A DNA stretch of 64,000 nt from Dendrobates tinctorius. Taxonomy: Eukaryota. The stretch is taken from contig NW_027361731.1 of assembly GCF_039654945.1 (NCBI RefSeq), forward strand, positions 22,134,001 to 22,198,000, read 5' to 3'. Of this stretch, positions 1 to 64,000 are shown piece by piece. Position numbers and translations under genes: made by a program. How positions within the stretch are numbered: position 1 is the stretch's first letter; each line of letters opens with the position of its first letter. Below the pieces are notes generated by a model that worked only from the letters and a program-made list of their open reading frames with translations, ran no database searches and was not told where the DNA came from.

Positions 1-536
1 GGCGACCATTTTCCTACAAGTTCGCACATCTCTACTCCCTGTATCGTACACTGCACATTGATGCCTTCCTGGACAATCCTTTTTGTTTTTTTTCATGGAC
101 TCGTAACAGAATGATCCCTGTGACCTCACTATAGGCACCGTCTCTGGTCCTCAGAACGGACAGGGTCCTGAGATGCCATTTTTTGCCATCTTATCTGCTG
201 TTTTTAGGTCACTTCTTGTAACTGTTTTGCAGCTTTAGAAACCTGAAGGGGTTAATAGAAGTAGAAAAACTGAAAGTATGAACAGTGAGTTGTTTTACAT
301 TTTTGTGCATTATGCTCCAACTTTTGCACTTTTTCGGATTGGTTACAGGACGTGTCCACCTGACATGACACGGTGTGCACATGTCCTTACACTATACCAG
401 CATCACTGCTCCTGTGTCTTGTTTTCCCATGGTATTTTGTATGATTCTTCATCAGCTGATCTTCTTTCCATTTAGGATCCTGGCAGATTCAATAGGTATA
501 ATTATCTTCTAGAAAATTTACTTTAAACATTAACGA

Positions 537-15235
<14,699 letters not shown>

Positions 15236-15412
15236 AAACTCATGTAGAGTGTGAAGGAAATAAATAATCAATAATTGAAATCAATCAGGCAGTAGAGTTC
15301 CATTTAGTTGTCAAAAGGGTGAAACTGGATATACCAGTATTGTAAGCACAAAGGGGCTTTTGCTGGAGGTAGGTGTCAATCCTGGCACCTCAGCTCCTGA
15401 ATTCTCAGCTTA

Positions 15413-15876
15413 GGCTACTTTCACACATCCGTTTTCTGGAATCCGGCACGATGCGGCAAAAATGTAAAAAACCTGATCCGGCACCAGATGGCACCGGATC
15501 CGTTTTTTTCCTCATTGACTGTCATTATCGCCGCATCATGCCGGATGGCCATGCGGCGTGTCAGGTTTCTGCCGGAAACGAGAAAAATGCGCCGTCCGGC
15601 GTGTGCAAAAAACGTTCCCTGTAACGTTTTTTCACAGCGCCGGAACGGTTTTCAGCACTGCACATGCCCGGGCACGTTTTCTTTTAACCCCATAGGTGAT
15701 CGCTCTCTCTCTCTCATCATACCTGTCTGTGTCTGTTGCCCTCTTTGCGCTCTGGCTCCTTTAAATCTTCACGACACCGTATCCGGCCGTACACTCACAT
15801 CCGGTGTCTGCTTCCGACACTACGGCTTTTCACCGCAAGGCGCCGGATCACTAAAACCGGAGGTGTGAAAGTAGCC
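15413..15876. mobile_element. PIF/Harbinger-like MITE, specific to copy A
   Basis: TIR ggctactttcacac / gtgtgaaagtagcc with TTA TSD. Empty site agcTTAgagg at about 60380. Confidence 0.85.
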
Positions 15877-16872
15877 TTAGAGGAGCATAGCAAATAGTCT
15901 GTAGAAGAAGGAATATCTCCTATTGTCTGTGTAGGAAGAGATAAGTGTTTGAAAGGGCGCAACTTGGCTCATCCATCCATTCATAGACCGAGTTATTTTA
16001 CCCATTCCCGACTTGCGCCATATATATAAGGCGCCACAGGAGCTGTGTTCCCACAAACTGCCATATAGATAGGGCGCTGTGATCAGCCAGATCAGCGATC
16101 TGTCATTATACAGTTGATCTCGCATCCGGGGACAATGTAAAAAAGTTTTAAAAAGTTAATAAATTGTAAAGAAAAAAAAATGTTTAAATCACAAAATAAA
16201 TAACAAAAGAGATTAATAATTTTTCTCCAATAAATACAATTATTTATGTTTAAAACAAAATAAAAAGTACACATCTTTGGTATCGCCCCTTCTGGAATGA
16301 CCAGACCTATAAAACTGTCCCCTTCAGTGAACAACGTGAAAACAAACAAAAAAGGGCAAAAAACTATGCTTTATCATCATATTGATGAATAAAAAGTGGA
16401 AAACTACTCGATTAAAAAAACAAGTTGTCATAAGGGTCCGTCAGCAGAAAAATAAAAAAGTTATGGCTCCAATAATAAAGCGATTCTTTTTTTAATAAAA
16501 GTTTTTATTGTGTAAAAGCACTAAAAACATGAAAAAATATATGAGGTATTGCTGTAATCGTACTGACCCGAAGAATAAAACTGCCGTATCAATTTTACTA
16601 TATGTAGAACAGCATAAAAAAACTAAATAATAGGAGTTACTTTTTTTTGTTCATTCTGCCTCCCAAAAATCGAAATAAAAGCGATCAAAAATGTCATGTG
16701 TTTGAATATTATACCAGTAAACGTCAACTCGTCCTGCAAAAAACAAGTCCTCACATGACTCTGCCAGCAAAACTATGTAAAAATTATATCTCTCCAATAT
16801 AGTGATGCAGTTTTTGCAGTAAAAAGCGTCTGTGTGTGACAGCAGCCAAACATAAAAAAAATATAAATCTGG

Positions 16873-17980
16873 TGTGAGGACACAGCATTCTATCTGAATT
16901 ATCCACACGTCTATTTCCTGTAAGCCAGGAGGAATAGACTATTATCTATATGTTGAGTTTTTAATTTATGTGTTTGTTTTTCAGTTGGTCAAGAACCATA
17001 CACTGTTGTCATATTAGTCTTTAAACATTGATTTTTGATAATTTTGAATAGCTAATGTTTGCCTCTTATATCATCTCCTACAACTTATTGTCTATCTTTA
17101 GAATACAGTGATGTAGGGTAATTGAACACTGGATTTTTACTTAATCTGTTGAATGACCGTTGTGTGGGTCCTGTGGCTTGTTGACTTGGAAAACAGAGGA
17201 TTTAAACTATGCAAATTAATTTAGTCAAAAAATGCGAGGTAACCTCATCACATCTTCCTCTTGACCTCTGGATGCTGGTTTGAATGACAACAGTTGTGAG
17301 CTATATAAGTGGACTATGCCTATAACAATATACATCCAGACAGCCAAGAGATCCAAAGAACCAGAGAGTCTTTACAAAACCACAGCCAGGAACACTCTAC
17401 AGGATAGCTGCAACATCATGGTTCCATCACGAGGGAAACAGATTTGACATTTTGCAAGATGCCTGCTTAGGGGACCATGGCCCCAGCTGAAAGAATAACG
17501 ATCTGCCCCATTGACCATCACTGTACTATAGGTATGTTTGGGGTAGTCAGTATTTGGACTGACTGATCACCAGAACCCCATGGATACATTTGGGAAAGCC
17601 AGAATTGGCACCCACCTGTCAACTGGATCCATGGAGATGTTTGGAGAAGCCAGGATGTGACCCTCCGGTCACCTGGCCTTGTATTTCAATGGACTTTCAG
17701 CTTCCTAGGCTTATTGCTACCTCCTCCTGTGCATTCCACGGGTGGGGTAGTCGGCCCTGGAAGCTCTGAATTCACAGGTGCTCTTATCCCGACGTGTCAG
17801 TGGAAATGTGAGACTCAGTGTAAAATTACAATCTTGGGTATTTTTCTGGGACTGTTCTATATGTTATTTGCCTGTTTTGTGGTTCAATAAAGTATTGATA
17901 CACTGTTTTACCTTTACCCTGTGTTGTCTGAGTAGTATTATGCCCAATGCCAAAGGAGAGCATGTATTCGGTGGGATGAT
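16873..17980. mobile_element. Left part of an old solo LTR predating the gene duplication; its right part survives at 61386-62034
   Basis: TCTGG then TGTGAGG at 16868-16879 in A; TCTACA then TCTGG at 62029-62039 in B. Shared middle 17387-17980 vs 61386-61973. Confidence 0.6.
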
Positions 17981-18279
17981 TAACAAACAAAAACTGAAAT
18001 ATCACATGGTCATAAGTTTTCAGACCCTTTGCTCAGTATTGAGTGATGCACCTTTTGCGCTAGTGCAGTCTTCTTGGGAATGATGCAACAAGTTTTTCAC
18101 ACCTGGATTTGGGGATCTTCTGCCATTCTTCCTTGTAGATCCTATCCTGTTCCGTCAGGTTGGATGATGAACGTTGGTGGACAGCCATTTTCAGGTCTCT
18201 CCAAAGATGTTAAATTGGGTTTAGGTCAAGGCCACTGTGATCTTAGGAACCTTGAGTACTGTAGAAATTCTTTTTATAA

Positions 18280-19471
18280 GGCTAGTTTCACACTTGCTTT
18301 TTTTTGCAGCGCGTTTTTCCCGCAAAAAAACGCATTGAAAAAACGCATACAAAAGCATACAACTGCTGCGTTTTTTTCAAGCATTTTTATGAGCATGCAT
18401 GAAAAAAACGCAGCGTTTTTATGCGTTTGTATGCGTTTTTAGTGCGTTTTTACCGCGTTTGCGTTTTTTCCAAACATTAGGTGGCCCCTCACACTAACCC
18501 AANNNNNNNNNNNNNNNNNNNNNNNNNNNNNNNNNNNNNNNNNNNNNNNNNNNNNNNNNNNNNNNNNNNNNNNNNNNNNNNNNNNNNNNNNNNNNNNNNN
18601 NNNNNNNNNNNNNNNNNNNNNNNNNNNNNNNNNNNNNNNNNNNNNNNNNNNNNNNNNNNNNNNNNNNNNCTAACCCTGACCCTAACGCAAACCCTTAACC
18701 AAACCATACCCTGATNNNNNNNNNNNNNNNNNNNNNNNNNNNNNNNNNNNNNNNNNNNNNNNNNNNNNNNNNNNNNNNNNNNNNNNNNNNNNNNNNNNNN
18801 NNNNNNNNNNNNNNNNNNNNNNNNNNNNNNNNNNNNNNNNNNNNNNNNNNNNNNNNNNNNNNNNNNNNNNNNNNNNNNNNNNNNNNNNNNNNNNNNNNNN
18901 NNNNNNNNNNNNNNNNNNNNNNNNNNNNNNNNNNNNNNNNNNNNNNNNNNNNNNNNNNNNNNNCCTAACCCTAACCCTAACCTTGACCCTGACCCTAACC
19001 CTAACCCTTAACCAAACCATACCCTGATCCTAACCCTAACCCTGACCCTGACCCTAACCCTATCCCTAACCCTAACCCTAAACCCCCTTAACTAACCCTA
19101 ACTCTAACCCAAACCCCTAAATTCCATTGTCTAAACTAATGGTAAAAAAAACGCATGTGCAAAAAAACGCATACAAAGCATGCCAATGCGCACATATGCT
19201 CACCATAGACTTATAATGGGTGTCTTGCTGTAAAAAAACGCATTGCGCGCGCATGCGTTTTTTTGAGGCAAGTCGGACGCCCAAAAAATGCAACAGGTTG
19301 CATTTTGTGCGCCCGAGCGCATACCGCAAAAAAACGCATGCGCGGAAAAACGCGTACAAACGCATGTGTATGCGCACATAAGCGCATCCCATGCAAAGTA
19401 TAGGGAAAAAAAACGCATGCGCTATTTAGCGCTAAAATACCGAGAAAAAAAACGCAAATGTGAAACCAGCC
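18280..19471. mobile_element. Harbinger-like MITE carrying a degenerate (CCCTAA)n array
   Basis: TIR ggctagtttcaca / tgtgaaaccagcc with TAA TSD. Empty site tttaTAAccttgg at about 28865. Confidence 0.85.
18494..19120 (+). repeat. Interstitial telomere-like repeat (CCCTAA/CCCTGA variants) with two N blocks (18503-18669, 18716-18963)
   Basis: Direct reading of hexamer repeats around the N runs. Confidence 0.85.
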
Positions 19472-21450
19472 TAACCTTGGCCATATCTGTGCCTTGCCAC
19501 AATTTTGTCTCTGAGCTCCTTGGCCAGTTCCTTTGACCTCCTGATTCTTATTTGGTCTTACAAGCACTGTGAGCTGTGAGGTCTTATATAGAGAGGTGTG
19601 TGTCTTGCAAATCAAGTCCTATCAATTTAATTACACACAGCTGCACTCCAAAGAAGGAGTAGAACCATTTCAAGGAGGATCACAAGGAAATGGACAGCAT
19701 GTGACTTAAATATGAGTGTCCAAGCAAAGGGTCTGAATACTTATGACCATGTGATATTTCAGTTTTTCTCTTTTAATAAATTTGCCAAAATTTCTACATT
19801 TCTGTTTTTTGTCAGTTAAGATGGGGTGCAGAGTGTACATTAATGAGAAAATGTACTTTTTTGAATTTACCAAATGGCTGCAATGAAACAGAGTGAAAAA
19901 TTTAAAGGGGTCTGAAAAATTTCTGTACCCACTGTAATGAGGCGGATGGAGTCACTGTGGATGCCATGTGGCTTCCTATGTCTATCTTTCTAGGCATGCA
20001 TAAAAGCTCAGTCAACCACAGTTTTGTGCACCTCTGAAAAGAACATCTCCAAACTGATTCTAGAGTAACTCTGCTGCCGCATTATAGTGAATAACTTGGA
20101 GGTCTCATCTGAATCCTGTCACTTAGATTTTTAGATGTAAACCCCAATGTAAGTGATCAGGGAAGAGCGTCGGCTCAAATGTTATGGAAAATGTTCCCTA
20201 CAAAAGCTTTAAATCAATAAAAAAAAAAGCAAGTTGCCACTCGGGTCCATCAACTGTCAATGGAAATATAGGTGGCTTCCACGATACTGGTAGCACAAAG
20301 GCTCTGGAAAAGCCCTATGGCTCCTCACCTCCCAAAAGAAAAGCAAATTCTGCGCTCCCAAATCCAAATGTCCCCTCCTTTCTGATCACCACAGTGTGTC
20401 TAAACCATATTTAGCGTCCACATGTTTGTCATTTCTGCAGCGATGACAGCCCACCTACTTTACAGTTGTGTGTTGTGAGGCAGTGACCAGTGTCACAGAT
20501 AGGGGTCGTTGTGTATTCTCCCCAGGATGCGTATGGAGGCCATGAGAGTGCATTGCAGTCACAGGTGTAGCTGTGATTGTAATGCAGACTAAAAATAAGT
20601 GTTAGTCTTGGGGATGCTGGTGTCCAGGGTGTCACACCGCGGCCGCAGGTCCCGCCGCGGCCCCCACTGGTTCCGGCTCCCCTGCTGCTGCCATCCCGGT
20701 CCCTGGCGGCTTGCACGCCGCAGTCTCGCCTGCCCCGGTCCTCACCACGGCTCTCCCGTTACTCTTACCCTGCACTCGCTCCTGCCCGGTATCCTCTGCT
20801 CCAAACAGGCGTGCGCCCCTGCCCGGCTTCCTGCACCTCGACGGGCGCGCGTCCACACTGAAGTCTGGAGAGTGCGCACCCTCCATTCCCTTTGAGCGCA
20901 CGCGCCCTCCTCAGCCTGCGCCAGCTAGGGTCGTGACCCGGAAGTCCTTGATCAGATGCCCTATATCAGGCCGTCTCTTCCTCCTGATGGTGCCTGGTGA
21001 TCGCTCGAGCCCTGCTTGTGATCCTGGCCCCTTTGTCTCTGTTCGCACCCCTGCTCCCAACCTGTCCTCAGCTAATAGTGCCTCTCCGCTGTTCTCTTTC
21101 TTAGGATCCGGAGTTCCGAGGCTCTGTTCCGCCCCGTCCTGGTATCCCAGCTGTGTATCCATCCAGTCCGCGTCTGCTGCCTGTCGTTCCACCCGTGTCC
21201 CTGATCTGTCCGCCTGCCGTGTTCCTCTCCTAGGGCGATTACCTGCCGATCTCTCTTGTGTTCCGTCGGGTCACCGAGGCCCTCTCCCTGGGTACCAGCT
21301 GCCGTGGTGATAGTTACCCGCGGGCCTGCCCCAAACACTCCCTGTATAGGGGGTGGTCCACCTGGTCAGCTCGCCCGTGGGAGGTTCGTTGTCAGGGTCC
21401 AGCGGGTCCACTCCCGGAGTAATACCAAAGTCTCACAGAATCACCTGGCC

Positions 21451-22477
21451 CTGGATCCCGCTGGTACCCCGACCCCGACCCAAAAGGAACTTTTGTTCCT
21501 TCGAGAAAACCAGCCGAGGATCATGTCGTTCCTCAAGACCATGGAGTCCCGTCTATCCGCTTTACAACCCTCCGATCTGGGGACTGCCTCTCAGATCACC
21601 GGTCTCCAGCAGGAGCTCGCCCAGCAGCGCGACACTCAGGCCCATATTTTGAATTATATGGCCTCAGTAGATAACCGCCTGCTAGCTCTTCAGACCGCAG
21701 CGGCAGCCCCAGTCCAGGCGGCAGTTTCGCATCTGTCCCCCTCGGTTGGCAAAACCCCCGCGTTATAGCGGTGACCCCAAGCTGTGTCAGGGGTTCCTTA
21801 ACCAATGCCAGCTACATTTTGAATTGTCGCCTCTGCAGTATCCCACCGACCGGGCCAAAGTAGCCTTTATGATATCCCATTTGGAGGGCGAGGCACTAGC
21901 CTGGGTAAACCCCTTGTGGGAACGTGACGATCCGATCGTCTCCCAGCTTGCGACCTTCTTGGAGAATTTTCGTAAAGTCTTCGATGAGCCCGGCTGCCTG
22001 GTCTCAACCGCTGAGTCCTTATTTAACCTCCGCCAGGGTACTCTCTCTGTGGGACAGTACGCCATCCAGTTCCGCACGTTGTCATCCTAGCTTGGATGGA
22101 ACAACGAGGCCCTGGTAGGGGCTTTTTGGCGCGGTTTGTCTGCTCGGATTAAAGACGAGTTGGCTGGGAGAGACACACCTACGTCTTTGGAGGACCTCAT
22201 CTCTCTGGCAACACGAATCGATCTGCGTTTTCAGGAGCACTCCCTCGAAGCCGCCAGGGAGAGAAGACCTTCTCGCTTCTCCTCTACTACACGCAGCCCT
22301 CCTCGTCCGCGACCCTCCTCCGCGGCGTCTGCACCAGAGCCAATGCAGGTGGACCGACTCAGACCAGCGGAACAGCGTCGCCAGGAGAGATTTACACATG
22401 GTCTTTGTCTCTATTGTGGCAACGCCTCCCATCTCCTGCGTTCCTGTCCGGTGAGGCCGGGAAACGCCTCCGCCTAG
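21451..22477 (+). pseudogene. Chromovirus gag
   Basis: PPRYSGDPKLCQGFLNQC, AKVAFMISHLEGEALAW, LRQG..SVGQYAIQFR, PEPMQVD and CCHC knuckle [14 protein letters not shown]. Frameshift near 21745 and TAG at 22088-22090. Slippery GGGAAAC at 22459-22465. Confidence 0.88.
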
Positions 22478-25412
22478 GACAGGTAAGAGAGGCCTCCCTA
22501 GGTGGTGTCAGTGATACCTCTCTACCCTTGACCCTTTCTGTTTTGTTTGTTCTGGGTTCTAAGCGTTTTTCCGAGGTAGCCTACATTGATTCTGGCGCTG
22601 CCGGGAATTTCATCCAACTCGAGGCGGTGAAAAGATTGCAGATACCTGTCAGGTCCTTGGAGTCTCCCCAGCAGTTAGCTTCAGTCGACGGTGTTCCCCT
22701 GCATGAGACCGTTACCCTGGTCACCGAAGAGGTGGAGTTACAGGTCGGGATCTTGCACCGAGAGAAGATAGCCTTCTTCGTATTGCCTTCGTTATCACAC
22801 ACCTTGCTTCTAGGTCTTTCTTGGCTAAGAATACACGAACCTACCCTGGATTTGCGATCCGGAGACATTCTTCGCTGGGGTCAGTCCAGCCAGACTAAGT
22901 GCCTTCGTCCGGTACAGCCTCTCAAAACTATGCTACCTGCCTCGGGCCCCACGGGTCTGCCCTCGGCTTATTGGGCTTTTGCCAACGTTTTCAGCAAAAA
23001 GGAGGCAGAGACTCTCCACCCGCACCGGCCATATGATTGCTCGATCGATCTGGTCCCAGGTTCAACTCCGCCCCGGGGGCGAAGCTATCCTCTGAATCCT
23101 CTCGAATCACCAGCCATGACAGAGTACGTTCAAAAGAGCTTGGCAAGAGGCTTTATCCGGAAGTCATCTTCACCCGCCGGAGCAGGTTTCTTTTTTGTCA
23201 AGAAGAAAGATGGGTCTCTTCGTCCTTGTATCGACTATCAGGGTCTTAATGAAATCACTATCAAGAACAAGTACCCACTTCCTCTCATTCCTGAGTTATT
23301 TGATCGGCTGCGAGGGGCACGAATCTTTACCAAACTGGACCTCCGTGGAGCCTACAACCTCGTCCGTATTCGCTCCGGAGATGAATGGAAGACCGCTTTC
23401 AACACCAGGGATGGCCACTACGAGTATCTCGTCATGCCCTTCGGTTTGTGCAATGCTCCCACGGTATTCCAGGAATTTGTAAACGACATTTTCCAAGACC
23501 TTTTGTACTCCTGTGTGGTAGTATATCTGGACGATATCCTCGTCTTCTCTCCTGACCTGCCTACCCACAGGAGGAATGTCCGACAAGTACTGTCACGCCT
23601 GAGAGAGAATCGACTGTATGCTAAGTTGGAGAAATGCGCCTTCGAACAGACCTCCCTTCCGTTCTTAGGTTACATCATCTCTGACTCTGGCTTGCGCATG
23701 GACCCGGAGAAACTATCTGCGTGCTCAACTGGCCACGACCTCATGGCATGAAAGCCATTCAGCGATTACTTGGTTTCGCAAATTACTACCAGCAGTTCAT
23801 TCCTCATTTTTCCACCTTGACTGGTCCTATTTCCTCTTTGATCCGTAAGGGAGCCAATCCTCATGTCTGGTCCTCCGAAGCCGAGAATGTCTTCTTGTCT
23901 CTGAAACAAGCCTTCGCCTCGGCACCCATGTTCCATCGCCCAGAGGCCAACAAACCTTTTTATCCTCGAGGTCGATGCTTCCGCGACTGGGGCCAGTGCA
24001 GTTCTATCTCAGAAATCTCCCTCCGGTAGGCTCGTTACGTGTGGGTTTTTTTCCAAAACCTTCTCTACTTCGGAACGAAACTATTCTACTGGAGACAGAG
24101 AACTGCTCACCATTAAGTTAGCTCTGGAGGAGTGGAGGTATTTACTGGAGGGAGCGGTCCATCCATTTACGATTTACACGGACCATAAGAACCTGGCTTT
24201 CATTCGATCGGCACAGAGACTCAACCCTCGGCAGGCCCGGTGGTCCCTGTTCTTCGGCCGATTTGATTTTGATCTGCACTTTCGTCCCGGCAACAAGAAT
24301 CTTAAAGCCGACGCTCTGTCCAGGTCCTTTCTCTCAGCAGATATGGAGGAGGAACCCATGCACATCTTGGAGCCATCCAGGTTCATCACGGTGGCATCGC
24401 TCTCCTTAGTGTCGTCACCTTCGGGTAAGACTTTGGTGCCCGAGAGGAATCGAAGACGGGTCTTGCGCTGGGGGCATACTTCCAAACTTGCTGGTCATGT
24501 CGGATTTAAGAAGACACTTGTCCTTGTGTCCCGTTACTACTGGTGGCCGACTCATCTCCGGGATGTCCGAGATTTTGTTGCCTCCTGTCCGTCCTGTGCC
24601 AAAAACAAGGTGCCCAGGCAGCTGCCTTCCGGTCTCCTTCATCCACTTCCAGTCCCCTCAGCTCCTTGGCAACACGTTGCAATGGATTTTATTACCAATC
24701 TACCCAAGTCTGCGGATTGTACTGTCATCCTTGTGGTGGTAGACAGGTTCTCGAAGATGGCACATTTCATCCCTCTCCCAGGGTTACCTTCTGCACCCGA
24801 TCTGGCGAAACTTTTCATTCATCACATCTTCCGTCTTCACGGATTGCCCCAACATATCGTTTTGGACAGAGGAGTCCAATTCACCTCTCGATTTTGGAGA
24901 GCCCTATGCCGGTCTATGGATGTCACACTCGACTTCTCCTCATCTTACCATCCACAGTCCAATGGTCAAGCGGAGCGGACTAACCAGAATCTGGTAAACT
25001 ATCTCCGGCACTTTTCTAATGCCCACCAGAACGACTGGTCTGACTTACTCCCATGGGCTGAATTCGCCTACAATAGTCATATCAGCGAATCGTCTGGCAA
25101 GTTTCTTTTTTTTGTCGACCACGGGCAACACCCGGGTGTACCTTTACCGGTTCCTCCTGCCTCGGGTGTACCGGCGGCTGATCTTCAATCTGGGGATTTC
25201 TCCAGGATCTGGCAGGAGACCAAGGCCGCTCTCGAGTTAGCACGTGACATGATAAAGAGACACGCTGAGAAAAGGCGCTTGGATGCCCCGCCATATCATC
25301 CGGGGGATAGGGTTTGGCTATCGTCTAAGTTCATTCGTCTAAAGGTCCCTTCACATAAACTGGGACCCCGCTACATTGGGCCTTTTGAAGTTTTGACTCG
25401 TATTAACGATGT

Positions 25413-28102
25413 TGTTACGGCGGCGGAACACGCTTAAAAAATATAAATAAACGTGTTCGCCGTCCGGGGTCCACCGTGCGGCAGGTGTAATAACCGCTGC
25501 TGAAAAGGCAGAGCACCAGGACGGTAATGTGCACAGGAAGAACTGAACCTGGTGCACAAAAGCAAACTCTGTTAAAACTCACAGAGCTGTACCCAAAACA
25601 CAAATTCAAAAAACGCTGTGTCTGTATTAGCCTCACAGACACTCAGCAGCACACGTGCCGTAGCCAAAGCCGGAGTAGTTAAGAACAGCACTACACCCGA
25701 ATGGACTTACCGTAGGTAGGCGTGTGCACGGCGTCGCAACTGCGAACGCCAAAAGCGGGCTGCAAGCGCGATATAGCAGACGCGAAGCAGGACGCTGGCT
25801 GCTGCAACTGGCGGAGTGGCCATGCGCACTTTTTATAGCGTACGGGACCTGCTGGAAATCTCCAGAGTCCCGAACGTAACCAATCAAATCAGGAGCAGGA
25901 CCTGAGCACCTGACTCCTGAACTCCAGTGAAAGCTAGTCCCGTGAGCATGCTCAGAAGCAGGGAAAAAGGACTTAGCCTCTGGAGACAAATGTGAGAATC
26001 TGGGTTGCTGCATAAGCATAGAATGGCCCAGATTCCTAACATTACCCCCCCCTAGGGCCCCCCCTCCCTGAACCCTCCGATCCACCAGCCTGTGTCCGAC
26101 AGCAGCACAGGTCTCAGACTCGTTAAAAGGCGAGCCTGGTCTCCCAGTAGGTGAAACCAAAAACCGGGAGATGCGGACGGTATCGGGGGAGACAAGATCA
26201 CCAGGTCTCAGGAGAGACACCCGGGACACAATGGGAGTTTTAGGAGAAGGCCGCCGTGTATCGGCGGGTGTAGCCACTCTCCATTCGGGAAGACTATCCC
26301 GAGCACATAGGGTGCATGCCCGAATAAATTTTTTTATATCCAGAGCCCTGTGCGGCCACCAATACGAACCGGCCAGTGACTTCGTGGTCTGCATATAGCC
26401 ACGATGGCCGTCCGCATTGGGCGCGTGTGCCCACGCGAGAACTTTAGGCCGCTCGCGAGGAGGGACAAAAGTCTCGCCTACCGATTCGCAATCAGACCAT
26501 TGCGAGGCGCTGTCTTCCTGAGAAGCAGCAGGCAGATGGTGACAACCGCATATGGTCTCCTGCGCCGGACATGTCTCCGAAATGGCGCGAGACACCTCCA
26601 TGGGCTCAGGGGGTAGAACCTCTGGCTCGAGCTGATCCAAAGGCTCAAAAAATTTGGGAGCCGGAGTACCTCTACGCTTGGTGTGAGCACGCTCCAAACC
26701 ACGCTCCGAAAAACAGAGGTCGATACGGGAGGAGATGGAGATTAGCTCCTCCAGAGTGGTGGGGATCTCCCTAGTGGAGAGAGCATCCTTTACGTGCTCA
26801 GCTAGTCCTCTCCAAAAAACTGGGATAAGTGCCTTGTCAGACCACTCTAACGCAGACGCCGGTGTCCGAAAACGGACAGCGTATTGACTTACTGAGAGTG
26901 ATCCTTGAGACAAGGCCAGCAATTGGAGTGAGGTATCGTGTGTAACCCGTGGACCGAGAAACACCTGCTTAATAGCAGTAAGGTGATTAGCTGCGGTCCG
27001 AACATCCAGGTCATCACGCTCCCAAAGTGGCGTTGCCCATTCCAGCGCCTTGCCCGACAATAGGGAAATAATAAAGGCCACCTTGGCCCGTTCTGTTGGG
27101 AATTGCGCAGCCAGCAGCTCCAGATGGATTGAGCACTGGCTGATAAAACCCCTACAGGAGGCGCCATCCCCAGAATATTTCTCAGGTAACGGGAGGCGGG
27201 TAACTGTCGGCGCAAGGGCGGACATGGACATCCGACCCACTGCGTCCGTAAGTGCCTGGACAGCAGCATCCGTGGCCTGCGAAGCTGCGAGGGCCTTCTC
27301 AAGGGTAGTCAAGCGAGCCTCGAGCTGTCGTATGCATTGCACGAGTTGCTGCTGTTCTGCCATTTAGCCAGACGCTGGTGCTAGTATTATGTTACTGCGG
27401 CGGAACACGCTTAAAAAAGTATAAATAAATGTGTTCGCCGCCCGGGGTCCACCGTGCGGCAGGTGTAATAACCGCTGCTGAAAAGGCAGAGCACCAGGAC
27501 GGTAATGTGCACAGGAAGAACTGAACCTGGTGCACAAAAGCAAACTCTGTTAAAACTCACAAAGCCAAAGCCGGAGTAGTTAAGAACAGCACTACACCTG
27601 AATGGACTTACCGTAGGTAGGCGTGTGCACGGCGTCGCAACTGCGAACGCCAAAAGCGGGCTGCAAGCGCGATAAGGCAGGCGCGAAGCAGGACGCTGGC
27701 TGCTGCAACTGGCGAAGCTTGAGCGCGCTGGCGCTAGCGCGCACACTGGCTGTATCCCAATCACTCACACATTCGTATTATCAGAGGGAAGGGGTTTCAT
27801 AATAAGTCATTCACCAGTCCAAGCATCCATCACCAAACACACAGCAGCAAGTATGGAAAATACTAGCGCATGGCATAGCGGCCTTGGCACTTTTTATAGC
27901 GTACGGGACCTGCCGGAAATCTCCAGAGTCCCGAACGTAACCAATCAAATCAGGAGCAGGACCTGAGCACCTGACTCCTGAACTCCAGTGAGAGCTAGTC
28001 CCGTGAGCATGCTCAAAAGCAGGGAAAAAGGACTTAGCCTCTGGAGACAAATGTGAGGATCTGGGTTGCTACATAAGCATAGAATGACCCAGATTCCTAA
28101 CA
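25413..28102 (-). mobile_element. Non-autonomous LTR mini-element 1 (Gag plus integrase HHCC only), nested in the chromovirus integrase
   Basis: TSD GATGT (25408-25412, 28103-28107). LTRs 25413-26041 and 27390-28102, both TG..CA. PPT next to 26041. Interior 1348 bp. Confidence 0.92.
25633..27363 (-). CDS. Gag-HHCC fusion ORF of mini-element 1 (576 aa, uninterrupted, reads into the 3' LTR)
   Basis: Sushi/PEG10-like capsid region (LPEKYSGD..CRGFISQC..AKVAFIISLLSGKALEWA), then WAH..GH.G..YWWP..CTLCAR. No protease, RT, RNase H or DDE core. Confidence 0.85.
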   Translation of the reverse strand: MAEQQQLVQCIRQLEARLTTLEKALAASQATDAAVQALTDAVGRMSMSALAPTVTRLPLPEKYSGDGASCRGFISQCSIHLELLAAQFPTERAKVAFIISLLSGKALEWATPLWERDDLDVRTAANHLTAIKQVFLGPRVTHDTSLQLLALSQGSLSVSQYAVRFRTPASALEWSDKALIPVFWRGLAEHVKDALSTREIPTTLEELISISSRIDLCFSERGLERAHTKRRGTPAPKFFEPLDQLEPEVLPPEPMEVSRAISETCPAQETICGCHHLPAASQEDSASQWSDCESVGETFVPPRERPKVLAWAHAPNADGHRGYMQTTKSLAGSYWWPHRALDIKKFIRACTLCARDSLPEWRVATPADTRRPSPKTPIVSRVSLLRPGDLVSPDTVRISRFLVSPTGRPGSPFNESETCAAVGHRLVDRRVQGGGALGGGNVRNLGHSMLMQQPRFSHLSPEAKSFFPASEHAHGTSFHWSSGVRCSGPAPDLIGYVRDSGDFQQVPYAIKSAHGHSASCSSQRPASRLLYRACSPLLAFAVATPCTRLPTVSPFGCSAVLNYSGFGYGTCAAECL

Positions 28103-28602
28103 GATGTCTCCTATAAACTGCGGCTCCCCGCCTCTCTTCGCATCCCTAATTCATTCCATGTGTCCCTTCTAAAACCGGTCATCCTCAATTGCTTCCATGC
28201 CTCTGCTACCCAGTCGCCTCCGCCTGTGTCCGCTGATGATGAGTTCGAGATTAAAGACATTCTTGCTATGAAAAAGCAACGAGGGAGGATCTTTTTTCGG
28301 GTCGATTGGAAGGGCTTTCGTCCAGAGGAAAGATCCTGGGAGCCTCGGGAGAATATCCAGGCTCCTCGAATTTTGGCTAAGTTTTTCTCCAGTCTGCGGA
28401 GGGGGGCGCGTGAGGGGGGGGTACTGTCACACCGCGGCCGCAGGTCCCGCCGCGGCCCCCACTGGTTCCGGCTCCCCTGCTGCTGCCATCCTGGTCCCTG
28501 GCGGCTTCCACGACGCAGTCTCGCCTGCCCCAGTCCTCACCGCGGCTCTCCCGTTACTCTTACCCTGCACTGGCTCCTGCCCGGTATCCTCTGCTCCAAA
28601 CA

Positions 28603-29329
28603 TCTGTGGAGCTCAGCCACAGTGATCTGTAAAGTGCTGCGGAATATGTTAGCGCTATATAAAATAAAGATTATTATTATTATTATTATTATTATCTTGG
28701 GGTTCTTCTTTACCTCTCTCACAAAGGTTCTTCTCCCACGATTTCTCAGTTTTGCTGGACGGCCAGGTCTAGAAAGACTTCTGATGGTCCCAAACTTCAT
28801 CCATTTAAGGATTATGAAGGCCATTGTGATCTTAGGAACCTTGAGTACTGTAGAAATTCTTTTTATAACCTTGGCCATATCTGTGCCTTGCCACAATTTT
28901 GTCTCTGAGCTCCTTGGCCAGTTCCTTTGACCTCCTGATTCTTATTTGGTCTTACAAGCACTGTGAGCTGTGAGGTCTTATATAGAGAGGTGTGTGTCTT
29001 TCCAAATGAAGTCCTATCAATTTAATTACACACAGCTGCACTCCAAAGAAGGAGTAGAACCATTTCAAGGAGGATCACAAGGAAATGGACAGCATGTGAC
29101 TTAAATATGAGTGTCCAAGCAAAGGGTCTGAATACTTATGACCATGTGATATTTCAGTTTTTCTCTTTTAATAAATTTGCCAAAATTTCTACATTTCTGT
29201 TTTTTGTCAGTTAAGATGGGGTGCAGAGTGTACATTAATGAGAAAATGTACTTTTTTGAATTTACCAAATGGCTGCAATGAAACAGAGTGAAAAATTCAA
29301 AGGGGTCTGAAAAATTTCTGTACCCACTG
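28603..29329 (-). mobile_element. Tc1/mariner fragment (duplicate of the 17980-19934 element)
   Basis: Transposase N-terminus KRISTVLKVP..IILKW.KFG..PGRPAKL..VREVKKNP..TVAEL. TIR ends at 29329 followed by TA. Confidence 0.85.
28629..28693 (+). mobile_element. 65-bp LINE/SINE 3' tail inserted in Tc1
   Basis: gtaaagtgctgcggaatatgttagcgctatataaaataaag plus (ATT)n, flanked by ATCT. Related tails lie on the minus strand at about 6003-6055 and about 53444-53493. Confidence 0.7.
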
Positions 29330-29868
29330 TAATGAGGCGGATGGAGTCACTGTGGATGCCATGTGGCTTCCTATGTCTATCTTTCTAGGCATGCATAAAA
29401 GCTCAGTCAACCACAGTTTTGTGCACCTCTGAAAAGAACATCTCCAAACTGAGTCTAGAGTAACTCTGCTGCCGCATTATAGTGAATAACTTGGAGGTCT
29501 CATCTGAATCCTGTCACTTAGATTTTTAGATGTAAACCCCAATGTAAGTGATCAGGGAAGAGCGTCGGCTCAAATGTTATGGAAAATGTTCCCTACAAAA
29601 GCTTTAAATCAATAAAAAAAAAAGCAAGTTGCCACTCGGGTCCATCAACTGTCAATGGAAATATAGGTGGCTTCCACGATACTGGTAGCACAAAGGCTCT
29701 GGAAAAGCCCTATGGCTCCTCACCTCCCAAAAGAAAAGCAAATTCTGCGCTCCCAAATCCAAATGTCCCCTCCTTTCTGATCACCACAGTGTGTCTAAAC
29801 CACATTTAGCGTCCACATGTTTGTCATTTCTGCAGCGATGACAGCCCACCTACTTTACAGTTGTGTGT

Positions 29869-31377
29869 TGTGAGTCAGTGACCAGTGTCACTGATAGGGG
29901 TCGTTGTGTATTCTCCCCAGGATGCGTATGGAGGCCATGAAAGTGCATTGCAGTCACAGGTGTAGCTGTGATTGTAATGCAGACTAAAAATAAGTGTTAG
30001 TCTTGGGGATGCTGGTGTCCAGGGTGTCACACCGCGGCCGCAGGTCCCGCCGCGGCCCCCACTGGTTCCGGCTCCCCTGCTGCTGCCATCCAGGTCCCTG
30101 GCGGCTTCCACACCGCAGTCTCGCCTGCCCCGGTCCTCACCACGGCTCTCCCGTTACTCTTACCCTACACTCGCTCCTGCCCGGTATCCTCTGCTCCAAA
30201 CAGTCGCGCGCCCCTGCCCGGCTTCCTGCTCCTCGACGGGCGCGCGTCCACACTGAAGTCTGGAGCGCGCGCACCCTCCATTCCCTTTGAGCGCACGCGC
30301 CCTCCTCAGCCTGCGCCAGCTAGGGTCGTGACCCGGAAGTCCTTGATCAGATGCCACCGTCTCTTCCTCCTGACGGTGCCTGGTGATCGCTTGAGCCCTG
30401 CTTGTGATCCTGGCCCCTTTGTCTCTGTGCGCACCCCTGCTCCCAACCTTTCCTCAGCAAATAGTGCCTCTTCGCTGTTTTCTTTCTTAGGATCCGGAGT
30501 TCCGAGGCTCTGTTCCGCCCCGTCCTGGTCTCCCAGCTGTGTATCCAGTCCGTGTCTGCTGCCTGTCGTTCCACCCGTGTCCCTGATCTGTCCGCCTGCC
30601 GTGTTCCTCTCCTAGGGCGATTACCTGCCGATCTCTCCTGTGTTCCGTCGGGTCTCCGAGGCCCTCTCCCTGGGTACCAGCTGCCGTGGTGATAGTTACC
30701 CGCAGGCCTGCCCCAAACACTCCCTGTATAGGGGGTGGTCCACCTGGTCAGCTCGCCCGTGGGAGGTTCGTTGCCACGGTCCAGCGGGTTCACTCCCGGA
30801 GTAATACCAAAGTCTCACACAGGGCAGAGTTGGGAAAACTTGCTCTGGGGTTTTTGTATTTTGAAACAGACTGCAGGATGGTAGTCTTGCAGTCCGTTTC
30901 ATTCCATGCCCAGGTTTTCTATGTGGCTGAAGACCACGGATCCCAGTTAAAATCCCTGCAGTATAGTGTTTGGGTGTGTCAGGGCCAGAGTCAGTTGGTG
31001 CTTGCTAGTGTACAGAACAGTCGGCTTTGCAGAGCTCTACCTGTGTGAAGCAACACAAGCCAAGGCAGCTGAATAGCCTGGCACCCACCACCTACACAGC
31101 AGTGCAGTCGTCCACGGCAATGGGTATCGGAGGTGAACTGTTTTGTGCCTGGTGGCGGACTAGCGTGTTTAATGGCTGCAAACTGGAGGGCATGGCTGCA
31201 GATTGCGATCCGGAGGATACTGGGTGCTATGTAGTGCTGTGAACTGGACATTAATGCTGTGCACTTGTGTGAATTGGACATTTTATGCTGTGAAGTAACA
31301 CATTAAAGAGACTTTTGTGTTGGAACTTTGCTGGGTCACTGCCTCAACACTGCGCAGCGTGCTTCCATGGCACTACA
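29869..31377. mobile_element. Solo LTR (TGTGAG..CTACA, TSD GTGT) hosting the chromovirus insertion; its left end is duplicated at 20474-20629
   Basis: GTGT at 29865-29868 and 31378-31381. Empty site gttgtGTGTctaca at about 62837. Confidence 0.75.
30025..30819 (+). mobile_element. Solo LTR of the chromovirus
   Basis: Near-identical to 20630-21437. TSD CAGGG at 30020-30024 and 30820-30824. Confidence 0.93.
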
Positions 31378-32009
31378 GTGTCTACAAAAGCATGTGGCAG
31401 GGCACTATCCCATACTGGTGAAAACAACGTACTGGGCACTACAACGTACGGGCACCACAATGGCAGTTTGCAATTTTCACTAAGCAACATCCACTTCTGT
31501 TTGTTTCTGGAAAATACCCATGGAGTCAAAATTGTCAATATACCTGTAGATACATTTCTGTAGGGGTATAATTTCCAAAATGGGATTACTTGAGGGGGAT
31601 TCTGCTCTTCTAGCACTTAGTGGCTCTGTGTATGGAGCCCGCAAACAATTCTTGAAAAACCTGCACTCCAGCAGGAAAATAGCGCTCCGTTATTCCGGAG
31701 TCTTGCCGTACGGCTACTAAAACAAAATTTTTGTGGTAAAAATTTAATTTTTTCTTCCCTGTCAAGTGGTATAAAATTTGTGACACACCTGTGGTGTCAA
31801 TATGATCATTGCACCCATATATTCATTGAAATGTGTGTCTTGTAAAATGGGGTCACTTATGGGCAGAGTGAGGGCTGTTAAGTCCGAGGCTGCAGATAAA
31901 TCCATAGTTAAACGTAATTTCTTAGTTTAACACAAGAGCATAGTTTGGTGTTTTCCTTACTAGCTTCAATTGTTTATTTTTTCTGCTTTTATCTGTACTG
32001 TTATCCCCA

Positions 32010-32670
32010 TTGGATATGTGCTCCATGGACAATGCCACTAGGTGTGCGTCTTGTGAGATGTATGCATGCCTTGAACAGCCGCTTGAGGGTGAATATGTCT
32101 GCACTCGATGCAAGCGAGTTACATGTTTGGAAGCCCAGGTAAAGGATCTAAATGTGCAGCTGGCAACACTCAGGAGCATTGCTAACCTGGAGAGGAGTTT
32201 AGAGCTCACCGAGCTTGTGCCGGCTGAGGCCAGTGATATGGAGGAGGGTGGAGGTGGGGAAGATCAGGAAAGAGTAGTAAGCAGCTGGGTAAATGTTACA
32301 AGAAGGGGTAGGGGGAAAAGTGCCAGGGAACCCAGTCCTGATCTGGCACAACCTAGTAAATATGCCTGTTTGGCTGATATTAGGAATGCAAGCCCAGGAC
32401 TGGGATCACTGCAGCAGGACATTGCTCCTATCAACCAGAAAAACGACTGCTGTAGGAAGGAGGGAAATAGGAGTGCAGCAAAGGCCAGGCAGATGTTGGT
32501 GGTAGGGGACTGACGAGGTCATCTGCCGCCAAGACCGTGAATGCCAAACCTGTTGGTTGTCTGCTGGGTGCTCGGGTTCAACATATTGCGGATTGGATAG
32601 ACAAATTGCTGGGTGGAGCTGGGGAAAACCCAGCGGTCATGGTCCATGAGACGTGGAAGGTCCTTAAGAA
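32010..32670 (+). pseudogene. CR1-type LINE ORF1 fragment (zinc finger/leucine zipper plus esterase)
   Basis: CxxC..CxxC, heptad leucines, then MLVVGD and CLLGARVQHIAD..AVMVH, resembling the SGNH esterase of CR1 ORF1p. Confidence 0.7.
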
Positions 32671-33025
32671 TGAACTTCATCTGGGACCCCATGCAGCTGA
32701 AAAATATTCTGTGTTAGGGAAAGCGGAACGCACTAAATATTAAATAATAGAAAGTGCGTACGCCGCCCGGGGTCCACCGTGCAGAGATGTTAAACTTCTG
32801 CTATGTAATGGCAGACGCACAATATGGCGTTATATCGCACGTGGGTTGAATGTCACCCGGTGTGTGCTGGCGAGCTCTGTTAAGTTCACAGAGGCGCCTA
32901 AGGCATAAACGTAAATGCTGAGCTTGTTGACCTCACAGATCTCAGCGGTGTGCACTCACTGTATATGGTCACAGGACTCAGGCCCAAGACACAGGGTCAG
33001 AGTCCGTCTAGACCTACCGTGCGTG

Positions 33026-34337
33026 TGTGATGCCCCTGAGGCTCAGTCGCCACAGAGGTACTGCACCTTCTCCTAAGGTGTGGTGCCCCACCATCCAGGT
33101 AAGTTGAAGGCTCCTGACCACGCTCCAACACTCGCACCCCACACAATAGAGTACTTCAGCAAAACCACATTGCGGCTCCTTGCTTAGAGGGAAGCAGAGC
33201 ACCTTTGGTGGTTCCCTGCTTGGAACACTAAACGTGCTGGGAGGTGGGTGGAGTTGAGATACACATAAAAGAGCGGGAAGGTTTTAGGATTGAGGTCAGT
33301 CAGACGGAGAGTCTGAGAGAGGAAGCCACTCAGAGAGGAGTGGGGATCCTTGGAAGAGGGATGGAGGAAGGAGTGCTGCAGCTGCCTCAGTGATCTGAGC
33401 CAGCTAGCATGGGAAAGGAAAGAAGGAGAAAGACATTGAACCGAAGCCTGAGCTTCCATAGAAGGGAAAGACAAGTACGGAACGTAGGAGTGAAAGGGAA
33501 CACAGAGGACGTGGGTTAGAGGAAGAACCCTGCCTAGAAGTTCCAAGCGCAAGGCCGGGGCCCGGTCCCCGAGGTTGTATGGACACTAATGGTTCTGCAG
33601 CAGACACCGGTGGAGTAGTGGGCTGTAAATGCACTACTCCCATCTAAGACTTGGGGGCACAACAGCAATTTGGATAGAGAGCCAGGACTCAGGAGTAGAG
33701 AGTCCCCGAAGCAGGCTACAGCTGTCTGCTGTACAAGTAGAGTTCTTGAGAACATCTGTCAGGAGGAACTTCAGTGTACCTCAGTACTAGGAGATCTTCA
33801 CACTTAAAGGCGCTATAGAGGAGACATTCAGAAAAGGCACATAAGTTGGCGGAGTGTTGGAAGGGAGCATTCCATCTTGCCTGGAGGTTGACTGAGTCCC
33901 TGACCCGGAGGACACGGCACAGAAGCGGGCACGACAGACTGTGAGTAAAGCTTTGGAACTACATGCCCTGGTGTCCTCCATTCCTTCCTGCGTCCATCCG
34001 CCTGGCACTGCTACATCCTCTGCGCCAAACACTACACCATCTAAGTGCCACTTCACCTATCCTGCCCCGGGACAACAGCTCTGCCTGTGGAGGGCTATAA
34101 TATCATTGCTGCACCACACCATCTGTCCCGGAGGATCTGTCTGCAGCGTCGGCTTAACACCTCCCTTGCCGAACACCACAGGTGGTGTCACGAACTATTC
34201 CATTAACTACATTCCACCATTCACATCTTCCTATTACTTGGGTGCCCAGGGCCACGGTCTGGGTCACCGCTGTTGTGACACATCCCACTGATACCGGCCC
34301 GGTACCGAGTACCCCACAGCCCTGGGAGGGCGACCCA
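33026..34337. mobile_element. Solo LTR X
   Basis: TGTGATGCCC..GGGCGACCCA termini with TSD CGTG. The host LTR sequence resumes afterwards. Confidence 0.7.
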
Positions 34338-35048
34338 CGTGCGGCGTCGCTACCACGGATGCCAACAAGTGCTGCTGACTGCAGCACAGCCACTGACACA
34401 TCCGCTGTATGACAATGCCCAAGAGGGGGCGCACTTGTAGGGAAGGTGGACTGACGGACGGACCTGTCTGCAGTGGGAAGGCAGGGGTGTGGAGTATTTT
34501 GGATGGACTGCTGTGGTGAAAGATGGGAAACAGCTGGAGATAAAGAGGAAGGATGTAGTAGGGGAGTTTGACCATTAGAGGGCAGTGGAGAGTGTGAGGA
34601 TGAGACTGAACAACTGCCATTGGCCGAAGAAACTGTCAAGTCATGGGGGGAAGGGTTACCAGAACGTGACGGAGATATGCTCAGCTACTTACCGGTAGCG
34701 GTGTTTTTCAGGAGCCCATGACAGCACCACGAGAGAGGGGATCCGCCCTTCAGGGACAGGAAACCTACAGACATAAAAAGGGCGCTTCAGTTGGATTACA
34801 GAGCATGAGAGGACCTCCCTGGTTAGTAGCAATTCATATACTGTATACACAGTCAAACTAAATATTCTTCACACCTGTGACTAACGTTTAACTGGAAGAA
34901 AAGGTGCTGATCCAGAACGTGAGAGCAGAGGGAGGGAATGTAAAGGTGCTGTCATGGGCTCCTGAAAAACATTGCTACCGGTAAGTAGCTGAGCATTTAT
35001 TCAGTCGCCATGACAACACCAAAAGAGATTTACAGAGATGAAGAGAAC

Positions 35049-36480
35049 TTAGGGAGGGATAACTGCCTCAAGCACCTTTCTCCCAAACGTGAGGTCGGCG
35101 GACCCGCTTAAATCCAATCTATAGTGGTTAAAAAACATGGATGGAGAGGACCACGTGGCTGCCTTACATATGTCCTCAATGGATACTTCCGATCTCTCTG
35201 CCCAGGATGTTGCCACGGACAGAGTAGAGTGCGCCCTTATGCCTTCCGGAATCTCCAGCCCACCTGCTGTATAAGAAAAAGAAATTACCTCCCTAATCCA
35301 CCTAGCTAGGGTGTTTTTGGACACTCTAAGTCCTTTTCTAGCTCCCTGAAAAGATACAAAAAGGGCATTGTCCCTTTTCCATGGTTCTGTGGCCGAAATG
35401 TAACTACGGAGGCACTTCCTTACATCTAGGGAATGGAGCTTCTGTTCAGTTGGGTTAGTGGGGTTCGGGCAGAAGGATGGGAGGACTATTTCTTGTAGTC
35501 TGTGGAACTTTGAGGCAACTTTGGGCAGATACGAGGGGTCTGGCTTTAAAGAGACCCTATCTTCTCCAAACTGGGTGTATGGAGGTATCCTAGAGAGGGC
35601 TTGTAGATCACTAACTCTCCTGGCTGATGTTAGGGCAACCAACAGGGCAGTCTTGAAGGAAAGGATATTTATGGAGACAGAATCAATAGGCTCAAAGGGG
35701 GGTTCTGTTAAAGCTGATAAAACTAAGTTGAGGTGCCATGGAACCAGCTTCTGTTTACTGATGGGTCTAGATCTCGCTGCTGCTTTAATGAATCTTGCCA
35801 CCCAGTAATTGTTTGCTAGGTTGCAGTTGTAAAAATGACCCTAGAGCCGAAACCTGGACTCTAAGCGTATTTGTGGCTAGACCCATCTCCAACCCCTTCT
35901 GAAGGAATTCCAGTATCTGGCCAATGTGGATTTTCTGACCAACCTCTGCCCCTGAGACTGATAAGAATCTTTTCCAGACTCTGGCGTAGATATTTGTCGT
36001 GGCGGCTTTCCTGCTTTTTAATTGGGTGTTGACTAGTCCCTGGGAAAACCCCCTCCCCCTTAGCAGCTCCCCCTCAAACTCCATGCCACTAGGTGTAAGT
36101 TGGAAACCCGAGGGTGACACACTGGACCCTGGGACAGAAGGTCCGGAAGCTCTGGGAGAATCCATGGCTGTGACGAAGACATCTTCCTCAGCCAAGGAAA
36201 CCATGGTCTCCTGGGCCAGAATGGGGCTACTAAGATAACGTGAACCCTGTCCTCCTGGATCTTCCTCAGTACCATCGGAATCATATTCAGTGGGGGGAAG
36301 GCATACGCCAGGTCGAAGTTCCAAGGGATCAGGAGAGCGTCCACTGCATACGGGTTCTCTCTGGGATCCAGAGAACAAAACATAGGGAGTTGTCTGTTCC
36401 TTCTGCTGGCGAACAAGTCTATTTCTGGGAGTCCCCACCTGCGTTTGATCTGTCCGAAGATGGGCCTCTTTAGTGCCCAC
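35049..36480 (-). pseudogene. DIRS tyrosine recombinase (frameshift near 35800)
   Basis: TSARRVSDLQAL, LDV, RAHSTL, ATWSS..FFNHY. Confidence 0.88.
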
Positions 36481-37950
36481 TCTCCCTGTTTGAGCCTGTT
36501 GCGACTTAGGAAATCAGCTGTTAAATTTTGTTTTCCTTTTACAGTATATGGAGGGCTGTAAGGGACAGAAGGTGAACCTCGGCGATCTGAAAGATACGAT
36601 TCGCCACATCCATTAAGGGCCTGGATCAGGTTCCCCCTGGTGGTTAATGTAGGCTACAGTTACCTGGTTGTCTGAGAATAGTCTGACGTGTTCGCCCTGT
36701 AGGGACATAAGGAAAGCACTTAGAGCCCGCTCCATGGCTAACAGCTCCTTAAGGTTAGAGGAAAAATTCTGTTCTGACGGTGTCCACGCTCCCTGGACCC
36801 ACCTATCCCCTATATGTGCTCCCCAGCTTCTGGGGCTAGCATTCGTGGTTAGAATTCGGGAGATCTGGTTTACCCAGGGAACTCCCCTACGCAGATTTGG
36901 TATCAGCGACCACCATCGTAGGGACTGAATGGTATTGTTGGATAAGGTAACTCTACCCTCGAGGCGACCTTCTAGCTGACGAGTGTTGTGTAAAATGTCC
37001 CACTGCAGGGTTCTGGTGTGGAATTGGGCCCAGAGTACTGCTGGTATACACGCCGTAAGTGAACCCAACAGTGACATTGCCCCTCTAAGAGTAATTGATG
37101 GATTGTCTATCACCCTGAGTATCTGACGCTGAATGTTGAATACTTTAGATTCTGGTAACCGACACTCCTGTATATCAGAGTCTAGGATAAGGCCGAGGAA
37201 CTGTTGCACTTTTAGGGGCTGCAGTCGTGACTTCTTAAAATTAATGATCCAACCTAGACCCTGAAGGCTGGATATTACTTTCCCTAATTGGGTGGTGCAG
37301 TGAGACTCCGAGTGCCCCACAATTAGTAGATCGTCTAGATATGGGATCACGAGAATATCTTTTTCGTTCAAATGAGCCATAACCTCCGCCATTATCTTCG
37401 TGAAGACCCGGTGTGCCACCCCAAAGGGAAGTGCCCTGTATTGGAAATGGCATACAACTCCGCCCAGTGAAACAGCCACCCTTAGAAATTGCTGATGATC
37501 TGCGTGTATCGGGACATAATAATAGGCGTCTTTAAGGTCTAAGACTACCATAAAGCACCCACTGAATAGTAATTTAACCGCTGATTTAACAGACTCCATT
37601 TTGAAAGAGTGAATTTCAATGAATTTATTGAGGCTTCAGAGATTAATAATGGTGCGGAAGGAGCCGTCTGGCTTCTTGGCTAGAAAGAGGGTGGAGTAAA
37701 TCCCCGTACCTCTTTGTAGCTCAGGAACCTTCACCAAGACACCCTTCTGGAGAAGATCCAGGATCTCTGCCTCCAACGCCTTCTGTTCTGTAGATGAAGA
37801 ACGGATGGAGGTTAGAAGAAACTTCTCACGAGGAGTATGCTGGCACTCAAACCTCAGTCCTATTCTGATAATGCTCCGTATCCAAGGACTGTTTCAAATA
37901 CGTGACCAGGCTGGGTAGAAGGACAACAACCTCCCCCCCACCTGGTCCGG
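36060..37950 (-). pseudogene. DIRS RT/RNase H/adenine-methyltransferase-like ORF (frameshifted)
   Basis: DLKDAY, LPFG, YLDD, NLKEL, SDNQVTVAYINHQG, then DLFAS..DAL..YAFPP..VAPFWPRRPWF. Confidence 0.9.
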
Positions 37951-37953
37951 CAG

Positions 37954-39394
37954 TCATTTCGGATCGCTGCGGTCCCGAGGGGTATTAAACATATACCCCC
38001 TACCTTTCCTCCTTGTGTCATATCTGGGTCTTTCTCTTGTTGTTCTCCTACGGTCAAACCACCTTCTGAAGGAATCTCGTCTGTAAGGTGGTCTTCCTAA
38101 GTAGGGGAAGCGTTTCTTGCTGTCGCCAGCTTTCTCTAACAGTTCATCTAGCACTTTACCAAATAAGTAAACCCCTTCGCATGGGATACCGCATAACTTT
38201 GATCTGGCCTGCATGTCACCTGGCCAACATTTGAGCCACAGGGCCCTACGGGCGGCATTGGAGAGGGCCGCGGATCTGGCTGCTTACTTCACAGAGTCTG
38301 CCGACGTGTCTGAGAGGAAGGCTGCCGCTCCCTGGGCTGTAGAGAGGGAGGAAAGAATGTCCTGTCTTGGGACCTTATCTCTAAGCTGCTCTTCCAACTG
38401 GTCCAACCATACCATTAAGGACCTGGCAGTGCACATGGCAGCGATCGCTGGTCGTAGGGCTCCAGCTGATGTTTCCCAGGTCCCCTTAAGGAACACATCC
38501 GCCTTCCTGTCCAGCGAGTCTTTTAGGCTACCAAGGTCTTCAAAAGGTAGGGACGTCTTTTTGCACGCTTCTTTTGAAGGCAGGAAGCAGGGAACCCTTC
38601 CTCTTGGGGTTTTTCCACTCCCTTGTGATAAGGGCACTAATCTTGTCTACCAATGGGAAGGACCTTCGATTTTTTCGGTCCAATCCCCGGAACATCGAAT
38701 CCTGTACTGACTTTTCTGTTGGGGTCTCCTCAATCCCCATTGTGCTGTTTACCGCCTTTACTAGATGATTGACTCGCTCTAGAGGAAAACAGGAATGGGC
38801 CGATCTGGCTTCAGATGATGATGATGAGGATGAATGTGACTTTAACTCCTGCGAGTCACTATCAGAGACCAGAACGGGAGATCTAGGGGACTTCTCCCTG
38901 AACCCTGTGTCGGGAGATAGGGATCTGACCGAACCCCTAACCTCCTGCCTGACTATCTCCCGTATACTGGCGGTAAAGACAGCGGTCTCTTCTGTGACTA
39001 GGCGATGTATGCAGGGTCTACATAGCTTCCTTCCCTGACCGTCCGGAAGGAGAACCCCACATTCGGCACACTCTCTGTGCTTGCTCTTCCCAGAGCACTT
39101 TTTCCCCTGGCAGAATGGAGAGAGGGAACATAAGGGGAACAGAAAATCACCAAGGTGAACTTCCTCGCAGCTCACTTACCCTGGCTTTTGACAGAGCGGT
39201 ACCGAGTTCGGTGGGGGGTCCATTGGAGCCGCCGATCCTTTACGGCTCGTGGACTTTTCTGGTTTGGCCTTCTGGGTAGATCTATGCTTCTCAGAGCAGC
39301 TGCTGCTGCTAGACCGCTGCTGGGATTTTTCTGAAGGCTGAGGCTGCGTCTGTGGATGCTCGTCCAGAGACTCTGCTTGCTCCTGCGACGCCAT
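37954..39394 (-). pseudogene. DIRS gag-like ORF (fragmented)
   Basis: CAEC..CRPC finger, LKDSLDRKAD and EGVYLFGKVLDEL motifs across ORFs 39176, 38540, 38284 and 37954. Confidence 0.75.
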
Positions 39395-41376
39395 TATTAG
39401 TCAATACCGAGCCAGAAGCGCCTCGCAGCTGAACTGAGGCAGCTAAGTAGCCGGCCAACACCCTGTACCGCCACATATGGGGCTCGCAGGTGTCCCACAT
39501 CCAGGCCTGCCGAGTACCCCTGATGTCCGGTTCTCCCCCGACCGTGCCCGTGGCGGGGACCAGAAACCCCTGACCGGGCACACGCCACCCCGGGTACGTC
39601 ACATACACGCACGCCACGGTCACCCAGCTCCCCCAGAGGCGCCCCCCCTGATGTCACGGCCGCTGGCCACAGCGCACGTTCGGCGCATCATACCGCGCGA
39701 CCGGGCCGCGTCACCGGTCCGCGCCCGTAAACCAGCGGCCCCTCCACCAGCGGAAGCAAACGCCCCGGGCTATGCCACGGACGCCCCCCCAGGGCCCGCG
39801 CCCCCCGCCGAAGGCGACCACCGCCAGGATCGGACGAGGAGGAACTGCCTGGACCTACTTACCCGGTACTGGCGTCGGGCCCCCAGAAGCAGGCTCTCCC
39901 CCTGAAGGCCTCTTCCACCTGCTGCCGCCTGCACCAACAGTCCCCCTGCCGTGCGGCCCTTCCAATACTCCAGACAGAGGCAGGGGACCCCCGCTGCCTG
40001 AACGGGCCTGCCGGGTATGGGATTCCATGCGGAAACACTCCAGACTCCTGAAGAAGGTATGTCTGAAGGGATCCCCTGTCAGGGACAGGAAACCAACTGA
40101 GGCGGGAGAGAGGGCCGCCCTTTTTATGTCTGTAGGTTTCCTGTCCCCGAAGGGCGGATCCCCTCTCTCGTGGTGCTGTCATGGCGACTGAATAAAAAAA
40201 GGCTGGGGGAAGGTTCTGGAAAGGCCAGTCAGCGAGGGGATCACAGGAGACAGCAAGGTCTGCTGAAGGGAAAGGGCAGAGAAGAAGCTCCAAAAGGGAC
40301 TGACAGCTGAAATAGGCCACTGGGGGTGGCCCGGACAGGAGGGGCCACAGACAGAGACAGACTGGGGGAACCACAACAAGAACGGACTCGGACTGGTAAA
40401 ACGCTGTGGTGGTAGGCTTAGGGCAGCCACAGTGGGAGTACCGCGAGGGACGTTAAGTACCTAAGAGCAAGAGAGTGAAGGTACCCGGTCCTGTGTTCGG
40501 AGTCGAACAGCTGCTGTGTGAAGCGGCGGAGATAGTCGAGCAGCTGCTGTTGAAAACTTGCGAAGGTAATCAAGCAGCTGCTGTGTGAAGTCGCTAATCG
40601 AGCAGCTGATGTGTGAAGCTGCGGGGCCTGTCGAGCAGCTGTTTTATAGAGCTGTGGAGCGTAGTGAGCAGCTGCTGAGTGAGCTGTGGGACGTGAAAAA
40701 ATTACGAACAATAAAGAAGACCTGTTTTACACAATACTGTCTCTGTCTCGAGTCTGTCTGTGGCCAGTAACGGACCACCCCCCCTGTCGGTTACCCCACC
40801 CGTACCTGCTATTACCACACACTGTCGGACGCTAGTTCTGTGGAGCTATGCACTGTGGCCTGTAGCTTTCCACTGACTCTAAGACTAAGTCCCTATCCAC
40901 ACACGTAATATCAGAGGGAGGGGATCTTAATGAGTCATTTGCAGGTTCATGCATCTGTCATCATTCACTCAGGTAGCAACTAGAGTCTATGTTACATCAT
41001 GGCCAAGCGGCCATGCAAACCTTTTATAGCCGGGACCTTCCGGAAGCTTCCAGATCCCAGAGATGGACCAATCAGATCTGGAGAAGGACCTGAGAATGTG
41101 ACTTCTGATCTCCACTGGGAGATCGTCTTGTGAGCATGCTCAGTGGAGCAACGGAAGGACTTAGCCTCTGGAGCGATTTGCTACTGAGTAGCCTGCATTG
41201 CTATTGCTGACCCAAAAGTGTCAGCAACAGCCAGACCCACAGAGCAGGTCTGGGCAGAGCATCTGGAATGACGGGGCTGCTGAGCAAGCTCCTCTGTGGT
41301 GGATAGAGAAAGGGAGACCGCAGAATGTGAGGCTCTGGAATCCTGTTGTGCCACTGCAGCAACCCGACGCCTAACA

Positions 41377-41530
41377 ATTCTGTATCACCAAGTTCACAGT
41401 CTCCTTAGCCGAGGGAAGACCGGCACAAGGAACAAAATGAGCAGCCTTAGTCAGACAATCAAGCACCACTAGAATCAAATTCATGCCACCAGAAGTAGGA
41501 ATATCCACAATGAAGTCCATAGAGATTGAG
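41377..41530 (-). pseudogene. Gypsy integrase fragment continuing at 32711-32672
   Basis: ISMDFIVDIP..LVVLDCLTKAAHFVPC.GLPSAKETVNLVIQN continues across the LTR insertion as IFQLHGVPDEV. Confidence 0.8.
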
Positions 41531-41605
41531 CCCCTTAGCACCTCCAGATTTGGATTGTAGGTGACTACTAGAGGTAACTGTAGCAAAATATTTTTGTATC
41601 CCCGG

Positions 41606-41852
41606 TAGTGATGAGCGAGTATACTCGTTGCTCTGGTGGTCTCCGAGTACTTTGGCATGCTCAGAGATATAGATTTCATCGCCTCAGCTACATGATGTGT
41701 GACTGCTAGACAGCTTGAATACATGTGTGGAATGCCTGTTTGTTAGGGAATTCCCACATGTATTCAGCCTGTCTACAAGTCGCAAATCATGCAGCTGAGA
41801 CGAAGAAAACGAAATCTGCGAGCACGCCAAAATACTCCGACATCACCCGAAC
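41606..41852. mobile_element. Palindromic MITE remnant (hAT-like left end tagtgatgagcga)
   Basis: Self-complementary about 41742 (tgaatacatgtg / cacatgtattca). Right end truncated. Confidence 0.55.
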
Positions 41853-42043
41853 TCCCAGATTTTTCTTTCTCTGTCACTATTAAAAAATGACCTTTCAATA
41901 TTAGGGCTTTTAGATCTGCCATACTGTGCCCAGGTCTAGAGAAGTGTATTCCTACAGGCGGATAATAGATAAAGTCCCCATACCCAACACAAAGCAGGGC
42001 TAGAAGATCATGGAGTCTTCTTCATGTACATCCTCCATATACC

Positions 42044-43503
42044 CCGTACACACACGGCTCCGCTCCGTACACCTCGTACACACACGGCTCCGCTCCGTAC
42101 ACCTCGTACACACACGGCTCCGCTCCGTAAACCTCGTACACACACGGCTCCGCTCCGTACACCTCGTATACACGCGGCTCCGCTCCGTACACCTCGTACA
42201 CACGCGGCTCTGCTCCGTACACATCGTACACACACGGCTCCGCTCCTTACACCTCGTACACACACGGCTCCGCTCCGTACACCTCACACACACGGCTCCG
42301 CTCCGTACACCTCGTACACACACGGCTCCGCTCCGTACACCTCGTACACACACGGCTAAGCTCCTTACACCTCGTACACACACGGCTCCGCTCCGTACAC
42401 CTCGTACACACACGGCTCCGCTCCGTACACATCGTACACACACGGCTCCGCTCCTTACACCTCGTACACACGTGGCTCCGCTCCTTACACCTCGTACACA
42501 CGCGGCTCCGCTCCTTACACCTCGTACACACACGGCTCCGCTCCATACACCTCGTACACACACGGCTCCGCTCCGTACACCTCGTACACACACGGCTCCG
42601 CTCCGTAAACCTCGTACACACACGGCTCCGCTCCGTACACCTCGTATACACGCGGCTCCGCTCCGTACACCTCGTACACACGCGGCTCTGCTCCGTACAC
42701 ATCGTACACACACGGCTCCGCTCCTTACACCTCGTACACACACGGCTCCGCTCCGTACACCTCACACACACGGCTCCGCTCCGTACACCTCGTACACACA
42801 CGGCTCCGCTCCGTACACCTCGTACACACACGGCTAAGCTCCTTACACCTCGTACACACACGGCTCCGCTCCGTACACCTCGTACACACACGGCTCCGCT
42901 CCGTACACATCGTACACACACGGCTCCGCTCCTTACACCTCGTACACACACGGCTCCGCTCCTTACACCTCGTACACACGCGGCTCCGCTCCTTACACCT
43001 CGTACACACACGGCTCCGCTCCGTACACCTCGCACACACACGGCTCCGCTCCGTACACCTCACACACACGGCTCCGCTCCGTACACCTCGTACACACACG
43101 GCTCCGCTCCTTACACCTCGTACACACACGGCTCCGCTCCTTACACCTCGTACACACACGGCACCGCTCCGTACACCTCATACACACACGGCTCCACTCC
43201 GTACACCTCGTACACACACGGCTCCGCTCCGTACACCTCGTACACACACGGCTCTGATCCGTACACACGCGGCTCCGCTCCGTACACGTCGTACACACAT
43301 GGCTCCGCTCCCTACACCTCGTACACACACGGCTCTGCTCCGTACACCTCATACACACACGGCTCCGCTCCGTACACCTCATACACACACGGCTCCGCTC
43401 CGTACACCTCGTACACACACGGCTCCGCTCCGTACACCTCATACACACACGGCTCCGCTCCGTACACCTCGCACACACGCACCTCCGCTCCGTACACCTC
43501 GTA
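42044..43503 (+). repeat. 30-bp minisatellite (acacacggctccgctccgtacacctcgtac), about 49 copies
   Basis: Direct tandem repeats without spacers; occasional 28-bp units. Confidence 0.97.
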
Positions 43504-44199
43504 AACCCCTCCTGACCCCACACATAAACTTCCCCTCATCCAGCACCATGACAACCAGCACAGCAGAGTCCTGCACACACTGAGGCCCCTGATCATGTGA
43601 CCCCTGACTCCTCCCCTCCTCTGACCTCATCACAGGTCCTGTGCGCACAGAGCAGCCATATATGTGGAGTGCGGTTCTGCGGGTGGAGGTAGGTGTTGGA
43701 GGCTCCATTATTCTGTATGTGGAGTGCGGGTGGAGGGGGGCCCCAGGCAGCTCACGGGGGGCAGAGATAGTGAATGGGTTTCCAGGCAGCACACTGGGGC
43801 CCCAGGCAGAACACGGGGGCTCCAGGCAGCACACAGAGGCCCAATCAGCGCACAAGGGGCAGAGACATAGAACGGGGTATATTCTGGCCCAGAGGGGTGT
43901 AAGTGGCCTAGGCCACTTTAACCACGGGTATATTCTGGGTGGGGGATTAATCTGGCCTGTTAAAACTCACTGCTCTAAAGTGTGGCCTAGTGTGCCTCTC
44001 CACCCACCGTCCGCCCCCATCAACCACATCTGCTGCTTCTTCCTCCTTCTTCACTGTGGTAAATGTTCTCACACAAGTCTCCGGCCTCAGAACCTCCACT
44101 TGTTTACCCACTACAGTTGCGGTGAGTGACAGCCCATCAGCTGTTACGGAAGTGGACATGCCTGCTGTTCTTGACAGATCTCAGTGACCAAACACATCA

Positions 44200-46400
44200 C
44201 ATCTTTCTCAATACACCATAACGTCTCCGTCTGCACCGCATTCACAGTCCGGGAGTTTCTTGTGTTCTCCATACTCCACCCTCTCTGCACTGGAGGAAGC
44301 CCTTGGTCCCGCAGTTGTGGTCACGTAAAAAATGGATCCTCCTACACATGGCAAAGCTAACAGCTTGAACTTCACCATCTCCAATCCGTTTGCCATGGAA
44401 ATGCTGCTTTTCCGCCTGGTGTATGCAGTCCTTTTCCGAAACCTGATGGCCATCGCAGTCACACAGTACCAGTTGCACTGTCGCCATTACTTATGTAAAA
44501 AAGCTTTGCCTGCACTACGACAGCATGTCACAGACAACATCAGCCACTCCTTGAAAAAAATCAATGTCTGCCAGTCTGCATTTCACTACTGACTCCTGGG
44601 TGGCTGTGGGGACAGGCGTGGAAGCGGCTGCTCTGTAAGTCTTGGAATCCCCAAGGCTTGCAGTACATTTTGGGATGGAGAAGTAAACCACTACACAGCA
44701 GAGGATGGAGAACTAAACTACTAGACAACAGGGGTTGGAAAAGTAAACTACTAAACACCTAGAGTTGGATAACTAAACCACTACAGACCAGGGGATGGAG
44801 AAATAAACCACTAGACGCCAAGGTGTCAATAGACACCAATTCTTGGCATAACCAAGGCTTGTGGGACAAACCTCTGTATCTAACACTTCCTCCACTGCTC
44901 TTGCCTCCTCCATCTCTTGTAGGACCTCCACCTGCACCTTCATCCTCTCTCTTAATGAGACACGCATTCCAACATTGAAGAGAGAATCCCCCTCCCTCCG
45001 TACTGGGCAGCCAGGTCTCGCCACAATCGGGCAGTGTTTAAATTAATATGTCTTGGAAATCACAGTCACACAGCTAAAGAATTGTGGACAGCTATCCAGG
45101 CCGAGTTTGAACAATGGCAGTCTCCACACAAACTGGATGCAGGGAATGGGCTGTGCGATAATGGTGCACATGCCTTGCATGGCTCACGTCCTCAACCTGG
45201 TGGTACAGAAATATCTCTACCACTATCGGGCATGGATTCGCTGCTGCAGAAAGCACTGTCAATGTGTTGTCACTTCCGCCGTTTGCACCACGTAGGTCAT
45301 CGACTTGAATCGCTACAGAGATCTTCCAGCCTACCGGTTAATCGTTTTATGTGCGATCTGCCAACATATTGCAGCGACTGTGGCAGCAGCAACAAGCCCT
45401 AGTGCAATATGTCCTTTTGCATAGCCTGGGCCAACATAGTAGAGATGTGGTGAAAATCATGCTTACATAGTGAGCGCAGATGAAGGACCTTTGCACCCTT
45501 CTGCACAGTTTTGAAATGGCTATTAAGATGGTTTTCGCTGACTATGCCATCATCAGCATCACTATTCCGGTCATCTACATGCTGGAGCACACTTTAAATA
45601 GTCTGCGGGAGGTTGTGGTGGTCCCAAAGGAAGATGTGGAAGTGATATCAATATCTCAAATTTCCAGACTGTTGTCGCACAAGCGGGTGCCATGGGAGGG
45701 TGGATTACAGCGATCGAGGGGTGGATCATGGTACCTGATAAACTGTTGGTGAAGGTACAGGAACAAATGAAGGAGGAAGAGGTGATGGGCATGCAACAGT
45801 CAGGAGAAGAGAATAATGATCCCCTCTCTGTTATCCGTGGTTGGCGGGAGAGTATATAGGAAGCAAGCCTGTGTGTTACCCTGTCAGCATTACACAATGT
45901 AATCGGACCGCATGGAAGCGCCCCACATATGAGCGAATTCTTGCTGCACTATCTACAACATGATGACCATATTTTTAGGATTCGAAATAGTGCTGACTAC
46001 TGGGTTGCCACGCTGTTCGATACAAGAGTACATTTTGCCAGTTGTTTTCCCCCTGTAATTGGATACGCATATGCTGCTGGAGTATTGAAACACGCTTGTA
46101 CACAAAATTAAGAGGTTCTTTTCCCCAAGACTGCAGTCACGCACAATTAGAGCATCAGAATTACAGAGTTCCAACCCTGGGAACATGCAAGAACAGTGGC
46201 AAAAGCAATTTCTGTGCATCATTTCACACATTTTTTAGACCAGCACGTGTACCAGCAGAAGAGAGTGCAAGTGTGACACTTGAATGACTGGAGAGGATGG
46301 TGCAGGAGTATGTTCAGCTCAGTATCAATACTATCAGGGAAAATTTGGACCCTTTTGCATTTTGGACTTCATTAATGTATGAGTGGCCTACCTTTCATGA
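44200..46400 (+). pseudogene. hAT (ZBED-like) transposase relic
   Basis: FRNLM..RHY..KKALPAL, HFTTDSW, CDNG, PCMAHVLNLVV, CDLPT, YWVATLFD and LDPFAFW..EWP remnants with many stops and frameshifts. Confidence 0.8.
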
Positions 46401-48106
46401 AGATGAGCAAGTCATGGATCTCCAATGACTTTTGCACCCCAATCGCAGACTGGGTGATGGTGTAGTTTTCAGTAGGCTGCATCGATCTTGCGTTATTATA
46501 GTATGTGACACCTTTGTCGTGGATCTGTGCCTGCTGTTGCTAATGTTGCTAACAATTTTTGGAAATATGGAGATTCTTAAGTTGTGTCTTCATCTGGTGG
46601 CTTGCCTGTAGTGGAAGGAGTGTCAGAGCCTCATTAAACAATTTCCACTCTGGGGAAATTGATGACCCTTTAGTGGTGTCTGCTCCTAATTTTTGGAAAT
46701 GTTGGGTCTTCCACATGTTTGTTGCCTGAATTTGGCAGGGTTCTCAGAGCATCAGGCCTACACCTGTCACTCATCCACCTGTTAATGATCAATGTTTAGG
46801 CTAGAAATGCAGGTCCAAGCCCTGCCACAGACCCTGCCCCATTCATCCATGCATTCAATTATACGAATAGTACTCTGGTTGGGTTGGGCGGTTGGAGAGT
46901 TAAGGTTTCGGGACAAACTAGGGTTATTCTGGTGCCAACTCTGAGCTCTGCACTGTGTATCATGTTAAGGTGGAGTAAGAGGAGGAGAGGACACTTATTG
47001 CAACGCTTGCCATCTACTTGAGCACATGCTGTTTCTGGCCCTCATTTACAAGGCTTACCGCTGTGTGGCTGCACAAGAAAGGGAGTTGAGTATTCTGTCC
47101 AGTAACACAAGTTGGCAGTTGTCTTTGGATAGGACGAGGTTTGTTCAGTAGAGCTTTCAGCAACATTACAGCCTACCCCAAGTAAACCTTGAACACCAAG
47201 CCTGTTCACCTTCCACCACAACCTTACTTTTTCCCATTCATGTTGGCTGTACCCTTCCCCTCTTTTAACTGGCTGTTTCACAACTCTAGGCCCAGACCTG
47301 TAAGTCACCTGTCACTAATTTAATAATCATTATTTATTGGCTGATATAGTGTGGCTAGACCACAGAATTAGCACAAAAGATTAATATGTTGAAATGTCGA
47401 CTGGTGCCTGCATCAGAGTATTATCCCAAATGACTTTTATTAGTAAATGTGACCTCTGGAGTCCTGACTTCAGCTCAGTATTAGCCCAAATAAATTTGAG
47501 TAGGAAATGTGGACTGTGGCCTGCACAACACTAGTAGCCATAATGATTTAGATTAGCAAATGGGATCTCCTGAGTCCTTCCCCTCATCAAACACGACCCC
47601 CCCCAAACCTAGGAAAAGTCCTAATGTCACGATTCAGCTGTCCCGGGTCACCTGACAAGGAGCTGCTTCACTGTCCCTAACAGTAGGGGGTGCCCTAGCT
47701 CACCCTATTCCCTGGATACTGAAGGTGAAGATGCCGGGGCAGCCACCCTTGCCTTACCTCTTGAGTTACCCCTCCATCTGTTCTCTTCCCCACCCAGGGA
47801 AGAGGGGTGCTACAGTGCACCGCAGTACACCAAACCAACAGACAAGGCTATACAAACAAGGGTAAACTGAAAACACCATGCATACAAATATTTACTCCCC
47901 TATAACAGAGGAATGCATCGGGAAGTGGAGGCCCAAGTAGAGGAAGGAAGGGAATTACCACACTTACAAACCACACAACAGTCACAGATAACTCCTCAAA
48001 ACTCCTTCTCATGTGAACACCTCGCCTCCTAAGCCATGAAACAAATGTTAGCTCTGACGTGTTTTTGAATCAGGACCCAGATTATAAAGGGAATAGGAGT
48101 GGCTAA

Positions 48107-48662
48107 GGCTGGTTTCACATTTGCGCTTTTGTGCGCTGCGCATCGTGCGCACCCGTGCGCATGCGCACTGCGCACCTATGTTTAACATGACGTGCGCATG
48201 GTCTTGCGCACACTTGCGTTTTCGTGCGCATGCTTTTTTTGTCTTTTGCGCCAGGCGCGCCAGACGCAACATGTTGGATTTTTTGGTGCGCCCTGTCTCG
48301 GCAAAAAAACACATGCGCACGCTTGCGCACGGAATGCGCAAAAACAACACATTGAAGTCTATGGGAACGCATGCGTGCGCATGGTCTTGCGCACGGTTGC
48401 GTTTTTTTGCGCATGCGTTTTTGAGTGAAACAAGTCTAGAATGTTCTCTAGACAATGGAAAAAATGTCACACCTAAAAACGCATGTGCATAAAAAAACGC
48501 AAACGCATGCAAAAACGCATGTAAAACGCAAGCAACGCTGCGTTTTTTTGACGCATCAGCGTGCGCATGATGTTAAAAAAACGCGCGTTTGTTTTACGTT
48601 TTTCTTTGCGTTTTTTATGCGCACGATGCGCTGCGCAAAAAAACGCTAATGTGAAACTAGCC
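48107..48662. mobile_element. Harbinger-like MITE of the same family as 18280-19471, opposite orientation, no telomeric array
   Basis: TIR ggctggtttcaca / tgtgaaactagcc flanked by TAA and TTA; rich in aaaacgca/tgcgtttt motifs. Confidence 0.8.
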
Positions 48663-49449
48663 TTAGCGAGTACAGCTGAGAGTTCAGAGTTTCCAACATG
48701 GTCGATTAACCCATGTTCTGCCAAAAGAAATAAACACCATTAAAAAGAAGTGCTTTTCAGCACAGGAGTAGGAGCAATTGGACGCTGCGGTCTTCCGGCT
48801 ACTTTCTGTTGCGGAAACCCTGTGACACCTAACAAAACATTATTGGAAACGTGATCATTTACCGAAATGTGCTCGAACTTTTCTTGGGAACACAAATCCG
48901 AATTTGAGATCGGCGAACATTTTCCGACAAGTTCGCACATCTCTACCCCCTGTATCGTACATTGCACGTTGATGCCTTCCTGGACAATTATTTTTCTTTT
49001 TTTTTTCATGGATTCCTAACAAAATGAGTCCTGTGACCTCACTATAGGCACCGTCTTTTGTCCTCAGAACGGACGGGGTCCTGAGATGCCATTTTTTGGC
49101 GTCTTATCTGCTGTCTTCCGGTCACTTCTTGTAACTGTTTTGCAGCTTTAGAAACCTGAAGGGGTTAAGAGAAGTTAAAATACTGAACAAATGAACAGTG
49201 AGTTGTTTTTCATTTTTGTGCATTATGTTCCAACGTTTGCACTTTTTAGGATTGGTTACGGGACGTGTCCACCTGAAAAGACACGGTGTGCACATGTCCT
49301 TACACTATACCAGCATCACTGCTCCTGTATCTTGTTTTCCCATGGTATTTTGTATGAATCTTCATCAGCTGATCTTCCTTCCATTTAGGATCCTGGCAGA
49401 TACAATCGGTATAATTATCTTCTAGAAGATTTACTTTAAACTTTAACGA

Positions 49450-52400
49450 ATGGCTACGGACAAGATGGAGAGGATATTACACCTCACCCTAGAGATCCTC
49501 TTCCGGCTTACTGGAGAGGTGAGAGATCCTGATGACGTCACATTACATCATTCTTATCTATGGGAATAACAGATGGACAGAACTGGAGAGGTGAGGACTC
49601 TGGAAATGTCTGTAGTGAGATTTATTAATGTGTCTCTCCATAACCAGGATTACACAGTAGTGAAGAAGACCTCTAGTGAGCGCTGTCAGGACCCTGTGTC
49701 TGAGGGATGGGGAAGACCCCTGAGCCCAATCACGGGGCCTCCACCTCACCCCCTGATACGTGAGGACATCAATCACCAGAAGATCCTAGAACTCACCTAT
49801 AAGATGATTGAGCTGCTGACTGGAGAGGTGACACTGCTGGGAATGCTGGGACATTATACAGTAACACAATGAAGGGATCGGGGGGATGACAGTATCATTG
49901 TATGTGTCAGGTTCCTATAAGGTGTCAGGATGTCGCCGTCTATTTCTCCATGGAGGAGTGGGAGTATTTAGAAGGACACAAAGATGTGTACAAAGACGTC
50001 ATGATGGAGGTTCCCCAGCCCCTCACATCACCAGGTAATAGACAGGACTAAATACACACGGCCTATAATTATCTGTATGTAAAGAATGAATTCAGTCCCT
50101 GTATGTGTTTCCTCCAGATCTATCCAGTAAGAGGACAACACCAGAGAGATGTCCCCGTCCTCTTCTTCCACAGGACTGTAACCAAGAAGATCCCAGTGTT
50201 CCTCAGGATCATCAGGTAGATGGAGAGAAGGTGTCAGGAGATCTCCCCTATGATGTGTAGACGGCTGTGAAGGTCTTGTGCTCCGTCTTGTTTTATCCAC
50301 CAGTATTATATGTTTTATACTTGTGTAATGAGAGCGGTGGAGATGGCAGGATTAGAGCTGATCATAGATGGGACTTCTCCATCTGTCGGTGACTTTTGCA
50401 ATATTTGTTTCAGGGTGAAGATCTGACCCATATTAATACTACAGAGACATATGTGAGGGGTGATGAGCGGTGTAAAGAGGAGATTCCTACATATGACTAC
50501 CCAGGTGAGTAGTGACCACTAAATGCAGAGAAGTCACAGATTCTACTGTAATTACACACGTGGTCAAAATTGTTGGTTCCCCTCGTTTAATGATAGAAAA
50601 GCCACAATGGTCACAGAAATAACTTAAATCTGACAAAAGTAATAATTAAAAATCTATGAAAATGAACAAATGAAAGTCAGACATTCCTTTTCAACCATGT
50701 TTCCACAGAATTTAAAGAAAAATAAAATGGTCCCCCAGCCTGGTATATTCTCCCCCATCCTATTATATGCTCCCCCATCCTGCATGTGCCGCTGTTGTTC
50801 TATACAAACAAGCTAACAAAAAAAGCAATAAACAATAAAACTTTCCCCCGCTCCCCTGCTACGCGTTGTCTGCATTAAATATTTAAATAAAATGGCGTCA
50901 AAGTCAGCGCATGGTCATACCGTGCTATCCGGCGCCATTTTTTTAAGACACTGTGTGTGAATTTGTCTTCAATAAAATAGTGCCGGAGGATCGCGCCATG
51001 TACAGGGGCTGACTCCGGCCCAACACTCCTTTTCCAGCCTCACCGGAGCTCACAGTAAGTCCTCACGTATTTTGTCAGAGCCTATAGCAATCTCCAGCAC
51101 CCCACTCCTCCTCCATCCTCGTCGTCCTCCCTGTCACCTCTATTAACGTTGGATGCGTCCTTCTGACTATGGCCACACTGTGCAAGCTCAGTCTATACCG
51201 GCTTCAGACAGAAGGATGCATCCAGCACTACATTATAGATACAGTCATGGCCGAAAGCAAATTTTGGCAAAGTGCCAACAATTTTGTCTGGCCCAGAGAT
51301 GTGTGTCTGTGTTTCATACGTGTGGCAGCCATGTGCCGCAACAGTATCACACGTACCGGCGCCTGTGAATCAGCAGTACTGTTTGTGCTGATCCCCAGTG
51401 CCAGGTGTTGTAGACAGCTCACATCATTGTCCTCTGCTCTGCCTGCAATCAGCGGGAGCAGGGGACAATGTTGAGAGTTGTATTCAAAGTCCGCTGTCTA
51501 CATAGAGTAAAATTAAGAATAAAATAAAAAATCACATTATAGTCACATTCAGGGCTCATACTCATCTGCGAGGAAAATGGACGAGTGCAATCTGATAAAA
51601 AATCAGACCGCACTCTGATCAGTGTTATTCTATGAGCATGCTGCGACTGTCCTTGTATTTCTGACGAGACTCGCCATTGCAAATAAATGGCTGAGAGAAA
51701 AAATCAAACGGCACTTGGACCATATGGGTGGTGTCTGAATTTTACACACCCATGTCCTTTGAAAAAGCCGGTAATTCATCTGCCTCATACAGTAAAATCA
51801 CAGCGTGACCCAGCAGAATAGATAGATATACAGATGTCAGTCACATACAGAATTAGAACAGTGTGTGCAGCTTACTCTACATGTATTTTATTACTTACTA
51901 ATTTATTTTCTGAAAAAAAAAAAAAATGGAGTGGTGTACACCAACAATTAATTAACCAGCAGAGAGAAAGCGGACAGCTGGGGGCAGATGTTTATACCCT
52001 AGGAAAGGGGTAATGCACATGGAACTTCCCAGGATATTAATGTCAGTTCACATCTGTATACTTAGCCTTTCCTGGTTATTAAAATGTGAGTCCCCTCAAA
52101 AATGACTTAAAGTCCCCCAATAATTAAAAACCAGCAAAGGCTTGGCAGACAGTTGCAGGCAATATCTCCTGTAACAAAATTAAAATAATAAACAACAAAA
52201 TTCCTCACCTGTCTGCCGAGAAGATAATAATCCACTTGTCCCATGAAGGGTTTAGCTGTGCTACATCTAAATGGCAGGCTGCCATCCAGCAGAGACACTG
52301 AGCTGTGTGTGCTTGCTCAGCTCAGTGTTTCTCGGTGAACTCTCTTCACCTCATTGATATCACCACAAGCCTGAGAACTTTCTCGCGCTCGCTGTGACGT

Positions 52401-55400
52401 CAGTGAAGTGAAAGGAGTTCACTGTGAGACACTGAGCTGAGCAAGCACATGCAGCTCAGTTTCTCTGCTGGATGGCATGCTGTAAGGTCGCATCCTGCAA
52501 CAATGCAGTCTGGTTGAGGCAGAGGAAGATGCCACATGGCATAAATTGATTATTATCTTAGTGGACAGGTGAGGAATATGGCTGTTTATTATTTTAATTC
52601 TGTTACAGGGGACACTGGCTTCAGCGGACTGGGCAATGAGGTGTGTATGGTTTTATTTTGGTTTGTTAAAGGAGTCTGTGTCATTCTTTCAATTAAAGGA
52701 CTTAATTCTTGGTCTGTTTTTACAAATACAAAGGCATTTTTTATATACAATTTGACTATGGGGTTAGTAATGGGGACATCTTATAGACATCTCTCCATTA
52801 CTAACCTCTGGGCTTGATGTCACCTGACAATGCAAAGGTGTCATCAACCCCCACAACCATCAACCCACTTGCCTCCGCACCAGGGCAAGTGAGAAGATCT
52901 AGATTAAGTACCAGATTTGGCGCATCCTGTGGATGAGCATTTTCTGGGGTGGCTGAGAGCTGATGTTTTAAGTCCAGGATGGAGCCAATAGACATGGCCC
53001 CTTCCCAGGCTAATAATATCAGCCCACAGCTGTCTGCCTAGCCTTTGCTGGTTATTAATTACAGGGCGACCCTACGTCATTTTTGGGTGGCCCCCATTAT
53101 AATAACCAGTAAAGGTCAAGTATTCAACTGAGAGCTGATATTTATAGCCTGGCAAGCTTCATGGGCATTACCCCTTTCCCAGGCTATAAACATCAGCCCA
53201 CAGCCATCTGCTTTACCTCTGCTGGTTATGAAAATTAAACCCATGCAATTAGTACACACTGTACTAATTATGTGTGACTGACCTCTTTATATCTATCTGT
53301 TCTATTCTGTCGCATCACACGGTGAATCTACTGTACGCGGCAGATGAACTACCAGCTTTACATCAAATACAGTGGGGAAAAAAGGATTTAGTTGAAAGAA
53401 TGGAATTACCAGTGCCGTAATCCATCTGTGCGACATTTGTTCATAATAATAATCTTTATTTATATAGTGCCAACATATTCCACAGCACTTTACAATTCAA
53501 CAGTTCATATACAACAGTCATAACAAAGTTAACGATAATACAATAATTAATGCAAAGATATTGATGACCCTGCCCATAAGAGCTTACAAGCTACAATGTG
53601 GTGGGAGTGACACAAAGTACAGGGGCTTATTTACTATAATGGTTCAATCATCTTGAGGAATTGGGGGTGGATAAAGGTCACCAGCCAATATTTGTAGTTC
53701 TTTTGGGTGCGATGGAGTTTGATGCAGGGTTATGAGGCAACCACTCCTGCTGAAGAGCAGAGGAAAATGACTCCATGCAGTGAGAGCAGGCCTATGAACT
53801 GTGATGACCTCAGATCATTGCAGTTCAGCTTGAGAAATCCAGGTGCAATGAGTCATTCTACCAAGCTTTTTAATGTGAGTGGTCGCCTCAGGTAACCGCT
53901 GATGCTGATAAGCAAATGTCGCACAGATGGATTCCGGCGTGGGACACTTTGGATTCTTTCAATTTTGGACAGGTGAGGGATATTGTTGTTTTTTTATTTT
54001 TGTTTCTTTACAGGGGATAATGGCTTCACTGGATTAGGTGTCAAGGTGAGTATTGTTAGGAGCGGCGGAACACAACAAATAGAAATATAGCTAAGGTGAG
54101 TTCGCCGCTCGGGGTCCACCGTGCGGCAGATGGTAAAACCGCTGCTAGGAGGTGGCAGAGCTATAGGGTGGTAATGTGCACAGGGTTAGATATCACCCAG
54201 GTGCACTAAGCAACCTCTGTTGAACTCACAGAGAAGCTATACAAATAATAAATATGACAATGCTGAGCCTGTTAGCAACACAGGGGCTCAGCGGCACACA
54301 AGCGGTAATTAGTCAACGGAGTAGTTATATATAGCGGTACTACATCCGCAAAGACCTACCGTATATAATTGTGTGAACAGCGTTGCAACTGCAAACGCAA
54401 GAGTAAGTTGCTACTGCAGCGCGGCGTAGATGGAGCCTCAGAGACACCGCTAAAACGCAGGCACGATGTCAGACACTAAGCTGCTGTGCAATGGCGCGCT
54501 GGCGCTGATACTGGCTAACTCAAACACTCACACATTCGTAGTATCAAAGGAATGGGGGTTTCAAATGAGTCATTCACCAGAACATGCATCCATCAACAAA
54601 CATACAGCAGCATGTATGACTATACTAGCGCATGGCGGAACAGCCATGTGCACTTTTTATAGCGAACGGGACCTTCCGGAAACCTCCAGGAGTCCAAGAA
54701 GAGCCAATAGGATCCAGAGCAGGACCTGAGCACCTGACTCCTGAACTCCAATAGGAGGTGGTCCCATGAACATGCTCAGATGATGGTATAAAGGACTTAG
54801 CCTCTGGAGAGAGTTGCTGTGAGATAATCTCCTCTGCAATCCCTTCTGCAGTAGCAGATGAACAAGAGACTGCAGCATGTGAGAATCTAGGTTTCTGCAT
54901 AGACGTGGTAGAAACCAGATTCCTAACATTACCCCCCTCCTAGGGCCCCCTCCTCCCTGAGCTTTCCGATCCATCACCCTGCGCCCAGCGGTGGCATAGG
55001 GCTCAAACTCGTCCAAAGGCGAGCTTGGTGTCCTGGTAGGTGACATGGTAACCCGGGACACGTGGAAGGCATCAGCGGAGGCAAGGTTGCCAGGTTTCAG
55101 GAGGGAAACTTGGGAGATGGCAGGAGTGGGAGTTGCAGTGGAACGCCGCAGTGTGTCGATGGACGTCGCCACACCCCGCCTAGAGAGGCTATGCCGAGCA
55201 CATGAGGTGCATGCCTGAATGAACCTCTTAACATCCCGGGCCCTGTGAGGCCACCAATAAGCTCCAGCCAACAACGTCGAAGTTTGCATATAGCCACGAT
55301 GGTTGTGCGTATTGGACACGTGTGCCCACGCGAGGATTTTAGGCCTCAGATGAGGAGGGACAAAAGTCTCGTCGACCGGCTCGGAATCCAACCATTGCGG

Positions 55401-58400
55401 GGCGCTGACTTCCTGAGAAGCAGTGTGCACACGATGACAATCGCAAATGGACTCCCGAGCCGGGGGTGTATCAAAACTGGCACTAGACACCTCCATGGGC
55501 TCCGGGGGTAGGACCTCTGGTTCAGGCAACTCCAGAGGCACAAAAAATTCGGGAGCCGGAGTACCTCTCTGTTTGGAGTGAGCACGCTCCAAACCACGCT
55601 CTGAGAAACGGAGGTCAATGCACGAGGAGATAGTTATTAACTCCTCCAGGCTGGTAGGGATCTCTCTCGTAGAGAGAGCATCCTTGACGTGCTCCGCTAA
55701 TCCTCTCCAAAATACTGGGATGAGGGCCTTATCAGACCACTCCAACTTGGACGCCAGTGTCTGAAAACGGACGGCATACTGGCTGACCGAGAGGGATCAC
55801 TGGGACAGAGAGAGAAGTTGTAGAGAGGTGTCGTGTGTGACCCATGGACCGAGAAACACCTGCCTGATAGCAGTTAGCAGGTGGGCTGCGGACCGACTAT
55901 CCGGATCACCACGCTCCCATAAAGGCGTAGCCCATTCCAGAACCTTGCCCAACAGTAGGGATCTAATAAATGCCACCTTTGCCTGTTCCGTAGGAAATTG
56001 CGCAGCCAGCAGCTCCAGGTGAATTGAGCACTGGCTGATAACGCCCCTACAGGAGGCGCCATCCCCGGAAAACTTATCGGGCAACGGGAGGCGGGTAACT
56101 GTCGGCGCAAGGGTGGACACGGACATACGCACTACCGCATCCGTTAGAGCCTGGACAGCAGCATCAGTGGCTTGTGCAGCGGAGAGAGCCTTCTCCAGAG
56201 TAACCAACCGGTTCTCAAGCTGCCGTATGCACTGCATCAGTTGCTGCTGATCTGCCATCTCTAGCCAGACCCTGGCGCTAGTATAATGTTAGGAGCGGCG
56301 GAACGCACCAAATAAAAATATAACTAAGGTGCGTTCGCCGCTCGGGGTCCACCGTGCGGCAGATGGTAAAACCGCTGCTAGGAGATGGCAGAGCTATAAG
56401 GCGGTAATGTGCACAAGGTTAGATATCACCCAGGTGCACTAAGCAACCTCTGTTCAACTCACAGAGAAGCTATACAAATAATAAATATGACAATGCTGAG
56501 CCTGTTAGCAACACAGGGGCTCAGCTGCACACAAACAGTAATTAGTCTACTGAGTAGTTATATATAACGGCACTACATCCGCAAATACCTACCGTACATA
56601 CTTGTGTGAACAGCGTTGCAACTGCAAACGCAAGAGTAAGCTGCTACTGCAGCGCGGCGTAGATGGAGCCGCAGAGACACCGCTAAAACGCAGGCGAGAT
56701 GTCAGACGCTAAGCTGCTGTGCAATGGTGCACTGGCGCTGATACTGGCTAACTCAAACACTCACACATTCGTAGTATCAAAGGAATCGGGGTTTCAAATG
56801 AGTCATTCACCAGAACATGCATCCATCAACAAACATACAGCAGCAAGCATGACTATACTAGCGCATGGCGGAACAGCCATGCGCACTTTTTTTAGCGAAC
56901 GGGACCTTCCGGAAACCTCCAGAAGTCCAAGAAGAGCCAATAGGATCCGGAGCAGGACCTGAGCACCTGAACTCCAATAGGAGGTCGTCCCATGGTCAGA
57001 TGATGGTATAAAGGACTTAGCCTCTGGAGAGAGTTGCTGTGAGACAATCTCCTCTGCAATCCCTTCTGCAGTAGCAGATGAACAAGAGACTGCAGCATGT
57101 GAGAATCTAGGTTTCTGCATAGATGTAGCAGAAACCAGATTCCTAACAAGTATAATGTGATTTTTTTTTCATTTTTATTTTTTTAATTTTATAGACAGCG
57201 GGGGCTTAATACAACGCTCAATATTGTCCCCTGCTTGGGCTGATCACAGGCAGAGCAGGGTACAATGATGTGAGCTGTTTTTAACACCTGGAGCTGGGGA
57301 TCAGCACGAACAGTACCGCCGATTCCCAGGTGCTGGTACGTGTCACTGATGACACACGGATGTCATCCATGTGTCATTAGTGTGCAAGACTATTTGTGGC
57401 CCTTTCTGCTGCTAACAAACAGTCATGTCAGGGTGGCTTGCCCAAAGACACACGGTCCGTGGAAACACACTGACGTTTGCGCAGATCCATTCACTTTAAT
57501 GGGTCTAAATGTTTAAGTGTCTCCGGTACGTAAGAAAACTGTCACCACACGTACTGGACACTGGCGTGTAAAGGAGGCCTTTAGGGGGTACTCTCATTTC
57601 CAAGATCCTATCCCAAAATATAGTTGGTGCAATAATAGCAAATACCTCAAATTGGAAATGTGGTATAGTTTCCTGATTCTCTGTCGCTTACCCCATGTCC
57701 AGGGCATTGCAGTAGCTTAGGTATCCATCGTTATAACCACTAGCAACTAACCGTCACTATATCAGTGGTAGCAACCATGGATACCTAAGCTTGTGCAATG
57801 CTCTGCACATTGGGTGAGCAACACAGCGAGTCAGAAGAACTATACTACATATTCCCTAATATTATTATTACACCTTCTACATATTGGGATAGTTGACCAG
57901 AGATGGGAATACTCCTTTAAGAATCTTACATGTTTTTATGGTGTATATTTTCATCTGTTGCTATAGATTGTAATATAATAAAGCTTATTTTTAATCCTCC
58001 CTTTATTGCTTCAAACTTTTCTGCGTTTGTGTATTATGTTTGTCGATTGTACTTTAGAGGTTCAGTACCATGGGATTTGTGAATAGGTGCCTCACCACTG
58101 TCTTAGGTCATAGTTTCATTATACTTTGAGTTGTATAGAATTATGTATATAGAAATTATATAAAATATAAGGCATTGATATTGAAAAATAATAAAATCAG
58201 TTTCATTCTTGGCAGGTGACTGTGGTGTCAAACCAGATACCTATGAAAAGCATGTCATTATTCCAGCTATACCTCCAGCCCTTCAGAGCAAAAATCAATC
58301 CTCGGAGCCTTTGGATTCATCACCGACTGTTAAGCAAAATGAAAGCGGCAAAAGTGATGTTGAGCATCAAATAATTCCCACAAAGAAGAAAGCATTTTCC

Positions 58401-60077
58401 TGTTCAGAATGTGGGAAATATTTTAAACATAAATCTCTATTGCTTAGACATGAGAGAAGTCACAAAGGAGAAAAGTCATTTTCCTGTTCAGAATGTGGGA
58501 AATATTTTAAACATAAATCTCTATTGCTTAGACATGAGAGAAGTCACAAAGGAGAAAAGTCATTTTCCTGTTCAGAATGTGGGAAATATTTTAAACATAA
58601 ATCTCTATTGCTTAGACATGAGAGAAGTCACAAAGGAGAAAAGTCATTTTCATGTTCAGAATGTGGGAAATGTTTTAAACATAAATCTATATTGCTTAGA
58701 CATGAGAGAATTCACACAGGAGAGAAGCCATTTTCATGTTCAGAATGTGGGAAATGTTTCAACCAAAAAGCAAATTTTCTTACGCATCAGCGAAGTCACA
58801 CAGGAGAGAAGCCATATCCATGTCCAGAATGTGGGAAATGTTATATTCATAAATCAAGTCTTCTCAATCATCAGAGAATTCACACAGGAGAGAAGCCATA
58901 TTCATGTCCTGAATGTGGGAAATGTTTTACAAGGAAATCATGTCTTGTCACACATCAGAGAACTCACACAGGAGAAAAACCATTATCATGTTTAGAATGT
59001 GGGAAATGTTTTAACGAGAAATCAAAATTGCTTATACATTACAGAAGTCACACAGGGGAGAAGCCATATTCATGTCCAGAATGTGGGAAATGTTTTACAA
59101 AGAAATCATGTCTTGTCACACATCAGAGAACTCACACAGGAGAAAAGCCATTATCATGTTTAGAATGTGGGAAATGTTTTAACGAGAAGTCAAAATTGCT
59201 TAGACATTACAGAAGTCACACAGGGGAGAAGCGTTTTTCATGTTCAGAATGTGGGAAAGGTTTTAACGAGAAGTCAAAATTGCTTAGACATTACAGAATT
59301 CACACAGGTGAGAAGCCTTTTTCATGTTCAGAATGTGGGAAAGGTTTTAGCCAGACATCAGATCTTGTTAAACATCAAAGAATCCACACAGGAGAGAAGC
59401 CCTATAAATGTCCAGAATGTGGGAAAAGTTTTATGCAGGGACAAAGTCTTCTTAGACATCAAGGAATTCACACAGGAGTGAAGCCATATTCATGTCCAGA
59501 ATGTGGGAAATGTTTCATCCAGAAAGCACATTTCCTTATTCATCAGCGAAGTCACACAGGAGAGAAGCCATATTTATGTCCAGAATGTGGGAAATGTTTT
59601 ACCCGGGGACAAGAGCTTATTACACATCAAAGAATTCACGCAGGAGAGAAGCCATACTCATGTCCAGAATGTGCGAAACGTTTTACCCGGGAACAAGAGC
59701 TTATTACACATCAAAGAATTCACACAGGAGAGAAGCCATATTCATGTCCAGAATGTGCGAAACGTTTTATCCAGAGATCAGATCTTCTTAAGCATCAAAG
59801 AATTCACACAGGAGAGAAGCCTTATTCATGTTCAGAATGTGGAAAATGTTTCAACCAGAAATCACATTTCCTTATTCATCATCGAATTCACACCGGGGAA
59901 AAGCCATATTCATGTCCAGAATGTGGGAAACGTTTTTTCAATAGATCAGATCTTCTTAAACATCAAATAATTCACACAGGGGAGAAGCCGTATTCATGTC
60001 CAGAATGTGGGAAATGTTTTAACCAGAAATCAAATCTTCTTAAACATCAAAGAAGTCACACAGGAGAGAAGCCATAA
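49450..60077 (+). CDS. KRAB-like C2H2 zinc-finger gene copy B (about 807 aa, 20 fingers; oocyte/gastrula zinc-finger type). Exons 49450-49518, 49648-49827, 49911-50034, 50118-50215, 50414-50504, 58216-60077
   Basis: GT-AG introns joining in frame. KRAB-A-like exon [23 protein letters not shown] 58209-60077 is 62 aa plus 20 x 28-aa C2H2 repeats, mostly with TGEKP linkers. A non-coding first exon was not identified. Confidence 0.93.
54054..57148 (-). mobile_element. Non-autonomous LTR mini-element 2 (Gag plus HHCC) in intron 5 of gene B
   Basis: TSD AGTAT (54049-54053, 57149-57153) with the empty site in copy A at 7123-7127. LTRs 54054-54928 and 56287-57148 (TGTTAGGA..TCCTAACA). Interior 1358 bp. 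Confidence 0.93.
54657..56258 (-). pseudogene. Gag-HHCC ORF of mini-element 2 with one nonsense codon
   Basis: ORFs 55797-56258 and 54657-55745 are in the same frame, separated by TGA (GGA in element 1). Colinear with the 576-aa ORF. Confidence 0.85.
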
Positions 60078-62960
60078 CCATGTCCAGAATGTGGGAAATG
60101 TTACAGTTCGAGTTCAAAACTTGTTGCACATCAGAGAACTCATACAGGGTAGAAACCATTTTTTATGTTCAGAATGTGGGAAATGTTATTCCTGGGAATC
60201 ATATCTTCATCATCTAAAATCTCATGTAGAGTGTGAAGGAAATTATAAGGTAAATCAATAAGACAGTAGTTACATTTTGTTGACAAAAGGAGTGAAACTG
60301 GATATACCAGTATTGTAAGCACAAAGGGGCTTTTGCTGGAGGTGTGTGTCAATCCTGGCACCTTAGCTCCTGGATTCTTAGCTTAGAGGGGGGATAACAA
60401 ATGGTCTGTACTAGAAGCAATATCTCCTTTTGTCTGTGTAGGAAGAGACAAGTATTTGAATGTGCGCAACTTGGCTCATCCCTCCATTCATAGATAGCAT
60501 CGTTTAACCCATTCCCGACTTGCACCGTATACATAAGGTGCTGCAGGAGTTGTGTTACCGCATATCACCATATAGATAGGGCACTGTGATCAGATCAGTG
60601 ATCTGTCATTATACAGTTGATGTCTCAACTGGGGACAATGACAAAGAGTAAAAATATTTTTTTTATCACAAAATAAAGAACCAAAAAAAGAAATTATTAA
60701 TCCAATAAATACATTTATTTTTGTTTAAATTAAAATAAAAAGTACACACATTTGGTATCGCCCCTTCTGGAACCACCTGACCTTTAAAACCGTCACACTG
60801 TCCGCTTCAGTGAACACCGTAAAACAAATGAAAAAAAAATCAAGGCAAAAAACTATGCTTTTTCTTCTTATTGCTGAACAAAAAGTGGAAAAATAAGTGA
60901 TAAAAACGCAATCTACATAAAAATTGTACAGCTGAAAACGTATTCTTGTCTTGCAAAAAAAAAGGCGCCATACGGGTCCGTCAGGAGAAAAATAAAAAAG
61001 TTATAGCTCTCATGATGATAAAGCGATTCTTTTTAGAATAAAATAGTTTCTGTGTAAAAGCATTAAAGCATAAAAGAATATAAATGAGGTATCGCTGTAA
61101 TCGTACTGACCCAAAGAATAAAACTGCCTTATCAATTTTACTTCATGCAGAGCTGCATAAAAAAACAAAAATATATGAATTCCTTTTTTTTTTGTTCATT
61201 CTGCCTCCCAAACATCGGAATATAAAGCGATCACAAAATGTCATGTGTCCGAAAATTATACCAGTAAGCATCAACTTGTCCTGCCAAAAAATAAGCCCTC
61301 TTATAACTCTGTCAGCAAAACTATGGAAAAATTATAGCTCTCAAAATATGGAGATGCAGTTTTTGCAGTTAAAAAGCGTTCTCTCCAGGAACACTCTACA
61401 GGATAGCTGCCAGATCATGGCTCCATCACGAGGGAAACAGATTTGACATTTTACAAGATGCCAGCTTAGGGGACCATGGCCCCAGCTGAAAGAATAAAAT
61501 CTGCTCCATTGACCATCACTGTACCATAGATATGTGAGGGTAGTCAGGATTTGGACCCACCGGTCACCAGAACCCCATGGATACATTTGGGAAAGCCAGA
61601 ATTGGCAGCCACCGATCACCTGGCTCCATGGAGATGTTCGGAGAAGCAAGGACGTGACCCTCTTGTCACCTGGGCTTGTGCCTCAATGGACTGTCAGCTT
61701 CCTAGGCTTGTTGCTACCTCCTCCTTTGCGTTACACAGGTGGGGTAGGCAGCCCTGGAAGCTCTGAAGTCACAGCTGCTCTTATCCTGGCGAGTCAGCGT
61801 AAGTGTGAAACTGTAATTTTACATCATCTTGAGTGTTTTGCTGGGCCTGTTCTATGTTATTTGCCTCTTTTGTGGTTCAATAAAATATTGCCACATTGTT
61901 TTACCTTCACCCTGTGTTGTCTTAGTAGTATTATGCCCACTCTCAAAGGAGATTGGGCGCTCGGTGGGATGATCCTTGGTCCATGCAGTTTTGGCTAGCT
62001 GACTAGATCACCCGCTGACCCCTGTGTCTCTACATCTGGTATCGCCGTACTTGCACTTACCCGAAGAAAAAAGTCAGTTAATCACTTATACTACATGATG
62101 AACAGCATAAAAAGAATAAAACCAATTCACATGCTATTGATTTGTTCTTTCTACCTCCCAAAGATCACAGTAAGGCTTGACTCATATTTATTCTGTGCTC
62201 TATGCTGAGCGCTTACACTGGGGTTTACTTGTAAATCTCTAAAATACGTGATTCAGGTAGAACCTCTGGTGGATGATTCCCTATAATGAGGCAGATGGAG
62301 TCACTCTGGATGCCATGTGGCTTCCTATGATCCGGCAGTGTCTTTCTTTTTAGTCGTACATAAAAGCGCAGTCAACCACAGTTTTGTGCACCTCTGAAAA
62401 GAAGGACATCTCCAAACGGAGTCCAGAGTAACTCTGCTGCTGCATTATAGTGAATAACTTGGAGATTTCATCTGAATCCTGTCTTTGTTTTAGATGTAAA
62501 GTGTAAGTGCTCAGTGCAGAGCGCTGGATAAATGTGATCCCAAATGTTATGGAAAATGTTCCCTCAAAACCTTCAAATCAAACCACAAAAAAGCAAGTCC
62601 CCACTCAGGTCCATCAACTATAAATGGAAATATAGGTGGCTTCCATGTTACTGGTAGCACAAAGGCTCTGGAAAAGTGCTTTGGCTCCTTGCCTTCCAAA
62701 AGAACGTCTGCAGATTGTGTGCTCCCAAATCCAAATGCCCCCTTCTTTCTGATCACCACAGTGTGTCTAAACCACATTTAGCATCCACATGTTTGGCATT
62801 TTTGTAGCGATGACAGCCCACCTGATTTACAGTTGTGTGTCTACAGAAGCATGAGCTGGGCACTACCAGATACTGGTGACTGCAACTTACGAGCACCACA
62901 ATGACAGTTTAAAATTTTCACTAAGCCACAGTTTTCAGGTCCCAGTACTAGTATCTTGCC

Positions 62961-63145
62961 TGCTGCACCCGCCAGTGCTTTCCTCAACGGCAGCCGAGCC
63001 AGCTGCACCCGCCAGTGCTCACCTCAGCGGCAGCCGAACCAGCTGCACCTGCCAGTATTCATCTCAATGGCAGCTGAGCCAGCTGCCCCCGCAAGTGCTC
63101 ACCTCAACAGCAGCTGAGCTAGCTGCACCCACCAGTGCTCATCTC
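62961..63145 (+). repeat. 40-bp tandem repeat, about 4.6 copies
   Basis: Units start at 62961, 63001, 63041, 63081 and 63121 (agctgcacccgccagtgctc...). Confidence 0.85.
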
Positions 63146-64000
63146 TCCATCAGACTGTCCTGTCTGCACCTGCGGTTCCTGTCATCTTCTCTGCCTGCCT
63201 GCATCTGTTGGATATTTCCCTGGGCTATCCCAGCTACCCATTCCTAGGGGGTCAGCTGGCATCTACCCAAGGTCAGTCCTGGAGTAGCACCTGGATCACC
63301 TCCCTTGGATCCTGACAGAGCCGGCGTACAGCCTCCGCTGAGCAGGGACTCACCCGCACTGTAGGGACCCCTGGGGACCAGGACAGCCAGAAAGTATAGG
63401 TGCACAGGACCTGAGTGAAGAAGTTTAGCAAGCCGGCACGGGACCTACGGTCATGTGAATGCAAGGGGGCGGGGCTTAGCGTCCTGCTTTCAGAGAAGAC
63501 AGAAAACTCAGTCGGGCAAAACGGAGGTCATTCAGATGTACGGACAGCGAGGTACAGGAGGGATAAACAGACGGGAGGTCAGACAAAGCCAAAGGTCATA
63601 CACAAGAGGGCGACGCGGTACCAAGGGGACGAGCAGAGAGAAGTCGGGTCACAAGCAGAGAGTCATACACGAGAGGTAGCGCAGTACAAGAGGGACAGGC
63701 AGAACTCGTAGCGGACAGAACCGGATCAAAACCAAACAAGCAAGCAAGATATCAGGCACAAGGCACACGTACGCACAAGGTCAACTAACTCAGCCGAGGG
63801 CAGGAGTATAACTGACACCGGACCTAGGTCCAGTGAGCATTAAATAGCCGCCCTCTTCCACGGAGAGGCGGAACAATTAACCCCCAGTCAGACCAGGGTC
63901 AGAGGTTTCCATCAGGATTCTTTCCAACTAGGCATTGTGAAATGAAAAGGTCTGAAAAAAACGTTACAAGGAAAATCAAATTCCAAAAATCCACAAAAAA

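What the first reader, a model, noticed from the sequence alone, without database searches (positions are those of the whole stretch)
25413..28102. Candidate family of parasitic LTR mini-elements encoding a Gag-integrase-zinc-finger fusion (second member at 54054-57148)
Seen: two independent insertions, each with its own 5-bp TSD and clearly diverged LTRs, share almost the same interior length (1348 and 1358 bp) and one reading frame. That frame runs capsid Gag - PEPMEV - short linker - integrase N-terminal HHCC domain (TFVPP..LAWAH..H.GYMQT..YWWPH..FI.ACTxCAR) - VSLL(R/K)P - possible chromodomain stub - PPT. The CCHC knuckle, protease, RT, RNase H and DDE core are absent and the frame is preserved across the deletions. 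Differences between the two Gags look largely conservative or silent. Known: Gag-only non-autonomous LTR elements exist, and HHCC domains aid integrase multimerisation. Inference: this is a lineage that has been transposing in its reduced form under selection on the fusion protein, not random decay. The HHCC tail could recruit helper integrase/Gag-Pol into its particles or interfere with the helper. One copy sits inside the integrase of a plausible helper chromovirus. I cannot tell whether the family is already described.
Basis: partly seen in the sequence, partly recalled or inferred. Interest (0 to 1): 0.85.

Follow-up and report, generated by a model that had tools for sequence, protein, structure and literature searches.

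The report
Frog mini-retrotransposon encoding capsid–integrase-finger fusion
Two 2.7-3.1 kb poison-frog retrotransposons have lost all their enzymes but still encode a capsid protein fused to the zinc-binding head of integrase, and both folded parts have stayed under purifying selection while the stripped-down family kept jumping.

Summary
Both window elements lie on the minus strand. Each has its own 5-bp target-site duplication, diverged LTRs, and a 1348 or 1358 bp interior carrying one Gag–linker–integrase HHCC–tail frame. Copy 2 has one in-frame stop.

I found two more copies in Dendrobates tinctorius. All four share the same three in-frame deletions although they differ at 21-26% of nucleotides. 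So the reduced form itself has been transposing.

Codon models give ω 0.17 for Gag and 0.20-0.23 for HHCC (p about 1e-11). The linker, junction and tail give 0.7-0.85, yet carry no stops and no frame-breaking indels. All four zinc ligands are kept in every copy. AlphaFold2 folds the capsid and HHCC confidently and leaves the rest disordered.

The PBS, PPT and LTR ends match an autonomous Ranitomeya imitator chromovirus family (P0158/P0011). They do not match the chromovirus that copy 1 sits in, so that host element is not the likely helper. The family uses Tf1/sushi-type self-priming.

The closest known analogues are plant TR-GAG elements and the mouse IAP 1Δ1 gag-pol fusion. What the HHCC domain does is inferred, not shown. 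Verdict: a real, new variant of a known kind. Interest 0.6.

The parts
25408..25412 (.). Copy 1 target-site duplication, left copy (GATGT on + strand)
   Evidence: Read directly. The same pentamer lies at 28103-28107.
25413..26041 (-). Copy 1, 3' LTR in element orientation (629 bp). It keeps the TATA box at 25829-25837 but has lost the self-primer segment in a 160-bp deletion.
   Evidence: BLAST and MAFFT against the other LTR give K2P 0.041 with indels of 160, 77 and 1 bp.
26042..26075 (-). Copy 1 polypurine tract (GGGAGGGGGGGCCCTAGGGGGGGGTAA), directly upstream of the 3' LTR
   Evidence: Read directly. It is nearly identical to the PPT of the autonomous Ranitomeya element L003.
26056..26295 (-). 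Copy 1 junction and tail, aa 357-436. It holds the last SH3 strand (WRVATP), VSLLRP (= FHVSLLKP), a linker, the chromodomain first-strand stub (ESE..AAVG) and ..VQGGG. It is predicted disordered.
   Evidence: Local alignments to P0158 1157-1206 and P0011 1187-1218. ω is 0.75-0.85 and not significant, yet there are no stops. pLDDT is below 50.
26296..26478 (-). Copy 1 integrase N-terminal HHCC zinc-binding domain, aa 296-356
   Evidence: Pfam PF17921, E 6.6e-13. PFV integrase NTD, E 0.009. pLDDT 90-97. ω 0.20-0.23.
26479..26589 (-). Copy 1 disordered linker, aa 259-295, with a vestigial CCHC knuckle (ICGCHHLPAASQ) and about 8 aa of pre-integrase sequence
   Evidence: Alignment to P0158 and P0004. 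ω 0.69, not significant. pLDDT below 55.
26590..27363 (-). Copy 1 Gag, aa 1-258: N-terminal long helix plus Ty3/PEG10-type capsid, ending at PEPMEV. The ATG is at 27361-27363.
   Evidence: Pfam Ty3_capsid, Retrotrans_gag and DUF4939. Foldseek hits to PEG10 CA-CTD, Ty3 capsid and Arc. ω 0.17.
27375..27387 (-). Copy 1 primer-binding site (ATACTAGCACCAG), 2 nt after the 5' LTR. It has no tRNA-type TGG start.
27390..28102 (-). Copy 1, 5' LTR (713 bp). The TATA box is at 27890-27898. The self-primer GCGCTAGTAT at 27860-27869 is complementary to the PBS.
28103..28107 (.). Copy 1 target-site duplication, right copy (GATGT)
54054..54928 (-). Copy 2, 3' LTR (875 bp), with a TATA box at 54653-54661 and the self-primer sequence at 54621-54631
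54945..55190 (-). Copy 2 junction and tail, aa 357-438
55191..55373 (-). Copy 2 HHCC domain
   Evidence: Pfam PF17921, E 1e-14. Translation checked.
55374..55484 (-). Copy 2 linker with the vestigial knuckle ([12 protein letters not shown])
55485..56258 (-). Copy 2 Gag, broken by one in-frame TGA at 55797-55799
56271..56285 (-). Copy 2 PBS (TATACTAGCGCCAGG)
56287..57148 (-). Copy 2, 5' LTR (862 bp). The self-primer GCGCTAGTATA at 56854-56864 is an 11-nt exact complement of the PBS, about 30 nt after a degenerate TATA.
19472..30819 (+). Host chromovirus that carries copy 1. It is context, not part of the family. LTRs are 19472-21437 and 28866-30819 (K2P 0.017). Gag is at about 21743-22267, PR-RT at 22405-23751, integrase at 24343-25412 and resuming at 28108, and the chromodomain lies within 28160-28930.

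Best explanation
These are members of a non-autonomous, self-priming Tf1/sushi-type chromovirus lineage of dendrobatid frogs.

Origin and structure. A P0158/P0011-like autonomous ancestor suffered three in-frame deletions. Deletion 1 runs from after the zinc knuckle through PR, RT and RNase H. Deletion 2 removes the integrase catalytic core and most of the SH3 domain. Deletion 3 removes the chromodomain. The resulting 2.7-3.1 kb element then kept transposing and split into subfamilies.

Cis signals. The element keeps everything replication needs in cis: LTR ends TGTTAGG...TAACA, a TATA box, an 11-nt 5' self-primer complementary to the PBS, and the PPT. I infer that it borrows protease, RT/RNase H and integrase from the related autonomous family.

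Protein. Its single ORF makes a capsid-type Gag without a working nucleocapsid knuckle. A disordered linker ties this to the integrase N-terminal HHCC zinc domain, followed by a disordered tail.

What is shown: the shared junctions; purifying selection on the capsid and HHCC at the protein level; a frame kept open through near-neutral linker and tail; and cis signals that match the autonomous family.

What is inferred:
- Selection can act on a parasite's own ORF only if the protein favours the RNA that encodes it. So the fusion probably acts in cis, as the mouse IAP 1Δ1 gag-pol fusion does.
- It probably co-assembles with helper Gag or Gag-Pol around its own transcript.
- The most likely role of the HHCC head is to engage helper integrase/Pol, through the kind of NTD-to-core contacts made in trans in intasomes, or otherwise to compensate for the lost knuckle.
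For: Lineage:
- There are four copies. Three have their own 5-bp TSDs; the fourth (L001) has a truncated 5' LTR. Interiors are 1344-1358 bp at 74-79% nucleotide identity. The coding region has only three 6-bp in-frame indels and one 2-bp indel.
- LTR K2P ranges from 0.010 to 0.068, so activity continued until recently.

Selection:
- GY94 ML gives ω 0.17 for Gag (p 1e-50) and 0.23 for HHCC (LRT 43.8, p 4e-11). With F3X4 and segment-specific trees, HHCC is 0.20 (p 1e-12). Linker, junction and tail give 0.69, 0.85 and 0.75, none significant.
- dS is not lowered in HHCC, so the constraint is on the peptide and not the RNA.
- Expected neutral stop-creating substitutions are 6.4 in junction plus tail and 4.7 in the linker. 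None is observed (P 0.0016 and 0.0096).
- Indels run at 13-19 per kb in LTRs against 1.5-5 per kb in interiors.
- H, H, C, C are invariant. A mini-specific invariant GYMQ replaces the G-x-[KR]-[KR]-T of autonomous elements.

Single origin: the minis are monophyletic for Gag (support 92-95) and HHCC (99), and are sister to P0158.

Helper match: the PBS, PPT and LTR ends are nearly identical to the autonomous element in L003. The self-primer is shared with it.

Fold: AF2 gives pLDDT above 90 for the capsid and HHCC and below 55 for the linker and tail. Foldseek hits PEG10, Ty3 and Arc capsids. The PDB sequence search hits the PFV integrase NTD.

Precedent: the IAP 1Δ1 fusion acts in cis (PMC6466679). 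Ty3 integrase has roles beyond integration (PMC5371799).
Against: - There are only four copies, and two of them were found through protein databases, which favours open frames.
- No autonomous P0158-like element was recovered from the same genome as the minis. The match is to a Ranitomeya element.
- There is no direct evidence of transcription, translation, zinc binding, particle assembly or any HHCC-integrase contact.
- LTR and ORF trees disagree. The c1-L004 LTR distance is K2P 0.19, against 0.71 at four-fold sites in the ORF. Recombination therefore occurs in the family and could in principle also involve helpers.
- In Ty3, a CA-IN construct did not rescue cDNA synthesis whereas CA-RT-IN did. 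A capsid-tethered integrase part is therefore not automatically useful.
Confidence: 0.7

Rival explanations
1. The selection signal is borrowed. Mini and helper RNAs are co-packaged, and template switching repeatedly overwrites the mini's Gag and HHCC segments with helper sequence. The low ω would then reflect selection on the helper and not on the fusion protein.
For: Recombination does occur in the family. The LTRs of c1 and L004 are much closer (K2P 0.19) than their ORFs. Helper elements from the minis' own genome were not sampled.
Against: - Mini Gag and HHCC are each monophyletic against every autonomous element sampled.
- All minis share HHCC residues absent from autonomous elements, such as GYMQ, VPP and WPHR.
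- Overwriting a 180-nt segment without restoring the deleted flanks needs two crossovers each time.
- The junctions are identical in all four copies.
Confidence: 0.1
2. The fusion is an interfering protein. Capsid-tethered HHCC poisons helper particles or intasomes, in the manner of Ty1 p22 or trans-dominant Gag. This would bias competition toward the mini, or it would be tolerated or favoured by the host as a brake.
For: All minis have lost the two basic residues that are near-universal after the second His in autonomous HHCC domains, which hints at an altered function. The knuckle has decayed.
Against: An inhibitor of the machinery the mini depends on should lower its own spread. Strong element-level purifying selection with continued transposition (LTR K2P down to 0.010) fits a replication-promoting role better. 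Nothing here tests this directly.
Confidence: 0.12
3. The elements are ordinary dead deletion derivatives, and the open frame and domain retention are chance.
For: Heterogeneous Gag..HHCC predicted proteins occur in fish and in frog-like Logan contigs (P0135, P0078, P0107, P0003). Internal deletions that spare HHCC are therefore common.
Against: ω of 0.17-0.23 at p 1e-11 to 1e-50, no stops where 6-31 would be expected, only in-frame indels, and the same junctions across 21-26% divergence.
Confidence: 0.03
4. The ORF is a host-domesticated gene family, like PEG10/RTL-type Gag genes, rather than a mobile element.
For: NCBI annotates one copy as a protein-coding gene (XP_073425377.1). Another copy is part of MFAP2 isoform models.
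Against: Every copy has LTRs, a PBS and a PPT. Three of the four have their own TSDs. The copies lie at unrelated sites, one of them inside another retrotransposon. LTR pairs differ by only 1-7%.
Confidence: 0.03

Closest known systems
TR-GAG elements of plants (Chaparro et al. 2015, PMC4350172)
   Same: Short (under 4 kb) non-autonomous LTR retrotransposons with LTRs, a PBS and a PPT, and a single ORF for a Gag protein. They are presumed to be mobilised in trans by an autonomous partner.
   Different: TR-GAG is defined as having no similarity to protease, integrase, RT or RNase H, and was described in plants. The family here is in a vertebrate, derives from a Ty3/gypsy chromovirus, has lost the Gag knuckle, and carries a selected integrase HHCC domain.
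Mouse IAP 1Δ1 elements (reviewed in PMC6466679; Saito et al. 2008 cited there)
   Same: An in-frame internal deletion fuses gag to pol. The element is non-autonomous yet very successful. The fusion protein acts in cis to promote retrotransposition. That is what purifying selection on the frog ORF implies.
   Different: IAP is a class II endogenous retrovirus with one 1.9-kb deletion and keeps much of pol. The frog element is a self-priming chromovirus derivative with three deletions, and keeps only the 60-aa HHCC domain and disordered remnants of pol. Action in cis is not shown here.
Autonomous Tf1/sushi-group chromovirus of Ranitomeya imitator (CAJ0945012.1 = P0011; P0158; locus L003)
   Same: Closest relative found: Gag 59-64% and HHCC 42-54% identical. 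The PBS, PPT, LTR ends and the TATA-plus-11-nt self-primer arrangement are nearly identical.
   Different: It encodes PR, RT, RNase H, full integrase and a chromodomain, which is about 3.7 kb more interior. It comes from another genus. Its HHCC keeps the basic G-x-K-R-T motif.
BARE2, LARD and TRIM non-autonomous LTR elements of plants
   Same: Parasitic partners that keep the cis signals matched to an autonomous family (background).
   Different: LARD and TRIM are non-coding. BARE2 is a near full-length element with defective Gag expression. None is reported to keep a selected Gag-integrase-domain fusion (from my own knowledge, not tested here).

Membership tests
Non-autonomous LTR retrotransposon (deletion-derivative lineage) | Paired LTRs flanked by a target-site duplication | tested here: met
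   Five-bp TSDs in element orientation: c1 ACATC, c2 ATACT, L004 GGTGG. LTR pairs are 93-99% identical.
Non-autonomous LTR retrotransposon (deletion-derivative lineage) | Lacks RT, RNase H, protease and the integrase catalytic core | tested here: met
   Pfam finds only Gag families and Integrase_H2C2. Mapping to P0158 shows residues ~291-820 and ~891-1156 and the chromodomain removed.
Non-autonomous LTR retrotransposon (deletion-derivative lineage) | Several independent insertions share the same deletion junctions | tested here: met
   Four interiors of 1344-1358 bp align collinearly. The only indels in the coding sequence are three of 6 bp and one of 2 bp.
Non-autonomous LTR retrotransposon (deletion-derivative lineage) | An autonomous partner with matching cis signals in the same genome | tested here: inconclusive
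   The PBS, PPT, LTR ends and self-primer match element L003 of Ranitomeya imitator. No such element was recovered from the 115 kb of Dendrobates-type DNA in hand.
TR-GAG (Chaparro et al. 2015) | Under 4 kb with LTRs, PBS, PPT and a single Gag ORF | tested here: met
   Elements are 2690 and 3095 bp with one ORF.
TR-GAG (Chaparro et al. 2015) | No similarity to protease, integrase, RT or RNase H | tested here: not met
   Integrase_H2C2 is found at E 7e-13 and 1e-14.
Tf1/sushi-group chromovirus (Ty3/gypsy) | Ty3-type capsid Gag | tested here: met
   Pfam Ty3_capsid. Foldseek hits to Ty3 capsid 6r24 and PEG10 7lga.
Tf1/sushi-group chromovirus (Ty3/gypsy) | Self-priming: the 5' end of the transcript is complementary to the PBS, and there is no tRNA-type PBS | tested here: met
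   An 11-nt exact complement lies about 30 nt after the TATA box in c2, L004 and autonomous L003 (9 nt in c1). The concept is taken from PMC4600332. Priming itself was not assayed.
Tf1/sushi-group chromovirus (Ty3/gypsy) | Chromodomain at the integrase C-terminus, and placement by RT phylogeny | not testable with these tools
   The mini keeps only the first-strand stub of the chromodomain and has no RT. Its closest autonomous relative, P0011, has a Chromo domain.
IAP 1Δ1-type element (in-frame gag-pol fusion acting in cis) | In-frame deletion fusing gag to pol sequence | tested here: met
IAP 1Δ1-type element (in-frame gag-pol fusion acting in cis) | The fusion protein promotes transposition of its own RNA in cis | not testable with these tools
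   Purifying selection on the ORF is what action in cis predicts, but it is not a direct test.
IAP 1Δ1-type element (in-frame gag-pol fusion acting in cis) | Descends from IAP, a class II endogenous retrovirus | tested here: not met
   The relatives are Ty3/gypsy chromoviruses.
Integrase HHCC (H2C2) zinc-binding N-terminal domain | H-x(n)-H ... C-x2-C ligands with the conserved YWWP core | tested here: met
   These are invariant in all four minis and aligned with 12 autonomous elements. Pfam PF17921 scores above its cutoff.
Integrase HHCC (H2C2) zinc-binding N-terminal domain | Helical bundle fold | tested here: met
   AF2 predicts helices 302-312, 323-330, 339-349 and 351-356 at pLDDT 90-97. 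Residues 296-355 match the N-terminal domain of PFV integrase, residues 47-104.
Integrase HHCC (H2C2) zinc-binding N-terminal domain | Binds zinc | not testable with these tools
   Needs purified protein.
Domesticated Gag gene (PEG10/RTL/Arc type) | LTR-less, fixed, orthologous host locus | tested here: not met
   All copies have LTRs and cis signals, and lie at unrelated insertion sites.

The most novel reading that the evidence does not exclude
The capsid-HHCC fusion is an adaptive 'hook'. In this reading a parasitic LTR element has discarded every enzyme and its own nucleocapsid knuckle. It keeps, under selection and with lineage-specific changes (GYMQ replacing a near-universal basic motif), the one small integrase domain that lets its particles capture the helper's integrase/Pol, or that replaces the knuckle. 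That would make it a protein-coding hyperparasite architecture not described for LTR retrotransposons. It would also be a natural experiment on what the HHCC domain does outside integration.
Probability: 0.33. Interest if true: 0.75.

Novelty: new variant of a known kind. Interest (0 to 1): 0.6.

Why it matters
Non-autonomous LTR elements are usually treated as non-coding passengers or as Gag-only. Here a parasite's own chimeric ORF shows domain-resolved purifying selection. The capsid and a 60-residue integrase zinc domain are conserved, while everything between and after them drifts but stays in frame.

That pattern implies the protein acts in cis. It also singles out the HHCC domain, whose roles beyond intasome assembly are still debated, as sufficient to be worth keeping on its own.

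The finding gives a concrete, testable system in a vertebrate with a giant, LTR-rich genome. It may also help explain part of the large "unknown" LTR fraction reported for poison-frog genomes.

Tried and rejected
1. Host chromovirus as helper. Rejected. Its PBS and LTR ends differ, no polypurine tract is visible before its 3' LTR, and its identity to the minis is lower.
2. tRNA-primed PBS. No TGG start and no tRNA genes in the window. Replaced by the self-priming reading.
3. Nested-age paradox. Copy 1's LTRs (K2P 0.041) look older than those of the element it sits in (0.017). Transversions alone are equal (6/552 against 16/1953), so CpG-driven transitions in the CpG-rich mini LTR probably explain it. 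Re-copying of a composite element is not excluded.
4. More copies.
   - The look-up of encoding contigs found nothing for the copy 1 ORF or for P0002.
   - The post-Gag protein search found only the two D. tinctorius proteins.
   - A metagenome scan with the PBS gave one 22-nt match with no other similarity. About 0.5 are expected by chance.
5. Foldseek on the whole model returned only capsid hits. The HHCC assignment therefore rests on Pfam, the PDB sequence search and the AF2 helices.
6. Repbase and Dfam comparison, transcript evidence and a genome-wide census. Not possible with these tools.
7. Restrictions observed. The contig is frog, not human. The N runs at 18503-18669 and 18716-18963 were left untouched. 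Broken codons were treated as missing or X.
Full report
**What is there.** The window is TE-rich DNA from a dendrobatid poison frog. The best protein hits are to Dendrobates tinctorius and Ranitomeya imitator. It is not human. Both flagged elements lie on the minus strand.

- Copy 1 (25413-28102) has LTRs at 25413-26041 and 27390-28102, a 1348-bp interior, and the pentamer GATGT on both flanks. Removing the element and one pentamer restores the integrase frame of the chromovirus it interrupts.
- Copy 2 (54054-57148) has LTRs of 875 and 862 bp, a 1358-bp interior, and its own 5-bp duplication.
- LTR pairs differ by K2P 0.041 and 0.048.
- Each interior carries one frame starting at an ATG about 25 nt after the primer-binding site. 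Copy 1 is open throughout and reads on into the LTR. Copy 2 has a single in-frame TGA at 55797-55799.
- Pfam finds Ty3-type capsid families and the integrase zinc-binding domain (E 7e-13 and 1e-14) and nothing else.

A decayed remnant of the CCHC knuckle survives in the linker. There are three deletions, not two.

**More copies, same junctions.** A protein search found XP_073425377.1, a 438-aa "uncharacterized protein" of D. tinctorius with the same architecture. It also found MFAP2 isoform models whose N-terminus is mini-element sequence. Their loci gave two further elements.

- L001 5613-8114 has an intact ORF, a truncated 5' LTR and LTR K2P 0.068.
- L004 18508-21439 has the TSD GGTGG, LTR K2P 0.010 and one 2-bp frameshift in Gag.

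The four interiors are 1344-1358 bp long and 74-79% identical. They align end to end. Within the coding region there are only three 6-bp indels and that one 2-bp indel. By contrast, LTRs compared between subfamilies carry 13-19 indels per kb. The reduced form is therefore the replicating unit and has diversified into subfamilies.

**Origin and helper.** An exhaustive HMMER search found the nearest full-length relatives in Ranitomeya imitator. P0011 is CAJ0945012.1, and P0158 is 1550 aa.

Mapped on P0158 and P0011, the mini keeps:
- Gag up to the conserved EPMEV motif;
- a decayed knuckle;
- about 8 residues before the integrase;
- the HHCC domain to about 7 residues past C-x2-C;
- the stretch from the last SH3 strand through FHVSLLKP to the first chromodomain strand;
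- the terminal ..AQGGGG, which is encoded by the polypurine tract.

The PBS (ATACTAGCGCCAGG[G/A]TCTGGC), the PPT, and the LTR ends (TGTTAGGA...CCTAACA) of the minis are nearly identical to those of the autonomous element in L003.

The chromovirus that hosts copy 1 has unrelated LTR ends and PBS, and no polypurine tract is visible before its 3' LTR. It shares only 51% (Gag) and 37% (HHCC) identity. It is a bystander, not the helper.

**Priming.** The PBS has no tRNA-type TGG start. Instead, an 11-nt sequence lies about 30 nt downstream of the LTR TATA box, where the transcript should begin. It is the exact complement of the PBS in copy 2, in L004 and in the autonomous L003 element. Copy 1 has a 9-nt match because of one PBS substitution. 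This is the self-priming arrangement first shown for Tf1 and implicated in vertebrate Tf1/sushi elements (PMC4600332).

**Selection.**

| Segment | ω (GY94, four copies) | Test against ω = 1 |
|---|---|---|
| Gag | 0.17 | p 1e-50 |
| HHCC | 0.23 | LRT 43.8, p 4e-11 |
| Linker | 0.69 | not significant |
| Junction | 0.85 | not significant |
| Tail | 0.75 | not significant |

- With F3X4 frequencies and segment-specific trees, HHCC is 0.20 (p 1e-12). The first pairwise estimate for the two window copies agrees.
- Fitting HHCC and its flanks separately improves lnL by 12.7 over a single model. That gives 2Δ = 25.4. By my calculation p is about 0.005 even allowing 10 degrees of freedom (values).
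- Synonymous divergence is not reduced in HHCC, so the constraint is on the peptide.
- The neutral tree length at four-fold sites is 1.23 substitutions per site. Only about 7% of it is post-insertion decay.
- Under neutrality one expects 31, 4.7, 9.6 and 6.4 stop-creating substitutions in Gag, linker, HHCC and junction plus tail. The observed numbers are 1, 0, 0 and 0.

So the whole frame is kept open, but only the two folded modules are conserved in sequence.

AlphaFold2 shows the same partition:
- a long N-terminal helix and the capsid at pLDDT above 90;
- the linker below 55;
- HHCC at 90-97;
- the tail below 50.

The capsid matches the PEG10, Ty3, Arc and PNMA2 capsids. The HHCC segment matches the PFV integrase N-terminal domain by sequence. 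All four zinc ligands and the YWWP core are invariant. All minis share GYMQ where autonomous elements have G-x-[KR]-[KR]-T.

**Could the signal be borrowed from helpers?** Minis are monophyletic for both Gag (support 92-95) and HHCC (99), with the P0158 family as sister. They also carry private conserved residues. This argues for a single origin and independent evolution. Two caveats remain.

- Helpers from the minis' own genome were not sampled.
- Recombination exists within the family. The LTRs of c1 and L004 are far closer than their ORFs.

**Mechanism.**

Shown: a non-autonomous lineage with intact cis signals matched to an autonomous family, and an ORF under domain-specific purifying selection.

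Inferred:
- The enzymes come in trans.
- The protein works preferentially on its own RNA, because otherwise selection could not police each copy's ORF.
- It co-assembles with helper Gag or Gag-Pol.
- The HHCC head most likely engages helper integrase/Pol, or compensates for the lost knuckle.

Two pieces of literature bear on this. The mouse IAP 1Δ1 gag-pol fusion acts in cis and accounts for most new IAP insertions (PMC6466679). In Ty3, integrase mutations affect early reverse transcription, but a CA-IN construct did not rescue cDNA synthesis where CA-RT-IN did (PMC5371799). That is a caution against assuming a simple delivery role.

**Comparison and novelty.**
- Structurally this is closest to plant TR-GAG elements. 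It fails their defining "no integrase similarity" criterion and is in a vertebrate.
- Functionally it is closest to IAP 1Δ1, from an unrelated retroelement class.
- Predicted proteins combining Gag and HHCC without RT or the integrase core occur in fish and in Logan contigs. They are heterogeneous and may be gene-model artefacts or dead copies.
- The D. tinctorius genome paper does not describe the family.
- Repbase and Dfam could not be consulted.

I rate it a new variant of a known kind. The lineage and the selection are secure. The function of HHCC is open.

Noticed in passing
window 27860-27869 and 27375-27387; 56854-56864 and 56271-56285; L003 element position ~421 of the 5' LTR: Tf1/sushi-type self-priming signature. 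An 11-nt sequence about 30 nt after the LTR TATA box is the exact complement of the PBS. It is shared by the minis and the autonomous Ranitomeya element. There is no tRNA-type PBS.
   Followed up: yes
window 19472-30819 versus 25413-28102: The nested copy 1 has more diverged LTRs (K2P 0.041) than the element it sits in (0.017). The excess is all transitions and transversion rates are equal, so CpG decay of the CpG-rich mini LTR is the likely cause. Re-copying of the composite element is not excluded.
   Followed up: partly
window 25412/28108 (host integrase) and copy 1 aa ~360: Copy 1 is inserted in the host integrase SH3 domain just before ..SYKLRLP. That is within 1-2 residues of the position homologous to the 3' edge of the mini's own second deletion (..|WRVATP). 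Probably coincidence.
   Followed up: no
L004 18508-21439 (D. tinctorius, MFAP2 locus): A young mini copy (LTR K2P 0.010) lies in the sense orientation inside the MFAP2 gene model. Isoforms X1 and X2 (XP_073426350/1) start at an internal Met of the mini Gag. They read through HHCC, the tail and the 3' LTR U3, and then join the normal MFAP2 start. This is either an exonised element or an annotation artefact.
   Followed up: partly
c1 and L004 LTRs versus ORFs: LTR and ORF histories disagree. The c1-L004 LTR distance is K2P 0.19, against 0.28 for the interior and about 0.7 at four-fold sites. This suggests LTR swapping between subfamilies.
   Followed up: partly
window 32712-32893 and 40898-41182: Two fragments about 72% similar to different parts of the mini-type LTR, in the same orientation and 8 kb apart. 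Minus-strand RT/RNase H ORFs of an unrelated element (34154-40374) lie between them. Possibly a related LTR split by a later insertion.
   Followed up: partly
window 41943-43500: A long tandem array with a 30-bp period (at least 47 overlapping registers), in a GC-rich stretch with strong negative GC skew.
   Followed up: no
It is 48% identical to the mini Gag. It may be a transcribed second family that retains HHCC.
   Followed up: partly
HHCC alignment, copy 1 aa 322-326: All four minis have G-Y-M-Q-(T/V), where 12 autonomous elements have G-x-[KR/QTH]-[KR]-T. Two basic residues have been lost at a near-invariant position.
   Followed up: partly
window 18503-18669 and 18716-18963: Two runs of N (assembly gaps or masked sequence) just upstream of the host element's 5' LTR. 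They were left as they are.
   Followed up: no

What the first reader, a model, noticed from the sequence alone, without database searches (positions are those of the whole stretch)
27378..27898. Tf1-style self-priming signals with compensatory change in both mini-elements
Seen: there is no TGG-type tRNA primer site. In element orientation TATAAAAAG (27898-27890) is followed 29 nt later by GCGCTAGTATT (27869-27859), complementary to AATACTAGCAC just inside the 5' LTR (27388-27378; 10/11). In element 2 the pair is GCGCTAGTATA (56864-56854; also 54631-54621, 30 nt after TATA) and TATACTAGCGC (56285-56275; 11/11). One position differs in both partners, preserving pairing. Known: Tf1/sushi-group elements prime reverse transcription with their own first about 11 nt, cleaved by RNase H. 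Inference: these RT-less elements maintain a self-primer processed in trans by a helper.
Basis: partly seen in the sequence, partly recalled or inferred. Interest (0 to 1): 0.7.

Follow-up and report, generated by a model that had tools for sequence, protein, structure and literature searches.

The report
Self-priming signal in frog mini-retrotransposons
Two decayed, reverse-transcriptase-less LTR retrotransposons in a poison-frog-like genome carry the known Tf1/sushi type of primer site, which pairs with the predicted first 9-11 bases of the element's own RNA instead of with a tRNA; this is a well-supported but ordinary member of a known kind.

Summary
Both mini-elements (25413-28102 and 54054-57148, minus strand; TG..CA LTRs, 5-bp target duplications) have an 11-nt site 1 nt after the 5' LTR. 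It is complementary to an 11-mer lying 29-30 nt after a TATA box in the LTR: 10/11 in element 1, 11/11 in element 2.

Related copies fetched from Ranitomeya imitator and Dendrobates tinctorius keep the same arrangement. Positions 9 and 11 of the duplex change on both sides and stay paired. Two fish-type relatives show a 10-11-nt pairing with quite different letters. A strong hairpin sits just before the site in every frog copy.

The internal region is a Gag fused to an integrase zinc-finger remnant, with no protease, RT or RNase H. An autonomous chromovirus in R. imitator has the same primer/site pair as element 1, so a helper acting in trans is plausible.

Self-priming is already described for the Tf1/sushi group from yeast to vertebrates, and this scan has noted it many times in this genome. 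The transcription start and the RNase H cut are inferred, not shown. Both window copies are old fossils (LTR identity 95-96%).

Verdict: a real feature and a new member of a known kind; modest interest.

The parts
25413..28102 (-). Mini-element 1: LTR, Gag/IN-zinc-finger ORF, LTR. It is nested in the integrase gene of a larger chromovirus on the plus strand. The 5-bp target duplication ACATC lies at 28107-28103 and 25412-25408.
   Evidence: Self-BLAST; sequence reads; LTR identity 96.0%.
27390..28102 (-). 5' LTR of element 1 (TGTTAGG...GTAACA), 713 bp. U3 is predicted at 28102-27870 and R-U5 at 27869-27390.
27941..27945 (-). ATTGG (inverted CCAAT-type box), 47 nt upstream of the TATA box. An ATTGG box is kept upstream of the TATA box in the related LTRs measured, at 47 or 62 nt.
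27890..27898 (-). TATA box, TATAAAAAG.
   Evidence: A TATA-type box is present in all related LTRs, 29-30 nt before the primer 11-mer.
27859..27869 (-). Predicted first 11 nt of the transcript, the self-primer GCGCTAGTATT.
   Evidence: It makes 10/11 pairs with 27388-27378.
27397..27442 (-). U5 hairpin (GCGGCGAACAC...GTGTTCCGCCGC), ending 6-7 nt before the LTR end. It is an analogue of the U5-IR stem-loop.
   Evidence: Per-copy folds of -20 to -34 kcal/mol in the frog copies. RNAalifold finds 3 pairs with double changes.
27378..27388 (-). Primer-binding site AATACTAGCAC, 1 nt after the 5' LTR.
26053..27363 (-). Fused ORF of Gag (Ty3_capsid, PEG10/RTL type), an integrase H2C2 zinc-finger remnant and a tail. 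It has no PR, RT, RNase H or integrase core. In this copy the stop is lost, so the frame runs on into the LTR.
   Evidence: Pfam; PEG10 capsid hit 7lga; 68% identical and collinear with D. tinctorius P0001; dN/dS 0.23.
26045..26069 (-). Polypurine tract (AGGGAGGGGGGGCCCTAGGGGGGGG), followed by TAA and then the 3' LTR.
   Evidence: The same motif precedes the 3' LTR in element 2, L001 and L004.
25413..26041 (-). 3' LTR of element 1. It keeps the TATA box but lacks the primer 11-mer, because of a roughly 153-bp deletion between short CGCCA repeats.
54054..57148 (-). Mini-element 2, with the same architecture. Its ORF is broken into 153-aa and 362-aa pieces. The 5-bp target duplication ATACT lies at 57153-57149 and 54053-54049.
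   Evidence: LTR identity 95.4%.
56854..56864 (-). Self-primer GCGCTAGTATA in the 5' LTR of element 2, 30 nt after the mutated TATA box (TAAAAAAAG, 56894-56886).
56275..56285 (-). Primer-binding site TATACTAGCGC of element 2, 1 nt after the LTR end. It is an 11/11 complement of the primer.
   Evidence: The MFE and centroid folds pair nt 1-13 with it.
54621..54631 (-). Copy of the primer 11-mer in the 3' LTR of element 2, 30 nt after an intact TATAAAAAG (54661-54653).

Best explanation
Both elements are internally deleted, Gag-only derivatives of a frog chromovirus of the Tf1/sushi kind, and they keep that group's cis signals for self-primed reverse transcription.

Proposed mechanism:
1. RNA polymerase II starts about 30 nt after the LTR's TATA box.
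2. The first 9-11 nt of the RNA fold back onto the complementary site 1 nt after the 5' LTR. A U5 hairpin next to the site probably helps.
3. The RNase H of a helper element's RT cuts off this 5' piece.
4. The freed 3' end of the piece primes minus-strand DNA.

The minis have no RT or RNase H, so cutting and extension must be done by proteins of an autonomous relative, while they supply their own Gag.

Shown:
- the complementarity;
- its fixed position relative to the TATA box and to the LTR end;
- its conservation, with compensatory changes, across copies and species;
- the lack of pol in the minis;
- an autonomous relative with the same signals.

Inferred:
- the transcription start;
- the cleavage;
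- the priming;
- the trans-complementation.
For: - Duplexes are 10/11, 11/11, 10/11 and 11/11 in four frog copies from at least two genomes. Positions 9 (A-T to G-C) and 11 (T-A to A-T) change on both sides. Each primer fits its own site at least as well as any other copy's site, and slid controls give 1-5 pairs.
- The first T of the TATA box is always 29-30 nt before primer G1, and an ATTGG box lies upstream.
- The site is always 1 nt after ...AACA.
- Few shuffled LTRs reach the observed match: 86/3000 and 3/3000.
- For element 2 the MFE and centroid folds pair the RNA 5' end with the site, z = -4.9. For element 1 only the centroid does.
- A U5 hairpin lies next to the site in all frog copies, with compensatory pairs.
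- More distant relatives show the same logic with other letters. L007 has GCCAGATTGTT/AACAATCTGGC, 11/11. The Gambusia locus L010 has GCCAGATTAT/ATAATCTGGC, and its LTRs are 98.6% identical.
- Pfam finds only Gag and Integrase_H2C2 in the minis.
- L004 is gag-PR-RT-RNaseH-IN-SH3_Tf2-1-Chromo with the same primer/site pair as element 1.
- The minis share one architecture with D. tinctorius P0001, and the two window copies have separate target duplications.
- Literature: the first 11 bases of Tf1 RNA pair with the primer-binding site and RNase H cuts between bases 11 and 12 (PMC7175516). Self-primers are described for the Tf1/sushi group from yeast and vertebrates (PMC6317226, PMC4600332).
Against: - No direct mapping of the RNA 5' end was possible. 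The only public runs that hold this sequence are kept as contigs, which cannot show starts.
- Element 1 and L004 share a C.A mismatch at position 2. If the primer were copied into the site each cycle, as happens for primers in retroelements, that mismatch should be erased. The working duplex may therefore be only 9 bp there, or transcription may start 2 nt later.
- The MFE fold of element 1 does not form the duplex.
- No frog tRNA set was available to rule out a better tRNA match.
- Only four frog copies have both partners, and they are related, so the covariation rests on two positions.
- Both window copies are damaged: LTRs are 4-5% diverged, element 1's 3' LTR lacks the R start, and element 2's TATA box and ORF are broken.
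Confidence: 0.8

Rival explanations
1. The 5'-end/post-LTR complementarity is real and selected, but it serves another RNA function, such as circularising the leader for packaging, dimerisation or control of gag translation. Priming would then use a different, unrecognised primer.
For: - Long-range 5'-leader pairings are common in retroelement RNAs (general knowledge).
- The duplex sits 15-25 nt before the gag ATG.
- No cleavage product or cDNA intermediate has been seen here.
Against: - The site occupies exactly the canonical primer-binding position, 1 nt after the LTR. No other candidate primer site, whether TGG-type or otherwise, is present there.
- The length (9-11 nt) and the neighbouring U5 hairpin match the experimentally proven Tf1 arrangement (PMC7175516).
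- The proteins are of the Tf1/sushi-like chromovirus type.
Confidence: 0.08
2. The elements are primed by a host tRNA or tRNA fragment, and the match to the LTR 11-mer is incidental.
For: - Most LTR retrotransposons use tRNA primers, and other families in this same genome carry tRNA-Ser or tRNA-Leu sites (scan notes; unchecked).
- No frog tRNA set could be compared here.
Against: - No TGG lies at or within 5 nt of the LTR end.
- The downstream TGGCTA..ATGG stretch overlaps the gag start and differs by indels between copies.
- The site differs between copies at three positions, and two of these co-vary with the LTR-internal 11-mer. A fixed tRNA could not explain this.
Confidence: 0.05
3. Chance complementarity, inherited by descent in a few related copies.
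For: - The four frog copies are relatives, and most duplex positions never vary.
- For element 1 alone, 3% of shuffled LTRs reach 10/11 somewhere in the LTR.
Against: - Both variable positions inside the 9-bp duplex core (9 and 11) changed on both sides.
- The match lies at the TATA-predicted start in every copy.
- Unalignable fish relatives have their own 10-11-nt match at the same site.
Confidence: 0.03

Closest known systems
Tf1/Tf2 of Schizosaccharomyces pombe (self-primed Ty3/gypsy chromoviruses)
   Same: - An 11-nt complement links the RNA 5' end and a primer-binding site next to the 5' LTR.
- There is no tRNA site.
- A stem-loop in U5 lies beside the site.
- The integrase of the autonomous relative has a chromodomain and an SH3_Tf2-1 domain (PMC7175516).
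   Different: - The host is a frog and R-U5 is much longer (about 480-580 nt).
- The copies in the window lack RT and RNase H, so the cut would have to be made in trans.
- Cleavage and priming are proven for Tf1 and only inferred here.
- In one subfamily the duplex is 9+1 bp with a conserved mismatch.
Vertebrate sushi-type elements (sushi-ichi and relatives; Butler et al. 2001, J Mol Evol 52:260, as cited in PMC4600332 and PMC6317226)
   Same: - They are vertebrate chromoviruses with a Gag of the PEG10/RTL type (Pfam PF16297, PF03732; PDB 7lga hit).
- They have predicted self-priming in place of a tRNA site.
- The fish loci L007 and L010 show the same signature.
   Different: - I could not read Butler et al. 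itself, so I did not check whether dendrobatid or gag-only derivatives are covered there.
- I made no RT tree to place this family inside the group.
TR-GAG / LARD-type non-autonomous LTR retrotransposons of plants
   Same: - Both are LTR elements that keep a gag ORF, or none, and lack pol.
- Both rely on an autonomous family for RT and IN while keeping the primer-binding site, the PPT and the LTR signals (PMC8704663 and PMC13570524 use the term TR-GAG).
   Different: - This is an animal host with a self-primer instead of a tRNA site.
- The ORF is a Gag fused to an integrase HHCC zinc-finger remnant. It appears conserved (dN/dS 0.2) between copies from two genomes.

Membership tests
LTR retrotransposon (Ty3/gypsy, Metaviridae) | Direct long terminal repeats with TG..CA ends, a short target-site duplication, and a polypurine tract before the 3' LTR. 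| tested here: met
   LTRs are 713/629 bp and 862/875 bp and read TGTTAGG...AACA. The 5-bp duplications are ACATC and ATACT. A G-rich tract precedes the 3' LTR.
LTR retrotransposon (Ty3/gypsy, Metaviridae) | Ty3-type Gag, and pol in the order PR-RT-RH-IN. | tested here: met
   The minis carry Ty3_capsid/Retrotrans_gag and an Integrase_H2C2 remnant only. Their autonomous relative L004 has PR, RVT_1, RT_RNaseH, H2C2, rve, SH3_Tf2-1 and Chromo in that order. Its best PDB hit is Ty3 Gag-Pol 7q5b, E = 8e-67.
Tf1/sushi group of chromoviruses | A chromodomain at the integrase C-terminus. | tested here: met
   Pfam Chromo, E = 6e-12, in L004 ORF3. The minis themselves have lost it.
Tf1/sushi group of chromoviruses | No tRNA-type primer site. 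The site next to the 5' LTR is complementary to the start of R, which is the predicted RNA 5' end. | tested here: met
   Matches of 10-11/11 in four frog copies, covariation at positions 9 and 11, and a position 29-30 nt after the TATA box.
Tf1/sushi group of chromoviruses | The RNA 5' end really lies at the complementary 11-mer, and RNase H cuts after it. | not testable with these tools
   Only contig-level public runs hold the sequence, so no read starts are available.
Tf1/sushi group of chromoviruses | The RT/IN sequences fall inside the Tf1/sushi clade in a phylogeny. | not tested
The support is indirect only: the SH3_Tf2-1 domain, the PEG10/RTL-type Gag, and the sushi origin of PEG10 according to PMC10570562.
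Non-autonomous, trans-mobilised LTR element (TR-GAG-like) | It lacks RT, RNase H and the integrase core but keeps the LTRs, the primer site and the PPT. | tested here: met
   Pfam scan; tblastn with L004 pol finds only the H2C2 remnant inside the minis; cis signals as listed under parts.
Non-autonomous, trans-mobilised LTR element (TR-GAG-like) | The deleted form itself has transposed, shown by several copies with the same deletion and different target sites. | tested here: met
   Element 1, element 2 and D. tinctorius L001 are collinear across the whole internal region in single alignments of 75-79% identity. The two window copies have different target duplications.

The most novel reading that the evidence does not exclude
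The minis are not mere debris. They would be a long-lived parasitic lineage whose Gag-integrase zinc-finger (HHCC) fusion protein has been kept by selection across dendrobatid genomes (dN/dS 0.12 for Gag and 0.20 for the HHCC remnant). This would suggest that the HHCC module has a role of its own in hijacking a helper's self-primed reverse transcription or its particles. The conserved C.A mismatch at primer position 2 in one subfamily, seen in two genomes, would then mean that this subfamily works with a 9-nt self-primer or a shifted start site.
Probability: 0.2. Interest if true: 0.5.

Novelty: new member of a known kind. Interest (0 to 1): 0.3.

Why it matters
This is a clean, sequence-level confirmation that tRNA-independent self-priming, proven only in fission yeast, leaves a recognisable and co-varying signature in amphibian chromoviruses and in their pol-less derivatives. 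That helps with annotating the very repeat-rich dendrobatid genomes, because LTR-finding tools that require a tRNA primer site will miss these families. It also gives a natural series of primer/site variants. It does not reveal a new mechanism.

Tried and rejected
- RNA evidence for the start site: the look-up of sequencing runs returned only small runs kept as Logan contigs, none on record as RNA. Laying four of them showed that the LTR is highly repeated in two coded organisms. It showed no molecule starts and no contig spanning the stretch.
- tRNA comparison: ARAGORN found no tRNA gene in the window or in six loci, so no frog tRNA could be compared.
- Rfam: nothing relevant in 25300-28200.
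- A third related LTR piece in the window (41182-40898, minus strand) has ATGTAACATAG at the homologous place. It has no 5' LTR end or primer site, and no complement occurs elsewhere in the window. The RT genes next to it (35049-39175) are unrelated to this family.
- R. imitator locus L005 keeps the TATA box and a variant 11-mer (GAGTTAGTATA), but its U5 end and primer site are deleted.
- L002, L003 and L009 have gag and pol but no complete LTR, so they could not be tested.
- L008 gives only about 8 contiguous complementary bases between its site and its partial 3' LTR, so it was not counted.
- In L001 the 5' LTR has lost U3 and the start of R. Its 3' LTR 11-mer has one mismatch to the site.
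- The automatic four-way alignment misplaced a gap in the primer, so pairs were counted from fixed coordinates instead.
- The outer part of the U5 hairpin pairs in different registers in different copies, so it could not be scored column by column.
- Butler et al. 2001 and the Lin & Levin papers are not held in the library.
- A second large protein search for an RT-based placement was not run.
Full report
**What is there**

On the minus strand the window holds two short LTR retrotransposons.

- Element 1 spans 25413-28102. Its LTRs are 25413-26041 and 27390-28102 (TGTTAGG...GTAACA). Its 5-bp target duplication is ACATC.
- Element 1 sits inside the integrase gene of a larger plus-strand chromovirus, whose LTRs are 19472-21437 and 28866-30819.
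- Element 2 spans 54054-57148. Its LTRs are 54054-54928 and 56287-57148, and its target duplication is ATACT.
- The two LTRs of element 1 are 96.0% identical and those of element 2 are 95.4% identical. Both are therefore old insertions.
- The internal regions are about 79% identical to each other in one collinear alignment.
- Each internal region encodes a Ty3/PEG10-type Gag fused to a remnant of the integrase H2C2 zinc finger. No protease, RT, RNase H or integrase core is present.

**The observation**

| Copy | 11-mer after the TATA box | Site after the 5' LTR | Pairs |
|---|---|---|---|
| Element 1 | GCGCTAGTATT (27869-27859), 29 nt after TATAAAAAG (27898-27890) | AATACTAGCAC (27388-27378) | 10/11, with C.A at position 2 |
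| Element 2 | GCGCTAGTATA (56864-56854, also 54631-54621), 30 nt after the box | TATACTAGCGC (56285-56275) | 11/11 |

- Position 11 differs between the two elements on both sides and stays paired.
- Correction: the site starts 1 nt after the LTR end, not inside the LTR.
- Correction: the 5' LTR TATA box of element 2 is mutated.
- Correction: the 3' LTR of element 1 has lost the 11-mer through a roughly 153-bp deletion.
- Shuffled LTRs reach the observed match anywhere in the LTR in 86 of 3000 trials for element 1 and 3 of 3000 for element 2.
- Sliding the partner by 1-3 nt leaves 1-5 pairs.

**Other copies**

A protein search with the Gag found its closest relatives in Dendrobates tinctorius (74%) and Ranitomeya imitator. 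I fetched the DNA around them.

- R. imitator L004 has the TATA box, then 30 nt, then GCGCTAGTATT. After ...TTAACA-T comes AATACTAGCAC. This is the same pair as element 1, including the C.A mismatch.
- R. imitator L006 has GCGCTAGTGTA and TACACTAGCGC, 11/11. This is a second compensatory change, at position 9.
- D. tinctorius L001 has the element 2 site. In its 3' LTR the 11-mer carries one mismatch, and its 5' U3 is lost.
- In all copies measured, the first T of the TATA box lies 29-30 nt before G1, and an ATTGG box lies 47 or 62 nt further upstream.
- Each primer fits its own site at least as well as any other copy's site.
- More distant relatives show the same logic with unrelated letters. 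A marine-metagenome element (L007) has GCCAGATTGTT/AACAATCTGGC, 11/11. A young Gambusia affinis element (L010, LTRs 98.6% identical) has GCCAGATTAT/ATAATCTGGC.
- The host chromovirus in the window has a weaker version: TATAT at 20962, then TGCCTGGTGAT at 20991-21001, against the site at 21440-21450, 9/11.

**RNA structure**

- Folding the predicted R-U5-site RNA of element 2 pairs nt 1-13 with the site in both the MFE and the centroid structure (z = -4.9).
- For element 1 only the centroid does so.
- Every frog copy has a strong hairpin ending a few nt before the LTR end (-20 to -34 kcal/mol).
- RNAalifold on ten LTR ends finds three of its pairs kept through changes on both sides.
- This recalls the U5-IR-like stem-loop that Tf1 needs. 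I know that only from the title of Lin & Levin 1998, as cited in PMC7175516.

**Helper and trans-mobilisation**

- L004 is a near-complete element: gag, PR-RT, then RNase H-IN-SH3_Tf2-1-Chromo. It has the same LTR ends, PPT, primer and site as element 1. Its pol matches Ty3 Gag-Pol at E = 8e-67.
- The minis therefore derive from this chromovirus family by internal deletions.
- Element 1, element 2 and D. tinctorius L001 share the deletion architecture.
- The two window copies have different target duplications, so the deleted form itself transposed.
- The fused ORF is intact in element 1 and in L001. The two are 68% identical, with dN/dS 0.23 overall, 0.12 for Gag and 0.20 for the H2C2 remnant. 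This suggests selection while the lineage spread.

**Mechanism**

The most likely mechanism is Tf1-type self-priming. [quoted passage not shown] The same is proposed for Tf1/sushi elements from fungi to vertebrates (PMC4600332, PMC6317226). In the minis the cut and the extension would have to be carried out by a helper's RT/RNase H.

- Shown: the pairing, its position, its covariation, the loss of pol, and the existence of an autonomous relative.
- Inferred: the start site, the cleavage, the priming and the use of a helper.

One further point rests on my own knowledge of retroelement replication. Plus-strand synthesis copies the primer into the site. PMC11042837 reports that about half of Tf1 cDNA keeps a full-length copy of the site made this way. 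Matching changes on both sides are therefore partly a mechanical consequence of self-priming, which itself argues for that mechanism. By the same logic, the C.A mismatch shared by element 1 and L004 should have been erased. Its persistence hints that in this subfamily the working primer is the 9-nt GCTAGTATT, or that transcription starts at the third base. That base is also a good match to the TATA spacing (31 nt).

**Rivals**

- Another role for the pairing: 0.08.
- A tRNA or other host primer: 0.05.
- Chance: 0.03.

The covariation, the fixed position and the unrelated-letter cases in fish speak against the last two.

**Novelty**

- Self-priming in vertebrate sushi-type elements is in the literature.
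- This scan's own notes list many such cases in this genome. They include a follow-up reaching the same conclusion on another copy, and first-reader notes on non-autonomous ones. These are leads, not independent evidence.
- Pol-less, gag-only derivatives are known in plants as TR-GAG.
- The finding is therefore a solid new member of a known kind.
- The mildly unusual points are the conserved Gag-HHCC fusion and the conserved position-2 mismatch.

Noticed in passing
window 26053-27363 (-); L001 4001-5317: The minis' ORF is a Gag fused to an integrase H2C2 zinc-finger remnant. It is intact and collinear in element 1 and in a D. tinctorius copy (68% aa identity). dN/dS is 0.23 overall, 0.12 for Gag and 0.20 for the zinc-finger part. 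It looks like a selected fusion protein of a non-autonomous lineage.
   Followed up: partly
window 27868 / 27379 (-); L004 8806 / 9397: The C.A mismatch at primer position 2 is identical in element 1 and in the autonomous R. imitator copy. If primers are copied into the site each cycle, it should not persist. A 9-nt primer or a start 2 nt further down would explain it.
   Followed up: partly
window 57158-57149 versus 56289-56280 (-): The 10 nt upstream of element 2's 5' LTR (ACATTATACT) equal the LTR end ACA, the following T and the first 6 nt of its primer-binding site. The 5-bp target duplication ATACT is part of this stretch. It may be coincidence or a target preference. It does not fit the downstream-flank pattern reported for integrase-independent Tf1 insertions (PMC11042837).
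   Followed up: partly
window 19472-30819 (+): This is the host element of mini-element 1, an 11-kb chromovirus with 1.96-kb LTRs (97.6% identical). It carries gag (21743-22267), PR-RT (22405-23751), IN (24343-25437) and a chromodomain (28160-28930). Its proteins are 51-58% identical to the mini family's Gag and to L004's pol. It has a degenerate self-primer signature: TATAT at 20962, then 20991-21001 against 21440-21450, 9/11.
   Followed up: partly
window 25809-25816 / 27718-27870: The 3' LTR of element 1 lacks about 153 bp that the 5' LTR and both LTRs of element 2 have. The deletion lies between short CGCCA repeats and removes exactly the predicted start of R. The 3' LTR also has about 74 extra bp (25588-25661).
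   Followed up: yes
window 40898-41182 (-) and 32712-32893 (-): Two isolated pieces of a related LTR type. One is a U3/R-start piece with a TATA box and a different 11-mer, ATGTAACATAG. The other is a U5 end with the hairpin and ...CTAACA. The RT/RNase H genes between them (35049-39175, minus strand) belong to an unrelated family.
   Followed up: partly
window 41943-43400 and 58275-60254; also 15010-15182: Long tandem arrays of 30-bp units (about 47 copies) and 84-bp units (about 21 copies). One 173-bp stretch of the 84-bp array recurs at 15010-15182 with 95% identity.
   Followed up: no
window 1-8000 versus 48990-57980: Several long dispersed repeats, 90-99% identical, pair the first 8 kb of the window with 49-58 kb (for example 557-856 with 49467-49766, and 7672-7971 with 57678-57977). 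This suggests a segmental duplication or another large repeat family around element 2.
   Followed up: no
window 18503-18669 and 18716-18963: Two runs of N (167 and 248 bases).
   Followed up: no
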